A stretch of 64,000 nt of DNA, taken from positions 20,173 through 84,172 of the forward strand of contig JASDRC010000030.1 in the NCBI GenBank assembly GCA_041442125.1, written 5' to 3'. This document shows positions 1-64,000 of this stretch, in pieces. The notes beneath the pieces are model-generated. The model made no database searches and had not been told where the DNA came from. It was given only the letters and a program-made list of their open reading frames with translations. This DNA comes from Polaromonas sp. Lineage in GTDB: Bacteria > Pseudomonadota > Gammaproteobacteria > Burkholderiales > Burkholderiaceae_C. A program made the translations under genes and the position numbers. Every line of letters starts with the position of its first letter. The stretch's first letter is position 1.

Positions 1-420
1 CAGACCGCCTACGACGACTACGCCAAGCGCTTCCCGCCTGAACTCAAAGTCGAGCTGAAGGCAGTCAAGACCGAAGCTCGGGCCTCTAAAACCCTTGAGA
101 ATTTGCTCGCCGCAGAGCGGTCGCGCATTGAAGCGGCGATTCCAAAAGGCATGCGCATCGTCGCTTTAGACGAGCGCGGCAGCAACATCACCACCGTTGC
201 TTTGGCCGACAAACTGCGGCTCTGGCAACGCGAGGGCGACGACGTTTCAATTGTCATCGGCGGCCCCGATGGTCTCGACCCAGGCTTCAAACAAGCCGCC
301 CACGAACGTATTCGCTTGTCCGACCTGACGCTGCCTCACGCCATGGTGCGCGTACTGCTGATTGAGCAGCTGTATCGCGCTTGGAGCATCACGGTGAACC
401 ATCCGTATCACCGAGAGTAG
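1..420 (+). CDS. rlmH: 23S rRNA m3Psi1915 methyltransferase (5' end outside window)
   Basis: Frame open from base 1 ([12 protein letters not shown]). SPOUT motifs [47 protein letters not shown]. Confidence 0.95.
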
Positions 421-422
421 CC

Positions 423-1025
423 ATGCCTGATTTCATTTACCTAGCCTCGCAAAGTCCGCGTCGGGCGCAGTTGCTGGAGCAACTCGGCTTGTCGTTCGAA
501 CGCCTGTTACCGGACCCGTCTGAAGACGCCGAAGCTATAGAAGTTGTGCACGGGGCTGAAGCGCCTGCGACCTACGTCAAGCGCGTCACTCGGCTCAAGT
601 TGCAAGCGGCTGTGGCGCGTATGAAGCGGCAAGGTTTGCCGGCCGCGCCGCTGCTGTGTTCTGACACCACCGTCGCCTTGGGCCGAACCATTTTGGGCAA
701 GCCTGCGAATGACGCTGATGCGTTCCGCATGTTGACGCTATTGTCAGGCGCCACGCACCGCGTGCTGACGGCGGTGGCCGTGCAGAACGGGAAAAAGACT
801 GTCGAGGCGTTGAGCATTTCAAGCGTCACCTTTGCCCACATGACGCAGACCCAAATCAAGGCCTATGTTGCTTCTGGTGAGCCCATGGGCAAAGCCGGCG
901 CTTACGCGGTGCAGGGCAGGGCAGCGGTCCACATCACCCGCATCAACGGCAGTTATTCGGGCATCATGGGCTTGCCTCTTTATGAAACTTCATTGCTCTT
1001 GCGCGCCGTTGGCGTGAAGATCTGA
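423..1025 (+). CDS. maf: Maf-family nucleoside triphosphate pyrophosphatase
   Basis: IYLASQSPRRAQLL, SDTTVALGRTILGKP, GKAGAYAVQG, YSGIMGLPL. ATG at 423 preferred over the longer ORF start. Confidence 0.93.
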   Translation: MPDFIYLASQSPRRAQLLEQLGLSFERLLPDPSEDAEAIEVVHGAEAPATYVKRVTRLKLQAAVARMKRQGLPAAPLLCSDTTVALGRTILGKPANDADAFRMLTLLSGATHRVLTAVAVQNGKKTVEALSISSVTFAHMTQTQIKAYVASGEPMGKAGAYAVQGRAAVHITRINGSYSGIMGLPLYETSLLLRAVGVKI

Positions 1026-1042
1026 CACTAGGACTGTCCCCC

Positions 1043-2524
1043 ATGTCGCAGGAAATCCTGATCAATTGGTCGCCTCAGGAGACCCGTGTCGTTGTTGTCG
1101 AAAACGGCGCAGTGCAAGAACTCCACGTTGAACGAGCACTCGAACGCGGCTTGGTCGGCAATGTCTACCTCGGCAAGGTCGTGCGTGTGCTGCCGGGCAT
1201 GCAATCTGCCTTCATCGATATCGGCCTCGACCGCACCGCCTTTTTGCATGTGGCTGATCTGATGAGCAGCATCAACAGTCGCCACGCAGAAGCGGAGTCC
1301 GGCAAGACCGAAACCGCACCGGCTTTGCCGATCGAGAAGCAGCTGTTTGAGGGCCGGGCCATCATGGTGCAAGTCCTCAAGGACCCGATTGGCACCAAGG
1401 GCGCGCGCTTGACGGCGCAGATCAGCATTGCCGGCCGCTTGCTGGTGTTTTTGCCGCAGGACAGCCACATTGGCGTATCGCAAAAAATTCCGCCTAAGCA
1501 ACGCGAAGAGCTGCGCCAGCGCATGCAAGCCCTTGCCGGCGAGGCCGGTGGCGGCTTTATTTTGCGCACCAACGGCGAAGAAGCCAGCGACGCGGAACTC
1601 ACTGAAGACATCGGCTATTTGCGCAAGACCTGGGCGCGCATCAAAGACGCATCCTTGCGCTTACCGCCGACCTCTGTCTTGCACCAAGACCTCAATTTGC
1701 TGCAGCGCGTGTTGCGTGACGTGGTCTCGGAAGACACGCAAAGCATCCGCGTTGATTCGCGTGAGCAGTGCGCGCACTTGCAAACCTTCGCCGCGGAGTT
1801 CATGCCCGCCACGCTGAAAAAAATTCAGCTTTATGCGGGTGAACGGCCGATCTTTGATTTGTTGAACATCGACGAAGAAATCGCCCGTGCCTTGGGGCGT
1901 CGGGTTGAACTCAAGTCGGGCGGCTACCTCATCATTGACCAGACCGAAGCGTTGACCACCGTCGATGTCAACACTGGCGGATTCGTCGGCGCGCGCAACT
2001 TTGATGAGACTGTTTTCAAAACCAACCTAGAAGCGGCGCAAACCATTGCCAGGCAACTCCGGTTGCGCAATTTGGGCGGCATCGTGATCGTTGACTTCAT
2101 CGACATGCTGCGCGACAACCACCGCGACGCGGTGCTGGACGAGTTCAAAAAACAGCTGGCACGTGACCGTATCAAGACCACGGTCAACGGATTTTCGGCC
2201 TTGGGATTGCTGGAGATGACACGCAAACGCACGCGTGAGTCGCTCTCGCACCAGTTGTGTGAGCCGTGCAGCGCTTGCGGCGGCAAGGGCGTGGTCAAGA
2301 CGGCGCGCAGCGTGACCTACGACATCTTGCGAGAAATTCTGCGCGAGGCCCGGCAGTTCAATCCGCGCGAGTTTCGCGTGGTGGCGGCGCCGCAAGTCAT
2401 CGAGTTATTTTTGGACGAAGAAAGCCAGCACTTGGCTGGCTTGAGCGCCTTTATCGGCAAGCCGATTTCTTTGCAATCGGAAGTCGCGATGGCGCAAGAG
2501 CACTACGACATCGTGCTGCTTTAA
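1043..2524 (+). CDS. rng: Ribonuclease G (Rne/Rng family)
   Basis: GNVYLGKVVRVLPGMQSAFIDIG, TEALTTVDVNTG, RLRNLGGIVIVDFIDM, CxxCxGxG. Follows maf as usual. Confidence 0.95.
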   Translation: MSQEILINWSPQETRVVVVENGAVQELHVERALERGLVGNVYLGKVVRVLPGMQSAFIDIGLDRTAFLHVADLMSSINSRHAEAESGKTETAPALPIEKQLFEGRAIMVQVLKDPIGTKGARLTAQISIAGRLLVFLPQDSHIGVSQKIPPKQREELRQRMQALAGEAGGGFILRTNGEEASDAELTEDIGYLRKTWARIKDASLRLPPTSVLHQDLNLLQRVLRDVVSEDTQSIRVDSREQCAHLQTFAAEFMPATLKKIQLYAGERPIFDLLNIDEEIARALGRRVELKSGGYLIIDQTEALTTVDVNTGGFVGARNFDETVFKTNLEAAQTIARQLRLRNLGGIVIVDFIDMLRDNHRDAVLDEFKKQLARDRIKTTVNGFSALGLLEMTRKRTRESLSHQLCEPCSACGGKGVVKTARSVTYDILREILREARQFNPREFRVVAAPQVIELFLDEESQHLAGLSAFIGKPISLQSEVAMAQEHYDIVLL

Positions 2525-2537
2525 CGCCAAGAATTTA

Positions 2538-4361
2538 TCAGTGGGACTTGCTGCTGGTGTTGAAGCCCAGCTGGTAAAGGTGGCTGTAAGCGCCGCCTTT
2601 GGCCAGCAGCTCCGCATGGCTGCCCGACTCCAGCACCCGGCCGCTCTCGAGCATGATGATGCGGTCGGCATGTTGAATGGTCGACAGGCGGTGCGCAATG
2701 ATCACAGAGGTTCGGTCGGCGGTCAGTCGCCCAATCGCTTGCTGAACCGCTTGCTCAGACTCGGTGTCGAGCGCCGAGGTGGCTTCGTCCAAAATCAAAA
2801 TTGGCGCATCTTTGTAGAGCGCTCTGGCAATCGCCAAACGCTGGCGCTGACCGCCTGACAGCTGCATGGCGTTGTGGCCAAGCAGGGTGTCCATGCCTTT
2901 TGGCAGTTCAGCCAGCAGCTTCTCCAAGTTGGCGTCTTGCAAGCATTGCGTCACCCGCGTTCGATCAATCGGCTGCCCGAGAGCGACGTTGGCGGCGATG
3001 GACTCATTGAGCATCACCACGTGCTGGCTGACGAAGGCGAACTGTTCGCGTAGCGATGTCAGGTGCCACTCTTTGAGTGGCACGCCGTCTAGGCGGATGA
3101 CGCCGGAAGATAGATCCTGAAAACGTGGCAACAAGTTCACCAGCGTGCTTTTGCCCGAGCCGGAGGTGCCGACAATCGCGATGGTTTCGCCCGGTCGGAT
3201 GGTCAGGTTGAGTTGGTCTAGTGCCGGGTTGGCGTCGGCTTTGTAGCGCACGGTGACATCCGCGAAGGTGACGTTTCCGGTGGCCCTGCTTTTGCTGAAG
3301 GTGCCGCTGGTTTCGTCATCAATTTGGTCCAGCAGATTCAAGCCGCGCTCCAATGCCGCGATACCGCGGGTGATGGGTGTGGCGGCGTCCGACAGACTTT
3401 TGATGGGTGCGATCAAGAGCAGCATGGCGGTTACAAAGGCGACAAAACTGCCGACCGTGGTGGCGCCATTGGCGCTTTGCAGCAAGGCAATCGAGACCAC
3501 GGCGGACAGTGCCACGGCGGTCAGCAGTTGGGTCAGCGCGCTCATACCGGCGTGAGCCACCGTCGACTTGACAGACAAATGGCGCAGCGCCAAGCTGAGC
3601 AAATGAAAACGCAGAGACTGAATTTTTTGCGCTGCATGCAGGCGAATGTCGCGATGCGCCAAGACGTTCTCCTCTACCACGTAGGCGAGGTCGTCGGTGG
3701 CTTTCTGGCTTTCTTTGGTCAGTCGGTAAAGCCGCTTGGAGAGTATCCGCACGACAGCGATGACGGCTGGGAAAATCAGCGCCACAACCAGCGTTAATTT
3801 CCAGTTCAGGTACAGCAGGTAGCCGACCAAGGCCAGCATGCTCAGCAGGTCACGCGCCAGTCGCATCACGGCGTTCACCAACAAGCTGGAGCCGTTCTGG
3901 ACTTCGTAAACCACTGTGTTGGCAATGGTGCTGGAGGTTTGCTCCGTGAACAAGCTAAAACGCGCGCTCAGGAGTTTGTCAAACATCGCCTCGCGGAGTT
4001 TTTGCAAGCCGACGTTGGTGACTTTCGCCAAACCATATTGCGCCAAAAAACCAGCCAGTCCGCGGACCCCGAAGAGCAGCATTAAAAAGACCGGCACTTG
4101 CCAGATGTTGAGCTCACCGCCAGGCTGAAAACCGCGATCCAACAAGGGTTTCAGCAGGGCTGGCACCATCGGTTCAGTGGCAGATGCCAACAGCGTTGCA
4201 ATAATCGCCAGCATCCAGCCACTTTTTGAACTGCTGAAATAGGGCCAGAGTCTTTTGACACTTTCAGGAATGGTCCGCTTTTTCGCCGTCGGTGGAGTCG
4301 CTTGAGGCGAAGAAGTTGAATGGTTCAAGGGCTTTTTCCGGGTTGCCAGCTTTGACTGCAT
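2538..4361 (-). CDS. msbA: Lipid A export ABC transporter permease/ATPase
   Basis: N-terminal TM domain, Walker A GTSGSGKST, LSGGQRQRLAIARAL, ILILDEATSALD, IAHRLSTI. Confidence 0.88.
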   Translation of the reverse strand: MQSKLATRKKPLNHSTSSPQATPPTAKKRTIPESVKRLWPYFSSSKSGWMLAIIATLLASATEPMVPALLKPLLDRGFQPGGELNIWQVPVFLMLLFGVRGLAGFLAQYGLAKVTNVGLQKLREAMFDKLLSARFSLFTEQTSSTIANTVVYEVQNGSSLLVNAVMRLARDLLSMLALVGYLLYLNWKLTLVVALIFPAVIAVVRILSKRLYRLTKESQKATDDLAYVVEENVLAHRDIRLHAAQKIQSLRFHLLSLALRHLSVKSTVAHAGMSALTQLLTAVALSAVVSIALLQSANGATTVGSFVAFVTAMLLLIAPIKSLSDAATPITRGIAALERGLNLLDQIDDETSGTFSKSRATGNVTFADVTVRYKADANPALDQLNLTIRPGETIAIVGTSGSGKSTLVNLLPRFQDLSSGVIRLDGVPLKEWHLTSLREQFAFVSQHVVMLNESIAANVALGQPIDRTRVTQCLQDANLEKLLAELPKGMDTLLGHNAMQLSGGQRQRLAIARALYKDAPILILDEATSALDTESEQAVQQAIGRLTADRTSVIIAHRLSTIQHADRIIMLESGRVLESGSHAELLAKGGAYSHLYQLGFNTSSKSH

Positions 4362-4511
4362 TATCGTTGGGCTTCTGCGGTGAATAAATTTAGTAGCCGT
4401 TTGTTTCGTTTAGACTTTGATGTTCCGTTTTGTCTTGTCCGGTGTGTACTATGCAGGCTGAAGCTGCATAGGCTAAAAATCTCGTGTTGAACAGTCTGGA
4501 TCGTCAAATTG

Positions 4512-5816
4512 ATGAATGATTTTAGTTTTCAAAATATTCAGCGGCGTGGTGCGCTGAAGGCGCTGTCGTCAGCCTCGCTGTTGGCGGTGACTGCCGTCCC
4601 GGCACTGGCCCAATTCCGTGTCGAAGTGTCGGGCATTGGCCTGACGCAATTGCCCATTGCTTTGCCCGTTTTCAGAGGCGAAGCGCAAGCGCCCCAAAAA
4701 ATCAGCGCCATTGTGAAAGCCGATTTGGAGCGCAGCGGCATGTTCCGCTCGGTGGACACCGCTGGCCTGCAGGCTGACGAAACCACCCAGCTTGACGCCA
4801 ATACTTGGCGCCAACGCGGTGCTGACTCCGTCGCCACCGGCAGCATCACTGCCTTGGCCGATGGCCGCTTTGATGTACGTGTGCGCTTGTGGGATGTCGT
4901 TCGCAGCCAAGACTTGGGCGGTCAGAGTCATGTGGTTTCGGCGGCTGACTTGCGTTTGGCGGCACACCGGGTAGCCGACTTCATCTACGAAAAAATCACC
5001 GGCGAAAAAGGTATTTTTGCAACCCGCATTGCTTATGTCACCAAGACGGCGCAGCGCTTCAACTTGTGGGTGGCAGACTCTGACGGTGAAAATGCCCAGT
5101 CGGCGCTGACCAGCCCCGAGCCGATTATTTCGCCCTCCTGGTCGCCGACCGGTGTGCAGCTGGCGTATGTGTCTTTCGAGTCGCGCAAGCCGGTGATTTA
5201 TTCACACGATGTCGCCACCGGCAAGCGCCGTCTGCTGGCTAATTTCAAGGGTTCGAACAGCGCACCGGCGTGGTCACCCGACGGTCGGCAATTGGTCGCC
5301 ACGCTCAGTCGCGATGGCGGCTCGCAGATTTTTGCGCTCGACGTCAACGGCGGCGAGCCGCGCCGCCTGACACAGTCAGCCAGTATTGACACCGAGCCAA
5401 CTTACTCGCGCGACGGCAAAAGTATTTATTTCGTCAGTGACCGTGGCGGCGCACCGCAAATTTACAAAATGTCCCCCTCGGGCGGCAGCGCACAGCGGGT
5501 GACCTTCACGGGCTCATACAATATCTCACCAGCGTTGAGTCAAGATGGTCGGTGGATGGCATACATCTCCCGCGTCGGAGGCGCGTTCAAACTACACCTG
5601 ATGGACTTGGGCAGCGGTGCTGTCTCGGCTATCACGGACACCAGCGCGGACGAAAACCCAAGCTTTTCTCCCAACAGCCGTTTGATTTTGTACGCAACGC
5701 AGCAGCAAGGCCGCGAAGCGCTCATGACCAGCACGCTGGATGGAAAGATCAAGGCCCGTTTGTCGGGTGCCAGCGGTGACATCCGCGAACCTGACTGGGG
5801 TCCGTTCCAGCGTTAA
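4512..5816 (+). CDS. tolB: Tol-Pal beta-propeller protein TolB
   Basis: TolB_N domain plus PD40 repeats (ISPSWSPTG, APAWSPDG, EPTYSRDG, NPSFSPNS). Upstream of pal. Confidence 0.95.
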   Translation: MNDFSFQNIQRRGALKALSSASLLAVTAVPALAQFRVEVSGIGLTQLPIALPVFRGEAQAPQKISAIVKADLERSGMFRSVDTAGLQADETTQLDANTWRQRGADSVATGSITALADGRFDVRVRLWDVVRSQDLGGQSHVVSAADLRLAAHRVADFIYEKITGEKGIFATRIAYVTKTAQRFNLWVADSDGENAQSALTSPEPIISPSWSPTGVQLAYVSFESRKPVIYSHDVATGKRRLLANFKGSNSAPAWSPDGRQLVATLSRDGGSQIFALDVNGGEPRRLTQSASIDTEPTYSRDGKSIYFVSDRGGAPQIYKMSPSGGSAQRVTFTGSYNISPALSQDGRWMAYISRVGGAFKLHLMDLGSGAVSAITDTSADENPSFSPNSRLILYATQQQGREALMTSTLDGKIKARLSGASGDIREPDWGPFQR

Positions 5817-5858
5817 TTTTTCTTTTTTAGTCTTTTTAGTTTTTTTCGAGAGGTTTCC

Positions 5859-6398
5859 ATGAAACGTATTTCTTCAGTCTTGTCGGTGCTCACGCTTTCT
5901 TTCGTTTTGGCCGCTTGCGGCTCCAATGTCAAGTTAAGCGATGTGCCTGTTGAAGACCGCAGCGCTGTTGTCGCTGGTGCCAGCGGCGCTGGTGCTGGCG
6001 GCGCAACCGGTAGCGGCGTTGCGCCGGTCGAGATCATGACCACCGACACCACCGCTGCCGGCCCAGTGGGTGCTGAACGCGTCTTCTATTTTGACTACGA
6101 CAGCTTCACCATCAAGCCAGAGTTCCAGCGCGCGATTGAGATGCACGCGCGTTTTTTAGCCACTAACAAGAGCCGCCGAATCGCCATCGATGGCCACACC
6201 GACGAACGCGGTGGCCGCGAGTACAACTTGGCTTTGGGTCAGAAGCGCTCTGAAGCCGTTCGCCGCTCCCTGTCCTTGCTGGGTGTCTCTGAGACCCAAG
6301 TCGAGGCCGTGAGTTTTGGTGAAGAAAAACCAGCGGTTGCCGGCCTCACCGAAGAAGCCTTCGCCAAGAACCGTCGCGTTGAGATCACCTACCGATGA
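5859..6398 (+). CDS. pal: Peptidoglycan-associated lipoprotein
   Basis: Lipobox LAAC. OmpA-like IDGHTDERGGREYNLALGQKRSEAV, KNRRVEI. Confidence 0.96.
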   Translation: MKRISSVLSVLTLSFVLAACGSNVKLSDVPVEDRSAVVAGASGAGAGGATGSGVAPVEIMTTDTTAAGPVGAERVFYFDYDSFTIKPEFQRAIEMHARFLATNKSRRIAIDGHTDERGGREYNLALGQKRSEAVRRSLSLLGVSETQVEAVSFGEEKPAVAGLTEEAFAKNRRVEITYR

Positions 6399-7204
6399 AT
6401 CGCGGGATGGACGCTGTGACCCCGTCATTCAAGCAGCGTGGCCGGGTCGCCCTATTGGCCGTGATGTTGCTGTCCATGGGGACTTCGCAGGCCGCCCTAT
6501 TTGGCGACGACGAAGCGCGTCAAGCGATTCTGGAACTGCGAACCAAGGTCGATGCGCTCCAACAGAAAAGTGCTGACGATTTGCGCAAAGCCAATGAAGA
6601 GCATGCACAGGTCAATGCCCAGCTGCGTCGAAGCATCCTCGATCTGTCCAGCCAGATTGAGAGCTCACGCGGCGAGTTAGCCCGCATGCGAGGCCAAGAC
6701 GAGCAGTTGGCGCGAGACTTGTCCGAGCTCCAAGTGCGGCAAAAAGACCTGCTGCAGTTGATGGAAGACCGGCTCAAAAAATTCGAACCCAGCAAAGTTC
6801 GCGTGGATGGTCTGGAGTTCGTCGCCGAACCGGCTGAGGTACGTGACTTTGATGCCGCCTTGGCCATCTTGCGCAAGGGTGAGTTTGCGCAAGCCCAAGT
6901 CTCATTCACCGACTTCAATCGGCGCTACCCCAGCAGCGGCTACAACCCCTCGGTCTTGTTTTGGCTGGGCAACGTCCAGTACGCTCAGCGCAATTACAAA
7001 GACGCTATTGGTAACTTTCGCGCGCTCATGAGTGCAGCCCCCGCTCATTTGCGTGCCCCAGAGGCTTTGCTGGCGATTGCCAATTGCCAGATTGAGCTGA
7101 AAGAAACCAAGGGCGCGCGCACCACACTGGACGAGCTGATCAAAGCCTATCCGCAGTCTGAGGCTGCAACGGTTGGTAAAGAACGTTTGGCCAAACTGAA
7201 GTAG
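6395..7204 (+). CDS. cpoB: Cell division coordinator CpoB/YbgF
   Basis: Signal peptide, ALFGDDEARQAILELR, coiled coil, TPR region. Overlaps pal stop. Confidence 0.92.
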   Translation: MNRGMDAVTPSFKQRGRVALLAVMLLSMGTSQAALFGDDEARQAILELRTKVDALQQKSADDLRKANEEHAQVNAQLRRSILDLSSQIESSRGELARMRGQDEQLARDLSELQVRQKDLLQLMEDRLKKFEPSKVRVDGLEFVAEPAEVRDFDAALAILRKGEFAQAQVSFTDFNRRYPSSGYNPSVLFWLGNVQYAQRNYKDAIGNFRALMSAAPAHLRAPEALLAIANCQIELKETKGARTTLDELIKAYPQSEAATVGKERLAKLK

Positions 7205-7210
7205 TCGTGG

Positions 7211-7375
7211 ATGGACATCGTCGCACTGCAAATTCTCAATAGCCAAATTCTCTGGGCTTCATTCGCTCTGTCGGTGCTTTTTGGCGCTATCGCACAGCGC
7301 ACTCACTTTTGCAGCATGGGTGCCGTGGCCGGGCTCTACTGCCAAATCTTTCGCCTTGAGCGCGCGCCGCAGTGA
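7211..7375 (+). pseudogene. 54-codon remnant of a YeeE/YedE sulfur-compound transporter
   Basis: Hand translation MDIVALQILNSQILWASFALSVLFGAIAQRTHFCSMGAVAGLYCQIFRLERAPQ*. FGAIAQRTHFCxMGAV is the YeeE N-terminal motif. Full proteins are several hundred aa. Confidence 0.8.
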
Positions 7376-8199
7376 CTGCACTGCTGCCGTTGACCGCTGC
7401 TGTACCGGCCGATCTTGAGCGCCGTTTTGGCGGACTGGCGCGCCTCTATGGTCAGGCTGGCGCACAGCGCATTCGCCAGGCACATGCGGTGGTGGTGGGC
7501 TTAGGCGGTGTGGGCTCCTGGGCTGCAGAAGCCCTGGCCCGCAGCGGTGTGGCCAAGCTCACATTGATCGATCTCGACCACATCTCCGAGTCGAACATCA
7601 ACCGCCAGCTGCATGCCTTGGACAACACGCTGGGGCAGTCCAAAGTCGGCGCCATGCGCGAGCGTATTCAATTGATCAACCCCAGTTGTGAAGTGCATGG
7701 CGTTGAAGAATTTGTGGACGCCAGCAACTGGCCGCATATCGCCGGTCTTGATGCGCTCGACGGCGCGGCGCCACTGGCCGTGTTGGACGCCTGTGACCAA
7801 GTGCGCGCTAAAACCGCCATGGCCGCCTGGGCGATTCAGCATGGCATCAACTTCATCACCGTCGGCGCGGCAGGCGGCAAGCGTCACGCGCACCGTGTTG
7901 ACATCGAAGACCTGTCACTCACCACGCACGACCCCTTGCTGGCGCAGCTGCGTTACCGACTGCGCAAAGAGCAGGGTGCTGCACGCCTTGGCAAGATCGG
8001 TGTGGCTTGTGTCTTCAGCCGCGAGTCCGTCGCGCAGCCCGATGCCTCAAGCGACATTGGCAACGCCGACGGCAGCTTGAATTGCCACGGCTACGGATCG
8101 GTGGTTAGTGTCACTTCCACCTTCGGCGTGTGCGCTGCAGGTTGGCTCTTGGATAAAATTGCGTCAGGTTTTCAAAACAAGTCAAAAAGGACGCTATAA
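7372..8199 (+). CDS. tcdA: tRNA threonylcarbamoyladenosine dehydratase (ThiF/HesA family)
   Basis: RRFGGLARLYG, VVVGLGGVGSWAAEALARSG, IDLDHISESNINRQ, CHGYGS. Confidence 0.92.
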   Translation: MTALLPLTAAVPADLERRFGGLARLYGQAGAQRIRQAHAVVVGLGGVGSWAAEALARSGVAKLTLIDLDHISESNINRQLHALDNTLGQSKVGAMRERIQLINPSCEVHGVEEFVDASNWPHIAGLDALDGAAPLAVLDACDQVRAKTAMAAWAIQHGINFITVGAAGGKRHAHRVDIEDLSLTTHDPLLAQLRYRLRKEQGAARLGKIGVACVFSRESVAQPDASSDIGNADGSLNCHGYGSVVSVTSTFGVCAAGWLLDKIASGFQNKSKRTL

Positions 8200-8200
8200 T
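8195..8200 (+). promoter_or_regulatory. Probable sigma70 -10 box of the tRNA-Lys promoter
   Basis: Exact TATAAT at 8195-8200, with TTCAAA at 8171-8176. The same TATAATyTGAGGCT context precedes tRNA-Asn on the other strand. Confidence 0.55.
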
Positions 8201-8258
8201 TTGAGGCTCAGCTGAAGACGACAAAATCTAATTCAGCAGAGAGTTAAGAAGAATAAGT

Positions 8259-8334
8259 GGGACGTTAGCTCAGTTGGTAGAGCAGCGGACTTTTAATCCG
8301 TTTGTCGTGGGTTCGACCCCCGCACGTCCCACCA
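8259..8334 (+). tRNA. tRNA-Lys (anticodon TTT)
   Basis: 76 nt, acceptor GGGACGT/ACGTCCC, D arm AGCTCAGTTGGTAGAGC, anticodon loop CTTTTAA, T arm GGTTCGA, encoded CCA. Confidence 0.98.
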
Positions 8335-8351
8335 GTTTCTTCAAGGTAATC

Positions 8352-8385
8352 AAGCACTTACGAGTAATCGGCAAGTGCTTTTTTT
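8352..8385 (+). terminator. Hairpin with T run after tRNA-Lys
   Basis: AAGCACTT (8352-8359) pairs with AAGTGCTT (8373-8380), followed by Ts. Confidence 0.7.
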
Positions 8386-8399
8386 ACGTCTGCATTTCA

Positions 8400-8417
8400 T
8401 GTAGGCGCAAGTGTAGG
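8400..8417 (+). repeat. Direct repeat TGTAGG x2, 12-bp period (putative integrase arm sites)
   Basis: TGTAGG at 8400-8405 and 8412-8417. The same layout occurs beside tRNA-Asn. Confidence 0.5.
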
Positions 8418-8420
8418 CAT

Positions 8421-8579
8421 GTAGTCGTGGCACATGTAGAGGCGGGTGTCGCCGGACAGGCGCATCAGGCTGGGCACACTCTGGTACGGGCCGTGGGCGT
8501 TGCCACCGGGGAAGTATTCGGGCTCCAGGTTGAAGACGGCCTCGAATACGGTTTGCACATCGGCAATAGCCGCGCTAAT
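8421..8579 (-). pseudogene. Remnant of an MBL-fold persulfide dioxygenase (ETHE1/Sdo/Blh type)
   Basis: Minus-strand hand translation ISAAIADVQTVFEAVFNLEPEYFPGGNAHGPYQSVPSLMRLSGDTRLYMCHDY. FPGG...TRLYMCHDY is the family C-terminal motif. No start codon and no HxHxDH motif. Confidence 0.75.
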
Positions 8580-8613
8580 GGCGCTACTGGCCTGGCTTCG
8601 ACTAAATATTCCC

Positions 8614-9246
8614 TCACTTCATCGATCGAACAGCTGACTCTACCTGGCTGACGCGCTGCTCGGTCGGATGGCCACTGACGCGGGCGATGATCTGCCCTTC
8701 GGAATTCAAAATAATCACGTAGGCGCTCGTGCTTTCCTTCGGAATATTGAGCGCCGTTTCAAGGCGCGTTTCAGCGAGGATCCAAGTCTGGTCGTGGTAG
8801 CGAGCTGGAATCTTTTCCTTGGCGATCCCTATGGCGTCGGCCTCGCTCATGAAGAACGGCAGATCGATAGCCAGCACGTCGCGGATACGGATTGACTTTT
8901 GATCCAGGTTTTCGCGCAGCGCATTGGCCCACTTTCGCGTGTCTTCGGCAGCAGCTTTGCTGGGCGTGACGATCAGGATCGTCGGTTGGCCGATGAGCTT
9001 GGCATCGGTGACCTTCTCGCCGCTCAGCGTGGTTGCCTCGAACGAAGGAATTGGACTGTTCGGAGCCGCACCCGCCCACGGTGCGGCCAACAGGGTGCAA
9101 GCCGTCGAAGCGATGACCCACATGATGGAAGCTGCGGCAGAGATCGATCTCATGAAACGCATGGGTAGTGCGTGTCGACTATGGCGCCTACTGCTGATTC
9201 TTTTCCGCTGCCCTTGCATTAAATCGTTAAATTGTGCGGTCGTCAT
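8614..9246 (-). CDS. Hypothetical exported protein with redoxin-like fold (true start probably later)
   Basis: Signal-like segment IASTACTLLAAPWAGAA, then PSFEATTLSGEKVT..LIGQPTILIV and VIILNSEGQIIARVSG, a redoxin pattern. No CxxC. Confidence 0.6.
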   Translation of the reverse strand: MTTAQFNDLMQGQRKRISSRRHSRHALPMRFMRSISAAASIMWVIASTACTLLAAPWAGAAPNSPIPSFEATTLSGEKVTDAKLIGQPTILIVTPSKAAAEDTRKWANALRENLDQKSIRIRDVLAIDLPFFMSEADAIGIAKEKIPARYHDQTWILAETRLETALNIPKESTSAYVIILNSEGQIIARVSGHPTEQRVSQVESAVRSMK

Positions 9247-9339
9247 GCTGTCACCTCATTATCAATTCATCAAAATATTCGGACACACCAGCTCCCTACC
9301 AGGACTTCTTGCTGGCACTAGCAGCAGTCGCAGCACCAA

Positions 9340-9666
9340 GTAGATGTCAACCGCGTCTTCTCCAATGGCGTCAAAGTCGGCGCTTGGGCTACCAAAACCA
9401 ATGTCTCGGCGGCCGTCTTCGGAGAAGGCCGCGTCGACAAAGGCATCTACGTCAACGTGCCATACGATGTTTTCCTGCCGAAATCAACGCCGGGCAGCGG
9501 TACCTTTATTTACAACCCGCTCACCCGCGACGGCGGCGCCCGCCTTAACCGCAGCATCCCCCTCAACGAACTCACGCGCCAGCGCGACGCTCGTTCTTTG
9601 CTGTTCCGTGCGGCCAGCCCAACCGGCGCCAAATCCGCAGAAAACACCAGCTACGTGTTGGAATAG
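9340..9666 (+). pseudogene. C-terminal fragment of a YjbH-domain outer-membrane/exopolysaccharide protein
   Basis: DVNRVFSNGVKVGAWATKTNVSAAVFGEGRVDKGIYVNVPYD...PLTRDGGARLNR. In-frame stop at 9319-9321 and no start codon before the motif. Confidence 0.75.
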
Positions 9667-9735
9667 CCTTCGCCAACCCTTTTCGAAAATAGGTCTCACT
9701 CCAGCCAATCTTTGAACGCCGACGAGGACTAGATT

Positions 9736-9822
9736 TTTGTTGTCAGCCCATTGGAGGGTGGCTTCTTCTAAGTCTTCTTTGTAATTGGAAAGCGCCGCGT
9801 CTTTGATTTTGGCGGTGACTTT
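9736..9822. repeat. Copy A of an 87-bp dispersed direct repeat (copy B at 18840-18926)
   Basis: Hand alignment gives 82/87 identical bases. Confidence 0.95.
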
Positions 9823-9893
9823 CAGGCCGGTATCGTTGACAGGGTTTTGCAGAGGTTGCCTAGGTGAGTCCAGGCACTAATTGGAACCGCACT

Positions 9894-11333
9894 TCATTTT
9901 TGAATCAGCCGAACCTGCTGTGCCTGCGCCTCAACTTTCCCCAGGATGTCGAGGAGATGCGTGCAGTTATCTATCGAACAGATCGACCAGATGTCAGAAA
10001 TCAAAGTTTTCTGCTGTGCGGGAGTCAACATTCCTGCCGTACAGACCATGAACTTTTCCTCGACTTCTGCGTTGCTCATCGGTTTGGAGGGGCCGCCGCG
10101 GTAACGCTTGTCAGCTTGCTTTTCAAGAACCCGGCCATCGGCCATTTCCAGCACTAGTCTGGAACGAATCCACTCATAACCCATGGCTTCAATTTCCGGG
10201 TCGTGGATAGTTTCAACTCGTTGCTGCATAGACTGCATGGCTTGCCCACCGACAAACGCGGTGACAAATTCCTGCGGACCTGCGCGACGGCGCAACACGA
10301 TCATGGCCAACAAGGCCTGCATTGAAAACTTTGCCTGCAGGTGATTGATGGCCAAGGTGTAGCGTATGGGCTCCAGAATATTACTGGCTGCATAAAATTT
10401 GATCCGCTTGACGTCTTGCGGCTGGATGTCGTGCTCAACGACAAGTTCAAGCAAGGCATCCATGGCTTGGTGTGTCAGGATGCCGGACGGATAGGGCTTG
10501 ATGCTCACGCCGGGTGAAACAATGGTCAGCGGATGACCTAGACCCACCTTCTTTTTTTCAGGTGAGTGGCCACCTCCGAGCACTTGCATGAAGCCCCAGC
10601 GGCCATCCAATGACTCGGGATCGGCTGTGAAGCCGCGCTGGGCCAGCAGGGCTGCGGTGACGCCGTTTTCGGCCGCGCGGCCCACATGCAGCGGTTTGGT
10701 CATGGTGCCAAAATTGCAGCGAACACCTGCCGCAAAACTCGCGGCAATGCCTATCGCGTGAGCCAACTTTTCACCTCTGAGGCCGAGTAACTTTGCTGCC
10801 GCAGCGCACGCGCCGAAAGTGCCTACTGTGCCGCTGCTGTGATGGCCACGCCGGTAGTGGTCCGGCAGCATCCATTCAGAGATTTTGCATTCGACCTCAA
10901 AGCCGGTCTGGAACGCGAGCATTAACTCTTTGCCTGACACATTTCCGAGGTACTGGGCAACCACCAGAGCCGCGCTTAGCGGCGGGACGGACGGGTGCGT
11001 CAACATGCCGTAGGCATGAGCAGGATCGTGCCTGACTTGCGTGTCGTCCCAGTCTTGGGCGTGGCCGGCAGTTCCCAATATGCGGGCGGCGAGACCGGCT
11101 GGCACCTTGTCTCCATTGCCCGCCAACAAAGCCGCGTCTGGCCGGCCACCATTGGCTCGCGCGTCTGCGATCAAAATTTGCACGGACTCTTCCGTCGAGC
11201 CTGTGATGTAGAGGCCGAAAGTATCCAGCATGCAGCGACTTGCGATGCTGATTGCTTCAGGGGAAAGGTCGGAAAACTGGATGTTTTCGATGAACTCCAC
11301 AACGCTTTGAGTGATATTTTGGGATGGAAGCAT
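9894..11333 (-). CDS. MmgE/PrpD family protein
   Basis: RCMLDTFG, GHAQDWDDT..THPS, RRGHHSSGTVG, TMTKPLHVGRAAENG, KPYPSG, RGGPSKPMS. Confidence 0.9.
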   Translation of the reverse strand: MLPSQNITQSVVEFIENIQFSDLSPEAISIASRCMLDTFGLYITGSTEESVQILIADARANGGRPDAALLAGNGDKVPAGLAARILGTAGHAQDWDDTQVRHDPAHAYGMLTHPSVPPLSAALVVAQYLGNVSGKELMLAFQTGFEVECKISEWMLPDHYRRGHHSSGTVGTFGACAAAAKLLGLRGEKLAHAIGIAASFAAGVRCNFGTMTKPLHVGRAAENGVTAALLAQRGFTADPESLDGRWGFMQVLGGGHSPEKKKVGLGHPLTIVSPGVSIKPYPSGILTHQAMDALLELVVEHDIQPQDVKRIKFYAASNILEPIRYTLAINHLQAKFSMQALLAMIVLRRRAGPQEFVTAFVGGQAMQSMQQRVETIHDPEIEAMGYEWIRSRLVLEMADGRVLEKQADKRYRGGPSKPMSNAEVEEKFMVCTAGMLTPAQQKTLISDIWSICSIDNCTHLLDILGKVEAQAQQVRLIQK

Positions 11334-11651
11334 GAATTGATCGATTTGTAAAATTAAAAAAGCTTATCGATTTTGACTTTATTTGAATCCCTGAGTGCAA
11401 TCTTCTATCAAAAAATAAGTACTTTTTGACTAAATATTGACCATGGCTGCCAATGGAAGGGGTTTTTTTACCCGACACCCGATATTTTCTACAAGGCACG
11501 TCGAACGGTGATTTCGGCCCTTTGATCAGCGTTTGCCCGATGTTTTTAGCCTCGGGAAAATACGCATTCTAATTTCACAATCGGCGTGAAAGAATACAGA
11601 AGTTACACATCCTCAGCACAAAGAGGCCATCGATAACCATCAGGAGACACC

Positions 11652-12611
11652 ATGAAAATCAGCAAATCCACGCTCGGCTTGTTTCTAGCCGGCCTTACAT
11701 TCTCATTCAGCGCCAACGCTCAGATTTTTTCAATTGCCACAGGCGGCACAGGTGGGGTTTATTACCCCTTGGGTGGCGGCGTTGCCGCTGTGTTGTCGAA
11801 AAATGTTCTTGGCATGCAAGCCACAGCGGAAGTGACCGGCGGGTCGGTAGACAACCTCAAGCTGGTTGGCAGCGGCAAGCCCTACATTGCATTCACCATG
11901 GCCGACACCAGCCAAGATGCCTTCAGGGGCGAAAACAAGTTTAAAGGCAACAAAATTGGTGTCAAAACTCTGATGGTGCTTTACCCCAATCGCATGCACT
12001 TGGTCAGTGTTGAAGGCCGGGGTATTTCAAAAATGTCCGACTTGAAGGGCAAGCATATTTCCACAGGTTCACCGGGCAGTGGCACTGAAATTTTGGCTTT
12101 CCGTATCCTTGAGGCGGCAGGCTTGGACAAAGACAAAGACGTAGATCGTGAGCGCCTTGGTGCCTCTGAATCTGTCAATGCCATGAAGGACGGCAAGATT
12201 GACGCTTTCTTCTGGATGGGCGGACTGCCGACTGCCGCGGTGACTGACCTGGCCAACACCCCCGGTACCAAACTCAAATTGATTGATCATGCGCAAACTG
12301 TCCCCGTGATGAACAAAAAATTTGGCAATCTGTATGTCGAAGACGTGATCAGCAAAAGTGTCTACAACGGCATGACCACTGACAACAAACAAGCCACCGT
12401 GATGAACCTGCTGGTCGCTAATGCCAGCATGGACGACAAAACTGCCTACAACATCGTTAAGACCATTTTCGAAAAGCGTGACGATCTAATTGCTGTCCAT
12501 AAGGAAGCCATGAACTTCAAACTTGAGAACCAAAACTCAAACGCATCACCAATTCCATTTCACCCTGGCGCTGCAAAATATTTTGCCGAAAAAGGTATCA
12601 AAGTTAACTAG
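11652..12611 (+). CDS. TAXI-family TRAP transporter solute-binding protein
   Basis: SIATGGTGGVYYPLGGG, TGGSVDNL, STGSPGSGTE, PFHPGAAKYF. Confidence 0.93.
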   Translation: MKISKSTLGLFLAGLTFSFSANAQIFSIATGGTGGVYYPLGGGVAAVLSKNVLGMQATAEVTGGSVDNLKLVGSGKPYIAFTMADTSQDAFRGENKFKGNKIGVKTLMVLYPNRMHLVSVEGRGISKMSDLKGKHISTGSPGSGTEILAFRILEAAGLDKDKDVDRERLGASESVNAMKDGKIDAFFWMGGLPTAAVTDLANTPGTKLKLIDHAQTVPVMNKKFGNLYVEDVISKSVYNGMTTDNKQATVMNLLVANASMDDKTAYNIVKTIFEKRDDLIAVHKEAMNFKLENQNSNASPIPFHPGAAKYFAEKGIKVN

Positions 12612-12625
12612 TTTTCCAATGGATG

Positions 12626-12659
12626 CCCCCCCAATAGTCATTGTTGGGGGGTTTTTTTT
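12626..12659 (+). terminator. Rho-independent terminator or RNA-stabilising hairpin after the TAXI gene
   Basis: CCCCCCCAA...TTGGGGGG followed by a T run. Confidence 0.7.
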
Positions 12660-12696
12660 ATCTGATCAAAAAATTTGAGACACAAGGCCCTGCAGC

Positions 12697-14733
12697 ATGA
12701 GTCAACCCATCACCCCGGACACACCGGAAGTCGTCGTCAGCGAAGAAGCACGCCTCAAGGCCGAAGAGTTCATAGAAGCCGAAGAAGGTGCGGCCAACAA
12801 GCTGAAAGGCTGGCTGAATATCTTTGTTGTCGCGGTTGCCTTTGTGATGTCGGTGTTTCACCTTTACACAGCCTACGGCATCGTACCGACACAAACCCTG
12901 CGCCCGATTCACGTCGGATTTGTGCTGTTTCTCTGCTTCCTCATGTTTCCAGTCGCCGCTCGTTTTCGCCACCGCATCATGTGGTGGGATTGGCTGATCG
13001 CGGCCACGTCTATCGCGGTGGTGGTGTACCTGATACAGGGTGGCGACGATTTCGCAGACCGAAACACCATGCCCAACTCCTGGGACATCGTCTTCGGTAT
13101 TGCGCTGATGGCCATGGTGCTCGAAGCCATGCGGAGGACCAACGGCTGGATCATGCCGTTCATCACATCGTGCTTCATTCTTTATGCCCTGTTTGGAGCC
13201 TACCTTCCGGCACCGTGGACACACAAGGGGTACGAGGTTGGCCGTCTTGTGGGGGTGATGTACATGACGCTGGAAGGCATCTACGGCGTAGCTGTCGATG
13301 TGTCCGCCTCTTTGATCATCTTATTCACCATTTTCGGTGCCTTCCTGCAATACTCCGGCGCGGGCAAGTTTTACATCGATTTTTCGTTTTCGGCGATGGG
13401 GGGCAAGCCCACCGGTGCCGGCCGCACCGTCGTGCTGTCCTCATTCTTGCTTGGCGGGCCTTCAGGGTCGGGCGTCGCGACCACCGTCACACTGGGCGCG
13501 GTAGCCTACCCGATGTTGGCCAAGGTTGGTTATGACAAGGACACAGCCGGCGGTTTGCTGGCAGCCGGTGGTCTGGGAGCGATCATCTCGCCCCCCGTGC
13601 TTGGCGCGGCCGCCTTCCTGATTGCGGAGTTTCTAAAAATCTCCTATCTCGACGTGCTTCTGATGGCCGTGATTCCAACCTTTCTTTTTTATCTGGCGCT
13701 GTTCCTGATGGTCGAGATCGATGCCAAGAAATATGGCATGAAAGACGCCAAGGTAGAGATGGTCGATACGGTCTGGAACCTGACCAGGAAGTACTGGTTC
13801 CACTTTTTGTCGTTGATCTCCATTGTGTTTTTCATGCTGTGGGGCTTCTCGCCAGTTTTGTCCGTCTTCTGGGCCACCGTAGTGTCCTTCCTCACCAGTT
13901 TTTTGCGGCGTGACACAGCCCTTTTTTCGTACGACCTTTTTGCCGGTAAAGGCTCATTTGTCAAGAACGTATTTCAGTCCCCTTTTGTGAAAGCCATGGA
14001 AATGGGCTCGGTGGGTGTGCTCAACGTCGCCGCCACCTGTGCCGGCGCGGGCATCATCGTCGGGGTGGTCACACTGACCGGCTTGGGCCTGAAGTTCAGC
14101 ACCATCGTGATCGACTATGCCGGCGGCAGTCTGCTGCTCACGGCCATCTATACCTCTCTGGTGGTGTGGATCATCGGCTTGGCTGTCCCTGTTACCGCGT
14201 CATACATTATCTGCGCGGTGATAGCGGCGCCTGCGCTGATCAAACTGGGCGTGCCTGATTTTGCGGCACACATGTTCATCTTCTATTACGCGGTGTTGTC
14301 CGAGGTGTCCCCGCCCACAGCGCTGTCACCTTTTGCCGCGGCGGCCATCACCGGCGGCGACCCATACAAGACCACGCTGCAATGTTGGAAGTACACAGTG
14401 CCCGCCTTCTTGGTGCCCTTCATGTTTGTATTGGACCCCAGTGGTCAGGGTCTGCTGCTAATGGGCTCAACCAAGGCGCTAGCCACAGCCAACTGGTGGT
14501 CGATTGCCACGGTCACGCTGACTGCGGCCATTGGTGTAGCGGCACTGGCTGGCGGATTCCAAGGCTGGGCGCTGAAAAAAACCAGCGTACTGGAACGCTG
14601 GATGTTGATCGTGGCAGGCGTTTTGCTCGTCTACCCGAGCACCCTCAGCAGCCTCATCGGTGTCAGTTTGGTCGTTATTGCACTGGCCAAACAGTACTTC
14701 CGAACTGACCCCGTTCTGCCTCAAGGGGCCTGA
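12697..14733 (+). CDS. TRAP transporter fused 4TM/12TM permease (TAXI type)
   Basis: Highly hydrophobic. EGIYGVAVDVSA, GGPSGSGVA, IISPPVLGAAAFLIAE, SEVSPPTALS. Confidence 0.93.
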   Translation: MSQPITPDTPEVVVSEEARLKAEEFIEAEEGAANKLKGWLNIFVVAVAFVMSVFHLYTAYGIVPTQTLRPIHVGFVLFLCFLMFPVAARFRHRIMWWDWLIAATSIAVVVYLIQGGDDFADRNTMPNSWDIVFGIALMAMVLEAMRRTNGWIMPFITSCFILYALFGAYLPAPWTHKGYEVGRLVGVMYMTLEGIYGVAVDVSASLIILFTIFGAFLQYSGAGKFYIDFSFSAMGGKPTGAGRTVVLSSFLLGGPSGSGVATTVTLGAVAYPMLAKVGYDKDTAGGLLAAGGLGAIISPPVLGAAAFLIAEFLKISYLDVLLMAVIPTFLFYLALFLMVEIDAKKYGMKDAKVEMVDTVWNLTRKYWFHFLSLISIVFFMLWGFSPVLSVFWATVVSFLTSFLRRDTALFSYDLFAGKGSFVKNVFQSPFVKAMEMGSVGVLNVAATCAGAGIIVGVVTLTGLGLKFSTIVIDYAGGSLLLTAIYTSLVVWIIGLAVPVTASYIICAVIAAPALIKLGVPDFAAHMFIFYYAVLSEVSPPTALSPFAAAAITGGDPYKTTLQCWKYTVPAFLVPFMFVLDPSGQGLLLMGSTKALATANWWSIATVTLTAAIGVAALAGGFQGWALKKTSVLERWMLIVAGVLLVYPSTLSSLIGVSLVVIALAKQYFRTDPVLPQGA

Positions 14734-14975
14734 ATTTTCAGTAAATACAGCACTGTTTTTTCTCGCCTTGTGTGGGTTCGCAAGCGGGCACGCGCTTGGC
14801 AAGCGGCGGGCACTTTTAACAGGTAGACCGCGCCGCAGGTAGCAGCGCTTTGATAGGGTTTTCATAGCTTGGTAGCAAACGTTTTTGACCTATCATTAAA
14901 TGAGCACTTTTGTAGTTTTTAACTTTGCCGGACTTTGATGATCCGAGCTGAGCGTTGTAATTTGAAGGAGAGATT

Positions 14976-15944
14976 TTGAAACTTAAACGCCATATCATCG
15001 CCCTAGGCGCACTGTTCGCCATCACGCAAGCCTTTGCGCAGGGTGCCTATCCGAATCGTGCCATCACCATGGTCGTTGGGTTTTCCCCTGGTGGCGGTAC
15101 CGACACGGTCGCCCGTATCATTGCAAAAGACCTCGGCGACAAGTTGGGCCAGCAAGTGATTGTTGAAAACAAAGCCGGCGCTGGTGGCAATATCGCCACT
15201 GACTATGTGGCACGTTCAGAGCCCGATGGCTACACCATTTTGCTCGCCAGTGTCGGCTCGCTAACCGTCGCGCCTCACCTTATGTCCAAGCTTCCTTATA
15301 AGCCTCTGGAAGACTTCGCACCGGTTTCCATGGCCGTGGTGTTCCCCAATGTGATCTTGGTGCCCAGTGCCTTTCCTGCGAAAACGCTGGCCGAATTTGT
15401 CAGTCAGGCTAAAGCCAAGCCAGGCTCAGTTACCTATGCATCCTCCGGTATCGGTGGTGCAGGTCATCTTTCCGGTGAGTTGTTGAATATCAGGGCTGAT
15501 ATTGACCTCCTTCATGTGGCCTACAAGGGGGGTGGTCCGGCTATGTTGGGCGTGCTGGGCGGCGAAGTCAATTCGTATTTCTCCACACCAGTGACTGCCA
15601 TTCCTCACGTCAAAAGTGGCAAAGTGCGTGCGCTCGCCATCACTGGCGCAAAACGTAGTCGGTTGCTCCCCGATGTGCCTACTGTGGCTGAGTCCGGCTA
15701 CCCTGGGTACGAGGCCATGAACTGGTATGCCTATGTGGTTCCAGCCAAAACTCCGAAAGAGATCGTTACCAAGCTGAACAAGGCCGTGGTCGCGTCGTTG
15801 AACAGCCCTGAGGTTATTGCAGCCCTGCAAAAGCAAGGCCTGGATGCGAGCCCCAGCAGCCAAGCTGAACTCGCCACTTACATAAAGAGTGAATACGAGT
15901 CTTGGGGCAAAGTGATCAAAAAATCCGGTATCAAGCCCGAATAA
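14976..15944 (+). CDS. Bug/TctC tripartite tricarboxylate transporter substrate-binding protein
   Basis: YPNRAITMVVGFSPGGGTD, VENKAGAGGNI, VAYKGGGPA, VPTVAESGYPG. Confidence 0.93.
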   Translation: MKLKRHIIALGALFAITQAFAQGAYPNRAITMVVGFSPGGGTDTVARIIAKDLGDKLGQQVIVENKAGAGGNIATDYVARSEPDGYTILLASVGSLTVAPHLMSKLPYKPLEDFAPVSMAVVFPNVILVPSAFPAKTLAEFVSQAKAKPGSVTYASSGIGGAGHLSGELLNIRADIDLLHVAYKGGGPAMLGVLGGEVNSYFSTPVTAIPHVKSGKVRALAITGAKRSRLLPDVPTVAESGYPGYEAMNWYAYVVPAKTPKEIVTKLNKAVVASLNSPEVIAALQKQGLDASPSSQAELATYIKSEYESWGKVIKKSGIKPE

Positions 15945-15962
15945 ATAAAGGGAGACCAACTC

Positions 15963-16988
15963 ATGCAAAGACGACATCTGATAGCCGGCGGCCTTGTCGC
16001 TGCCACCTTGCCTCAGTGGGCCTTGGCTCAAGCCCTCGAAAAACCTAAAGTCACGCTTGCTGTGGGTGGTAAAAACTTGCTGTATTACCTGCCTCTGACC
16101 ATTGCCGAGGAGTTGGGCTATTTCAAGCATGAAGGCTTGGACCTGACTATCGTCAATTTTGCAGGAGGCTCTAAAGCCCTTCAAGCTGTGGTGGGTGGCA
16201 GTGCAGATGTTGTTTCCGGTGCCTTTGAGCACACCATCAACATGCAGTTCAAGGGCCAAATGATGCGCGCATTTGTCCTGCAAGGCGCTGCACCGCAAAT
16301 TGTCTTGGGCATCAATCCCAAAACCATGCCCAATTTCAAGAGCGTGGCTGACCTCAAGGGCAAGAAAATGGGTGTGACGGCGCCTGGCAGTTCCACCAAC
16401 GTGATGGCTAATTTTGTACTGGCCAAAGCCGGGCTTATGCCCAGCGATGTCAGCTTCATCGGCGTGGGGACGGGAAGCGGCGCAGTTGCCGCCATGCGGA
16501 CAGGTCAGATCGATGCCTTGTGCAACCTTGACCCTGTGATCACTTTATTGCAACGCTCAGGTGACCTCAAAATAATTGCCGACACCCGCAAACCTTCAGA
16601 GGCAGAGAAAATATTTGGTGGTCCTATGCCGGCAGGTTGCCTTTATGCACCGCAAGCTTTTCTTGATAAAAACCCTGCCACGACCCAAGCCATCACGAAT
16701 GCCATAGTGCGTGCGCTCAAATGGATTCAAACGGCAGGCGCTTCTGACATCATCAAGGTTGTGCCAGAGGGCTATTTATTGGGTGACCGTGCCGTCTATA
16801 TTGAAGCATTCTTGGCCGCAAAAGAAGCGTTGTCAGCCGATGGAATAATCCCAGAAAAAGGGTCTCAAACTGCTTTCCGTGCACTGGCCAGCGTCGATAA
16901 AAAAATTGCGTCGGCCAAGTTGGACCTGAAGGCGGTTTACACCAACGAATTTGTCCAAAAGGCTAACAGCAAGTACCCAAAAGGTTGA
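15963..16988 (+). CDS. ABC transporter substrate-binding protein (NitT/TauT/SsuA-like)
   Basis: RR-type leader, YLPLTIAEELGYFK, NFAGGSKALQAVVGG, LKGKKMGVTAPGSST. Confidence 0.88.
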   Translation: MQRRHLIAGGLVAATLPQWALAQALEKPKVTLAVGGKNLLYYLPLTIAEELGYFKHEGLDLTIVNFAGGSKALQAVVGGSADVVSGAFEHTINMQFKGQMMRAFVLQGAAPQIVLGINPKTMPNFKSVADLKGKKMGVTAPGSSTNVMANFVLAKAGLMPSDVSFIGVGTGSGAVAAMRTGQIDALCNLDPVITLLQRSGDLKIIADTRKPSEAEKIFGGPMPAGCLYAPQAFLDKNPATTQAITNAIVRALKWIQTAGASDIIKVVPEGYLLGDRAVYIEAFLAAKEALSADGIIPEKGSQTAFRALASVDKKIASAKLDLKAVYTNEFVQKANSKYPKG

Positions 16989-16989
16989 T

Positions 16990-17799
16990 GTGACCGCTGC
17001 GTTGACACTCCAGGACGTCGCCTGCACCTTTATCAGCAAAAACAATTCTGAACAACGCTACACCGCAGTGCAAGACGTCAACCTGACGGTGGGTGCGGGT
17101 GAGTTTGTTTGTGTGGTCGGCCCCACGGGGTGCGGCAAAAGCACCTTGCTGAATGTGGGGGCTGGTTTGCTAACGCCAAGCACTGGTTCGGTCCATGTCT
17201 TTGGCCAGCCGCTGGTTGGCATCAACCCACGTGCAGGGTATATGTTTCAGGCGGAAAGCTTGATGCCTTGGCGTACCGCCTTGGACAACGTCTCAGCCGG
17301 CTTGCAATTTCGAGGTGTCCCAGAAGCGACTGCTGCAGCGCAGGCCAATGACTGGTTGCGCCGAGTTGGTCTAGGAGGCTTCGGCGACCGCTACCCTCAC
17401 CAAATGAGTGGCGGTATGCGCAAACGTGTCAGCTTGGCTCAAACGCTGGTACTGGACCCAGACATCATTTTGATGGACGAGCCCTTTTCGGCTTTAGACA
17501 TTCAAACTCGGCAGCTCATGGAAAACGAATTGCTTGAAATTTGGTCGGCCAAAAAGAAGGCTGTGTTGTTCATTACCCATGACCTGGATGAAGCTATCGC
17601 CATGAGTGACCGCGTAGTTGTGATGAGTGCCGGCCCTGGCAGTCACCTGATAGGAAACTTTGCGATTGACATTGATCGCCCGCGCGATGTGGCTGAAATC
17701 AAAACCACACCGCGCTTTCTAGAGTTGCATGCAGCCATCTGGTCTGTGCTGCGCGATGAAGTCCTCAAGGGCTACCAGCAACAACTTAAAGCGGCTTGA
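16990..17799 (+). CDS. ABC transporter ATP-binding protein (TauB-like)
   Basis: [39 protein letters not shown] start at 16990 chosen just after the upstream stop. Confidence 0.92.
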
Positions 17800-18629
17800 C
17801 CATGTGGAATTTGATTAAACCGCGCAGCGCGAACCTGTGGGTATGGCAGTTGGGCATACTGGTCGGACTGTTTTTGTTTTGGCACGTGATGACCGCGCCA
17901 GGTCTGATACCGCCGATGATGTTCGACAACGATCGCCAAGCGGCTTTCTTTTTTGGTGAGCCACTCAAAATGGCGTCACGCATCTGGGTGTGGTTTGTGG
18001 TCGACGCAGACATCTATCAACACTTGGGTGTGACGCTGACAGAGACGCTGCTTGCCTTCGCCATTGGCTCGGGCTTGGGTTTGGTTGGTGGTCTGTGGCT
18101 GGCACTGGCGCCCATGGCTTCTGCCATTTTTGAGCCTTACATCAAAGCCATGAACGCCATGCCGCGCATCATTTTGGCCCCCATATTTTCAGTTTGGTTT
18201 GGACTGGGCATGGGCTCAAAAGTGGCGCTGGGTGTGACCCTGGTTTTCTTCATTGTTTTTTTCAATGTTTACCAAGGCGTCAAAGAAGTTAGCCCCGTGG
18301 TGCTGGCCAATGCCCGTATGCTAGGTGCCGATCAGCGTCAGTTGCTGCGCTTCGTCTACCTGCCCAGCGCGACCAGTTGGGTCTTCAGTTCCTTGCACAC
18401 CTCGGTAGGATTGGCCTTCGTGGGAGCGGTTGTGGGGGAGTATCTGGGTTCCAGCCAAGGCGTGGGTTACTTGATTCTGCAGGCCGAAGGCAGCTTTGAC
18501 ATCAACACCGTGATGGCGGGCATTGTGGTGCTGACCATCTTTGCGTTGCTGCTCGATAGCTTGGTTGGCGTGCTGGAAAAAAGGCTCATGAAGTGGCAGC
18601 CACGGTCAGGCGAGACGGAGAAACTGTAA
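17796..18629 (+). CDS. ABC transporter permease (TauC-like)
   Basis: NAMPRIILAP, EAA-like loop LANARMLGA, AFVGAVVGEYLGSSQGVG. Confidence 0.92.
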   Translation: MTMWNLIKPRSANLWVWQLGILVGLFLFWHVMTAPGLIPPMMFDNDRQAAFFFGEPLKMASRIWVWFVVDADIYQHLGVTLTETLLAFAIGSGLGLVGGLWLALAPMASAIFEPYIKAMNAMPRIILAPIFSVWFGLGMGSKVALGVTLVFFIVFFNVYQGVKEVSPVVLANARMLGADQRQLLRFVYLPSATSWVFSSLHTSVGLAFVGAVVGEYLGSSQGVGYLILQAEGSFDINTVMAGIVVLTIFALLLDSLVGVLEKRLMKWQPRSGETEKL

Positions 18630-18767
18630 ACGTTGTCTGCCTTTTTTATTTGTCTTTTGGTTGCGATGCGTTAGTTAGAGCAGCGCTCAACCTCTCGTTG
18701 TTGCAAATCAACGCTGGGGTCAGAAATGAGTCCACGATAGCAAGGCGCAGGGACTCTTCAGGCGGTA

Positions 18768-19025
18768 TCAGCCTTGATTCAATGCGTCTTCAAACTCAGC
18801 CAGTTCTTCAGCAATAGCCGCGTACTTCTTTGACTTGGCTTTGTTGTCAACCCATTGGAGGGTGGCTTCTTCTAAGTCTTCTTTGTAATGGGTCAGGGCC
18901 GCGTCTTTGATTTTGGCGGTGACTTTTTTGTCAGCGCTGGACCAGAGGTCAATCAGGTCTGACAGGCCGTTGTCGAAATCTTCAAAAGTCTCGAGATGGA
19001 CCCGCTGGGCGTTTTTGTCGTTCAT
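18768..19025 (-). CDS. Hypothetical 85-aa acidic protein
   Basis: ATG start with upstream AGAAAG. No recognisable family. Codons partly duplicated at 9736-9822. Confidence 0.6.
   Translation of the reverse strand: MNDKNAQRVHLETFEDFDNGLSDLIDLWSSADKKVTAKIKDAALTHYKEDLEEATLQWVDNKAKSKKYAAIAEELAEFEDALNQG
18840..18926. repeat. Copy B of the 87-bp dispersed direct repeat
   Basis: See 9736-9822. Lies inside the 85-aa ORF. Confidence 0.95.
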
Positions 19026-19064
19026 GTTTTCTTTCTGTGTGTTGGGGTTTATTCCAAAATCGCA

Positions 19065-19082
19065 CTTACATCCGTCCTTACA
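19065..19082 (-). repeat. Direct repeat TGTAAG x2, 12-bp period (putative integrase arm sites)
   Basis: CTTACA at 19065-19070 and 19077-19082 on the plus strand. Confidence 0.5.
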
Positions 19083-19100
19083 TTGTAAAAACGAGGGCGT

Positions 19101-19140
19101 AAAAAAAGCCCCATGCTATCTTATGAATAGCAGGGGGCTT
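19101..19140 (-). terminator. Hairpin with T run after tRNA-Asn
   Basis: AAGCCCC-ATGCTAT...ATAGCA-GGGGGCTT, with an A run at 19101-19107 (T run on the minus strand). Confidence 0.7.
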
Positions 19141-19160
19141 AGAGCCTGTGCGGCTTGTTC

Positions 19161-19236
19161 TGGCTCCTCGACCTGGGCTCGAACCAGGGACCTACGGATT
19201 AACAGTCCGGCGCTCTACCAACTGAGCTATCGAGGA
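19161..19236 (-). tRNA. tRNA-Asn (anticodon GTT)
   Basis: Reverse complement TCCTCGATAGCTCAGTTGGTAGAGCGCCGGACTGTTAATCCGTAGGTCCCTGGTTCGAGCCCAGGTCGAGGAGCCA, 76 nt with CCA. Confidence 0.98.
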
Positions 19237-19244
19237 ATGAAGCC

Positions 19245-20210
19245 TCAGATTATAGCCTGCGTTTTTGGCTGTTCCTGAACACTGTGTTTAAAAATCTCAG
19301 ATTGAAGGTGAGCCGCCTCTGCTGCTGGGTCAGTGGCGGCGACCAGCGCGCGCACGACGGCGGCGGAGCCGACGCCGCTGGCCATGACTTCAGGCAGTCG
19401 AGCCGCATCAATGCCGCCAATCGCCACCAGCGGGTAGTCGCGCAGTACGCTGGCGTAGGCGCGGAGTCGGCCGGGGCCTTGGGGCGCCGTGAGCATGCGT
19501 TTGAGGGTGGTCGAAAACACGGCACCCATGGCGATGTAGCTGGGCGCGTGTACGTCGGCTCGCAGCATTTCTGCATAGCCGTGGGTACTGAGCCCCAAGC
19601 GCAAACCGGCCTGACGAATGGCGTTCAGGTCGGCGGTGTCCAGGTCTTCTTGGCCGAGGTGAACGCCGTAGGCGCCTGCCGCAATCGCTGCTTGCCAGTG
19701 GTCGTTGATGAACAGCAAGGCATTGCTTCCTTGCACTGCCTGGACGGCGGCTTGCACTTCGCGCGCGATGGTCTCTGGGTCTTCAGACTTGAAACGCAGT
19801 TGCAGCGTCGGCACACCGGCTTTGGCCATGCGGCCGACCCACTCCGCGTCGGGTAACACAGCGTAGAGCCCGAGCTGTTGTGGGCAGGGCGCAAAGCTGT
19901 TGTTGCGCGGCCAAGGTTGGATGCCAAAGTCGCTCGGCTCGGTCGGCCATTGGGCCGCGTCAAAGCTGCCGGTGCGCTCGGCTTGCGCCTGCCAAGCCTT
20001 GGCCACGCAGTCCGCATCAATCTCAATAAAACCCATGCGCAGGCAGGCTTCATTGGCTGCGTCATAAACGACATTGTTGATGGCTTTGTAGACCGCAGGC
20101 GACGCTGCTTCAAGACCCAAAGAATGCTGGTGCGCGCTGACGATGGCCAGCACGGCACTGTCGTGGTCGTCGCTGTCTAAAGCCTGTTGCGGTTGTTGTG
20201 TGTTCGACAT
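19245..20210 (-). CDS. thiE: Thiamine-phosphate synthase with N-terminal extension
   Basis: LGLYAV, LQLRFK, LFINDHWQAA, GVHLGQEDL, LGLSTHG, VAIGGID. Confidence 0.92.
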   Translation of the reverse strand: MSNTQQPQQALDSDDHDSAVLAIVSAHQHSLGLEAASPAVYKAINNVVYDAANEACLRMGFIEIDADCVAKAWQAQAERTGSFDAAQWPTEPSDFGIQPWPRNNSFAPCPQQLGLYAVLPDAEWVGRMAKAGVPTLQLRFKSEDPETIAREVQAAVQAVQGSNALLFINDHWQAAIAAGAYGVHLGQEDLDTADLNAIRQAGLRLGLSTHGYAEMLRADVHAPSYIAMGAVFSTTLKRMLTAPQGPGRLRAYASVLRDYPLVAIGGIDAARLPEVMASGVGSAAVVRALVAATDPAAEAAHLQSEIFKHSVQEQPKTQAII

Positions 20211-20244
20211 GGCGTGTCCTTGGTTCAGGTGGCGGGCCGGGTGT

Positions 20245-21063
20245 TCAGTGCTCAGCGTGGTGCCAAAACGGTGTGCCCAACACGGGCGTGCTGGGCTGTG
20301 CGGCTTCTTGTTCTGCCATCACGCCGCCGCGGTGTGCGCCGCGGCCGGCTTGCACGGCATCGGCAAAAGCGCCAGCCATCATCAGTGGGTCTTGCGCCAG
20401 TGCCACGGCGCTGTTGAGCAGCACGCCGTCATAGCCCCACTCCATCACCTGACAGGCATGGGAGGGCAAGCCGAGACCGGCGTCGACAATCATCGGCACG
20501 TCAAGCCGCTCTCGCAACAAGCGCATGGCGTAGGGGTTGATCGGGCCTTTGCCGGTGCCAATCGGTGCGGCCCAGGGCATCACCGCTTGGCAGCCGACGT
20601 CGACCAATTTGCGGCACAGCACCAAGTCTTCCGTGCAGTAGGGCAAGACCTTGAAACCGTCTTTGATCAGGTGGCTGGCGACCTCGACCAGATTGAGGGT
20701 GTCGGGCTGCAGCGTGTAGTCGTCGCCGATGAGTTCGAGTTTGATCCAGTCGGTCGAAAAAACCTCGCGTGCCATCTGCGCGGTGGTGATGACTTCTTGC
20801 ATGCTGTGGCAACCGGCGGTGTTGGGCAGCACCGGAATGCCGAGCTTCTTGAGCAGTTCCCAAAAGCCGTTGCTGGTGTCCGCCGAGACCACACCTTGCC
20901 GACGCAGGGACGCCGTGACCATAGCCGGCTTGGAGCGGCGCAGCGCGGCTTCCATGACGCTGGGTGACGGGTAGCGGGCCGTGCCTAGCAGCAAGCGGCT
21001 CTGGAAGGTTTCGCCGTAGAGGACCAGCGGGTCTGCGGCCACTGAAGTTGACGCGTCGTTCAT
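20245..21063 (-). CDS. thiG: Thiazole synthase
   Basis: SRLLLGTARYPS, LPNTAGC, WIKLELIGDDYTLQPD, VMPWAAPIGTG, VDAGLG. Confidence 0.97.
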   Translation of the reverse strand: MNDASTSVAADPLVLYGETFQSRLLLGTARYPSPSVMEAALRRSKPAMVTASLRRQGVVSADTSNGFWELLKKLGIPVLPNTAGCHSMQEVITTAQMAREVFSTDWIKLELIGDDYTLQPDTLNLVEVASHLIKDGFKVLPYCTEDLVLCRKLVDVGCQAVMPWAAPIGTGKGPINPYAMRLLRERLDVPMIVDAGLGLPSHACQVMEWGYDGVLLNSAVALAQDPLMMAGAFADAVQAGRGAHRGGVMAEQEAAQPSTPVLGTPFWHHAEH

Positions 21064-21090
21064 GAATCTGTTCCTGGATGAGACGAAGGT

Positions 21091-21288
21091 TTAGCCGCCG
21101 GTGATGGGCGCAATGATTTCAATTTGGTCGCCGACATTGAGCGGCGTGGAGGCGTATTGGGTCTTGGGCACGAACTGCAGGTTGAGTGCCGTCGCAAAAG
21201 GCGGCCGCGCCTGCGCCAAGGCCAATGCATCAGCGAGCGTGGCGGTCGCGGCGATGTCGTGCGGGATGCGGTTCACGAAGATTTGCAT
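21091..21288 (-). CDS. thiS: Sulfur carrier protein ThiS
   Basis: 65 aa ending IEIIAPITGG (C-terminal Gly-Gly). Confidence 0.95.
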   Translation of the reverse strand: MQIFVNRIPHDIAATATLADALALAQARPPFATALNLQFVPKTQYASTPLNVGDQIEIIAPITGG

Positions 21289-22427
21289 AGAGGCTTTGAT
21301 GACTGGTGGTCAACCCGCAGGTCAAAAGTGCGCGCCAGTTCACTGTCGCCAGTGACCAGCAGTTCCATCACCACGTCCAGCATGGCCGGTGCAATCAAAA
21401 AACCGTGGCGGTACAAGCCGTTGATTTGCATTGAGCGCGGGCCGGTGAAGCGCACGGCGGGCAGGTTGTCGATCAAGGTCGGGCGGCATTGGGTGGAGAT
21501 TTCAAGCAGCCGCGCTTCGGCAAAGCCCGAGTGCACCGAGTACGCGGCGCTGAGCAGTTCAAGCGCCGAGCGCACGCTGGCCGGTGACAGGTCTTCGGAT
21601 TCAATCTCGGTCGCGCCGATGACAAACACATGGTCTTCTTTAGGCGCAATGTAAAGTGGGTAACGTGGGTGCACCAGACGCACCGGCCGCAGCAAAGTCA
21701 CTTCAGGTGCATGCACGCGCACCACTTCACCACGCACGCCGCGCAGGCCTTGCCACTCGGGTTTGGCGCCCAGACCACGGCAATCAAAAACCCAGTCGGG
21801 CTGGCCCGTTGCACCGGGTTTGCCGGGGGAAAACTCTTCGGGTGAGCGCGGGCTGTTCCAGTGCAGCGCGACCTGGAGTTGCTCTAGCTGATGCAGCAAG
21901 GCCGTCAGCAGTTGCCGGTTGTCGAGCTGGCCTTCGCCGGGTAAATAAAGGCCCTGCGCAAAGCGCTGACCGAGCGCGGGTTCGAGTGCGCTGATGGCTG
22001 CCGCGTCCAGTGTTTGGGCGGCTTGCAACTCGGGCATGGCGCGGGCGGTCGTGTCGAGCTGGCGTTGAAAGCGCGACGCCTCGGCCGCGTCTTGGCGGTG
22101 CCAGACGATCAAGGTGCCGTTGTGTTGAAAGAAGGTCGGTTGTAACAGTTGCGCGATGAGCTCTGGCCAGCGCTTGAGGCCATGGCTGCCCATGCGGACC
22201 ACGCCGTTTTCGGTCACCGCTGATTCTGCCAGCGGTGCCAGCATGGCCGCCGCTGCGCGGGCGGCAGAGGTGGTGGCATCTGAGGAGCCAGCTTCATGCA
22301 CTTCGACCCGGTGGCCGGCTTGGGCCAGCGTCACAGCCAGCAGCCGGCCCATGAGGCCTGCGCCGAGAACAAGCATGTGAGCACTGGGTACGCTAGAAGC
22401 GCGGGTAGCGGTTGTCATTGAATCCAT
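21273..22427 (-). CDS. thiO: Glycine oxidase (start uncertain)
   Basis: VLGAGLMG, AAAAMLAPLAES, RGVRGE, CRPT, NGLYRHGFLIAP. First gene of the thi operon. Confidence 0.88.
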   Translation of the reverse strand: MDSMTTATRASSVPSAHMLVLGAGLMGRLLAVTLAQAGHRVEVHEAGSSDATTSAARAAAAMLAPLAESAVTENGVVRMGSHGLKRWPELIAQLLQPTFFQHNGTLIVWHRQDAAEASRFQRQLDTTARAMPELQAAQTLDAAAISALEPALGQRFAQGLYLPGEGQLDNRQLLTALLHQLEQLQVALHWNSPRSPEEFSPGKPGATGQPDWVFDCRGLGAKPEWQGLRGVRGEVVRVHAPEVTLLRPVRLVHPRYPLYIAPKEDHVFVIGATEIESEDLSPASVRSALELLSAAYSVHSGFAEARLLEISTQCRPTLIDNLPAVRFTGPRSMQINGLYRHGFLIAPAMLDVVMELLVTGDSELARTFDLRVDHQSSKPLCKSS

Positions 22428-22484
22428 CTGAAGTTAATGCAGGTGGACAAAACAAGAGCGCGCTGGGCAACAACGACGCTGTCT

Positions 22485-22565
22485 GAAACTTCCCACGCCA
22501 GCATGATCTGGATCGGGTCCTAGGGTTTTTCTCAGACCAGCCTTTGAGCCAGACACCCCTGTTTC
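22485..22565 (-). ncRNA. TPP riboswitch upstream of thiO
   Basis: Minus strand GAAAC-AGGGGTG...CTGAGAA-AAACCC...GACCCGATCCAGATCATGCTGGCGTGGGAA-GTTTC. Conserved elements and P1 pairing GAAAC/GTTTC present. Confidence 0.93.
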
Positions 22566-22662
22566 ATCCGTAGTCAGAATTACATCACAAGTCGCTCGGC
22601 TGGCTCTTGGTGTGGCTCTTTATGGGGTTCTTTGTGGGTGCAATTTGCCCGATAATTTCTGT

Positions 22663-23535
22663 ATGAGCATTCACGCCTTCCCCACACCACACCACCGGTA
22701 TGCCCGGGTCTTGTCGATCGCCGGTTCTGACAGCGGCGGCGGTGCCGGCATTCAAGCCGACCTGAAAACCTTCAGCGCCTTGGGCTGCTACGGCATGACC
22801 GCCATCACCGCCTTGACGGCTCAAAACACGCTCGGCGTGAGCGGCATTCACGCCGTGCCGCCCGAGTTTTTGAAGGCGCAATTGCAGGCCGTGATGGAAG
22901 ACATCGGCGTTGACGCGGTGAAGATCGGCATGCTGCATTCGCCTGAAATCGTCAAAGTCGTGGCGTGGGCGATTCGCCATTACCAGCTGGAGAACGTGGT
23001 ACTCGACCCCGTCATGGTGGCCACCAGCGGCGACCGTTTGATTGAGCAAGAGACGGTTCAGTTGCTGCGGCAAGAACTGTTTCCGTTGGTCAGCGTGATC
23101 ACGCCGAATTTGGACGAGGCAGCTTGGCTGTTGGGCCGGCCGCTTGAACATGCTGACCAGCTGGACCAAGCCGCCAGCGATTTGCTGGCGATGGGCGCGC
23201 AGGCTGTCTTGCTCAAGGGCGGCCACCTGCGGGGGCAAGCGGTGGTCGATGTGTTGGCCGAAGCCGGTCAGCCTTGGCTGCACCTGCGCTCTGAACGGAT
23301 CGCCAGCAAAAACGTGCATGGCACGGGTTGCACTTTGTCGTCAGCCATTGCTTCGTACCTTGCGCTGGGGCTGCCGCTGCGACAAGCTGTGCAGCAGGCG
23401 CGGGTTTATATTTTGAGCGCTATCGCGGCCGGAGCGGCGGTCGAAACCGGCTCAGGCCATGGGCCCTTGAACCATGGTTTTGCGCCTGTGCCACTTCACT
23501 TCATCACCAAGCCGCCGTCGACCACCAGCACCTGA
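22663..23535 (+). CDS. thiD: HMP/HMP-P kinase
   Basis: VLSIAGSDSGGGAGIQADLKTF, VKIGML, VVLDPVMVATSG, ITPNLDEA, HGTGCTLSSAIA, GHGPLNH. Confidence 0.96.
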   Translation: MSIHAFPTPHHRYARVLSIAGSDSGGGAGIQADLKTFSALGCYGMTAITALTAQNTLGVSGIHAVPPEFLKAQLQAVMEDIGVDAVKIGMLHSPEIVKVVAWAIRHYQLENVVLDPVMVATSGDRLIEQETVQLLRQELFPLVSVITPNLDEAAWLLGRPLEHADQLDQAASDLLAMGAQAVLLKGGHLRGQAVVDVLAEAGQPWLHLRSERIASKNVHGTGCTLSSAIASYLALGLPLRQAVQQARVYILSAIAAGAAVETGSGHGPLNHGFAPVPLHFITKPPSTTST

Positions 23536-24278
23536 CCGGTCATGAAGCGGCTCCAGTCGGAGGCCAAGAACAAAACTGGGCCGGTGATGTCTGCTGGCGT
23601 GCCGATTCGGCCCAGCGGTGTTTGCGCCACGATGCTGTCTTGCACCGCTTCCCGCGTCAGCCGGCTTGATTCGGTGGGCATGACCAGACCTGGCGCAACA
23701 CAGTTGACGCGAATGCCCAGCGGCCCTAAATCAGTCGCCAAATGCCGGCTGAAGCCGACCAAGGCGGATTTGGCTGTGGCGTAGTCGTTGTAGGCGATGG
23801 TGGGGCGCTCCACCAAATCACTCGCCATGTTGATGATGCTGCCTTCGCCGCGTTGCCGCAAGTGCGGCAGCACGGCCTGGCAGACGTTGTAAGCGGCTTG
23901 CACCGAGCCGTCGAATTGCGTTTGAAAGGCATCCCATGGCAGTTCCCAAAAACGCTGCCGGTGCTCGGGGTCAAAGGCATACGGGCTGAATGCGTTGTTG
24001 ACCACCACATCAATGCGGCCGGTCTCCAGCAACGCCTGTGCCACCATCGCCGTCACCGCCTCTGGCAGACGCACATCGGCCTGCAAGGCCATGGCGTCGC
24101 CACCCAATGCTTGGCAAGCCAGTACCACCTCGTCAGCGGCGGCCGCATTTTGCAGGTAGTTGACCAAGACCATGGCGCCTTCGCCTGCAAAGGCTTTGGC
24201 AATGGCCGCGCCAATGCCGCGGCTGGCACCTGTCACCAAGACCACCTTGCCCCGAAAGGCTTGGCTGCTGGCGTTCAT
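23496..24278 (-). CDS. Short-chain dehydrogenase/reductase (FabG-like)
   Basis: TGASRGIG, VVNNA, catalytic Ser and YATAK, IRVNCVAPG, MTGQVLVVDGG. Confidence 0.93.
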   Translation of the reverse strand: MNASSQAFRGKVVLVTGASRGIGAAIAKAFAGEGAMVLVNYLQNAAAADEVVLACQALGGDAMALQADVRLPEAVTAMVAQALLETGRIDVVVNNAFSPYAFDPEHRQRFWELPWDAFQTQFDGSVQAAYNVCQAVLPHLRQRGEGSIINMASDLVERPTIAYNDYATAKSALVGFSRHLATDLGPLGIRVNCVAPGLVMPTESSRLTREAVQDSIVAQTPLGRIGTPADITGPVLFLASDWSRFMTGQVLVVDGGLVMK

Positions 24279-25297
24279 CGTTTGCCTGGCAGCAAGTCTT
24301 GACTCACCACGTCGGTGATTTTGATGTCGCGCTGAATCACGCCGAAGGCTTTGTAGGCTTGGGCGCCTGTTTGCAGCGACTGCATGTCAAACGAACCGAG
24401 TCCATTTTTTTGCGTGTTGACCGAGACACTGGACAGATTGCGCAGCTTGATGACCTCGAGATTGATCGCCGAATCTTTGCCGTCGATGGCGTATTTGACG
24501 GCCAGTTTGGCGGCTTCTTCAGGCGAGAGAATCATCCAGTTCGCGCTGTCACGGTAGGCCAGCAGAAAGCGCTTGAGCACTTCTTTTTTCGATTGGTAAG
24601 TCTCTTCACGAACGACAAAAAAGTCGCTGGAAATATTCAGGTGGTTTTTGACCTCCATCACATTGACCTCGCCCAAGCCGCGTTGTTTGCCGACCAGCAA
24701 ACCGGTGTCGGTGGCGGCCGTGGCGTCGACCTGGCCTTGCATCAGGGGTGCGAAGTTCAACAAACCAGTCACCACCACGGTGACGTCGGATTCGCTCAAG
24801 CCGGCTTGGTGCAAAAGCACTTGCAGGTTTTGCCGGGTGCCGCTGGACAGGCTGTAGACGCCAATGCGTTTGCCTTTCAGGTCGGCCGGCTTGCTGATAT
24901 TGGCTGATTTGAGTGACACGACGTTGAAAACGTTTTGCGGGTAAATGTCGTAGATGGCGCGCAGCTTTTCACCTTTGTCCAAAGCTGCAAAAAACGAACC
25001 TGGGTCGGTAAAGGCGATGTCGGCTTGCTTGCTCAGCAAGTTGCGCAATGCGTCACCGCCGCCCGCGCCCGGCACGTAGCCGAGTTCAATGCCGCGCGCT
25101 TTGAAAAAGCCCTTGTCTTCTTCGACCAGCAAGTTGGTGATTTCGGTGATGGGTTTACTCCAGCCAGCGACCACCATTTTGTCGAGCTTGGCGGGTGTTT
25201 GCGCCAGACTGGCGCTGGGCGCGCTGAAGCCCATCACGCTGACCGCGAGCGCCAGCAAAGAGGCTTGCGTTTTGAATTTTTGAGTCCAGATTTTCAT
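24275..25297 (-). CDS. ABC substrate-binding protein, NMT1/THI5-like (ThiY-like)
   Basis: Signal peptide, KGFFKARGIEL, ISKPADLKGKRIG, LMQGQVDA. No cysteines. Confidence 0.85.
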   Translation of the reverse strand: MKIWTQKFKTQASLLALAVSVMGFSAPSASLAQTPAKLDKMVVAGWSKPITEITNLLVEEDKGFFKARGIELGYVPGAGGGDALRNLLSKQADIAFTDPGSFFAALDKGEKLRAIYDIYPQNVFNVVSLKSANISKPADLKGKRIGVYSLSSGTRQNLQVLLHQAGLSESDVTVVVTGLLNFAPLMQGQVDATAATDTGLLVGKQRGLGEVNVMEVKNHLNISSDFFVVREETYQSKKEVLKRFLLAYRDSANWMILSPEEAAKLAVKYAIDGKDSAINLEVIKLRNLSSVSVNTQKNGLGSFDMQSLQTGAQAYKAFGVIQRDIKITDVVSQDLLPGKR

Positions 25298-26064
25298 TTT
25301 TTAACTTTCTTTTGACTATCAACAGGAGGCTGAAGCAAACGTCGCTCCAGCCATTCGGCAAATTTGTAAAACACCAGGCCCAACACGGTGATCAGCACCA
25401 GCACGGCAAACATCAGCGGCGTGTCCATCGAGCCTTGCGCGGCAATGATCAGCGCGCCCAAGCCTTTGCTGGCACCAATGAATTCTGCCACCACCGCGCC
25501 GACCCAGGCCAACACCACGGCGACACGCACGCCGGCCATGATGTGGGGCAAACCAGCGCGAACCTTCAACCGCCACAGCGTTTGCCAGCGGCTGGCCCGC
25601 AACATGCGGAACAACTCCAACCGCTGCGGGTCAACCTGTTGCAAGCTGGTGGCGGTGTTCTCTAACAAGGGGAAAAAACAAATCAAGGCGGTCATGACCA
25701 CGATCGGCAAGGTACCAAAGCCAAACCAGACGATGAACAGCGGTGCCAGCGCCAGCTTGGGCACGACTTGGCTGATGACCACGTAAGGCATCAAAATGCC
25801 GCGCCAGCGAGCCGACTCGCCCAACACCATGCCGCCGACAAAACCAACACCGCCGCCGAGCAGCAGCCCCAGCAGCACAGCACGGGTGGAACTGATGATA
25901 TGCGGCCACAAGTAGCCGCTGGCCAAGCCCTGCCAAAGCGATTGCGCGATGACACTGGGGGCCGGCAACACCAAGGGTGATGGCTGGGCCAAGCGCACCC
26001 AAACCTCCCACAGCACGATGAAGCCGATGCCCATGGCCACTGATATCCAGTGCTCGCGGCGCAT
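25294..26064 (-). CDS. ABC permease (ThiX/SsuC-like)
   Basis: LVLPAPS, QVVPKLALAPLFIVWFGFG, AWVGAVVAEFIGASKGLG. ATG at 26064 overlaps the upstream TGA. Confidence 0.92.
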   Translation of the reverse strand: MRREHWISVAMGIGFIVLWEVWVRLAQPSPLVLPAPSVIAQSLWQGLASGYLWPHIISSTRAVLLGLLLGGGVGFVGGMVLGESARWRGILMPYVVISQVVPKLALAPLFIVWFGFGTLPIVVMTALICFFPLLENTATSLQQVDPQRLELFRMLRASRWQTLWRLKVRAGLPHIMAGVRVAVVLAWVGAVVAEFIGASKGLGALIIAAQGSMDTPLMFAVLVLITVLGLVFYKFAEWLERRLLQPPVDSQKKVKK

Positions 26065-26822
26065 CACAAGCTGCCGTCCATGGCTTGACGCAATTCGGCG
26101 CAACGGGCGTTGAAGTCGGCTGTGTAGCGAACAGCAGGTCGGCGCGGGTGTGGCAAGTTGACGGCCAGCTGATGACAAATCTCACCGGCCTGCATGACGC
26201 TGACAGTGTCTGCCAGATAGACCGCTTCGGCGATGTCGTGCGTGATGAACAAGACTGATGTGCGCAGGCTTTGGCAGAGCGCCAGCAAATCTTGTTGCAA
26301 TTCACTGCGCGTGATGGCGTCCAGTGAGGCAAAAGGCTCGTCCATGAACAGCATCGGCGGCGCGTTGACCAAGGCGCGCGCGATGGCGACACGGCTTTGT
26401 TGCCCGCCAGAAAGTTGCTGTGAATGGCGCGCATGCAAGTCTTTCAACCCGAGTTGATCAAGCAAGGCCATGGCTTTCTCGCGCTGAGCGGTTTGAACTT
26501 TGCCGTGCAGAGCGATCGGCAACAAGACGTTGTCCAACACATTGAGCCAGGCCAACAAGGTCGGCGTTTGAAAGACAAAACCCATGTCGGGCTTGGGGCC
26601 GGTCACCGGCGCTCCTTGCAAGGCAATGCAGCCACCTTGAGGCAGCAGCAAACCGGCGGCGAGCTTGAGCAAGGTGGTCTTGCCGCAACCACTGCGGCCA
26701 ATCAGGCAATGGAACTCGCCCGGGGCGATGTGCAGACTGACGTCTTTCACCACATCACGCACCCCATCGCTTTGGCCTGGGTAGGCGTAGCGAACGGCGG
26801 CCAGTTTTAAAAAGCGGCTCAT
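26064..26822 (-). CDS. ABC ATP-binding protein (ThiZ/SsuB-like)
   Basis: GRSGCGKTT, LSGGQQSR, FMDEPFASLD, FITHDIAEA. Confidence 0.93.
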   Translation of the reverse strand: MSRFLKLAAVRYAYPGQSDGVRDVVKDVSLHIAPGEFHCLIGRSGCGKTTLLKLAAGLLLPQGGCIALQGAPVTGPKPDMGFVFQTPTLLAWLNVLDNVLLPIALHGKVQTAQREKAMALLDQLGLKDLHARHSQQLSGGQQSRVAIARALVNAPPMLFMDEPFASLDAITRSELQQDLLALCQSLRTSVLFITHDIAEAVYLADTVSVMQAGEICHQLAVNLPHPRRPAVRYTADFNARCAELRQAMDGSL

Positions 26823-26823
26823 G

Positions 26824-28326
26824 TCAGAGTTCGTAGCGGGTGAGGCCTTCAGCCGCCAGTTCCGCCGACTGGTCGATGTCGACCATGCGCACCAAATCGA
26901 GCAGGCTGAAGCGGCCGTCGTGATGCCAGCCGGCCTCGGGTGAAGTCATGGCACCCAAAGCGCAAATGCGCGTGACGCCGGCTTGGCCCAAGGCCTCGCC
27001 CAGCGCCAGCAGTTCTTCAGGCGCAGCGGCCAAACCGACCGTTTGCAAATTGGCCCGCTGCGGCGCAATCAACGCCATCACGTCGTGCAATGAGTCCACC
27101 GCGACCACCAACACGCAGCGGTTCAAGGGGCTGGGCTGCAGCGTGTGCGGCGCCTCCGCGTAGACGACAGTGAAGGCTTGCGTCGCGTCGCCCAGCACGC
27201 GGTGGCCGGCTTGCCGGAGGCTCTCAAATTCGTGCTGTTCCCGCCAGCCAGCGATGCTGGCCGCTTCTTCAAGCGTCAGCGTTCGACGCGCAAATTTGGA
27301 CGCCAGTGCTGCCAGCTCACTGGCCAAGCGTTGCGCAAATTCGAGCGGTTGAACTGGCCCACCGCGCTGCACAAAAAACACCTGCGGCGAATAACAACCT
27401 TGCTGGTCCCAGCGCACCACATCGAGCGCTGCTGCTCGCGCTGTGGCTTGGCCGCGCAGGACTGACAGCGCCGCGTTCGAAACCATGCCAAAACTGAGCT
27501 TGTGGCCGTGCGGCAAGAAACGCGTGGTCACCGGCATCCGGTCTTGCATGGCGCGCAGCGCGGTGTTGCCGCCATAGGCCAGCACCACGTCGGCCTCGGC
27601 GAAGACGCAAGACTCGACTCCGTCGTCGCCGCCTTGCCACCAGACCACGGCAAAGCAGTCGGCCCAGCGTGGCTCGACCTCGGCCAGTAGCCGTGCAAAT
27701 AGGCTGGCAAAAACAGGTTCAGCACTGGCCATTTTGCCGATCGCGCCGGCCTTGACCAGCAAGCCAGAGACAAAACTCCACAAGGGCAGGGCCGGCACAT
27801 TGCCAGACCAAACATGGACCAGCAAATCGGGGCCGATGGCCTTGCTCCAGCCGCCTTTGAGACGGGGCTGGAACTCGTCAAGCAGCTTGGGGTTGGCCAA
27901 GTCTTCGGCGACAAAGCGCTGCAGTTGCAGCCCGCGAAAAGTTTGCAGGTAGCTGTGCAAGCTGAGCCGCACCATGGCCGCATCAAAGCCGGTAGCGCGC
28001 GGCAACAGGCGTTCGAGCGCTTGACGGTAGGGGTCTTGCGTATCCAACAAGCGCGCGATGGCGCTGTCGATGCTGCGGACGATGTCCGAGACCAGTAAGG
28101 ACTTCAAATGCACTCGGCTGGCGTGTCGAACACGGCTGGCGAGGGTCTTGAATTGCTCGGGGCTGAGCACTGGCACGTCCACGCTCAAGGAATCGTTTGG
28201 CGTGCCCAGTTGCAGCCGCTGCCAACGCACTTCGTCGTCCCGCAAGCCGGGCAAATAACCCGCTTTGAATACATCGGCATTGAAGACTTCAGCGGTGACG
28301 GCTTCATTGCTGCCGTGGCGGGTCAT
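26824..28326 (-). CDS. LuxC-like acyl-protein/acyl-CoA reductase
   Basis: HVWSGNVP, ADVVLAYGG, HGHKLSFG, WDQQGCYSPQ (candidate catalytic Cys), GVTRICALG, WHHDG. Confidence 0.88.
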   Translation of the reverse strand: MTRHGSNEAVTAEVFNADVFKAGYLPGLRDDEVRWQRLQLGTPNDSLSVDVPVLSPEQFKTLASRVRHASRVHLKSLLVSDIVRSIDSAIARLLDTQDPYRQALERLLPRATGFDAAMVRLSLHSYLQTFRGLQLQRFVAEDLANPKLLDEFQPRLKGGWSKAIGPDLLVHVWSGNVPALPLWSFVSGLLVKAGAIGKMASAEPVFASLFARLLAEVEPRWADCFAVVWWQGGDDGVESCVFAEADVVLAYGGNTALRAMQDRMPVTTRFLPHGHKLSFGMVSNAALSVLRGQATARAAALDVVRWDQQGCYSPQVFFVQRGGPVQPLEFAQRLASELAALASKFARRTLTLEEAASIAGWREQHEFESLRQAGHRVLGDATQAFTVVYAEAPHTLQPSPLNRCVLVVAVDSLHDVMALIAPQRANLQTVGLAAAPEELLALGEALGQAGVTRICALGAMTSPEAGWHHDGRFSLLDLVRMVDIDQSAELAAEGLTRYEL

Positions 28327-29399
28327 CCGCGTGCCGCTTTCAGAAAGTCTTCAACCGCCAGCGAGCAACCCTTGGCTTGGGCGCCCTGCGCCCGGCCGAG
28401 CAAGACAAAACCGTCGTCGGTGGCCACGCCGACATCCTCGGTCAAGATGGTCACGACGGAGTTGACATTGGCCAGGTCGGTGTGCGCCAAAATTCCGCGT
28501 TCGCCTTGGGCCAGCTCTAGACCCGTCATGGGGTCCAGCACGCGCGAGCGCAGCCAATGCGGCCCGCGTTTGACGGATGGAACACTGGCATTGCCGGCGT
28601 CATAAAACTGCGTGCTCAGCTCGGTCATGCCGTACATGTTGATGCACTGGCGGCGGTCAATGCCGAAGGTGGCCGACAACTGAGCATAAAAATCGTCCAT
28701 CGGAATGTCGCGCGACTGGCCTTTGAAGCCGCCGGTGTCGAGGATTCGGCTGCCCTTGGGCAGGGCAAACGACAGCCCGCGTGCTTGCAGTTCATCCAGC
28801 AGATGGACAAAGCTGTAACTCGCGCCCAACAAGGCAAAGGCTTGATCCGACCGCTCGGCCCTGTGCAAGGCCTCGCACAGCGCGTCGGTGCGCAGACCGT
28901 TCTGGTCTAGGCAGTAGGCGCTGTCAGCGGTGCCAAAATGCTGCATCGCCAAGCCCAGGTAGTGGGCGAGTGAGGAGCTCTGCATCAGCGTTTCGCTTGG
29001 AAATAAAATACCCATCGGCAGGCGTGCGTCGCCTTGCATGAAGTGTTGGCTGAAGTGGCGCAGCATGGACGCGTCATAGACCGCCAAGTTTGGATGGTGG
29101 TGACGGCCTTTGACCTCGCCGCGGGTCGTGCCGCTGGTCATGAAGACGCGTTCGCAGTCTTCCGCTGGGACGCAACTCAGCGTGAACTCCTTGAAGGCGT
29201 CGATCGGTACGGCCGGGATGTCGCGCCAACTTTTGACCAGCCTGGGGGTTTTACCGCGCAACTGGCAAAAACGCTGGTAAGGCAGGTTGAGCGCGAACTG
29301 CCTTGCAAAAATGCGCAGTGCCAGCGCATTGAACTCTTCATCGCTGACGGCCGGTCGGGCAATGAAAGTCAGCAACTCGCGGGTGATGTCTTCAGACAC
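28323..29399 (-). CDS. LuxE-like acyl-protein synthetase / acid-AMP ligase
   Basis: [55 protein letters not shown] (candidate acyl-acceptor Cys). GTG start at 29399 chosen to avoid a long overlap with fnr. Confidence 0.88.
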
Positions 29400-30432
29400 C
29401 CAACACCTTGTGCAGTTGGGTGCTGGTGGTGGTGTATTGCAGCTGAATGACCTTGTCCGGAAAGATGATCGGCGCGGCGCCAAATGCGGCCATCACGCAT
29501 TCATGAAAACCACAGACGATCAGTTTTTTCTTGCCGGCATAGGTGTTGATGTCGCCAACCGCAAAAATACCGGGCTCACTGGTCGAAAAAGTCACGGTGT
29601 CGACCGTGAGCTGCTTGCGCTCGATCGCCAGACCCCAGTCGGCAATCGGCCCCAGCTTGGGCGACAGACCCAAAAACACCAGCAGCTTGTCAACTGGCAG
29701 CGCGTGCGTGACGCCCGCGGGGTCTGTGACGTTGGCAGCAGTCAGTCGGCCTTCTTTTTCTTCGTAGCTGGTGACTTGCCCAGCCATGAACTGCATGGCT
29801 TTGGACGCGCACAAAGCTTTTATTTCAGCGATCTTGGTGGGATCTGCTTGAAAGCTGTCGCGGCGATGCACCAAAATTACGCTTTTGGCTTGCATCGGTC
29901 CTGCTTTGGCGAAGCCGATGGCGGTGTCTATGGCTGCATCGCCACCGCCGACGATCACCAAGTCTTGGCCCGCGAAGTCCGCCGGTTGGATGACGCGGTA
30001 AAAAAGTTGCGTGTCGTCAAACTTGTCCAGGCCTTCCAGGCGCAGCAGGCGCGGCTGGAACGCACCAACCCCTGCAGCGATGAAAATCGTCTTGGTTAAA
30101 AAGGCCGTGCCTTTGTTGGTTGTCAGTAAAAAGCGGCCATCGGCCTGCTTGTCAAGCGTGCTGACTTCTTGCCCAAAATGAAAAGTCGCGCCAAAAGGCT
30201 CGATTTGACGCAGCAATGACGCGGTGAGTTCGCGGCCAGTGGTGGCTGGCAGGGCCGGAATATCGTAAATCGGCTTGTCGGGATACAGCTCGATGCATTG
30301 ACCACCGGCGTAAGCCAGCGAGTCAATGACGTGGGTCTTGAGCTCCAGCAGACCCAGCTGAAACACCTGATACAAGCCAACAGGCCCGGCGCCGATGATG
30401 ACGGCGTCGGTTTCAATCACTGCGGGGTTCAC
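29392..30432 (-). CDS. Ferredoxin-NADP+ reductase (TrxR-type)
   Basis: [58 protein letters not shown]. Confidence 0.9.
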
Positions 30433-30451
30433 GGGGTCGGCCGCTAAAAAA

Positions 30452-30781
30452 TCAGCGAACGAGTTCGCTGAGCTTGCCCGTTTTGTCTTTCCAGTCGTCA
30501 GCGTCTGGCAAAGCTGGTTTGCGCTTGGTGATGCTCTTCCAACCGGTCTGGGTCGACAACTCTAAGTTGATCTTGATGAAGTCGAGCTGGTCTGCGGGCA
30601 AGTCTTCTTCCGCATAAATCGCGTTGACCGGGCACTCAGGAATGCAGACGGCGCAGTCGATGCACTCGTCCGGCTCGATCACCAACATGTTGGGGCCTTC
30701 GCGAAAGCAGTCGACAGGGCACACATCCACACAGTCGGTGTACTTGCAGCGGATACAGGATTCAGAAACGACGTGTGTCAT
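30452..30781 (-). CDS. fdxA: 7Fe-type ferredoxin
   Basis: [35 protein letters not shown]. Confidence 0.95.
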
Positions 30782-30866
30782 GCTTTTTTGGCTCGGTCGG
30801 TAAAACCATAGATTTTAAGATCTTTCTAAGGCGGTGCTGATGGGAGGGATTAAAGACGGCTTTAAT

Positions 30867-32204
30867 CTATTGGGCGGACAGAATCAAAGCGGCTCCGGAG
30901 GTCTTGTGCGAGGCGGTATCGACCAGCACCAGAGAGCCCAGAATGCGCGATTCGGCAAAGGGAATTGCCGCAATCGGCTCTTGCAACGTCAGCTCGACCA
31001 CGCCAATGGCGTTGGCGTCAAGTTGGGTCGCCGTTTGCTCTTCGAGCGTGTTGATATTCACTTGATGAACGATGCGCTTGACCTTGGCCTTGACCCAGCG
31101 GTGACCTTGCAAGGCCCAATACAGGCGGCCAGGCAGCAAAGGTTCGTCGTCCATCCAGGCGACGGTGGCGGTCAGCTCACGTTTGCCGGGTGAGTCGCCA
31201 AAGCCTTTTGTGGCCAACAGGACATCGCCGCGTGAGACGTCGAGTTCGCGGTCCAAGATGATGCCGGCGCTGTGGCCTGCACGCACCGACTTTGGCGAAC
31301 GTGCATGGTCGAGCACCTCGGCCACGACCGCGCTCTTGCCGCTGGGCAAGACGCTGACGCTCTGGCCGACCTGCACCGCGCCGCTGGCAATCCGGCCCCA
31401 AAAAATACGCCGGCCTTGTGAGGTGTCAGCACTTGACGAAAACTTCTCAACCCATTGCACCGGAAAGCTGAAGGGCTGGGCGGTGTCGGCGGGGGTGGCC
31501 GAGAGTTGCTCCAAAATCGCCAGCAAGGCCGGGCCATGGTAGTTGCACCAGCCGGGGTTGGCGTCGACCACGTTGAAGCCAATCAGCGCCGACACCGGCA
31601 CGATGGCCTGGGCGCTGATGCCGGCATGCTCTGTGAATTGCCGCAGCGCGGCGCTGATGTGTTCAAACGCCAGCGCTGGGTCTTCGACGGCGTCGAGCTT
31701 GTTGACGGCAAAGACGATGGACGGCACGCGCAACAATTTCACCAGCAGCGAATGGCGGCGGGTTTGCGACAACAAGTTGGGCAAGGCGGATTGCCAGTCA
31801 AGCTTGGTGGCGTCGACCAGCACCACGGCGGCGTCGGCGCTGGACGCTGCCGTGACCATGTTGCGGGTGTATTGCTCGTGGCCGGGTGCGTCGGCAATGA
31901 TAAATTTGCGGGCCACCGTGTTGAAGTAGCGGTAGGCCACGTCAATCGTGATGCCTTGCTCGCGCTCGGCTTGCAGGCCGTCGGTCAGCAGGGCCAAGTC
32001 GACCTTGCCGCTGCGTTGCACGCTGGCCAGCTGGTCTTGCAGCACGGCGCGGGAGTCGACCAGCAGGCGACCGATCAAGGTGCTCTTGCCGTCGTCGACG
32101 CTGCCGCAGGTGACAAAGCGCAGGGCGGCGCGGGTGTCTTGCTCGGCGTTGGCCGAGGCGGTGTCGGCCACGTCTGGATTGCTGGTTTGAAGAATCGTGC
32201 TCAT
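30867..32204 (-). CDS. cysN: Sulfate adenylyltransferase subunit 1
   Basis: TCGSVDDGKSTLIGRLL, EREQGITIDVAYRYF, DAPGHEQYTRNM, NKLD. Confidence 0.95.
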   Translation of the reverse strand: MSTILQTSNPDVADTASANAEQDTRAALRFVTCGSVDDGKSTLIGRLLVDSRAVLQDQLASVQRSGKVDLALLTDGLQAEREQGITIDVAYRYFNTVARKFIIADAPGHEQYTRNMVTAASSADAAVVLVDATKLDWQSALPNLLSQTRRHSLLVKLLRVPSIVFAVNKLDAVEDPALAFEHISAALRQFTEHAGISAQAIVPVSALIGFNVVDANPGWCNYHGPALLAILEQLSATPADTAQPFSFPVQWVEKFSSSADTSQGRRIFWGRIASGAVQVGQSVSVLPSGKSAVVAEVLDHARSPKSVRAGHSAGIILDRELDVSRGDVLLATKGFGDSPGKRELTATVAWMDDEPLLPGRLYWALQGHRWVKAKVKRIVHQVNINTLEEQTATQLDANAIGVVELTLQEPIAAIPFAESRILGSLVLVDTASHKTSGAALILSAQ

Positions 32205-33160
32205 CAGAAATAACCCTCTTTTTTGCGCTTCTCCATCGAGGCGTCGGAAGTCTTGTCGTCCATGCGGGTGGAGCCGCGTTCACTGACGTCGGCGGTGAGT
32301 GTTTCTAGCACCACTTCGGCGGGATTCATGGCCGGGCTTTCGACCGGGCAGGTGCAGGTGATGTCGCCCAAGGTGCGAAAGCGGACGGTTTTGTCGACCG
32401 CGGTTTCACCGGCTTTCAAGGGCGTGAGCTCGGTCACTGGCACCAGCAGACCTTTGCGTTCCACCACGCTTCGTTGGTGCGCGTAATACAGCGACGGCAG
32501 TTCGATCTGCTCACGCTCGATGTATTGCCAGACGTCGAGTTCCGTCCAGTTGGAAATTGGGAAGACGCGAAAGTGCTCACCCGGCTGCAAGCGTGTGTTG
32601 AAGAGGTTCCACAGCTCAGGCCGTTGGGCTTTGGGCTGCCATTGGCCGAAGGCGTCACGGTGCGAAAAAATCCGCTCTTTGGCCCGGGCTTTCTCTTCGT
32701 CACGGCGGGCGCCGCCAATCAAAGCGTCAAAGCGAAACTCTTCAATCGCCTCCAGCAAGGTGACCGATTGGTGCACGTTGCGCGACTCGCCCGGGTGCGC
32801 CAGCCGAACGGTGCCGCGCTGCATCGAGTCTTCGACGTTGCGGACAATCAAATTGGCGTCCAGCTGCTGTGCTCGGTAGTCCCTGAATGCTGTCACTTCC
32901 GGGAAGTTGTGGCCGGTGTCGATCATCAGCAACGGGTATGGAATATGACCGCCACGGCTGCTGTCGACAAAGGCTTTTTCAGCGCATTTGAGCAGCACCA
33001 GCGAGTCTTTGCCGCCGGAAAACAGCAGGGTTGGGCGCTCGAAAGCGGCGGCGACTTCACGCAAGATGAAGATCGCCTCTTCTTCTAACGCGTCCAGGTG
33101 CGCATTGCTAAGCTGGGTCTTCGATTGACTCAACAGGTGGGCTTCGGCTACAGCGTTCAA
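32204..33160 (-). CDS. cysD: Sulfate adenylyltransferase subunit 2
   Basis: LLFSGGKDS, IDTGHNFPE, GARRDEEKARAKERIFS, FRTLGDITCT. Confidence 0.96.
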   Translation of the reverse strand: MNAVAEAHLLSQSKTQLSNAHLDALEEEAIFILREVAAAFERPTLLFSGGKDSLVLLKCAEKAFVDSSRGGHIPYPLLMIDTGHNFPEVTAFRDYRAQQLDANLIVRNVEDSMQRGTVRLAHPGESRNVHQSVTLLEAIEEFRFDALIGGARRDEEKARAKERIFSHRDAFGQWQPKAQRPELWNLFNTRLQPGEHFRVFPISNWTELDVWQYIEREQIELPSLYYAHQRSVVERKGLLVPVTELTPLKAGETAVDKTVRFRTLGDITCTCPVESPAMNPAEVVLETLTADVSERGSTRMDDKTSDASMEKRKKEGYF

Positions 33161-33966
33161 GCGGAGACCTCTTTGATGGGAATGATGGATGAAATCGTGG
33201 AAATCGTGGAAATAGCGGCGGACTGGCCGTCGGTGCTGTCAGAGACATGCAGGCCGCACTCTTTGGCGCTTTCTTGCTCCCACCACCAGCGGCCGGAGCG
33301 AATGTCTTCGCCCAGCGTGACGGCGCGGGTGCAGGGGGCGCAACCGATGCTCGGGAAAAATTCGTCGTGCAGCGGGTTGTAGAGAATATTGTTGATGGCG
33401 ATGAAGTGCCAAACGTCACCGGCGGTCCAGCGCGCCAGCGGGTTGACTTTGGCCCGTTGGACAGTTTGGCCAGGCTCACCGACCCATTCGTGCTCGATCA
33501 ACTCGACTTCGGCTCTGGCGTTGGACTGCTCGCGGCGCAGGCCGGTCAGCCAGCCTTTTTTGCCGGCCAGCGCGCGACCCAATGGTTCCATCTTGCGGAT
33601 GCCACAGCAGGCTTTGCGCAGTTCGACGCTCTGGTACATGGCTTTGTCACCGTGCGTGCTAACGAATTGAGCAGCGGCTTCGGCCACCGGACGGTAGGCG
33701 TCCACCGGGCGGGCGTAGCGCGCCTCAATGCGGCGAATCATGTCCACCGTCTGCGGGTGCAGCATGCCGGTCTCCAATACGAAAATACGGCAGTCGATGT
33801 GGTGCTCAGCCAGCAAGTGGGTGATGACCATGTCTTCAGCGCCCAAGCTGGAGGCTTGCGTCAAGGGCGAAAATTCTTGCGCCGCACGCTGCAAGAGCGC
33901 GGTGGTTTCGGCCAGCTTGCTGTCGAAATCAGCCGAGGCTTTGGCGTAAAGCGAGACGGCGCTCAT
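33157..33966 (-). CDS. cysH: APS reductase (Fe-S type CysH)
   Basis: CCGIRKMEPL, SIGCAPCT, RSGRWWWE, ECGLH. Confidence 0.94.
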   Translation of the reverse strand: MSAVSLYAKASADFDSKLAETTALLQRAAQEFSPLTQASSLGAEDMVITHLLAEHHIDCRIFVLETGMLHPQTVDMIRRIEARYARPVDAYRPVAEAAAQFVSTHGDKAMYQSVELRKACCGIRKMEPLGRALAGKKGWLTGLRREQSNARAEVELIEHEWVGEPGQTVQRAKVNPLARWTAGDVWHFIAINNILYNPLHDEFFPSIGCAPCTRAVTLGEDIRSGRWWWEQESAKECGLHVSDSTDGQSAAISTISTISSIIPIKEVSA

Positions 33967-34400
33967 GCGCTGGTGCTTTCTGCTTGAGTGTCGGCGACAG
34001 AGAAGTGCGGTTTGATCTGCACCGCATCGCCTTGGTAGCGGCCGACGCCGTAACCCGGGTAACTGGCCAACACACGCTGCGCCACCTCAAGGGGTTGGTC
34101 GGCCCGCAGCACGGCCACGTCAAAGCCACTGCGTTCCATTTGGGCCAGCTGGTCGACCAGCACGTCGCCGGTGGCGCGAATCTCGCCGGTGAATTCACGC
34201 CGGCGGCGCAGCAAGAAAGCCTGGCTGTAGGCGCGGCCATCAGTGAACTTCGGAAAATGCAGGTCAATGCGTTTGACGCCGTCCAGCGGCAAGTCCATTG
34301 GGTCGGCGTCATTGGCGAAAACCACGGTGCCCGGCAGTTCAGCGGCGTCGTCTTGCGTATTGTCTGGGGTGGTGAGTAGTTTCATGGGGTGTTCCTTCAA
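33963..34400 (-). CDS. DUF934 family protein
   Basis: IDLHFPKFTDGRAYSQAFLLR, EIRATGDVLVDQL, GFD. Sits between cysI and cysH. Confidence 0.9.
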   Translation of the reverse strand: MKEHPMKLLTTPDNTQDDAAELPGTVVFANDADPMDLPLDGVKRIDLHFPKFTDGRAYSQAFLLRRRREFTGEIRATGDVLVDQLAQMERSGFDVAVLRADQPLEVAQRVLASYPGYGVGRYQGDAVQIKPHFSVADTQAESTSA

Positions 34401-36202
34401 GCCTGTTCGACCACAGCAAAGCGCGCGTTCTTGGCCGCGGCTTTGTACGGCTCGATGCCGACGCGGCGCAGCGTGGCAATGAAGGTTTCGCCAGACACGC
34501 GCTGTAGGCGATAGGTCTCCAAAACCGCTTCAATCACTTCTGGGACTTCAGACGCCGTGAACGACGGGCCGACGACTTTGCCAGCCAAAGGAGCGCCGCT
34601 CAAAGTTGAGCCGTCAGAGCCGCCCAGCGACACCTGGTACCACTCCAGGCCGTCTTTGTCGACGCCCAAAATGCCGATGTGGCCGCTGTGGTGATGGCCG
34701 CAGGAGTTGATGCAACCGCTGATGTGCAGGTCGATCTCGCCGAGGTCGTGCAACTCGTCCATGTCTTGGTAGCGCTCGGTGATGGCCTCGGCAATCGGGA
34801 TCGAGCGGGCATTCGCCAGCGAGCAAAAGTCGCCGCCGGGGCAGGCGATCATGTCGGTCAGCAGCCGGATGTTCGAGCGCGCAAAGCCGGCTTTGCGGGC
34901 GGCACGCCAAAGCGCTGGCAACTGGTCGAAAGCGACCCAAGGCAGCAGCAAGTTTTGGTCGTGCGTGACGCGCAATTCGCCGGCGCTGAAGGCCTCGGCC
35001 AATTCGGCGGCTTGGTCGAGCTGGTCGGCGGTGGCGTCGCCGGGCGCTTGGCCCAAGCGCTTGAACGACAGGGTGACGGCGCGCAAAGCAGGGTTTTGGT
35101 GTGCGCTGACGTTTTGCTTGAGCCAGCGGCTGTATTCGACGTCGTCTTCAGCTGCGGTATGCACGATATGGGCAACTTGAGCGACGCTGTCTTGGCCATC
35201 GGTGTTCAGCGCCGGTGGCACGAAGCAAGCCGTGACGCGGTCAAGTTCAGCCTGCGTGATGGTGTGCGGGCCACCATCGTGTTCCATGATTTGCAGGTAT
35301 TCGGCTTCGACGTCGTCGATGTAGCGCTGGCCTTCGGCCTTGACCAAAATCTTGATGCGGGCCTTGTAAATATTGTCGCGGCGGCCGTAGCGGTTGTAGA
35401 CGCGGACGATGGCTTCGATGAAGTTCATCACCTGATGCCACGGCAGAAACTCACGGATCACGCTGCCGATGATGGGCGTGCGGCCCATGCCACCGCCGAC
35501 CAACACTTTGAAGCCGAGCTCGCCTTCAGCGTTGCGGATCAGGTGCAGACCGACGTCATGCCAGGCGGTGGCGGCGCGGTCTTCGTGGGCGCCACTGATG
35601 GCGATCTTGAACTTGCGCGGCAAAAAGGCGAACTCTGGGTGCAGTGTGCTCCACTGCCGCAGAATCTCGCCAAACGGCCGCGGATCGGCAATTTCGTCTG
35701 CCGCAATACCGGCGCGTTCGTCGCTGGTGATGTTGCGGATGCAATTGCCGCTGGTCTGGATGCCGTGCATATTGACGCTGGCCAGCAGGTCCATCACGTC
35801 GGCAGACTTGTCGAGCGGAATCCAGTTGTACTGGATGTTCTGGCGCGTCGTGAAGTGGGCGTAGCCAGCGGTCAGTTTGGAGCTGATGGCCAAGCCGCCG
35901 GTCAACACCGGGCCAAGCAAGTCTTGCTTGGCTTGAGCGTCTTTGAACAGCTCGGCGTTCGGCTGGTCGTAGTCGCGGGCAATTGTGGCCAACACGCGGA
36001 CTTGCGCGCTGGAGAGTTCGCCATAAGGCACGGCCACGCGCAACATCGGCGCGTAACGCTGCACGTACCAGCCGTTTTGCAAACGCAGTGGTTTGAATTC
36101 GTCTTCGGACAATGTGCCGGCTTGCCAGCGTGTCAGCTGGTCGCGGAACTGGTCGGCCCGCGCTTGGACGAACTGGCGGTCAAATTCGGTGTATTGGTAC
36201 AT
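34397..36202 (-). CDS. cysI: Sulfite reductase hemoprotein subunit
   Basis: TTRQNIQ, TSGNCIRN, LPRKFKIA, ACPGGDFC, SGCINSCGHH. Confidence 0.93.
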   Translation of the reverse strand: MYQYTEFDRQFVQARADQFRDQLTRWQAGTLSEDEFKPLRLQNGWYVQRYAPMLRVAVPYGELSSAQVRVLATIARDYDQPNAELFKDAQAKQDLLGPVLTGGLAISSKLTAGYAHFTTRQNIQYNWIPLDKSADVMDLLASVNMHGIQTSGNCIRNITSDERAGIAADEIADPRPFGEILRQWSTLHPEFAFLPRKFKIAISGAHEDRAATAWHDVGLHLIRNAEGELGFKVLVGGGMGRTPIIGSVIREFLPWHQVMNFIEAIVRVYNRYGRRDNIYKARIKILVKAEGQRYIDDVEAEYLQIMEHDGGPHTITQAELDRVTACFVPPALNTDGQDSVAQVAHIVHTAAEDDVEYSRWLKQNVSAHQNPALRAVTLSFKRLGQAPGDATADQLDQAAELAEAFSAGELRVTHDQNLLLPWVAFDQLPALWRAARKAGFARSNIRLLTDMIACPGGDFCSLANARSIPIAEAITERYQDMDELHDLGEIDLHISGCINSCGHHHSGHIGILGVDKDGLEWYQVSLGGSDGSTLSGAPLAGKVVGPSFTASEVPEVIEAVLETYRLQRVSGETFIATLRRVGIEPYKAAAKNARFAVVEQA

Positions 36203-36251
36203 AGGTGGATTGAAAAATTTAAAAGAGGTCAGCCGCTGGTAGGCAAGCGGT

Positions 36252-37043
36252 TCAAAGCGTGATCAGTTTGACGCCTGCGTAGGCCAGCAACAAAGACAAA
36301 AGGGAGCGAATGATACGGTCTGGCGTTTTATGCACCAGTTGCGAGCCCAACCAGATGCCTGGCAGCGAGCCCATCAGCAGCAGTCCCAACAACGGCCAGT
36401 CGACCGAGCCGAGCGAGGCATGTCCTAAGCCTGCCACCAGTGTCAAGGGCACAGCGTAAGCGATATCGGCCGCAACAATGCGCGGCAGTGGCAAGAGTGG
36501 GTACAACAAAATCAGCGCCGTGACACCAATCGCACCAGCCCCTACCGAGGTCAGGGTGACCAAGGTGCCAATCACGACGCCAAACAAAACCGGCAGGCTC
36601 CAGTGGCGTGGCCGGGTGGCTTCTTCGAGCTGCTCGCCAGCGATCAGGCGGGGTATTTTTTTACCCTGAATGGCTTTGTACAGGGTGGCCAGCGCTGTGA
36701 ACAGCAGGGCGATGCCGAGTGTCAGCGTCATGGCTTTTTGCACAGCGGGGTTGGCTGGGCCTAAGTTGTGCAAAACATAAAGTGTGATCAGCGCAGCCGG
36801 AATGCTGCCCATGCTGAGGGCCCCGACCAGACGCCAGGGGACGATGCGTTGCCGGGCCAAACTGACCGTGCCGCCCATTTTGGTGAAGGCGGCAAACAGC
36901 AAATCGGTGCCGATGGCCAGATGCGGCTTGATGCCGAAGCCAAAAATCAGCAGCGGCGTCATCAGAGAGCCACCGCCAACGCCGGTCAGGCCGACGATCA
37001 GACCAACGACGAAGCCAGCAAAAATAAACGCTAAATCATGCAT
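36252..37043 (-). CDS. TauE/SafE family sulfite exporter-like membrane protein
   Basis: GLTGVGGGSLMTP, AIGTDL, TSVGAGAIG. Heads the cys operon. Confidence 0.9.
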   Translation of the reverse strand: MHDLAFIFAGFVVGLIVGLTGVGGGSLMTPLLIFGFGIKPHLAIGTDLLFAAFTKMGGTVSLARQRIVPWRLVGALSMGSIPAALITLYVLHNLGPANPAVQKAMTLTLGIALLFTALATLYKAIQGKKIPRLIAGEQLEEATRPRHWSLPVLFGVVIGTLVTLTSVGAGAIGVTALILLYPLLPLPRIVAADIAYAVPLTLVAGLGHASLGSVDWPLLGLLLMGSLPGIWLGSQLVHKTPDRIIRSLLSLLLAYAGVKLITL

Positions 37044-37113
37044 AGTCTATGACTGTAAGAGAACAGCGCTTTAATCCAAACGACAGTTTTCTTCTTCGCT
37101 TATGCGCATAAGC

Positions 37114-39009
37114 TTATTCAAAATAGCGATAGCGATTGGCCAACAGCGACTGCGCCAAGCGTTTTTCAATGGGCAGTGGTTCTGCATGCAGCCATGACGC
37201 CAAAAGTTCACCGCACAAAACGGCAAAACTCAAACCTCTGGAGCCCAAGGCCGTGCAAACGCACAAACCGGGCAGCCCATCGTCATCCAAGGGCCCCACC
37301 AGCGGCAATCTATCGGGCGAAACGCAGCGCACGCCAGCCCAAGCTTGGGTCTGGCTTTCATTGAACGAAGATTGCAAAGCCGCGGCAGTTTGCGGCAACA
37401 GGTGTTGGAGTCGCCGAAAGATGTCTTGTTGGTCTTTGTTTTTGATGTCGGCATGGTGGTTGTCACGCTCAAAGGTGGCGCCCATCAGCCAGCGGGGTTG
37501 GCCGTCGTCGTTTGGAAAGGCCGGGACAAAGCTGCCGTGGCCGTTGACCGGGAAGGGCGGCAGGGCGCTGGCATTCGTCACCGCGCCGTAAGCGACTTGG
37601 CCGCGAATTGCTTGCAGCGGTAAAGGCGTCTCAGGGTCTGTCAAGTCTGCGCTGTCAAAACCTGCGGCCAAAACCACCAGTTCGGCTTCGGCGATGCAGT
37701 TGTTCCCCGCGCCCAAGACGTGCCAGCAGCTGTCCGGGCTGGCGTTAGAAAAGTGCTTCAGGCCAGCCACCTGAATGCCGTATTGCGCTTGGATGCCCGG
37801 TGTCGCCAGCAGTGCTTGCACCAGCCGCTGGGGTTTGATCCAGCCGCCCGCGGCGTGCCAGAGGGCGGCTGGGGCGCTGCTCGGCGTGGACAGTGCGGGA
37901 CTGCCGACAGCCGCCTCAAGGGCCTGCAGTTCACCCGGCCCGGCCAGTCGGCTCCAGTCTTCGCCGACCTCGGGCCAATCGGCTGGTAGCCCGCCGCTGG
38001 TCTCAAATCGGCGCTGTAAAACGCCGCTGGCTTGCCAGTCGACGTCAACCCGCAGCTGCGTCTTGGCGACTTGCCAAGTGGCCCGCAGTCCGCTGCGTGA
38101 CAAGCGCGACAGCATGCTGTCGTCGGGCGAGGTGTGCGGTGCCAGCATGCCCACCGGGAGTGCCGACGCGCCGCTGGCTGCAGATGCGTGGGCGTCCAGC
38201 AGCGTCACTTGCCAGCCGCGTCTGGCCAAGCTGGCGGCGCAGGCGGCGCCGGCCAAGCCAGCGCCGATGACGACGCAACGCGCTGGCTCACGCGGCTTGG
38301 TCTGGCGTGGGTCGGCGGCTCTTTTGGGCTGCCAAGGCGGGTTGAAACGCGCTTGTAAAAGCTCAAGCGCCCCTAGCGGCGTCAGACCCTCTTCTGCTGA
38401 ATGCTTGATTTCGAAACCACATTGCGACAGACCGTCGCGCAGGCTGCTCGAGCTTGCCAAGCTCACCAGACGGCTGCCGCGTCGGCAGCAGCGGGCCACT
38501 GCTTTGAGCCAGTGCGGGTCAACGCGATCTGTGTGTTGCGGTAGATTTGGGCTGTTCAAGTAGACCGAGTCGGCTTCAAATGAGGACTCTTTGAGCAGTG
38601 CTTTGGCCTCGCCAATGCCGAGTGTCAGCAGGACATGGCCACCTTCAAACACCAGCCGATGAAAGCCGGGCGTCAAACCATGCCACTGTTCACCCAGTTG
38701 CACGGACAAGGGCCGTAGGTCGGGGTGTTCGGCTGCGGCACGCAAGATTTCTGCGGCGCTGGCAGGACTGGTTTCGGTCGAGACAAAGTGAAGCAGGCGT
38801 GGGCGCTGCGGGTCTTTTTGCCAGGCCTGCCAAGTGCGCAAGAAGTTCAGGCCCAGCCCAAAACCGGCCTCAAGAACTCGCCATTGCGCCTGACCGGCCC
38901 ATGCGGCGGGCAAACCGCAGCCTTGCAAAAAGATAGGCTGGGCTGGCGTTAGCAAAAGGTCACGGGTTGGGCGGAACGTAGCCGGCAACTGCATCTGCGC
39001 CGTCGCCAA
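37114..39009 (-). CDS. mnmC: MnmC tRNA mnm5s2U34 biosynthesis protein (FAD oxidase domain clear, methyltransferase domain atypical, start uncertain)
   Basis: [48 protein letters not shown]. Confidence 0.85.
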
Positions 39010-39232
39010 AAAAGTGTTTTTCCATTTGACGTGCCAAATATTGACGCGCCCGCAGATCAGCCAGATTCAAACGGTTTTCGTTGACCAGCATGGTCTGCTG
39101 TTTCATCCAATCCGCCCAAGCGGCTTTGCTGACTTCTTCCCAAATGCGTTTGCCCAAAGGACCCGGGTAAGGCGGGAAATCCATGCCTTCAGCTTCTGTG
39201 CCGAGTTTGATGCAGTTAACCGTCCGTGCCAT
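38960..39232 (-). CDS. yggX: Oxidative damage protection / Fe(II) trafficking protein
   Basis: [39 protein letters not shown]. Confidence 0.95.
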
Positions 39233-39521
39233 GTGTGTTGTCTTTCGCGGGGATCGTTGTTAAAAAAAGGAGGCCAATGAAAAAACACAGCCTGTCAATG
39301 GCTAATTATCTTTCAAGCCGGCAACCGCCTTGAATACCCGCTTGACGGTGAGTTTTTCAGAGGGGCAAAGTGGTCTGAGCCAAAAGATAAGTTTCTTTCG
39401 GCGGTAAAATCACAATTTAGCATATGCAGTGCCAGTCCCATAAGTGCTTCGAAAACTGCTGAAAAGCAGGTTCAACGAGACATAGAACGCGCTATGCGCC
39501 AACCGAAAAAAGGTAACGCCA

Positions 39522-39767
39522 GTGGCTAGATCTGAAACAAAAACGGCCGTTCTTCCAGACGGTCTCCGCTATAAATCCAAAGTCTCGGGTTCGCCTTTTG
39601 TGGCCACAACCTCCTTTGGCAGCGCGACCATGTCGTGCTTTATGTGCGGTAAACACCGTCCTCGCTCCATGATGGGCACGCGCAAAGTGTTGGGCAAAGC
39701 CCAAGCTGTTTGTGCGCCATCGTGCAAAGGGTTGGACGAGTTGCTCGCCAAAAACACGGCAACTTAA
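39522..39767 (+). CDS. Small hypothetical protein with four Cys
   Basis: 81 aa, SCFMCGKHR and VCAPSCK. RBS-like AAAGG upstream of the GTG. Confidence 0.65.
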   Translation: MARSETKTAVLPDGLRYKSKVSGSPFVATTSFGSATMSCFMCGKHRPRSMMGTRKVLGKAQAVCAPSCKGLDELLAKNTAT

Positions 39768-39792
39768 GCGCTGATTGAAAAAGCGGCAACGA

Positions 39793-40311
39793 ATGAACAT
39801 GTTTTTGACGGAAAACACGGCCTTTCCTCGACGCGTTTTAGCGCTAGTCCTTTTCGGCTCGGTTGCCATGCTGGCCTTTGGCCTGTATTTGCAGCATGTT
39901 GTCGGCCTTGAGCCTTGCCCGATGTGCATTGTTCAGCGTTATGCGCTGCTCTTGGTGGCGCTGGTTGCTGGACTCACTGCCTTGTTTTCTGGCCGCGCTG
40001 TGTTGATGCTGGGCTCGGGCTTGTTGTTGTTCAGTGCTGGTTTGGGCGCTTTTGTAGCGGCACGTCAAAGCTGGCTGCAGTGGTACCCACCTGAGGTCGC
40101 TTCGTGCGGGCGCGACTTTTACGGCATGATCGAAACTTTTCCCTTGCAACGCGCGATCCCCATGATCTTCAAGGGGAGTGGTGACTGCAGCGTGATCGAC
40201 TGGACTTTCTTAGGGCTCTCGATTGCGAATTGGTCTTTTCTGTCTTTCGTCGCCATCTGCCTGATCGCGCTGGCTTTGATGCTGCGCTTGGCCAGCGCAC
40301 GCCTGCGCTGA
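39793..40311 (+). CDS. dsbB: Disulfide bond formation protein B
   Basis: LEPCPMCIVQR, four TM helices, second Cys pair (SCG...GSGDC), LSIANWS. Confidence 0.95.
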   Translation: MNMFLTENTAFPRRVLALVLFGSVAMLAFGLYLQHVVGLEPCPMCIVQRYALLLVALVAGLTALFSGRAVLMLGSGLLLFSAGLGAFVAARQSWLQWYPPEVASCGRDFYGMIETFPLQRAIPMIFKGSGDCSVIDWTFLGLSIANWSFLSFVAICLIALALMLRLASARLR

Positions 40312-40346
40312 ACCCTTCCTCCGCAAGCCAAGCCTTTGCCCAAGGT

Positions 40347-41699
40347 CTAAGGCTGGAGAATTTTCACCAGCACTTGGCTTTTCCGGTTGAGGTTGTATTT
40401 GCGCTTACGCGCTTCTGGTAGCCAGTTCGTCTCCACTGGCTTGAAACCACGCTTCAGGAACCAATGCATGGTGCGGGTGGTGAGCACAAAAATGCTCTGC
40501 AGACCCATGGCGCGGGCACGTTGCTCGACCCGCTTGAGAATACGTTCGCCGTCGCCCTGGCTTTGGGTGTGCGGCGACACCGTGAGTGCCGCCATCTCGC
40601 CGGTTTTGGACTCCGGGTAAGGGTAGAGCGCGGCGCAGCCAAAGATCACGCCGTCATGCTCAATCACCGTGTAAAGCCCGGCGTCGCGCTCAATCTCGGT
40701 GCGGTCGCGTTTGACCAGTGTGCCGTCATTTTCGTAGGGCTCGATCAATTGCAAAATGCCACCGACATCATCGACCGTGGCTTCGCGCAGGCTTTCTAGT
40801 TTTTCATCAATCACCATGGTGCCGATGCCGTCGTGCACATAGATTTCCAGTAGCACCGAGCCATCGGTGGCAAAAGGCAAAATATGGCTGCGCTCAACGC
40901 CGTGTTGGCAGGCTTTGACGCAATGCTGCAGGTAGAAAGCAGTGTCGGTCGGTTGTTGTGCGCTTGGCACGTCTTTGAGCAGTTGTTTGGCTGCCGCCAA
41001 AGGCAGCTCGGTGTCGATCGGGTTGTCGTCGCTGGCCGGCTCAGACGGGTTCACGCGGATGCCCGGAATCTCGGTCAAAAAGATCAGTTTGTCAGCTTTC
41101 AACTCAATCGCCACGCTGGTCGCGACTTCTTCCATGCTCAGGTTGAAAGCTTCGCCAGTGGGCGAAAACCCAAACGGTGACAGCAGCACCATCGAGCCAA
41201 ATTCGAGCGTGCGCTGAATGCCGACGGTGTCTACTTTGCGGACCAAGCCCGAGTGTTTGAAGTCAATGCCGTCGACGATGCCGACTGGCCGCGCCGTGAT
41301 GAAGTTGCCTGAAATCACCCGCACCGTGGAGCCGGCCATCGGTGTGTTGGGCAAGCCTTGGCTGAAGGCGGCTTCAATCTCGTAGCGCAGCTGGCCAGCG
41401 GCTTCTTGCGCGCAGTCCAGCGCCACCGAGTCGGTGATGCGCGTGCCGTGTGAATACTGCGCAGCGTGGCCTTTGGCGGCCAGTTGTTCGTTGACCTGTG
41501 GCCGAAAACCATGGACCAGCACGATCTTCACGCCCATGCTTTGAATCAGTGCCAAGTCTTGCGCGATGTTCTGCAGCTTGCCGGCGGCAATCGCTTCACC
41601 GGCCATGCCGATCACAAAAGTCTTGCCACGGTGCAGGTGAATGTAAGGCGCGACCGAGCGAAACCAGGGCACAAAGGTAAAATTGAAAACGGCGGACAT
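40347..41699 (-). CDS. argA: Amino-acid N-acetyltransferase
   Basis: FVPWFRSVAPYIHLHRGKTFV, VLVHG, kinase-like domain plus GNAT domain (VLTTRTMHWF). Confidence 0.95.
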   Translation of the reverse strand: MSAVFNFTFVPWFRSVAPYIHLHRGKTFVIGMAGEAIAAGKLQNIAQDLALIQSMGVKIVLVHGFRPQVNEQLAAKGHAAQYSHGTRITDSVALDCAQEAAGQLRYEIEAAFSQGLPNTPMAGSTVRVISGNFITARPVGIVDGIDFKHSGLVRKVDTVGIQRTLEFGSMVLLSPFGFSPTGEAFNLSMEEVATSVAIELKADKLIFLTEIPGIRVNPSEPASDDNPIDTELPLAAAKQLLKDVPSAQQPTDTAFYLQHCVKACQHGVERSHILPFATDGSVLLEIYVHDGIGTMVIDEKLESLREATVDDVGGILQLIEPYENDGTLVKRDRTEIERDAGLYTVIEHDGVIFGCAALYPYPESKTGEMAALTVSPHTQSQGDGERILKRVEQRARAMGLQSIFVLTTRTMHWFLKRGFKPVETNWLPEARKRKYNLNRKSQVLVKILQP

Positions 41700-41822
41700 G
41701 GGCGGTTCTGGTGAGGAAAGTGAGGTCTTGACAGGCGTTGAGGGCGACAACTGAGCCGATAATGCGCAGTTGCCCGCGGAATTTTTCATCGATTTTCACC
41801 TAAGTTCACCGAAGTTATTCGC

Positions 41823-44800
41823 TTGTCTGCCATTTCACCCCCTGCCTTGATCATTGAGTTCCCCGAATCGCTGCCGGTGTCGGGCAAACGCGACGAAATC
41901 ACCGCCGCCATTGCGGCGCATCAAGTGGTCATCGTTTGCGGTGAAACCGGCTCCGGCAAGACCACGCAGTTGCCTAAAATCGCCTTGGCCATGGGCCGCG
42001 GCAAGCTGAATTACCCGGGCGGTCGCGGGCCTTTGATTGGCCACACGCAGCCGCGCCGCATTGCGGCCTCCAGTGTGGCCAAGCGCATCGCCGAAGAGCT
42101 CAAGACAACGCTCGGCGACGTCGTTGGCTACAAGGTGCGCTTCCAAGATCGGCTGAGCCGTGACGCGTCGGTCAAGCTGATGACCGACGGTATTTTGTTG
42201 GCCGAGACGCAGACCGATCCGCTGCTCAAAAACTACGACACCATCATCATTGACGAGGCGCATGAGCGCAGTCTGAACATCGACTTTTTGCTGGGCTATC
42301 TACGCCAGTTGCTGCCGCGCCGGCCAGACCTCAAAGTCATCATCACCTCGGCGACGATTGATGCGCAGCGCTTCGCGGACTACTTTGCCTCAAGCAAAGG
42401 TCCGGCGCCGGTGATCATGGTCTCGGGCCGGATGTTTCCGGTCGAGCAGCGTTATCGGCCTTACGAAGAATCGCGCGACTATGACCTGAATGACGCGATT
42501 GCCGATGGCGTCGATGAGCTCTGGCGTAGCCCACACAGTGCCGGCGACATTCTGGTGTTCTTGCCAGGTGAACGTGAAATTCGGGAGGCAGCGGATCACC
42601 TGCGCAAACACCTGAGCCACCAGCCGCTGCTGCGCAATGCCGAGGTGCTGCCGTTGTTTGCGCGCCTGAGCCAAGCCGAGCAAGACCAAATTTTTGAAGG
42701 CCACAACGGCAGGCGCATTGTGCTCGCCACCAACGTGGCCGAGACCTCGCTGACGGTGCCCGGCATTCGCTACGTGATCGACGCGGGCACGGCGCGCGTC
42801 AAGCGCTACAGCTTCAGGAACAAGGTCGAGCAGCTGATGGTCGAGCCGATTTCGCAGGCGGCTGCAAACCAACGTGCCGGTCGTTGCGGTCGGGTGGCCG
42901 ACGGTATTTGCATTCGTCTGTACGACGAGCAGGACTTTTTGGGCCGAGCGCGTTTCACCGATCCGGAGATTTTGCGCAGCTCGCTGGCGGCTGTGATTTT
43001 GCGCATGAAGGCCTTGCACTTGGGCGCGGTGGAAGCCTTTGCCTTCATCGAACCACCGCAAGGGCGCGCCATTGCTGACGGCTACCAGTTGCTGGCCGAG
43101 CTGGGCGCTGTCGACGACGACAACGAACTGACCGCGGTGGGCCGCACGTTGGCCAAGCTGCCGCTGGATCCGCGCGTGGGCCGCATGATTTTGGAGGCCC
43201 GCGACCGCCAAGCGCTCGACGAGGTGATGGTCATTGCCAGTGCGCTCAGCGTGCAAGACGTGCGTGACAGGCCGATGGACAAGCAGACGCAGGCCGACCA
43301 AGCACACGCCAAGTTCGATGACGAGAAGAGCGAATTCGCCGGCTATTTGAAGCTGTGGAAATGGCTGGGTGATTCGCGCGGCGGTCATGCAGCCCAGCAC
43401 AAGCTCTCGAACCGGCAATACGAAAACTTGCTGCGGGAAAACTTTGTCAACATCCGCCGCGTGCGCGAATGGCGCGACATTCATTCGCAGCTGCACAGCG
43501 TCATTGGCGAGCAGGGTTGGCAGATCAACTCTAAGCCGGCCAGCTATGAGCAGTTGCACTTGTCGATGCTCTGCGGCTTGCTCGGCAACTTGGGCTACAA
43601 AGCCGAAGACGAAGAAGCCTACCTTGGCGCGCGCGGCATCCGTTTTTACCGCCACCCCGGCGCCAAGCTGAGTAAAAAACCGGGCCGCTGGATTGTCGCC
43701 GCCGAGTTGGTGGAAACCACGCGGCTGTTTGGCCGCGGCATTGCCAACATCGAGCCGCAATGGGTCGAGCAGGCCGCAGGCCATTTGCTCAAAAAGCAAC
43801 TGCTGGACCCGCACTGGGAGAAAAAAGCCGCACAGGTCACGGCGCTAGAGCGTGCCACCTTGTATGGCTTGGTGATCTACAACGGCCGCCGCGTCAACTT
43901 CGGCCGGGTCGACCCCGTCGGTGCGCGTGAAATCTTCATTCGTGAAGCGCTGGTGGCCGGCAACTGGGACACCAAGCTGCCCTTTTTGGCGGCAAATCAA
44001 AAACTCATCATTCAGGTGCAAGACCTGGAACACAAAGCGCGGCGACAAGACGTGCTGGTTGATGAAGAGCTGATCTATGCTTTTTACGACCAGCAATTGC
44101 CGACCGATATTTGCACCGGGGCCGGTTGCGAGCACTGGTACAGAGACGAAGTTAAAAAGCAGCCGCAGCTGCTGTTGCTGTCGCGTGAAGAACTCATGCG
44201 CCACGAAGCGGCCGGCATCACCACGCAGGCTTTTCCCAGAGCCTTGCGGCTGGGTGGTGTCGATTGCAGCGTGACTTATCTGCATGAGCCCGGTGATGCG
44301 AAAGACGGTGTCACAGTGGAGGTGCCGCTGTTTGCCTTGAACCAGGTGAATGATGAGCGCTGCGAATGGCTGGTGCCGGGTTTGCTCAAGGACAAGATTC
44401 AGGCGCTGATCAAAACGCTGCATCAGCGGCCGCGTTCACGACTGGTGCCTTTGCCCGAAACGGCGGCGCGCATGGCGGCTGATTTGCTGCAGCCTGACAA
44501 ATGGGGGGGTGGCTCGCTGACCGACGCTGTCCTCAAGTGGGTGCGCGATGCCACTTCGCTGGACATCAAGCGCAACGACATGAAACTCGACATGTTGCCG
44601 CCGCATTTGTTCATGAACTTCCGGGTGATTGACGAGCACGGCCGGCAACTCGGCTTGGGGCGCAACTTGGGTGCGCTCAAAGGCGACTTGGGGGCGCAGG
44701 CTCGCGGTGCGTTTCAAGCGCTGGCCGGGCTTAAAAATCTCAAGGTGGCGGCGCCTGTCGCCGAGTCGAGCACAGCGACGGCAGATTCGGTCAGCAAGGC

Positions 44801-45731
44801 GCGCGGTGCTCATCCGGCCTCAGCCAAAGCCACGCCGGCAGCTGCACCAAAAGTGCCGGACCGCTTCACAAGCTGGAGTTTCGGGGAGCTGCCCGAGCTG
44901 ATGGAAATCCGCAAGGGCGCACAAACACTGATCGGCTTTCCGGCCTTGATCGACTTGGGTGACGCGGTGACGATGGAGGTTTTCGACGAGCCCGACATGG
45001 CGGCAGCCAAACACCGCGCCGGTCTGCGTCGCTTGTTTTCTTTGCAAATCAAAGATGCCCTGAAATACTTAGAGAAGAATTTGCCAGATCTGCAAAAAAC
45101 GGCGACAGCTTACATGCTGGTTGGCCGCGCAGCAGACAACTCTGGTGGCGGCACGTTGGAAGAATTGCGTTCGCAGATCATCGACGTCGCCTTGGACCGG
45201 GCTTTTCTGTTAGACCCCTTGCCGACCGGCGAGGCCGAGTTCAAAAAACGCGTCGACGATGGGCGTGGCAGGTTGACCTTGATCGCCAGCGAAGTGGCAC
45301 GTCTGGCTGCCAGCATCTTGATTGAATTCGCCGCCGCCCAACGCAAGATCAAGGACACTAAAAATGCTGCTGAAGCGTCGGCCGATGCAGCGCAGCAGTT
45401 GCAGCGATTGGTGCCTAAACGCTTTTTGATGACGACGCCCTACGGGCAATTGCAGCACTTTCCGCGCTACCTGAAAGCCATCGCCTTGCGCTTAGAAAAA
45501 TGGCGCGCTGACCCGGCCCGCGACACCGCCCGCCTGGCCGAGATGAAGTTGCAAGAGCAACGTTATTGGCGGCTGCTGGCCGACCGCAAAGGTGTGGTCG
45601 ATGCGCGCATGCAAGAGTACCGCTGGCTGCTGGAGGAGTTGCGGGTGAGCTTTTTTGCGCAGGAACTGCGCACGCCGCAACCGGTCAGCGTCAAGCGGCT
45701 AGACAAGGCCTGGGCTCAGATCAACTCTTGA
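41823..45731 (+). CDS. hrpA: ATP-dependent RNA helicase HrpA
   Basis: GETGSGKTT, TQPRRIAA, DEAH, TSAT, QRAGRCGR, DUF3418-type C-terminus EELRVSFFAQEL. Confidence 0.96.
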   Translation: MSAISPPALIIEFPESLPVSGKRDEITAAIAAHQVVIVCGETGSGKTTQLPKIALAMGRGKLNYPGGRGPLIGHTQPRRIAASSVAKRIAEELKTTLGDVVGYKVRFQDRLSRDASVKLMTDGILLAETQTDPLLKNYDTIIIDEAHERSLNIDFLLGYLRQLLPRRPDLKVIITSATIDAQRFADYFASSKGPAPVIMVSGRMFPVEQRYRPYEESRDYDLNDAIADGVDELWRSPHSAGDILVFLPGEREIREAADHLRKHLSHQPLLRNAEVLPLFARLSQAEQDQIFEGHNGRRIVLATNVAETSLTVPGIRYVIDAGTARVKRYSFRNKVEQLMVEPISQAAANQRAGRCGRVADGICIRLYDEQDFLGRARFTDPEILRSSLAAVILRMKALHLGAVEAFAFIEPPQGRAIADGYQLLAELGAVDDDNELTAVGRTLAKLPLDPRVGRMILEARDRQALDEVMVIASALSVQDVRDRPMDKQTQADQAHAKFDDEKSEFAGYLKLWKWLGDSRGGHAAQHKLSNRQYENLLRENFVNIRRVREWRDIHSQLHSVIGEQGWQINSKPASYEQLHLSMLCGLLGNLGYKAEDEEAYLGARGIRFYRHPGAKLSKKPGRWIVAAELVETTRLFGRGIANIEPQWVEQAAGHLLKKQLLDPHWEKKAAQVTALERATLYGLVIYNGRRVNFGRVDPVGAREIFIREALVAGNWDTKLPFLAANQKLIIQVQDLEHKARRQDVLVDEELIYAFYDQQLPTDICTGAGCEHWYRDEVKKQPQLLLLSREELMRHEAAGITTQAFPRALRLGGVDCSVTYLHEPGDAKDGVTVEVPLFALNQVNDERCEWLVPGLLKDKIQALIKTLHQRPRSRLVPLPETAARMAADLLQPDKWGGGSLTDAVLKWVRDATSLDIKRNDMKLDMLPPHLFMNFRVIDEHGRQLGLGRNLGALKGDLGAQARGAFQALAGLKNLKVAAPVAESSTATADSVSKARGAHPASAKATPAAAPKVPDRFTSWSFGELPELMEIRKGAQTLIGFPALIDLGDAVTMEVFDEPDMAAAKHRAGLRRLFSLQIKDALKYLEKNLPDLQKTATAYMLVGRAADNSGGGTLEELRSQIIDVALDRAFLLDPLPTGEAEFKKRVDDGRGRLTLIASEVARLAASILIEFAAAQRKIKDTKNAAEASADAAQQLQRLVPKRFLMTTPYGQLQHFPRYLKAIALRLEKWRADPARDTARLAEMKLQEQRYWRLLADRKGVVDARMQEYRWLLEELRVSFFAQELRTPQPVSVKRLDKAWAQINS

Positions 45732-45741
45732 TCAGAGTGTT

Positions 45742-46935
45742 TTAAAGCTTGGCGAGTCGCGTCAATGCCGCCTTCAGCGTGTCGTCTTTCTTGGCGAAGC
45801 AAAAACGCACCACGCGCTGGTCAAAGCCGTTGCCGTAAAAGGCTGACAGAGGAATGGCGGCCACGCCGATCTCGGTGGTCAGCCATTGGCAGAAGTCGGC
45901 TTCGCCCAAGTCGCTGACGTCAGAGATATCCACGCACTGGAAGTACGTGCCTTCACTCGGCAACAGCTTGAAGCGGGTGGCGGCCAGGCCGGCTTGAAAC
46001 AGGTCGCGCTTGCGTTGGTAAAAGGCCGGCAGTTCAAGGTAGGCAGCGGGCTTGTCCATGTAGCTTGCCAAGGCGTGTTGCACCGGCGTGTTGACGGTGA
46101 ACACGTTGAACTGATGGACTTTTCGAAACTCTGCCGAGAGGGTTGCGGGGGCCGCCACGTAGCCGACTTTCCAGCCGGTGACGTGGTACGTTTTGCCGAA
46201 GCTGCTGACAATGAAAGCCCGCGCAGCCAAACCCGGAAAGCTCGCCGCGCTGTGATGCTGTGCGCCCAGCGCCGCGTCAAACACCATGTGCTCATAGACC
46301 TCGTCGCTGATGAGCAAGATCTCCGTCGGTGCCAGCAAGGCTTGCAGCTTCAGCATCTCAGCCTGGGTCCACACGGTCGCGCTCGGATTGTGCGGTGAGT
46401 TGATGATGATGGCCCGCGTTCTGGGGCTGATGGCGGCGGCAATCTTCACGAAGTCAGGGCGAAAAGTGCCGGGGATCAGCGGCACCCGCACGACTTGGCC
46501 GCCAGCCAATTCAACGTTCGGCACATAGCTGTCATAGCAGGGCTCCAGCACGATGACTTCGTCACCCGGGTGGACGATGGCGAGGATGATGGTGATGATG
46601 GCCTGCGTGGCACCAGCGGTGACTGTGATCTCGGTCGTCGGGCTGTAGCTTCGAGCGTAGAGAGTTTGTATCTTGGCGGCAATGGCTTCGCGTAACACCG
46701 GCACACCGGTCATTGGCGGGTATTGGTTCAGACCGCGCTGCATGGCGTCTGTGACGGCGTTGACCAAGGCTGGATCGCACTCGAAATCAGGAAAACCTTG
46801 GCCTAGATTGACCGCGTTTTTTTCAGTCGCCAGCGCCGACATGACGGTGAAAATGGTCGTGCCAACGTTGGGCAAGCGGCTGGTCAGGGCGGGCGTGTGC
46901 TGGCGCACGGCAGCAGGCGTTGTCAGTGAGTTCAT
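45742..46935 (-). CDS. PLP-dependent class I/II aminotransferase (YbdL-like)
   Basis: SRLPNVGTTIF, NLGQGFPDF, NSPHNP, SDEVYE, SSFGKTYHVTGWKVG, RFCFAK. Confidence 0.92.
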   Translation of the reverse strand: MNSLTTPAAVRQHTPALTSRLPNVGTTIFTVMSALATEKNAVNLGQGFPDFECDPALVNAVTDAMQRGLNQYPPMTGVPVLREAIAAKIQTLYARSYSPTTEITVTAGATQAIITIILAIVHPGDEVIVLEPCYDSYVPNVELAGGQVVRVPLIPGTFRPDFVKIAAAISPRTRAIIINSPHNPSATVWTQAEMLKLQALLAPTEILLISDEVYEHMVFDAALGAQHHSAASFPGLAARAFIVSSFGKTYHVTGWKVGYVAAPATLSAEFRKVHQFNVFTVNTPVQHALASYMDKPAAYLELPAFYQRKRDLFQAGLAATRFKLLPSEGTYFQCVDISDVSDLGEADFCQWLTTEIGVAAIPLSAFYGNGFDQRVVRFCFAKKDDTLKAALTRLAKL

Positions 46936-46939
46936 AGGT

Positions 46940-47884
46940 TCAAACTTCGTCGTCATGGAGGCGGCCAGTCATGGCCTTGGCGATGTGCTCACGGGTCAGC
47001 TTGTCGCTCACCAGTTCAGCAAACTTGTAGACAAAATTGCGCAGGTAGGCGCTGCGTTTGAAGGCCACGCGTGCCACGTTGAGGCCAAAGAGTTGCCCGG
47101 CGGGTAAGGCGATCAGGTCGGCGTTGGTGCCGTCGTCTTTGAGTGCCATTTCAGCCACGATGCCGACGCCTAACCCAAGCCGGACGTAGGTTTTGATGAC
47201 GTCCGAGTCAATCGCCTCCAACGCAATGCGCGGGTGCAAGCGTTTGGCGGCAAAGGCTTCGTCGATTTTGGTGCGACCGGTGAAAGACGGGTGGTAGGTG
47301 ATCAGCGGCTGCTCGGCCAGTTCTTCCAGCGTGATGTTGCTTTGACGTGCCAGCGGGTGGTCGGTCGGCATCACCAACATGTGTTGCCATTCGTAGCAGG
47401 GCAGGGTGATCAACTCGTCGTAATGGTCGAGTGACTCGGTCGCAATGCCGATCTCAGCCACCTCGTCGATCAGCATGCGGGCGACTTGGTCGGGCGAGCC
47501 TTGGTGCAAGCTGACGTTGACCTTGGGAAAGGCTTCGCGCAACCGGACCACCGGCTGCGGCAACACATAACGGGCTTGCGTGTGGGTGGTGGCGATCGAC
47601 AGGGTGCCGCTGTCTTGGGCTGAAAATTGTTCGCCGATGCGTTTTAGATTACCCACCTCACGCATGATGAGCTCAATGCTTTTCAAGACGTGTTGGCCGG
47701 GCTCGGTCACGCGTTTCAAGCGCTTGCCGTGACGTGCAAAAATCTCCACGCCCAATTCTTCTTCCAACTCAATGATGGCCTTGGACACGCCCGGTTGCGA
47801 GGTGTGCAGCGCGCGCGCGGTCTCTGTCAAATTCAGGTTGCGGCGCACGGCCTCTTGGACAAAGCGAAACTGATGAAGGTTCAT
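46940..47884 (-). CDS. cysB: CysB-family LysR regulator
   Basis: MNLHQFRF, LHTSQPGVSKAIIELEEELG, IATTHTQARY, DSDVIKTYV. Confidence 0.92.
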   Translation of the reverse strand: MNLHQFRFVQEAVRRNLNLTETARALHTSQPGVSKAIIELEEELGVEIFARHGKRLKRVTEPGQHVLKSIELIMREVGNLKRIGEQFSAQDSGTLSIATTHTQARYVLPQPVVRLREAFPKVNVSLHQGSPDQVARMLIDEVAEIGIATESLDHYDELITLPCYEWQHMLVMPTDHPLARQSNITLEELAEQPLITYHPSFTGRTKIDEAFAAKRLHPRIALEAIDSDVIKTYVRLGLGVGIVAEMALKDDGTNADLIALPAGQLFGLNVARVAFKRSAYLRNFVYKFAELVSDKLTREHIAKAMTGRLHDDEV

Positions 47885-47942
47885 ATCAAATAATGGCAGA
47901 TCAAGGAATTCATTATGCCATTTTGGCGCTAAAGAAGCCTGT

Positions 47943-48302
47943 TCAAGCCAAGGCGATATCAGCCATCAGTGCCGTCAGTTGAGGCGACTCACCCGCCGTT
48001 GGCAGCAACTCCAACAACACGCCGGGGTGGGCGCTGCGGATTTCTTCCATGATCAGTGGCAGGTCTTCTCGCGCATGTTTTCCGACGCCCAGAAAAAGCG
48101 GAAAGATCCGCACGTGCCGCACTCCAGCGACGATCAAATCGGCAGCGGCCTGGGGCAGGCTGGGCAAACACAGTTCTAAATAAGCGCAGCTGACTTGTGC
48201 GCTGGGGTCGCGTGACTGGATTTCTGCGGCGACGGCTTCAATCGGCAAGCGCCAAAGCGGGTCTCTGGAGCCGTGAGCAAATAAAATGATGGCAGGTTTC
48301 AT
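47943..48302 (-). CDS. cbiX: Sirohydrochlorin chelatase (CbiX/SirB, single domain)
   Basis: LFAHGSRDP, AYLELCLPSL, PLFLGVGKHAREDLP. Confidence 0.88.
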   Translation of the reverse strand: MKPAIILFAHGSRDPLWRLPIEAVAAEIQSRDPSAQVSCAYLELCLPSLPQAAADLIVAGVRHVRIFPLFLGVGKHAREDLPLIMEEIRSAHPGVLLELLPTAGESPQLTALMADIALA

Positions 48303-48327
48303 GGATGGGTATAGGGAGTGAATGGGT

Positions 48328-49473
48328 TCAACGTCGCAGCACCAGCCAGCCAAAAGCGCCCAGCGAAATGACGGTGTAAATGAGCCCCGGCACAGCTGCA
48401 GCCAGCCAAGGTTGCCAGTTTTGCAAGTTACCAATGTAACCAAAGACGTTGTTCAGCAGGAAAAAACTGATGCCAATCATGACGCCACCGAACACATAGG
48501 AGGTCACGCTGCCGGACCTGAAATGCAGGTAGGCAAAAGGCAGGGCTAGAAAGACCATGACCAAGCAGCTCAGCGGGTAAAACACCTTTTTCCAGAACTC
48601 GATTTCGTAGCGTTGCGCGGTCTGGCCGTTGGCTTTCAGGTGCTGCACGTAATTGAACAAGTCATAGGTGGCCATGCGGTCGGGCTTGAGCAAGGCGACC
48701 GAGACCATCTCGGCGCTGATGTCGGTTGGCCAGCGCATTTCAGCTTTGCGGCTGATGCTTACATTGGCTGATTCAACGGCTTGGTTGACACCGTCGGTGC
48801 TGGGTCGAATTTGAAAATCAGTGCGCGTGGTTGCTTTCAAAATCCAAGCGTCATTCTCACCAAACTGGGCTGATTCGGCTTCGGTCATTGACACCACCAG
48901 CCCCTTGTTGTCGAACTCAAAAATGCGGATGCCCTGCATCTCGTTGTTGGCGGTCAGTGCGCGCACGTTCACCACGGAGTTGCTGTAAGGCTGCTTTTCT
49001 TTGAGCCAGGCACCGGTTTGGCCGATGGTGATACGGCCTTGAAATTTGGCCTTCAGCAATTGCCCTGCACGGTCAGCCACCGGCGCGAGGTAGTCGCCCA
49101 CCGCAAAACTGATCACCACAAACACAGCGCCCAAGGAAAGCAGCAGCCGCAAGGCCTTCCACGGCCCCAGTCCGCTGGTGCGCAAGATGGTGAATTCGGA
49201 GCTTTGCGCCAGCCGAGCCATCACGAAAATAGTCCCAATCAGCACCGATATCGGCAGCAATTCGTAAATATGGTTTGGAATTTGCAGAGCCACATAGAGC
49301 AGGGCGTGACTCAACTGGTAAACCGTGTTGTCGCCGCCGACAGGGCTGCTTCTGCCGATGGCTGGCAACTCATCGACCAGGTCAAAAAATAAAAACAGCG
49401 ACAAAAATCCCAGCGTGACCAGGCAAATAGAAGTGATAACTTCGCGGTGAATCAGTTGGCGAACGGTTTTCAT
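48328..49473 (-). CDS. lptG: LPS export permease LptG
   Basis: YELLPISVLIG, SEFTILRTSG, WKKVFYPLSCLVM. ATG at 49473 overlaps the lptF stop. Confidence 0.93.
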   Translation of the reverse strand: MKTVRQLIHREVITSICLVTLGFLSLFLFFDLVDELPAIGRSSPVGGDNTVYQLSHALLYVALQIPNHIYELLPISVLIGTIFVMARLAQSSEFTILRTSGLGPWKALRLLLSLGAVFVVISFAVGDYLAPVADRAGQLLKAKFQGRITIGQTGAWLKEKQPYSNSVVNVRALTANNEMQGIRIFEFDNKGLVVSMTEAESAQFGENDAWILKATTRTDFQIRPSTDGVNQAVESANVSISRKAEMRWPTDISAEMVSVALLKPDRMATYDLFNYVQHLKANGQTAQRYEIEFWKKVFYPLSCLVMVFLALPFAYLHFRSGSVTSYVFGGVMIGISFFLLNNVFGYIGNLQNWQPWLAAAVPGLIYTVISLGAFGWLVLRR

Positions 49474-50591
49474 ACGCGCATCTCCGAACCCGTGGCGATG
49501 TTGCGTGGACGGCGCCGAAACAGATCGCCCAAGCGCCAGTTCATGTGTCGCTTGGCCAGCAGAACCGCGCTGACGGCAAAAACGCCGCCGTGCAACATGA
49601 CCAGCAAACCACTGAAACTGACGATGCCAAGCGAGACCCAGCCTTGGCCGAGGCTCATGACATTGGTGTAGACGATGAAGCTGAAAATCACAAAGATCAG
49701 GTTGCTGCTGCGCCCGGCGCGTGGGTTCACCGCCGCCAGCGCCAGCGCGATCACCACAAAATTGATGGCCGCGAAGGCCGCACCCAGACGCCACGCGAGC
49801 TCACCCAAATTTCTGGGCGTTGGCGACTTGATCAGATTGCGGGTGGAAATGCTGCTGAGTTGCCGCTCGCCTGGCCCGAGTGCGCTGCCACCGCCGGTGC
49901 TGACGCCGTACTCTTCAAAGTCGCTGATTTTCAGGGCTGAATTGCCGACGGCGTTTTCAAGGCGTTGACCGTTTTCAAGAATCAGCATTTGGGTGCCATT
50001 GACCACTTCGATCCGGCCTGAGCGGGCGGTGGTGACCGCGCTTTTGCCTTTGTCGGTCGAGGCGATGAAGATGTCGCTGCTGCCGGTCTGGCCAGCAGAG
50101 CTGCGGTCGATGAAGAAAACACGGTTGCCGCTGGCGGACTCTTGAAACTCGCCTGGGGCGATGCGGTCGATGTCGCCGCGTTGCTCGTAGCGTTCCCGCA
50201 TTTCGGCGGTCTGCTCGTTTGACCAGGGCCAAACGAACAACGCGGACAGGGTGATGATCAGCAGCACCGGCCAGGCAAAACGAAACAAGGGCCCCAGAAA
50301 CACGATCAAGCCGCGGCCGCTGGAGAACCACACCACCATCTCGCTGTCTTTGTACATGCGCGACAAGGTGCTGACCATCGCAATAAACAGCGACAAGGTC
50401 AGGATGATGGGCAGCCGGCCCAGTCCCGAGTAAGCCATGATCAGCAAAACGTCTTGGGGACTGACGGAACCGCCGGCGGCCTGACCCAGCGTTCGGATCA
50501 GGACAATGGTCATGATGATGGTGATCAGCACCACCAAGGTGGCACCGAAACTGCGCGCCAACTCTTTGCGCATCGAAGATTGGAATAACAT
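49470..50591 (-). CDS. lptF: LPS export permease LptF
   Basis: MLFQSSMRKELARSF, DSEMVVWFSSG, ELAWRL, NPRAGR. Confidence 0.93.
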   Translation of the reverse strand: MLFQSSMRKELARSFGATLVVLITIIMTIVLIRTLGQAAGGSVSPQDVLLIMAYSGLGRLPIILTLSLFIAMVSTLSRMYKDSEMVVWFSSGRGLIVFLGPLFRFAWPVLLIITLSALFVWPWSNEQTAEMRERYEQRGDIDRIAPGEFQESASGNRVFFIDRSSAGQTGSSDIFIASTDKGKSAVTTARSGRIEVVNGTQMLILENGQRLENAVGNSALKISDFEEYGVSTGGGSALGPGERQLSSISTRNLIKSPTPRNLGELAWRLGAAFAAINFVVIALALAAVNPRAGRSSNLIFVIFSFIVYTNVMSLGQGWVSLGIVSFSGLLVMLHGGVFAVSAVLLAKRHMNWRLGDLFRRRPRNIATGSEMRV

Positions 50592-50634
50592 GGAGCGACT
50601 ATCTGCTTTTTGCGTAACTGACCAGGCTTCAATT

Positions 50635-52164
50635 ATGGACTTCGAACTCAAGACATTGACACGCTCGCGTGTTTGTACCGAAAAATGTGACGCGCTGGTG
50701 GTCCTCGTGCCGCAGCAGGTGGCTGAAGGCGACGACACTTTGTCGCTGCTGATCGAGTCCGCAACGCAGAGCGGCGACTTCGATCGCAAGCCTGGCAAAC
50801 TGTTGCAGGCTTACCGGACAACGGGGATTGCCGCGACCCGCGTGCTGCTGGTGGGCGCCGGCGAGGGCAGTGCCAAAAACGTGCGCACGGCCGTCAATGC
50901 CGCCATGGCGGCGGTCAAAGGCAGCAATGCGCAGCGTGTGGTGCTGTGTTTGAGTTTGCTCAAAGATGCCGACGCAGCGCACATGCAGGCCGCTGTTGTC
51001 GCCAGCGCTGATGCTGCCTACAGCTACAGCGCCAGCAAATCCAAAGTGACCCCCGCCAAGCTGCAACGCACCGTCGTGGCAGTGGCTGACGCGAAAGCCG
51101 ACCAAGCCGGTTTTGACCAGGCGACTGGTTTGGTCAAAGGCATTGCCTTGGCCAAGGAGTGGGGTAACCGGCCAGCCAATTACGCGACGCCGGTCATGCT
51201 GGCTGGCGCGGCCAAAGAGCTGGCCAAGTTGCCGCGCATCAAGGTCGAGGTTTTGGGCCCCAAAGAGGTTGCGAAACTCGGCATGGGCTCCTTCATGGCC
51301 GTGGCGCGTGGCTCTGAAGAGCCCCTGCGCTTCATCGTGCTGCGTTATGACGGCGGCCTCAAAGCCGAGGCACCGGTGGTGCTGGTTGGCAAAGGCATCA
51401 CCTTTGACACCGGCGGTATTTCCATCAAGCCAGCCTCCGACATGGACGAAATGAAGTTCGACATGTGCGGCGCGGCGAGCGTACTCGGTGCCTTCCGGGC
51501 GCTGGGTGAGTTGCAGCCCAAATTGAATGTGATTGGCCTGATCCCAGCCTGCGAAAACATGCCCGATGGCAAAGCCATCAAGCCCGGTGACGTGGTCACC
51601 AGCATGAGCGGCCAGACGATTGAGGTGCTCAACACCGATGCCGAAGGCCGACTGGTCTTGTGCGACGCGCTGACCTATGCCGAGCGCTTCAAGCCGCGCG
51701 CCGTGGTCGACATCGCCACCCTGACGGGTGCCTGCGTGGTGGCCCTAGGTGCTGTGCGCAGCGGCTTGTTTGCAAGCGACGACGCACTGGCTCAATCGCT
51801 GCTGAATGCGGGTGAACGCTCACTCGACCTGTGCTGGCGCATGCCGTTGGACGAGGACTACGCCGACGGCCTGAAAAGCAATTTTGCCGATGTCGCTAAC
51901 ATTGCGGGGCGCGCTGGCGGCGCAGTCACTGCGGCCAAGTTTTTACACCGCTTCGCTGGCAAGTTTCCGTGGGCTCACCTTGACATTGCTGGAACCGCTT
52001 GGAAAAGCGGCGCGGCCAAAGGTTCGACCGGTCGCCCAGTTGCTTTGCTGGTGGCGTACTTGCTGGCGCAGGCGGCAGAAATTGCAAAAAGTCCGGTGCC
52101 TGCCAAAGTCAAAGTGGCGCTCAAAGCACCGGCTAAAACACGGGTCAAAGTCGTCAGCGTATGA
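50635..52164 (+). CDS. pepA: Leucyl aminopeptidase (M17)
   Basis: VGKGITFDTGG, MKFDMCGAA, NTDAEGRL, DIATLTGA, WAHLDIAG. Confidence 0.96.
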   Translation: MDFELKTLTRSRVCTEKCDALVVLVPQQVAEGDDTLSLLIESATQSGDFDRKPGKLLQAYRTTGIAATRVLLVGAGEGSAKNVRTAVNAAMAAVKGSNAQRVVLCLSLLKDADAAHMQAAVVASADAAYSYSASKSKVTPAKLQRTVVAVADAKADQAGFDQATGLVKGIALAKEWGNRPANYATPVMLAGAAKELAKLPRIKVEVLGPKEVAKLGMGSFMAVARGSEEPLRFIVLRYDGGLKAEAPVVLVGKGITFDTGGISIKPASDMDEMKFDMCGAASVLGAFRALGELQPKLNVIGLIPACENMPDGKAIKPGDVVTSMSGQTIEVLNTDAEGRLVLCDALTYAERFKPRAVVDIATLTGACVVALGAVRSGLFASDDALAQSLLNAGERSLDLCWRMPLDEDYADGLKSNFADVANIAGRAGGAVTAAKFLHRFAGKFPWAHLDIAGTAWKSGAAKGSTGRPVALLVAYLLAQAAEIAKSPVPAKVKVALKAPAKTRVKVVSV

Positions 52165-52610
52165 CTGAAGTGGAGTTTCACTTCAATGTCGGCGACAAAC
52201 TCGCCTACAGCTGTCGCCTGCTGCGCAAAGCGCGGGCTGGCGGCGCCAAGATCATGGTCACCGCCGAGCCCACCCTGCTGGCGCAGCTGGACCAAATGTT
52301 GTGGACTTTTTCAAGCACTGAGTTCTTGCCGCATTGCCGCAGCGAAGCCGACCCCGCCACGCTGGCGCTGACGCCGATTGTGCTGACACCGTCGCCGTCT
52401 GATCCGGCGCTAAAGGGCAGCCCGCACGCCGTGTTGGTCAATCTCGGCCAAGCCGTGCCGGAGGGCTTTGAGCGCTTTCAGCGCTTCATCGAGTTGGTGG
52501 CCAGCGCCGAAGACGATCGGCTGTCAGCCCGGCAGCGCTGGAAACACTACAAAGACCGCGGTTACGCCTTGAAAAGATACGACCTGAGCAGCCCCGCAGA
52601 GACCGCATGA
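52161..52610 (+). CDS. holC: DNA polymerase III chi subunit
   Basis: MTEVEFHFN, LDQMLWTF..FLPH, ARQRWKHYKDRGY. Follows pepA. Confidence 0.92.
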   Translation: MTEVEFHFNVGDKLAYSCRLLRKARAGGAKIMVTAEPTLLAQLDQMLWTFSSTEFLPHCRSEADPATLALTPIVLTPSPSDPALKGSPHAVLVNLGQAVPEGFERFQRFIELVASAEDDRLSARQRWKHYKDRGYALKRYDLSSPAETA

Positions 52611-53008
52611 ACGAGACCCCACGCACTGCTCCGCCGCATTTCGTGCCCACACTCACGGAAGTGGTCCGGTCTGATGCTGTTCCAGCGCAGGCGGCCATGC
52701 CGGCCGAGTTCGCCAGTCTGTTAGATGGTTGGCCCGTCGGCCCAAACACCTCACCGCCTACAGCGCACGTCCTGGCTGGTTCGCAAGTGGAGGGTCTGGC
52801 ACCGGCCATGGTTGAACGCATTCTTAAGCGCGTGGAACTCTCGCTGGCGAGCCGTTTGCGCGAGACCGTCGACGCGGTGGTGGAAGACCACATGCGTGCA
52901 TTGAAGGCCGCCTTGCGCATTCAGGTCAGTGCAGTGGTGATGGAGGCTGTCAATCAGGCTGTGCAGCAAGAAACAGAAACATCTCGGTCGGATTCGCCAA
53001 CGCGCTAA
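52607..53008 (+). CDS. Hypothetical protein downstream of holC
   Basis: Overlaps the holC stop. FVPTLTEVV motif and a predicted helical C-terminus. Confidence 0.7.
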   Translation: MNETPRTAPPHFVPTLTEVVRSDAVPAQAAMPAEFASLLDGWPVGPNTSPPTAHVLAGSQVEGLAPAMVERILKRVELSLASRLRETVDAVVEDHMRALKAALRIQVSAVVMEAVNQAVQQETETSRSDSPTR

Positions 53009-53090
53009 CGGCCCGAAAATTGCTGTATCTTTCGGTATCGGGGAAATTTTTCTTTTCAATGGTTTACATATCTTACAGATCGGGCTCAGT

Positions 53091-54224
53091 ATGAACTTAA
53101 AACTTAACTTGACCGCGGCCGCCGTCATGACGCTTTTCGCTGGATTCGCCGCTGCGCAACAGACGCAGGTCGTCAAGATAGGCCACGTTGCGCCCATGTC
53201 TGGTGGCCAAGCGCACTACGGCAAGGACAACGAAAACGGCGTTCGCATGGCCATTGAGGACCTCAATGCGCAGAACATCGTCATTGCCGGTAAAAAAATC
53301 AAGTTCGAAATCGTCGCTGAAGACGATGCCGCTGATCCAAAACAGGGCACAGCGGCCGCACAAAAACTGTGCGACTCGAAGGTCGCCGGCGTCGTTGGGC
53401 ATCTGAACTCCGGCACCACCATTCCGGCCGCCAAGATTTACAACGACTGCGGTATTCCGCATGTCACCGGCGCAGCCACCAATCCGAGCCTGACCAAGCC
53501 TGGCTACAAGACAACGTACCGCATCATTGCCAATGATGACGCACTGGGGGCCGGCTTGGCTTTTTATGCCGCTGACACGCTGAAGCTGAAAAAAATCGCC
53601 GTCATTGACGATCGCACCGCTTACGGCCAAGGCGTTGCAACCGTCTTCAAAAGGACGGCTTTGCAAAAAGGCATGCAAGTCGTTGACGAGCAGTTCACCA
53701 CCGACAAAGCCACCGACTTCATGGCCATCTTGACCGCCATCAAGTCGAAAGCGCCTGACGCCATTTTTTATGGCGGCATGGACCCACAAGGCGGCCCGAT
53801 GCTGCGCCAGATGCAACAACTCGGCATGAGCAACGTCAAGTTCTTCGGGGGTGACGGCATCTGCACCGTCGCGATTGCCAATCTGGCCGCCGGCGCCCAA
53901 ACCCTGAACAACGTGGTCTGCGCAGAAGGCGGTTCTTCGTTGGCCAAAATGCCAGGCGGTGACGCTTGGAAAAAGCGTTACGACGCCAAGTACCCGGGCC
54001 AATTCCAAATTTACAGCCCGTACACCTACGACGCGACGCTCGTCTTGGCAGACGCCATGAAACGCGCCAAGTCAACCGACCCCAAGGTCTACACCCCGGA
54101 GTTGATCAAGACCAACTTCAAAGGCGTGACCACCACCATCGCGTTTGAGCCGAACGGCGAGCTGAAGAATCCCGCCATTACCTTGTATGTCTACAAGGAC
54201 GGTAAAAAGACCGCTTTGAACTGA
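53091..54224 (+). CDS. Branched-chain amino acid ABC substrate-binding protein (LivK/LivJ family)
   Basis: KIGHVAPMSG, EDDAADPKQG, VGHLNSGTTIPA, YRIIANDD, IDDRTAYGQG. Confidence 0.93.
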   Translation: MNLKLNLTAAAVMTLFAGFAAAQQTQVVKIGHVAPMSGGQAHYGKDNENGVRMAIEDLNAQNIVIAGKKIKFEIVAEDDAADPKQGTAAAQKLCDSKVAGVVGHLNSGTTIPAAKIYNDCGIPHVTGAATNPSLTKPGYKTTYRIIANDDALGAGLAFYAADTLKLKKIAVIDDRTAYGQGVATVFKRTALQKGMQVVDEQFTTDKATDFMAILTAIKSKAPDAIFYGGMDPQGGPMLRQMQQLGMSNVKFFGGDGICTVAIANLAAGAQTLNNVVCAEGGSSLAKMPGGDAWKKRYDAKYPGQFQIYSPYTYDATLVLADAMKRAKSTDPKVYTPELIKTNFKGVTTTIAFEPNGELKNPAITLYVYKDGKKTALN

Positions 54225-54236
54225 GCTTTCAGTGTT

Positions 54237-54265
54237 AAAAAAAGCCACCGCCTGGTGGCTTTTTT
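54237..54265. terminator. Bidirectional rho-independent terminator
   Basis: A run, AAAGCCACC-GCCT-GGTGGCTTT, T run. Confidence 0.85.
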
Positions 54266-54314
54266 GTTCTATCAAGGGGATTGATTCACAGAGACGGCTG
54301 ATGCTTCTCAGATA

Positions 54315-55835
54315 ATGACTGCACCCATGACCTTGAATCTTGATTTCCTCAGCCTACCGTTGCTCGCTGCTTCCGCATTGATTTTCATCAGTGTGCTGGC
54401 TGGCGTCTTTTCGACACGGTTGGGATTTTCTTTTTTGCTGGCTTTTTTGTTAACCGGTATTTTCGCCGGTGTCGATGGCCCGGGTGGACTCGACTTCAGC
54501 GATTACCGCCTGAGCTTTTGGGTCGGTAATATTGCGCTCGTTATCATTTTGTTGGACGGTGGCTTGCGGACCCATTACCCGACCTTTCGTACGGGCTTGA
54601 AGCCGGCCTTGCTGCTGGCTTCTTTGGGGGTGATTTTGACGGCCGCCCTCACTGCGTTGGCTGCCGTTTACTTGCTTGATCTGAGCTGGACCAGCGCCTT
54701 TTTGCTCGGCGCTGTGGTCGGATCGACCGATGCAGCGGCGGTTTTTTCCTTGCTCAAGACTTCTGGTGTTCAAGTGAGTGAGCGTGTCTCTGCCACGCTA
54801 GAGATCGAGTCGGGTATGAATGACCCGATGGCCGTCTATTTGACCTTGACGCTGATCGGCTTGGCCACAGCCGCAGCCACGGGGACGGCTCACGACCTGA
54901 CCTTCACGCTGGTGGCCACATCCTTGGTTTTGCAATTTTTATGGGGTGGCTTGCTGGGTATTTTCACTGGCCGTGTCTTTGCGTTGTTGTTGCCGCGCTT
55001 GCCCAAAATCCAAGAGATCGGCTCTGTCATTGCGCTGTTACTGAGCATGGCCGGACTGGTGGTTTTTGCCTTCACGACGTGGACCGGTGGCTCGGGCTTT
55101 CTGGCCGTCTATTTGTTTGGCATTGCCTTGAACCGACGGGCGCCAGAGATCGTCAAGTCGGCCTTGTCGGCTCTTGACGGCTATGCCTGGTTGTCGCAGG
55201 CGCTGATGTTTGTGCTACTGGGTTTGTTGGTGACGCCGTCTGAAATCGCTGGAACCGTCTGGCCTGCGCTGGGCGTGGCTGTCGTCTTGATGTTCGTCGC
55301 GCGCCCCTTGGCGGTGGCTATCTGCTTGTTTCCATTGCGGTTTTCACGCAAAGAAGTCGCCTACATCTCGTGGGTCGGCTTGCGCGGCGCGGTCCCCATC
55401 GTGCTGGCCATTTTCCCGTTCATGGCCGACTTGCCCGATGCCCGTGTGATCTTCAACGTGGCGTTTGTGGTGGTCTTGGCCTCCTTGCTGTTTCAAGGCA
55501 GCACCATCGGCTGGTTTGCCCAGCGCATGGGGGTTTTATTGCCTGCCCATGACGACACCACCGCGGTCAGGGCCACCTTTGGTGACTTCACGCTGCAAGC
55601 CAATGTCAGCGTTGCCGACCTGTGCGACTTTTATGGTTTGAAAGCCCCAGCCGATGCCGACCTGTGCGTTGACCTTTGGCTGGCCAAACTCGTCAAGCGG
55701 CCGTTGGTTGTCGGCGACCGTGTGGCCCTCGACTACGCCGAACTCAGCGTGCGCAGCATGGCCGACGGCGAGGTCACCACAGTTGGTCTGAAGCTGCCGT
55801 TGGCGGCTGAAGAAGTGCAGGACGAGCCAAGCTGA
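54315..55835 (+). CDS. cvrA: K+/H+ antiporter (CvrA/NhaP2 family)
   Basis: ILLDGGLRT, GSTDAAAVF, LEIESGMNDPMA, WVGLRGAVPIVLA. Short CorC/HlyC-like tail. Confidence 0.88.
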   Translation: MTAPMTLNLDFLSLPLLAASALIFISVLAGVFSTRLGFSFLLAFLLTGIFAGVDGPGGLDFSDYRLSFWVGNIALVIILLDGGLRTHYPTFRTGLKPALLLASLGVILTAALTALAAVYLLDLSWTSAFLLGAVVGSTDAAAVFSLLKTSGVQVSERVSATLEIESGMNDPMAVYLTLTLIGLATAAATGTAHDLTFTLVATSLVLQFLWGGLLGIFTGRVFALLLPRLPKIQEIGSVIALLLSMAGLVVFAFTTWTGGSGFLAVYLFGIALNRRAPEIVKSALSALDGYAWLSQALMFVLLGLLVTPSEIAGTVWPALGVAVVLMFVARPLAVAICLFPLRFSRKEVAYISWVGLRGAVPIVLAIFPFMADLPDARVIFNVAFVVVLASLLFQGSTIGWFAQRMGVLLPAHDDTTAVRATFGDFTLQANVSVADLCDFYGLKAPADADLCVDLWLAKLVKRPLVVGDRVALDYAELSVRSMADGEVTTVGLKLPLAAEEVQDEPS

Positions 55836-55899
55836 GCCTGTTGCGTCATTTCAGGGGAATGGCCTGCGGACAAATGAGCGCGACATGCGCGCAAATTGG

Positions 55900-56331
55900 T
55901 CAGGTCTTGGTTTGCGCGTTTTCAATCGCGGCTTGAGCGACATTGCTGGCTTGCGCCGCGGCCTTGCTTTGAAGGACCATGCCCAACAGCCTGGCGCCGT
56001 GCTCGACGGCAATCGAGCCATACGACACATCGCCATTGATCATCGAGTCTTTGTGAAATTCAACACGCTCAGCGGCATAAATATTGCCTTTGACTTTGCC
56101 CGCGACCAAGATACGGTGCGCATGAATGTCACCGGTCACCTCGCCGGTAGGACCAATCGCCACCGAGATTTTGTTGCCTGGGGCAGTCTCGATATTGCCA
56201 AATACTTTGCCATCGATTCGGACGCTGTCTAGCAACACCAAGCGACCAAAGACGGTGGTCGTGCGACCGACCAAGGTGTCAAACCTTTCTTGCGATGCTG
56301 TGAAAGATTTGTTTTTCAGTTTTTCAAACAT
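55900..56331 (-). CDS. Bactofilin (polymer-forming cytoskeletal protein)
   Basis: DTLVGRTTTVFGRL, VRIDGKVFGNI, IGPTGEVTGDI, VAGKVKGNI, INGDVSYGSIAVEHGARLLG. Confidence 0.9.
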   Translation of the reverse strand: MFEKLKNKSFTASQERFDTLVGRTTTVFGRLVLLDSVRIDGKVFGNIETAPGNKISVAIGPTGEVTGDIHAHRILVAGKVKGNIYAAERVEFHKDSMINGDVSYGSIAVEHGARLLGMVLQSKAAAQASNVAQAAIENAQTKT

Positions 56332-56379
56332 GGCAGGCGGCTCAGGTGAGGCATAAGTTGGACATTGGACTGCGGCTCT

Positions 56380-57321
56380 TCAGCGGGCTTGAGCCAGCAT
56401 GACTTGCCGAGGATTCAACACCTTGCCGTGGTGAAAAATTTCGTAATGCAGATGCGGCCCTGTGGAGCGACCGGTGCTGCCCACGTCCCCAATCAACATC
56501 CCACGGTCGATGCGCATGTCTTCAGTGACGTGACGTTTGCTCAAATGGGCATAGCGAGTCAGAAAGTTTTCGGCATGTTTGATTTCAATCACGTTGCCAT
56601 ACCCCTCGTCCCAGCCTGAGCGGACGACCACACCCGGTCCTGCTGCCAGCACGGATGTTCCCGCCTCTGCGGCAAAATCAATGCCCTGGTGCATGGCCAA
56701 AGCCTTGGTGAAGGGGTCGTTGCGGAGACCATATTCGCTGGAGAATCGAAATTCAGACTGAACCGGCGCAGCAATCGGCAAGGTCTCTAGCCAGGCCAAG
56801 CGATTGGCCCATTGCTCCTCGTACGCCACTAAAGACTGGCGAACACCCAGGGCGCGCTCCGACGTTAGGTCTATTTCCGTTTGCAGGGGTTGGCGGAAAA
56901 AGACACCTTGTAGATACTGTTGCAACTGTGGCGCTACAAACGGGCCTCCTTGGGCGTCATCTTTGGCGTTGAAGCGACCTTTCAGAGCTGCGGGCGTTGC
57001 CAAGGCCATGAGCCGATTCTTCACGGCCTCTAATTTCTTAACCTCTTTGACGTTTTGATCGAGCACGCCTTTCAGTTGGTCCAGGCCATCGCGGTAAACC
57101 GCCTCTATGCGTTTTTGTTCAAGCTCGGAGGTCACGCCCCCCAAGCTTCGCGCCAAATTGGGGTTGTAGTCAATCGCGACGCGAAGACCGACCCAGTTCA
57201 AAACAAAACCCAACACAATCAAGCCTGTCGCCAATGCAAAGGCCGCACGAACAACATTGCGCGCAGTGATGGAAATTGTTTTAACCTGGCTGGTGGAACT
57301 GGAAAGCCACATGAGTTGCAT
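56380..57321 (-). CDS. Membrane-anchored M23 family peptidoglycan endopeptidase (start uncertain)
   Basis: TM helix, coiled coil, RNDPF, HQGIDF, TRYAHL, GSTGRSTGPHLHYE. Confidence 0.9.
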   Translation of the reverse strand: MQLMWLSSSTSQVKTISITARNVVRAAFALATGLIVLGFVLNWVGLRVAIDYNPNLARSLGGVTSELEQKRIEAVYRDGLDQLKGVLDQNVKEVKKLEAVKNRLMALATPAALKGRFNAKDDAQGGPFVAPQLQQYLQGVFFRQPLQTEIDLTSERALGVRQSLVAYEEQWANRLAWLETLPIAAPVQSEFRFSSEYGLRNDPFTKALAMHQGIDFAAEAGTSVLAAGPGVVVRSGWDEGYGNVIEIKHAENFLTRYAHLSKRHVTEDMRIDRGMLIGDVGSTGRSTGPHLHYEIFHHGKVLNPRQVMLAQAR

Positions 57322-57443
57322 AAAATTCAGACAAAAATTGCTACTTTTGAAACCCCCCATCCTAATGCAACTGGCAAGCCGCGATTCATAAAAAATGACA
57401 TTCGCACCCACGATGACGTATTGGTCAGCATGGTCGATTTTTG

Positions 57444-57824
57444 CTAAGTCTTGCTCGGCCACCAAATTGCCATTAGCCAGGCTCCACAGGCCATCCAAAG
57501 GAGGACGATCAAAGCCGCAACGAACTTACTGACTGGCCGGTCTTCGATTTCTGCGGCCTTCATACGGAACTCGTCCATCAGTTCAGATGAAATCATTTTG
57601 ACGCAAAAAAAGATGCCTAGTGGCACGATGATCAAGTCGTCCAAGTAGCCAATCACGGGGATGAAGTCAGGGATCAAGTCGATAGGCGACAGTGCGTAGG
57701 CCGTCACAGCAGCAGTAACCAACTTAGCATACCAAGGTGTCCTTGTATCCCTTGCAGCAATCCACAAAGCGAGCACATCTCTTTTTAAGATCTTGGCCCA
57801 CGCCCTCAATGTTTCAAATTTCAC
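57444..57824 (-). CDS. YkvA/DUF1232 family membrane protein
   Basis: RTPWYAK, YALSPIDLIPDFIPVIGYLDDLIIVP. Confidence 0.92.
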   Translation of the reverse strand: MKFETLRAWAKILKRDVLALWIAARDTRTPWYAKLVTAAVTAYALSPIDLIPDFIPVIGYLDDLIIVPLGIFFCVKMISSELMDEFRMKAAEIEDRPVSKFVAALIVLLWMACGAWLMAIWWPSKT

Positions 57825-58250
57825 TTGGCTTTTCTACGATCTGTCTTGCTCGGACGAGTTCTCACAAAGAGCCGTGGCACCACCTCAAAGACTGGCAATA
57901 CTTACAAGCTCACCGTCTCAGAAGTATTGACACCGGATCAAGCAGCAGAACTCGAAGCTTTCTTAAGTGTTGTTCAGGGGCCGTATGAGGGCTGCTGGGA
58001 TGCGCATCGGAGAGGCTGTTTGGTTACATCTGGATGGCATTGGATGAGTCAGAGCGTAGCAGCACGGGCTGGGTTCATTTAATTCACGAAGCCCATGAAA
58101 AGGAAAGCCCCAGTTAATTTCCTCATGGAGGGGAAAATCGACAGCCCTTGGATGGGCGCATTGCGCCTTGGTGTCGGTCGGGCTGCTCTGACGCCTGCTG
58201 GCCCCAGATGAGGGCTTCTAGACGTACCACCAAGCCGGTGTAGAGAGGCG

Positions 58251-61200
58251 TCATTTTGTCACCTCTAGTTTTAGTTGCAGGGTGATGGATTGACCGTCTG
58301 CGTCTCGGGCCGGTTGGACCTGACCGACTGACGTGCGAGGAGCAGACATACCGTTGGTCTGGGTCATCTCAGTCAAGATCGCGTCGCTGCGTTGGGCTGC
58401 AAGCTGTGCCAGCGCTTCGTTCGAAACGGACTGTTCAGCCATTAATTTGTCGATCAGGCCTTGATAAAAGGAGGTGGCCGGAGTGCCAGCTGCATGCAGG
58501 TCGCGCTCTTTCAGGGCAGCCAGTACCGTGGGCGTGTAGCGTGTGTTGAAAACGATATCCACGGCTTTTTGCGTGCGCGCGTTGGCTGCGTCCACTGGCC
58601 CCGGGTCTTCGCCTGGCACCAAGGCAAGACCCATGGCGGTGACGATCTCACGGCGCACTGCCAGTGACTTCAGCACTGGCGTGTCGAAGGTCTCAGAGCT
58701 GGTGAGAGGCACCACCAGTTTCAGCGCCGGCCGCTCCTTCAAAGCCCGCGCGATGGCCGCTAGTTTCTGTTGCTCAGGTGGTGCGAGGGAGGCCTTTCCG
58801 GGCTCGAAAATCACGTTGTCTAGCGTCTTGTTTGGCTCGCCAAAAAGGCCGGCTATCGCTCTGAAGGGTGCCGTGACAATGCTGCCCAGCAGATTGCCGA
58901 CGGCCTTGCCAATAATGGCGCCATAGTCGAATTGGGGATCGTTCAAGTCGCCGCTCACAGGCAGCGCAATATCGATGACCCCATCAGAGTCAGTCAGGAC
59001 GGCAATCGCCAGCTCCAGCGGCAGATTCAAGGCCCCAGGGCTTTCGACCTTCTCGCCCAGCACAACCTGCCTGAGTAAGACCTTGTTTTTGCCCTGCAGC
59101 TTGCTGTCTTTGACCCGGTATTGCAAGTCCAGCCACAGGCGGCCGCCGGCGATCCGGTAGCCTGCGAACTTGACTGTATAAGGAGAGAGTGAGGACAACT
59201 CCAGGTTGCTAAAGGCCATGTTGATGTCGGTCAATTTCTCGGGGCTGAGCAGGCTGATTTGGCCGCCAATCTTGGCCGATCCATAGTCCTCCACCCGGGC
59301 ATCCAATTGCACCTTGGCGCTCTGGTCCGGGGCATTGCTGATACCCGTGATCACGCCCTTGAGTTCAAGCATGCGCGCGTCAAACTGAGGACGCATGCTC
59401 GCGTCAGAAAACGCCAGCATGCCGTCGGCCACGCGAACGCGCGCGATGTTGATAGGGAAGTCTGTAGACGGCGTGGCTGGCGGCGCAGCAGACTTACGCT
59501 TCAGCACATCGGTCAAGTTCACCGATCGGTCGGCGGCGATGAACAGGCGGCCCGACGGTTTTTCAATCTGAAGCTCGGCGATGTCCAGTCGGTTTGGGCT
59601 CAGCGTCAGTAGCACGTCGTTAGATCCCACTGAGTCCCAGCTCAGGAAGGGGCGCTCTGGTGTGACCTCTTTCAGCAGGAGTTGCTTCACCGCTAGCTGG
59701 CCTTCGTAGACAAGTTGCGCACCAGCCCCTTGAGGGTCGCCATAGCGCAACCGACCGTGACTGGATACTTGGCCAGTGGCGAGCTGTAACGCGGCAAACC
59801 TGGACAGATAGCTTTGCACTGGTGCTAGCGCGATGTCAGACATTTTGAGTTGCAAGTCGACCACGCCGGTTGTGGCGTGGAGCGTGCCGTCCACCTGAAT
59901 TGTCCCGCCGCTGACCAGCGCCGTTTGTAGCGTCAACTGCACTGGCTTGTTGGAGCCGCTGTCCAGTCCCGTGACCTGTGCCTTGATCGGGCTCAGCCGC
60001 AAAGCCAGTGGAGGCTGCACGCTCTGGTCCTCGAAATTCAGGTCGAAGTCATCCAGTTTGATTTGCTTCACGGCGAAGCGCCAGGGGGCGACCGCTTGTG
60101 TTGTTTTGGCTGCCGACTGAACAGGCGTTGGTGAGGGCGCTGAACTAGCCTTGGCAGAGGGTGGCTTGTCAAACAGGCCTAGCAGATTGAACTGCCCGTT
60201 CGCGTTCCTCCATGTGCGTGCATGGCCCTGCGCCAGTGTGAGGGTGTCGGCTTTGAACTGCTGCTGGTGCAACGTGCCGCCTGCCAGCGCAGATCGACCT
60301 AAGAAGACCAGTTCGGAGCCATCTTTCGGGCTGTTCAACACCGCTTGTGTGACTTCCCCGCTCAGGCCATCACCGGTCAATTCAAGCGGTCCATCGGGCT
60401 GGGTCAGTTGCAGCGACTGAGCGGCCAAATTGATCTGGGCCACGTATACCAAGCCTAGTTTGAGCGAGCGTCCGTTCAATGCCACGTCTTGCAGCTCGCC
60501 GACGATTTGATTGTCTGCGGCAACAGCCACGTCGTAGTTGAAACTTGTTGCGATTTTCCCGGCCTGGGCGTCGAGAGTCACAAGCCGTGACAAGGCCCGC
60601 GTCAGCGTGTTGACCTGAAATTCTTTGAGCGCCAATTGCCCCTTGATGGCCAACGGACGCAAGGTCAGACTGCCTTCGCTGGACAGCGATTCACCCAGCG
60701 CCGTGGGAGCGGTCAAACGGAATTGAGCCACTTGCGCAGACACGGTTGACAAACCGTCCACGGCCACAGTCAGCGGGGCAATGCGCGTGATCAGCGGCTC
60801 GGCGAGCAGCAGGTCAGACACGTCAATCTGTGCGTTCGTCACGGCCAATTGCTGGACGGCTAGGCGTGGCCATGGCGCAGCATTCTGGGACTTGGCGTCA
60901 GCGCCACTCAGCTTGTCGAGCATCGCGCTGAAATTATGCCGACCGTTCTGCTGAATCTCCAGCCGCACCTTGGGCGTATCCAGCGAGACCTTGGCGAAAG
61001 TCCAAGTCTGGTCTAGCACGCTACGCCATAACTCAAAATCAAGCAACAGGCGCTGAAAACCCAGCATAGACTGCCCTTGTTCATCAGCTAAGGCCAAGTC
61101 GCCTACCTCCAGCTTGAACAGCAGCGGGTTGAATCGAACATCCGCCATGGCCAGGTTTTGGCCCAGCGCTTCGTGCACCCGCTTTTCGCCTTGCCACTTC

Positions 61201-61325
61201 AGCAGTGCCGGGACCCCGAAGAAACCAACGCCCAAGTAGATCGCGAAAAAGCCTGCCGCCATCAAAAAGGGAAGGCTGAGCAGGCAGCGCCGTAGATTTT
61301 GGCGCGTCGGATGGGGCCTGGTCAA
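58251..61325 (-). CDS. DUF748 domain (AsmA-like) envelope protein
   Basis: N-terminal TM helix, RFNPLLFKL, beta-strand-rich repeats, LAIAVLTDSDGVIDIALPVSGDLNDPQF, OmpA-like tail. Confidence 0.85.
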   Translation of the reverse strand: MTRPHPTRQNLRRCLLSLPFLMAAGFFAIYLGVGFFGVPALLKWQGEKRVHEALGQNLAMADVRFNPLLFKLEVGDLALADEQGQSMLGFQRLLLDFELWRSVLDQTWTFAKVSLDTPKVRLEIQQNGRHNFSAMLDKLSGADAKSQNAAPWPRLAVQQLAVTNAQIDVSDLLLAEPLITRIAPLTVAVDGLSTVSAQVAQFRLTAPTALGESLSSEGSLTLRPLAIKGQLALKEFQVNTLTRALSRLVTLDAQAGKIATSFNYDVAVAADNQIVGELQDVALNGRSLKLGLVYVAQINLAAQSLQLTQPDGPLELTGDGLSGEVTQAVLNSPKDGSELVFLGRSALAGGTLHQQQFKADTLTLAQGHARTWRNANGQFNLLGLFDKPPSAKASSAPSPTPVQSAAKTTQAVAPWRFAVKQIKLDDFDLNFEDQSVQPPLALRLSPIKAQVTGLDSGSNKPVQLTLQTALVSGGTIQVDGTLHATTGVVDLQLKMSDIALAPVQSYLSRFAALQLATGQVSSHGRLRYGDPQGAGAQLVYEGQLAVKQLLLKEVTPERPFLSWDSVGSNDVLLTLSPNRLDIAELQIEKPSGRLFIAADRSVNLTDVLKRKSAAPPATPSTDFPINIARVRVADGMLAFSDASMRPQFDARMLELKGVITGISNAPDQSAKVQLDARVEDYGSAKIGGQISLLSPEKLTDINMAFSNLELSSLSPYTVKFAGYRIAGGRLWLDLQYRVKDSKLQGKNKVLLRQVVLGEKVESPGALNLPLELAIAVLTDSDGVIDIALPVSGDLNDPQFDYGAIIGKAVGNLLGSIVTAPFRAIAGLFGEPNKTLDNVIFEPGKASLAPPEQQKLAAIARALKERPALKLVVPLTSSETFDTPVLKSLAVRREIVTAMGLALVPGEDPGPVDAANARTQKAVDIVFNTRYTPTVLAALKERDLHAAGTPATSFYQGLIDKLMAEQSVSNEALAQLAAQRSDAILTEMTQTNGMSAPRTSVGQVQPARDADGQSITLQLKLEVTK

Positions 61326-61327
61326 AA

Positions 61328-62884
61328 TTAAAGGTCCTTTTTTTCCTTGCTGGCCTTTTGCAAGCGCTCAAACCGCTTCAAGTCAGCAGGACGGATCGGA
61401 ATCGTTTCCTTTTTAAGCAACTTGATCAGCGAGAACATCAGCATCAGCAAGATCACCGTGAATGGTAAAGCAGAAATCAGTGACGCCGTTTGCAGCGCCT
61501 CCAGTCCGCCGGCATACAACAACACCCCCGCAATCGCCGCCATCAAAAATCCCCAGACCAGTTTGCCAAAGAGGGGCGGCACCAGACTTCCATGGGTCGT
61601 CATGCTGGCCAAAATGTAGGTGGCTGAGTCTGCCGAGGTCACTAGGAATGTAAAGATTAAAAATATAGACAGAACCGACAAAAAAGATGACAGCGGCAAA
61701 TGTAGATAAGTTTGAAAGAGTGCGCTTGTTATATCAACGTTAACAGCCTCTGCAATGCCGGTTTGGAAGTTCAAATCATTCCACAATGCGGTACCACCAA
61801 AAATGGCAATCCACAAACAAGCGTTGGCAGGTGGAATGATCATCACACCCATAATAAACTCACGTACGGTGCGTCCTTTAGAAACACGTGCAACAAATGC
61901 CCCGACAAAAGGAGACCAAGCAATCGCCCAAGCCCAATAAAAAATGGTCCAGTCTCTGACCCAGGTTCCTTTTTGATAGGGCTCAAGTCTCAAGCTGTAT
62001 TGAATAAAGTTGGTGAAGTAATCACCCATCCCCAAGACAAATGTTTCAAGTATAAAGACGGTCGGTCCAGCGATAAAAACAAAAGCCATCAAGAGAAGAG
62101 CGATACCTAAGTTCAAGTTACTTAAATATCGAATGCCTTTGCTCAGCCCTGTTGAGGATGACAGCATGTAGGCGATGAAAATGATGGCAATAATAATAAA
62201 CTGAATTAAAAATGAGTTGCCGATTTTAAAGAGTGTGTCTAAACCCGCGTTGATTTGCAGAATGCCCAGCCCCAATGAAGTTGCAATCCCCATGACGGTG
62301 GCAATGACCGAAAACGAATCTATGGCCGTCTTCACCATCAGGTTTTGTCCTGTCACCGGTTCCAGCGCTGTTGAGACCAGTCCATCTTTTTTCTTACGGT
62401 ATTGTAAAAATCCCATGACCAGTCCAACAATTGCAAAGACAGACCACTGACTGATGCCCCAATGGAAAAAAGAATAGCCCATCGCAACACGCGCAGCTTT
62501 TTCAGTATGCGCTGTCACATCTGATACTGGCGAATTGAAGAAGTGACTCATTGGCTCGGCCACTCCCCAAAAGACCAAGCCAACGCCAAATCCTGCGGAG
62601 AAAAGCATGGCAATCCATGTGAAAAATGAAAATTCAGGCAGCTCATTGTCAGGCCCGAGTCGAAGCGAGCCATATTTACCGACCGCTAAAAACACCAATA
62701 CAAGTATGATAATAAAAACAGAAAACAAGTAAAGCCAGCCAAAATTAACTGTCGTGTAAGAAAATAATTTGACGGCTGCTTCTTCAAAACTTTTGGGTAT
62801 TGCAGCCCCTAAAATGACGAGTAACAATATCACTGATGCTGATATCGAGAAAACAGGATTTTTCCACACTTCTTTGATTGTCAT
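61328..62884 (-). CDS. BCCT-family compatible-solute transporter
   Basis: WIAMLFSAGFGVGLVFWGVAEP, FHWG, WTIFYWAWAIAWSPFVG, FLVTSADSA. Visibly AT-rich coding sequence. Confidence 0.95.
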   Translation of the reverse strand: MTIKEVWKNPVFSISASVILLLVILGAAIPKSFEEAAVKLFSYTTVNFGWLYLFSVFIIILVLVFLAVGKYGSLRLGPDNELPEFSFFTWIAMLFSAGFGVGLVFWGVAEPMSHFFNSPVSDVTAHTEKAARVAMGYSFFHWGISQWSVFAIVGLVMGFLQYRKKKDGLVSTALEPVTGQNLMVKTAIDSFSVIATVMGIATSLGLGILQINAGLDTLFKIGNSFLIQFIIIAIIFIAYMLSSSTGLSKGIRYLSNLNLGIALLLMAFVFIAGPTVFILETFVLGMGDYFTNFIQYSLRLEPYQKGTWVRDWTIFYWAWAIAWSPFVGAFVARVSKGRTVREFIMGVMIIPPANACLWIAIFGGTALWNDLNFQTGIAEAVNVDITSALFQTYLHLPLSSFLSVLSIFLIFTFLVTSADSATYILASMTTHGSLVPPLFGKLVWGFLMAAIAGVLLYAGGLEALQTASLISALPFTVILLMLMFSLIKLLKKETIPIRPADLKRFERLQKASKEKKDL

Positions 62885-63046
62885 ATTTTTAATTTTTTCA
62901 ACTTAAGACTTTAAATTAATTTGCATAAATGCAAATGCCGTACAGTCCAATTATTGCATTAGGTAGATAGAATTAATGTAAGGCTTTTTCTCGTGATGCA
63001 ACTGTATTTGTGATGGGGCGCAGGTCACCATGGCATAGATCTCCTT

Positions 63047-63157
63047 GTCAGAGAGCACTTGCGCATCTTGCTCAAATACAAGTACCCATCGGATCTGCAA
63101 GAGGGCGCAGCGGAGCTGGTGCTTCAACAGGCGCAGGTCATGGGCGATGTAACCTGA
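63047..63157 (+). pseudogene. C-terminal scrap of a type I restriction endonuclease HsdR (DUF3387 region)
   Basis: Hand translation VREHLRILLKYKYPSDLQEGAAELVLQQAQVMGDVT*, resembling the HsdR terminal motif L.KY.YPPD.Q..A.ELVL.QA. Confidence 0.65.
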
Positions 63158-63306
63158 GGGCCGATAGATGAAAAAAACAGCCTTTTATCCACGTTAGTCA
63201 AGACACGAGTAAGACCATGACTAAACAAGCATTTCACCGCCTCGCCCAAGTGCACCTATTCAAGCGCCTTGAGATTTTCGGAAGGAGCATCCTCCGGGCA
63301 GCAACG

Positions 63307-63649
63307 TGCTTATTCCGGCGATCGTGACCGCTGATTCCGGTTGATCGTGACCGGTTGCGCAGCGTGCGGTATTGCGCATCTAAATTGTAGGGTGTCGGTC
63401 ACGATGGGTCTGGATTGACCTCCTTTTTGTTTGATTTTGGCTTCTGCCTGAGAGACTCACCCGTCAGGGTGAATCGGTGATTTTTTTGCATCAGCCGGTC
63501 CAAAATAGCGTCGGCAATCGTGGCATCACCTATCCATGCATGCCAATGCTCGATCGGTAACTGGCTGGTGATGATGGTGGCTTTGTTGGCAGCCCGGTCA
63601 TCGATGATCTCCAGTAAGTCAGCCCGGGTCTGGCTGTCGATGCCGGCCA
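63307..63649 (-). mobile_element. Right end of an IS21-family element, truncated by IS3
   Basis: Terminal TG at 63307, repeated TTCCGG(N)GATCGTGACCG boxes, an inverted CGGTCACGAT box, and the istB 3' end. Confidence 0.85.
63399..63649 (-). pseudogene. istB: IstB ATPase C-terminal fragment
   Basis: ADLLEIIDDR, TIITSQLP, W..WIGD.TIADAILDRL, LTGESLR. Confidence 0.9.
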
Positions 63650-64000
63650 TGACCTGCTCCCCATAAACCGTACCGTTCATATTTTCAAGAAGTCCATCAA
63701 CCCGGAGAATGATGGACATGAGAACAAGCAAATACAGCGAAGAGCAGATCATTGGCTTTCTGCGCCAAGCCGGGGCCGGCATGCCGATCAAGGAGATCGG
63801 GCGCAAGCACGGCTTCAGTGATGCGTCGTTTTACAAGTGGCGCTCCAAGTACGGCGGCATGGAGGTCAGCGAGGCCAAACGGCTGCGCGAGCTGGAGTTG
63901 GAGAATGGCAAGCTCAAGCGCCTGCTGGCCGAGGCGCATCTGGACATCCATGCCCTCAAGAGCGTCTTTGGCACAAAGCGCTAGCCCCACAAGTCAAACG
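63650..64000 (+). mobile_element. Left part of an IS3-family (IS407-group-like) element
   Basis: Starts TGACCTGCTCCCC. Contains OrfA and the beginning of the -1 frame OrfB (LAPQVK). Continues beyond the window. Confidence 0.88.
63718..63984 (+). CDS. IS3-family transposase OrfA
   Basis: SKYSEEQIIGFLRQA, GFSDASFYKWRSKYGGMEVSEAKRLRELELENGKLKRLLAE. Confidence 0.92.
   Translation: MRTSKYSEEQIIGFLRQAGAGMPIKEIGRKHGFSDASFYKWRSKYGGMEVSEAKRLRELELENGKLKRLLAEAHLDIHALKSVFGTKR

Follow-up and report, generated by a model that had tools for sequence, protein, structure and literature searches.

The window, a 64,000-nucleotide stretch of the Polaromonas sp. contig JASDRC010000030.1, carries on its minus strand a cassette of six co-oriented, tightly packed genes coding for a LuxE-like synthetase, a LuxC-like reductase, the ATPase, permease and periplasmic binding protein (SBP) of an ABC importer, and an SDR (Table 1). 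The LuxE/LuxC, permease/SBP and SBP/SDR junctions are ATGA overlaps, a 1-nt gap lies between LuxC and the ATPase, and the ATPase and permease genes overlap by GTGA, where the likely permease start, GTG 26067 or ATG 26064, overlaps the stop codon of the ATPase gene. A preliminary description had proposed this layout, and its domain assignments were borne out by Pfam matches; all of its motifs are present too: TSGTT and KGCS in LuxE, DQQGCYS in LuxC and YxxxK, present as YATAK, in the SDR. Its block limits (23496-29399) hold for the six genes; the upstream boundary does not, because the luxE GTG start at 29399 overlaps the stop codon of a ferredoxin-NADP reductase-like (FNR-like) gene.

Table 1. 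Features of the cassette and its surroundings, with positions in the window
Feature	Positions	Strand	Evidence
TPP riboswitch of thiO-thiS-thiG-thiE	22473-22570	-	RF00059, 58.8 bits, above gathering score
thiD (HMP/HMP-P kinase)	22612-23535	+	PF08543, 327.7 bits; TIGR00097, 328.7 bits, above cut-off
OarX-type SDR, 260 aa (TGASRGIG, YATAK)	23496-24278	-	PF13561, 208.9 bits
NMT1/THI5-family periplasmic SBP with signal peptide	24275-25297	-	PF09084, 165 bits
ABC permease, SsuC/TauC/ThiX type	25294-26067	-	PF00528, 119.9 bits
ABC ATPase, TauB/SsuB/ThiZ type	26064-26822	-	PF00005, 112 bits
LuxC-like acyl-thioester reductase, 500 aa	26824-28326	-	PF05893, 304.5 bits (gathering cut-off 21)
LuxE-like acyl-protein synthetase, 358 aa	28323-29399	-	PF04443, 73.6 bits (gathering cut-off 24.9)
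Deletion junction, FNR-like gene/luxE	29392-29400	-	Alignment with relatives L007, L010, L014
Thioredoxin-reductase-like ferredoxin-NADP reductase (FNR-like) gene	29392-30432	-	PF07992, 87.9 bits

The description had also placed the block on thiD and the thi operon. The adjacency stands, but not a shared transcription: thiD lies on the plus strand and converges on the SDR gene, with a 40-nt overlap of their 3' ends, and is thus outside the operon. This convergent adjacency is restricted to a Limnohabitans/Polaromonas-like clade, and the TPP riboswitch nearby serves the neighboring thiO-thiS-thiG-thiE operon rather than the cassette. On the other side, the FNR-like gene is the end of a cysI-DUF934-cysH-cysD-cysN-fdx cluster. 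The presence in relatives of a riboswitch between this gene and luxE indicates that it is foreign to the ancestral cassette.

The Lux-like pair, the SDR and the importer

The LuxC-like and LuxE-like proteins were aligned with the LuxC-LuxE fatty acid reductase complex of P. phosphoreum (7XC6, PMC9157457; phmmer E = 4e-17 and 2e-14, respectively). The C-terminal KGCSL of the LuxE-like protein aligns on the KGCSL of chain E, and Cys311 of the LuxC-like protein (DQQGCYS), invariant in the 15 homologues compared, aligns on the cysteine of DQQACFS in chain A. The two systems have a two-protein architecture in common and keep both the acyl-carrying LuxE cysteine and the catalytic LuxC cysteine; the same ATP- and NADPH-dependent conversion of an acid to an aldehyde would be expected here too. 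Nevertheless, the cassette proteins are distant from the fatty acid reductase, falling far under the equivalog cut-offs for LuxE (NF052244, 69.7 bits against 550) and LuxC (NF052251, 100.8 bits against 750). The absence of luxA and luxB from the window, as first described, was confirmed, and a search of the whole genome found no lux operon with luxA and luxB beside luxC and luxE, the sole luciferase-like gene being on contig C23. Unlike the lux systems, the cassette joins the pair to an importer and an aldehyde reductase and places it under thiamine control, which makes myristate a very unlikely substrate.

Judged by the model NF006393 and by gene context, the SDR matches the orphan OarX family, a FabG-like, TPP-riboswitch-linked SDR proposed to reduce oxidized thiamine fragments (Rodionov et al. 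2002; PMC11223231). It scores 281.9 bits on this model, just under the cut-off of 292, whereas the next SDR paralogue of the genome reaches 133 bits, a margin that sets it apart from the housekeeping FabG. The SDR of locus L075 matches the same model, and in both L074 and L075 a luciferase-like monooxygenase gene stands divergently beside luxE-luxC-SDR, as described for oarX-fmnO (PMC11223231). In contrast to the OarX study, which leaves LuxC and LuxE unmentioned and sees no more than a weak association with acyl-CoA synthetases (PMC11223231), the SDR is here the last of six genes that would supply import, activation and the first reduction.

The transporter has a secreted NMT1-fold SBP, an SsuC-like permease and a TauB-like ATPase, as in ThiXYZ-type importers. 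The best NCBIfam matches of the ATPase are taurine, nitrate and sulfonate ATPases, none of them over its cut-off. No other cassette protein is as conserved as the SBP, which in this betaproteobacterium is 60% identical to its counterpart in the Bacilli. When the PDB was searched with an SBP profile, 3QSL, 4NMY, THI5 and ThiY were matched, whereas SsuA, TauA and NrtA were not reached at E <= 0.001. With Foldseek the top two matches were the thiamin-bound 4NMY and ThiY with FAMP (3IX1); SsuA was about 400-fold (about 2.5 orders of E-value) weaker, a modest margin. The SBP is therefore nearer, if only modestly, to ThiY than to the binding proteins for sulfonate, taurine and nitrate. Like ThiXYZ, the importer belongs to the TPP regulon; however, the identity of the SBP to ThiY and 4NMY does not exceed 18-21%, and the transporter genes are set among those of reductive-pathway enzymes and not beside tenA or ylmB.

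A TPP-controlled cassette and its deleted riboswitch

The cassette is kept as a unit in 80 loci from Comamonadaceae, Rhodospirillales, Azospirillum, gammaproteobacteria and Bacilli, and in this genome its genes remain under strong purifying selection (dN/dS 0.08-0.15, with 0.08 for luxE). The preliminary description had proposed co-occurrence with TPP riboswitches as a check, and the outcome was positive. Our own covariance model placed a TPP riboswitch immediately 5' of luxE, at a median distance of 98.5 nt, in 68 of the 70 orthologous loci that could be assessed; these loci span four classes (beta-, alpha- and gammaproteobacteria and Bacilli), and only L025 and L027 are without the element upstream of luxE. 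An Rfam scan recovered it in 16/16 loci, 14 of them above the gathering score, with the two remaining, both from Bacilli, at 47.7 and 52.9 bits in the equivalent position. The riboswitch upstream of luxE is the only TPP riboswitch in each of the five thiC-less genomes that were scanned in full (three of which are named isolates), and all five retain thiD, thiO, thiG and thiE. Outside the Limnohabitans/Polaromonas-like clade, the flanking genes were unrelated to thiamine in the five loci sampled. In three loci, the operon also includes a gene for a CytX-like putative HMP permease, between the riboswitch and luxE.

The TPP control that characterizes OarX, though present in nearly all orthologous operons, is deleted in the window: the Rfam scan found no TPP element upstream of luxE. 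Alignment with the closest relatives (L007, L010 and L014) revealed that about 300 nt are missing at the junction: the FNR-like gene has lost its final ~7 codons, luxE its initial ~10, and the spacer between them is gone together with the TPP riboswitch it contained. As a result, the new luxE start overlaps a new TGA stop of the FNR-like gene (29394-29392), which indicates that luxE is now translationally coupled to that gene. Contigs of four independent metagenomes cross the same junction gap-free. With the riboswitch deleted and luxE coupled in this way, the cassette should now be expressed independently of TPP.

Proposed reductive salvage of an oxidized thiamine fragment

For the substrate, each of the reactions and the direction of the pathway, we infer the following scheme. 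The ThiXYZ-like importer with its ThiY-like SBP would bring in a carboxylated product of thiamine breakdown, most likely 4-amino-2-methylpyrimidine-5-carboxylate (PCA). The LuxE-like enzyme would adenylate the acid with ATP and keep it bound to its C-terminal cysteine as a thioester, from which the acyl group would move to Cys311 of the LuxC-like enzyme and be reduced with NAD(P)H to the aldehyde. The OarX-type SDR would then convert the aldehyde to the alcohol, HMP, for phosphorylation by ThiD, here not co-transcribed with the cassette, and use by ThiE. The conserved catalytic residues fit the acid-aldehyde-alcohol sequence suggested at the outset.

Part of the original reasoning for HMP did not survive. 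It had invoked a missing thiC, which is missing from the window only: the genome carries the gene on contig C23 (618 bits, with a TPP riboswitch ~500 nt upstream), and the organism is a predicted thiamine prototroph. The suggested link with thiC loss was not found either, since in an even family sample thiC is present in 15/20 cassette holders against 126/231 non-holders (Fisher p = 0.10), which is the wrong direction. Of 51 cassette genomes, 48 lack ThiM, this 99.9%-complete genome among them, and 49 lack TPK, so that among ThiD, ThiM and TPK only ThiD is generally present; further, ThiG occurs in 48/50, and hence the hosts make thiazole themselves. As ThiM and TPK are mostly absent, the structures nearest to the SBP bind thiamin or FAMP, and some operons include CytX, HMP is the likeliest product, and of the three conversions first considered, PCA to HMP fits better than the others. 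We accordingly give about an even chance to the cassette being a reductive salvage unit of the TPP regulon with this as its most likely product route. Against it stand the lack of enrichment in thiC-less genomes, the low identity of the SBP and its small Foldseek margin over SsuA, the want of a riboswitch in L025, L027 and the window, and the gene content of L074 and L075, which are without ThiC, ThiG, ThiM and TPK and which no simple scheme fits.

The OarX literature bears on this directly. Oliveira-Filho, Rodionov and Hanson (2024) proposed that OarX acts in reducing the carboxyl group of PCA, MTA or thiamin acetic acid, none of which C. glutamicum was able to use (PMC11223231). As this bacterium has oarX-fmnO with no LuxC or LuxE reported, its negative PCA test does not contradict a route through LuxE and LuxC. 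From gene clustering, the same authors judged OarX likelier to act on thiazole or thiamin (PMC11223231), which also speaks against PCA. Applied to whole oxidized thiamine, the same chemistry would import thiamine acetic acid, a documented bacterial and mammalian catabolite (PMC11223231), and reduce it via the aldehyde to thiamine; since 4NMY, the best structural match of the SBP, has whole thiamin as its ligand, a molecule of that size may fit too. We nonetheless consider this improbable, given the near-general absence of TPK, the CytX-like permease in three operons and the thiD, thiE and thiOSG kept by thiC-less hosts, which would be pointless if whole thiamine were supplied. For a thiazole acid, with 4-methylthiazole-5-acetate reduced to HET for ThiM, one can cite the clustering of oarX with thiOSGF, tenI and thiM in several genomes (PMC11223231) and of the cassette with thiO-thiS-thiG-thiE in the Limnohabitans-like clade; but most hosts lack the HET kinase ThiM and make their own thiazole, and the transporter parts are of pyrimidine-associated kinds, leaving it very unlikely.

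A somewhat better prospect, though still an unlikely one, is that the cassette handles another or further-modified thiamine-related carboxylate, or that it detoxifies a harmful aldehyde or thiamine analogue. In C. glutamicum, none of the five obvious oxidation products worked, and modified derivatives are suggested by the authors (PMC11223231); moreover, the cassette is frequent among thiamine prototrophs and riboswitch-less variants occur. On the other hand, PCA calls for no unknown compound, TPP-repressed expression suits acquisition better than detoxification, and a dedicated importer for a toxin would be odd. Least probable of all, to the point of being nearly negligible, is a role outside thiamine metabolism, as an SsuABC-like sulfonate or fatty-acid reducing system of the adjacent cys sulfur-assimilation cluster. 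The fusion of luxE to the cysI-cysH-cysD-cysN-fdx-FNR cluster without a riboswitch and the taurine and sulfonate names of the best NCBIfam transporter matches might suggest it, but the fusion is a recent lineage-specific deletion, the cys adjacency occurs only within loci of the Limnohabitans/Polaromonas-like clade, the riboswitch stands at almost all orthologous loci, and the sequence profiles of the SBP miss the SsuA and TauA structures.

The preferred route from PCA to HMP resembles the YlmB/TenA salvage of FAMP via AmMP to HMP for ThiD, in that HMP would be regained from a degraded pyrimidine after ThiY-type import. That salvage is, however, hydrolytic and acts on aminomethyl derivatives, whereas the proposed route would be reductive, ATP- and NAD(P)H-dependent, and would act on a carboxylate. 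As to the novelty claimed at first, the idea of carboxyl reduction had already been put forward for OarX (PMC11223231); no link between LuxC or LuxE and thiamine was found in the searchable literature. Given a six-gene block behind a TPP riboswitch in 68/70 loci, the cassette very probably constitutes an undescribed route for recycling an oxidized vitamin B1 fragment.

The cassette and its hosts

Domain searches showed that six genes, all on the minus strand, make up a cassette in the window coding for a LuxE-like and a LuxC-like protein, the three components of an ABC importer and a short-chain dehydrogenase (SDR; see table). The genes are joined by ATGA or GTGA overlaps or by a 1-nt gap, and the block of six co-oriented, overlapping genes reported in the preliminary description is borne out by gene calls, domains and junction sequence. 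All the motifs named there were recovered, namely TSGTT and KGCS in LuxE, DQQGCYS in LuxC and YATAK in the SDR; the observation stands with corrections concerning the strand of thiD, the riboswitch of the thi operon and thiC. When aligned with the P. phosphoreum LuxC-LuxE complex (7XC6), the LuxE and LuxC cysteines match its catalytic ones. Both proteins belong to their Pfam families, yet score far under the cut-offs of the equivalog models for the bioluminescence enzymes, and the sole luciferase-like gene of the genome (2.58 Mb, 99.9% complete, a Comamonadaceae-type assembly) lies on a contig other than that of the window. The cassette is intact and under selection, since the dN/dS against relatives is 0.08-0.15 for luxE, luxC and the genes for the ATPase, the binding protein and the SDR.

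We then scanned one genome per species for relatives of the LuxC-like protein, which returned 245 of them. Among the best 80 loci, nearly all that are of sufficient length have the same six genes in the same order. The hosts include Limnohabitans, Curvibacter, Hylemonella, Variovorax, Rhodospirillales, Azospirillum, gammaproteobacterial MAGs and two Bacilli (Ectobacillus and Domibacillus). Three loci (L074, L075 and L083) have luxE-luxC-SDR but no ABC transporter. Even sampling of the family found the cassette in 20 of 251 genomes, or about 8% (15 of 166 genera). A CRISPR array of the CRISPR-DR16 repeat family, unrelated to the cassette, lies approximately 3.5 kb downstream of an Azospirillum version.

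Features of the window and of related loci
Feature	Location	Position	Details
Six-gene cassette	window	23496-29399 (-)	
LuxE-like acyl-protein synthetase	cassette		PF04443, 73.6 bits
LuxC-like reductase	cassette		PF05893, 304.5 bits
ABC ATPase	cassette		between luxC and the permease gene
Permease	cassette		part of the ABC importer
NMT1/THI5-family binding protein	cassette		secreted; PF09084, 165 bits
SDR	cassette		at the 23496 end
FNR-like gene (thioredoxin-reductase-like ferredoxin-NADP reductase)	window	29392-30432 (-)	upstream of luxE
Deletion junction	window	29392-29400	approximately 300 nt lost
SDR/thiD 3' end overlap	window	23496-23535	40 nt, opposite strands
TPP riboswitch of thiO-thiS-thiG-thiE	window	22473-22570	
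Sulfur-assimilation cluster	window	30452-36202	cysI, DUF934, cysH, cysD, cysN, DUF3470 ferredoxin
CytX-like NCS1 permeases	L020; L023; L030 (Limnohabitans)	7595-8896; 7568-8872; 7632-8903	between riboswitch and luxE
Fourth CytX-like NCS1 permease	L022	15413-16639	between two thiD-like matches
Luciferase-like flavin monooxygenase	L074; L075	2066-3262; 7479-8582	divergent from riboswitch-luxE-luxC-SDR; EamA transporter downstream
Tandem TPP-riboswitch-like matches	L017	8428-8531; 8736-8839	55 and 81 bits, own model
Spacer before luxE	L025, L027	~8600-8930	AT-rich
Second riboswitch and ThiB/TbpA-like gene	L094 (MOLA814, genome of L042)	304-1616	SBP_bac_11
thiC in four adjacent frame-shifted pieces	G050, contig C3	9057-10395	genome of L083, an Enterobacterales MAG
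CRISPR array	L081	18224-19072	

TPP riboswitches upstream of luxE and their loss in the window

Rfam searches placed a TPP riboswitch immediately before luxE in all 16 loci scanned, with 14 scoring over the gathering score of 54.3 bits; the two from the Bacilli (47.7 and 52.9 bits) occupy the same position as the others. A covariance model built from these elements was run over all 80 loci, with a locus counted as assessable if luxE was preceded by 300 nt or more of sequence or by a riboswitch match. Our model detected the riboswitch in 68 of the 70 assessable loci, at a median distance of 98.5 nt before luxE. The co-occurrence with TPP riboswitches, proposed as a test in the preliminary description, therefore holds across four bacterial classes with differing neighbours. 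The two loci with no match to the model before luxE (L025 and L027) come from low-GC Burkholderiales MAGs with the full cassette, and both lack a TPP riboswitch over their whole length. One locus, L017, shows tandem matches before luxE; in the related L016, the position of the first match adjoins a tRNA.

A search for TPP riboswitches in eight whole genomes found the cassette riboswitch to be the sole one detected in five thiC-less genomes: Limnohabitans sp. Rim47, Jir72 and JirII-31, Burkholderiaceae MaE-M4 and the Polaromonas-like MAG of L036, the first three of these freshwater genomes being named isolates. The isolate MOLA814, the sixth thiC-less genome, carries a second TPP riboswitch ahead of a gene for a ThiB/TbpA-like binding protein, for which reason it probably also imports thiamine. 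In the seventh, the MAG of L007, the second one precedes thiO. The genome of the window itself has two, one before thiO and the other about 500 nt upstream of a thiC on contig C23. Thus, the supposed absence of thiC does not hold, and the organism is predicted to be a thiamine prototroph.

In the window, the stop codon of the FNR-like gene (29394-29392) overlaps the GTG start of luxE (29399), and Rfam detects no TPP riboswitch at this junction. Alignment showed that three relatives with LuxC proteins 85-87% identical (L007, L010 and L014) carry about 300 nt more here, comprising seven further FNR-like codons, the riboswitch-bearing spacer and the ten initial codons of luxE. An assembly artefact was rejected as the cause of the missing riboswitch, because the junction is crossed without gaps by metagenome contigs from four runs, each of a different study (freshwater, ice, seawater and ice), which have 0 to 7 other differences per kilobase. 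A lineage-specific deletion took out the riboswitch of the cassette and created the overlapping stop and start. The cassette in the window is presumably read through from the FNR-like gene, with TPP repression gone, and since the deletion it may be co-transcribed with the co-oriented sulfur-assimilation cluster that ends in this gene. The riboswitch-less allele of this ice, freshwater and seawater lineage would constitute a natural deregulated variant; in L025 and L027, the cassette is riboswitch-less as well, independently of this lineage.

Gene neighborhoods, transporter and probable substrate

The preliminary description had the cassette end on thiD and the thi operon; thiD is in fact on the opposite strand and convergent with the SDR gene. 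L007 and other relatives keep the overlap of the two 3' ends, at about 33 nt. Expression of the two genes could be coupled through convergent transcription. Beyond thiD, the thiO-thiS-thiG-thiE operon has its own TPP riboswitch. Moreover, cys genes upstream and thiD/thiO downstream are found only in loci of the Limnohabitans/Polaromonas-like clade. The adjacency to thiD and the thi operon is inherited within this one clade and is weak evidence for a thiamine role, because the flanking genes are unrelated to thiamine in all five annotated loci outside it. A sulfur or sulfonate role, as might be read from the cys neighbours and SsuABC-like names, was rejected on the basis of the riboswitch data and the profile searches with the binding protein. 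Likewise, the expected co-occurrence with thiC loss did not materialize: full-length thiC is found in only 19 genomes of the 50 closest loci, but this low count reflects the effect of one clade. In the even family sample, where the background is already 44% without thiC, 15 of 20 cassette holders have the gene versus 126 of 231 non-holders (Fisher p = 0.10), and thiC-less genomes show no enrichment. In the genome of L083, thiC is split into pieces, reflecting either a pseudogene or assembly errors.

Members of the LuxE and LuxC families convert acids via thioesters to aldehydes, and SDRs reduce aldehydes to alcohols; the enzyme set thus predicts a path from acid through thioester and aldehyde to alcohol. 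Which alcohol would be usable is suggested by the kinases. Of 51 cassette genomes, 48, that of the window among them, lack ThiM, which acts on the thiazole alcohol HET, and 49 lack thiamine pyrophosphokinase (TPK). TPK was found only in the two Bacilli, and ThiM in the same two and an enterobacterial MAG. ThiG is present in 48 of 50 cassette genomes, and ThiD adjoins the cassette in many loci. This distribution points to HMP, the alcohol phosphorylated by ThiD, as the product, since ThiD is the only generally available one of the three salvage kinases tested. The thiC-less hosts retain thiD, thiE and thiOSG and therefore need a source of the pyrimidine; in five of them, the cassette is the sole thiamine-regulated importer seen. 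No ThiC, ThiG, ThiM or TPK was found in the alphaproteobacterial MAGs of L074 and L075, which may be incomplete.

The transporter points the same way. Profile searches with the binding protein against the PDB matched THI5 and ThiY, and none of SsuA, TauA or NrtA. The best structural match of its AlphaFold model (pLDDT 79) is the thiamin-bound C. difficile protein 4NMY (E 6.4e-21), followed by FAMP-bound ThiY 3IX1 (E 8.1e-21) and SsuA (3e-18); the protein is only 18% identical to ThiY. Three Limnohabitans loci further feature a CytX-like permease, whose top-scoring model is TIGR02358, a putative HMP transporter (239 bits versus a cut-off of 310), and a fourth such permease is found in L022.

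Taken together, the cassette is very probably a thiamine-regulon reductive salvage system. The original interpretation is supported in part: the riboswitch link to this regulon and HMP as the best fit speak for it, and the arguments from missing thiC and thiD adjacency do not. Among single substrate hypotheses, conversion of 4-amino-2-methylpyrimidine-5-carboxylate (PCA) to HMP fares best, and the full explanation has about even chances of being right.

OarX and the vitamin B1 cycle

Sequence comparisons suggest that the SDR of the window groups with OarX (282 bits on NF006393 versus 133 for the next paralogue), a FabG-like reductase placed in the thiamine regulon by Rodionov and colleagues in 2002 and functionally orphan since (PMC11223231). 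The operons of the cassette orthologues are similarly under TPP control. A 2024 reanalysis proposed that OarX reduces the carboxyl derivatives PCA, 4-methylthiazole-5-acetate or thiamin acetic acid (PMC11223231). The idea of carboxyl reduction had thus been advanced before; the LuxC/LuxE part is absent from that paper, where the pair goes unmentioned and OarX is linked only weakly to acyl-CoA synthetases (PMC11223231). Nor did we find any paper in the searchable literature linking LuxC/LuxE to thiamine. The LuxC/LuxE chemistry, the ThiY-type importer and the orphan OarX are known parts, and the literature searched does not describe their combination. C. glutamicum with oarX-fmnO could use none of five oxidation products (PMC11223231); these negatives do not bear on the cassette, because an organism without a reported activating pair is not expected to use the acids.

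The flavin monooxygenase gene fmnO is always beside oarX in the same study (PMC11223231), just as a luciferase-like monooxygenase gene adjoins the operon in L074 and L075. The best model for the latter is SfnG, followed by RutA, and it probably corresponds to fmnO. More tentatively, OarX could be a dedicated 4-amino-2-methylpyrimidine-5-carbaldehyde reductase producing HMP, and the shared last step of at least two undescribed salvage routes, one via LuxE/LuxC from the pyrimidine carboxylate and the other via FmnO. In the latter, an SfnG/SsuD-like flavin monooxygenase would free this aldehyde from some other derivative, such as the pyrimidine methanesulfonate from sulfite cleavage of thiamine. 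If true, oarX would gain a function after more than 20 years, and the environmental B1 cycle an ATP- and NADPH-dependent branch, encoded by some 8% of the genomes in the family sample.

Many aquatic bacteria are unable to synthesize vitamin B1 or its pyrimidine moiety and rely on traces of vitamers. Which B1 breakdown products can be recycled is a main question of the B1 cycle, to which the cassette would add a reductive salvage route. To our knowledge, LuxC/LuxE relatives have so far been characterized mainly in bioluminescence; the cassette would give them a role in cofactor salvage. It would also offer the long-orphan OarX a concrete, testable substrate and explain the failed 2024 tests in C. 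glutamicum, for which that study reports no LuxC/LuxE. In the five thiC-less freshwater genomes, the cassette may be the main pyrimidine route, as it is the only operon there behind a detected TPP riboswitch.
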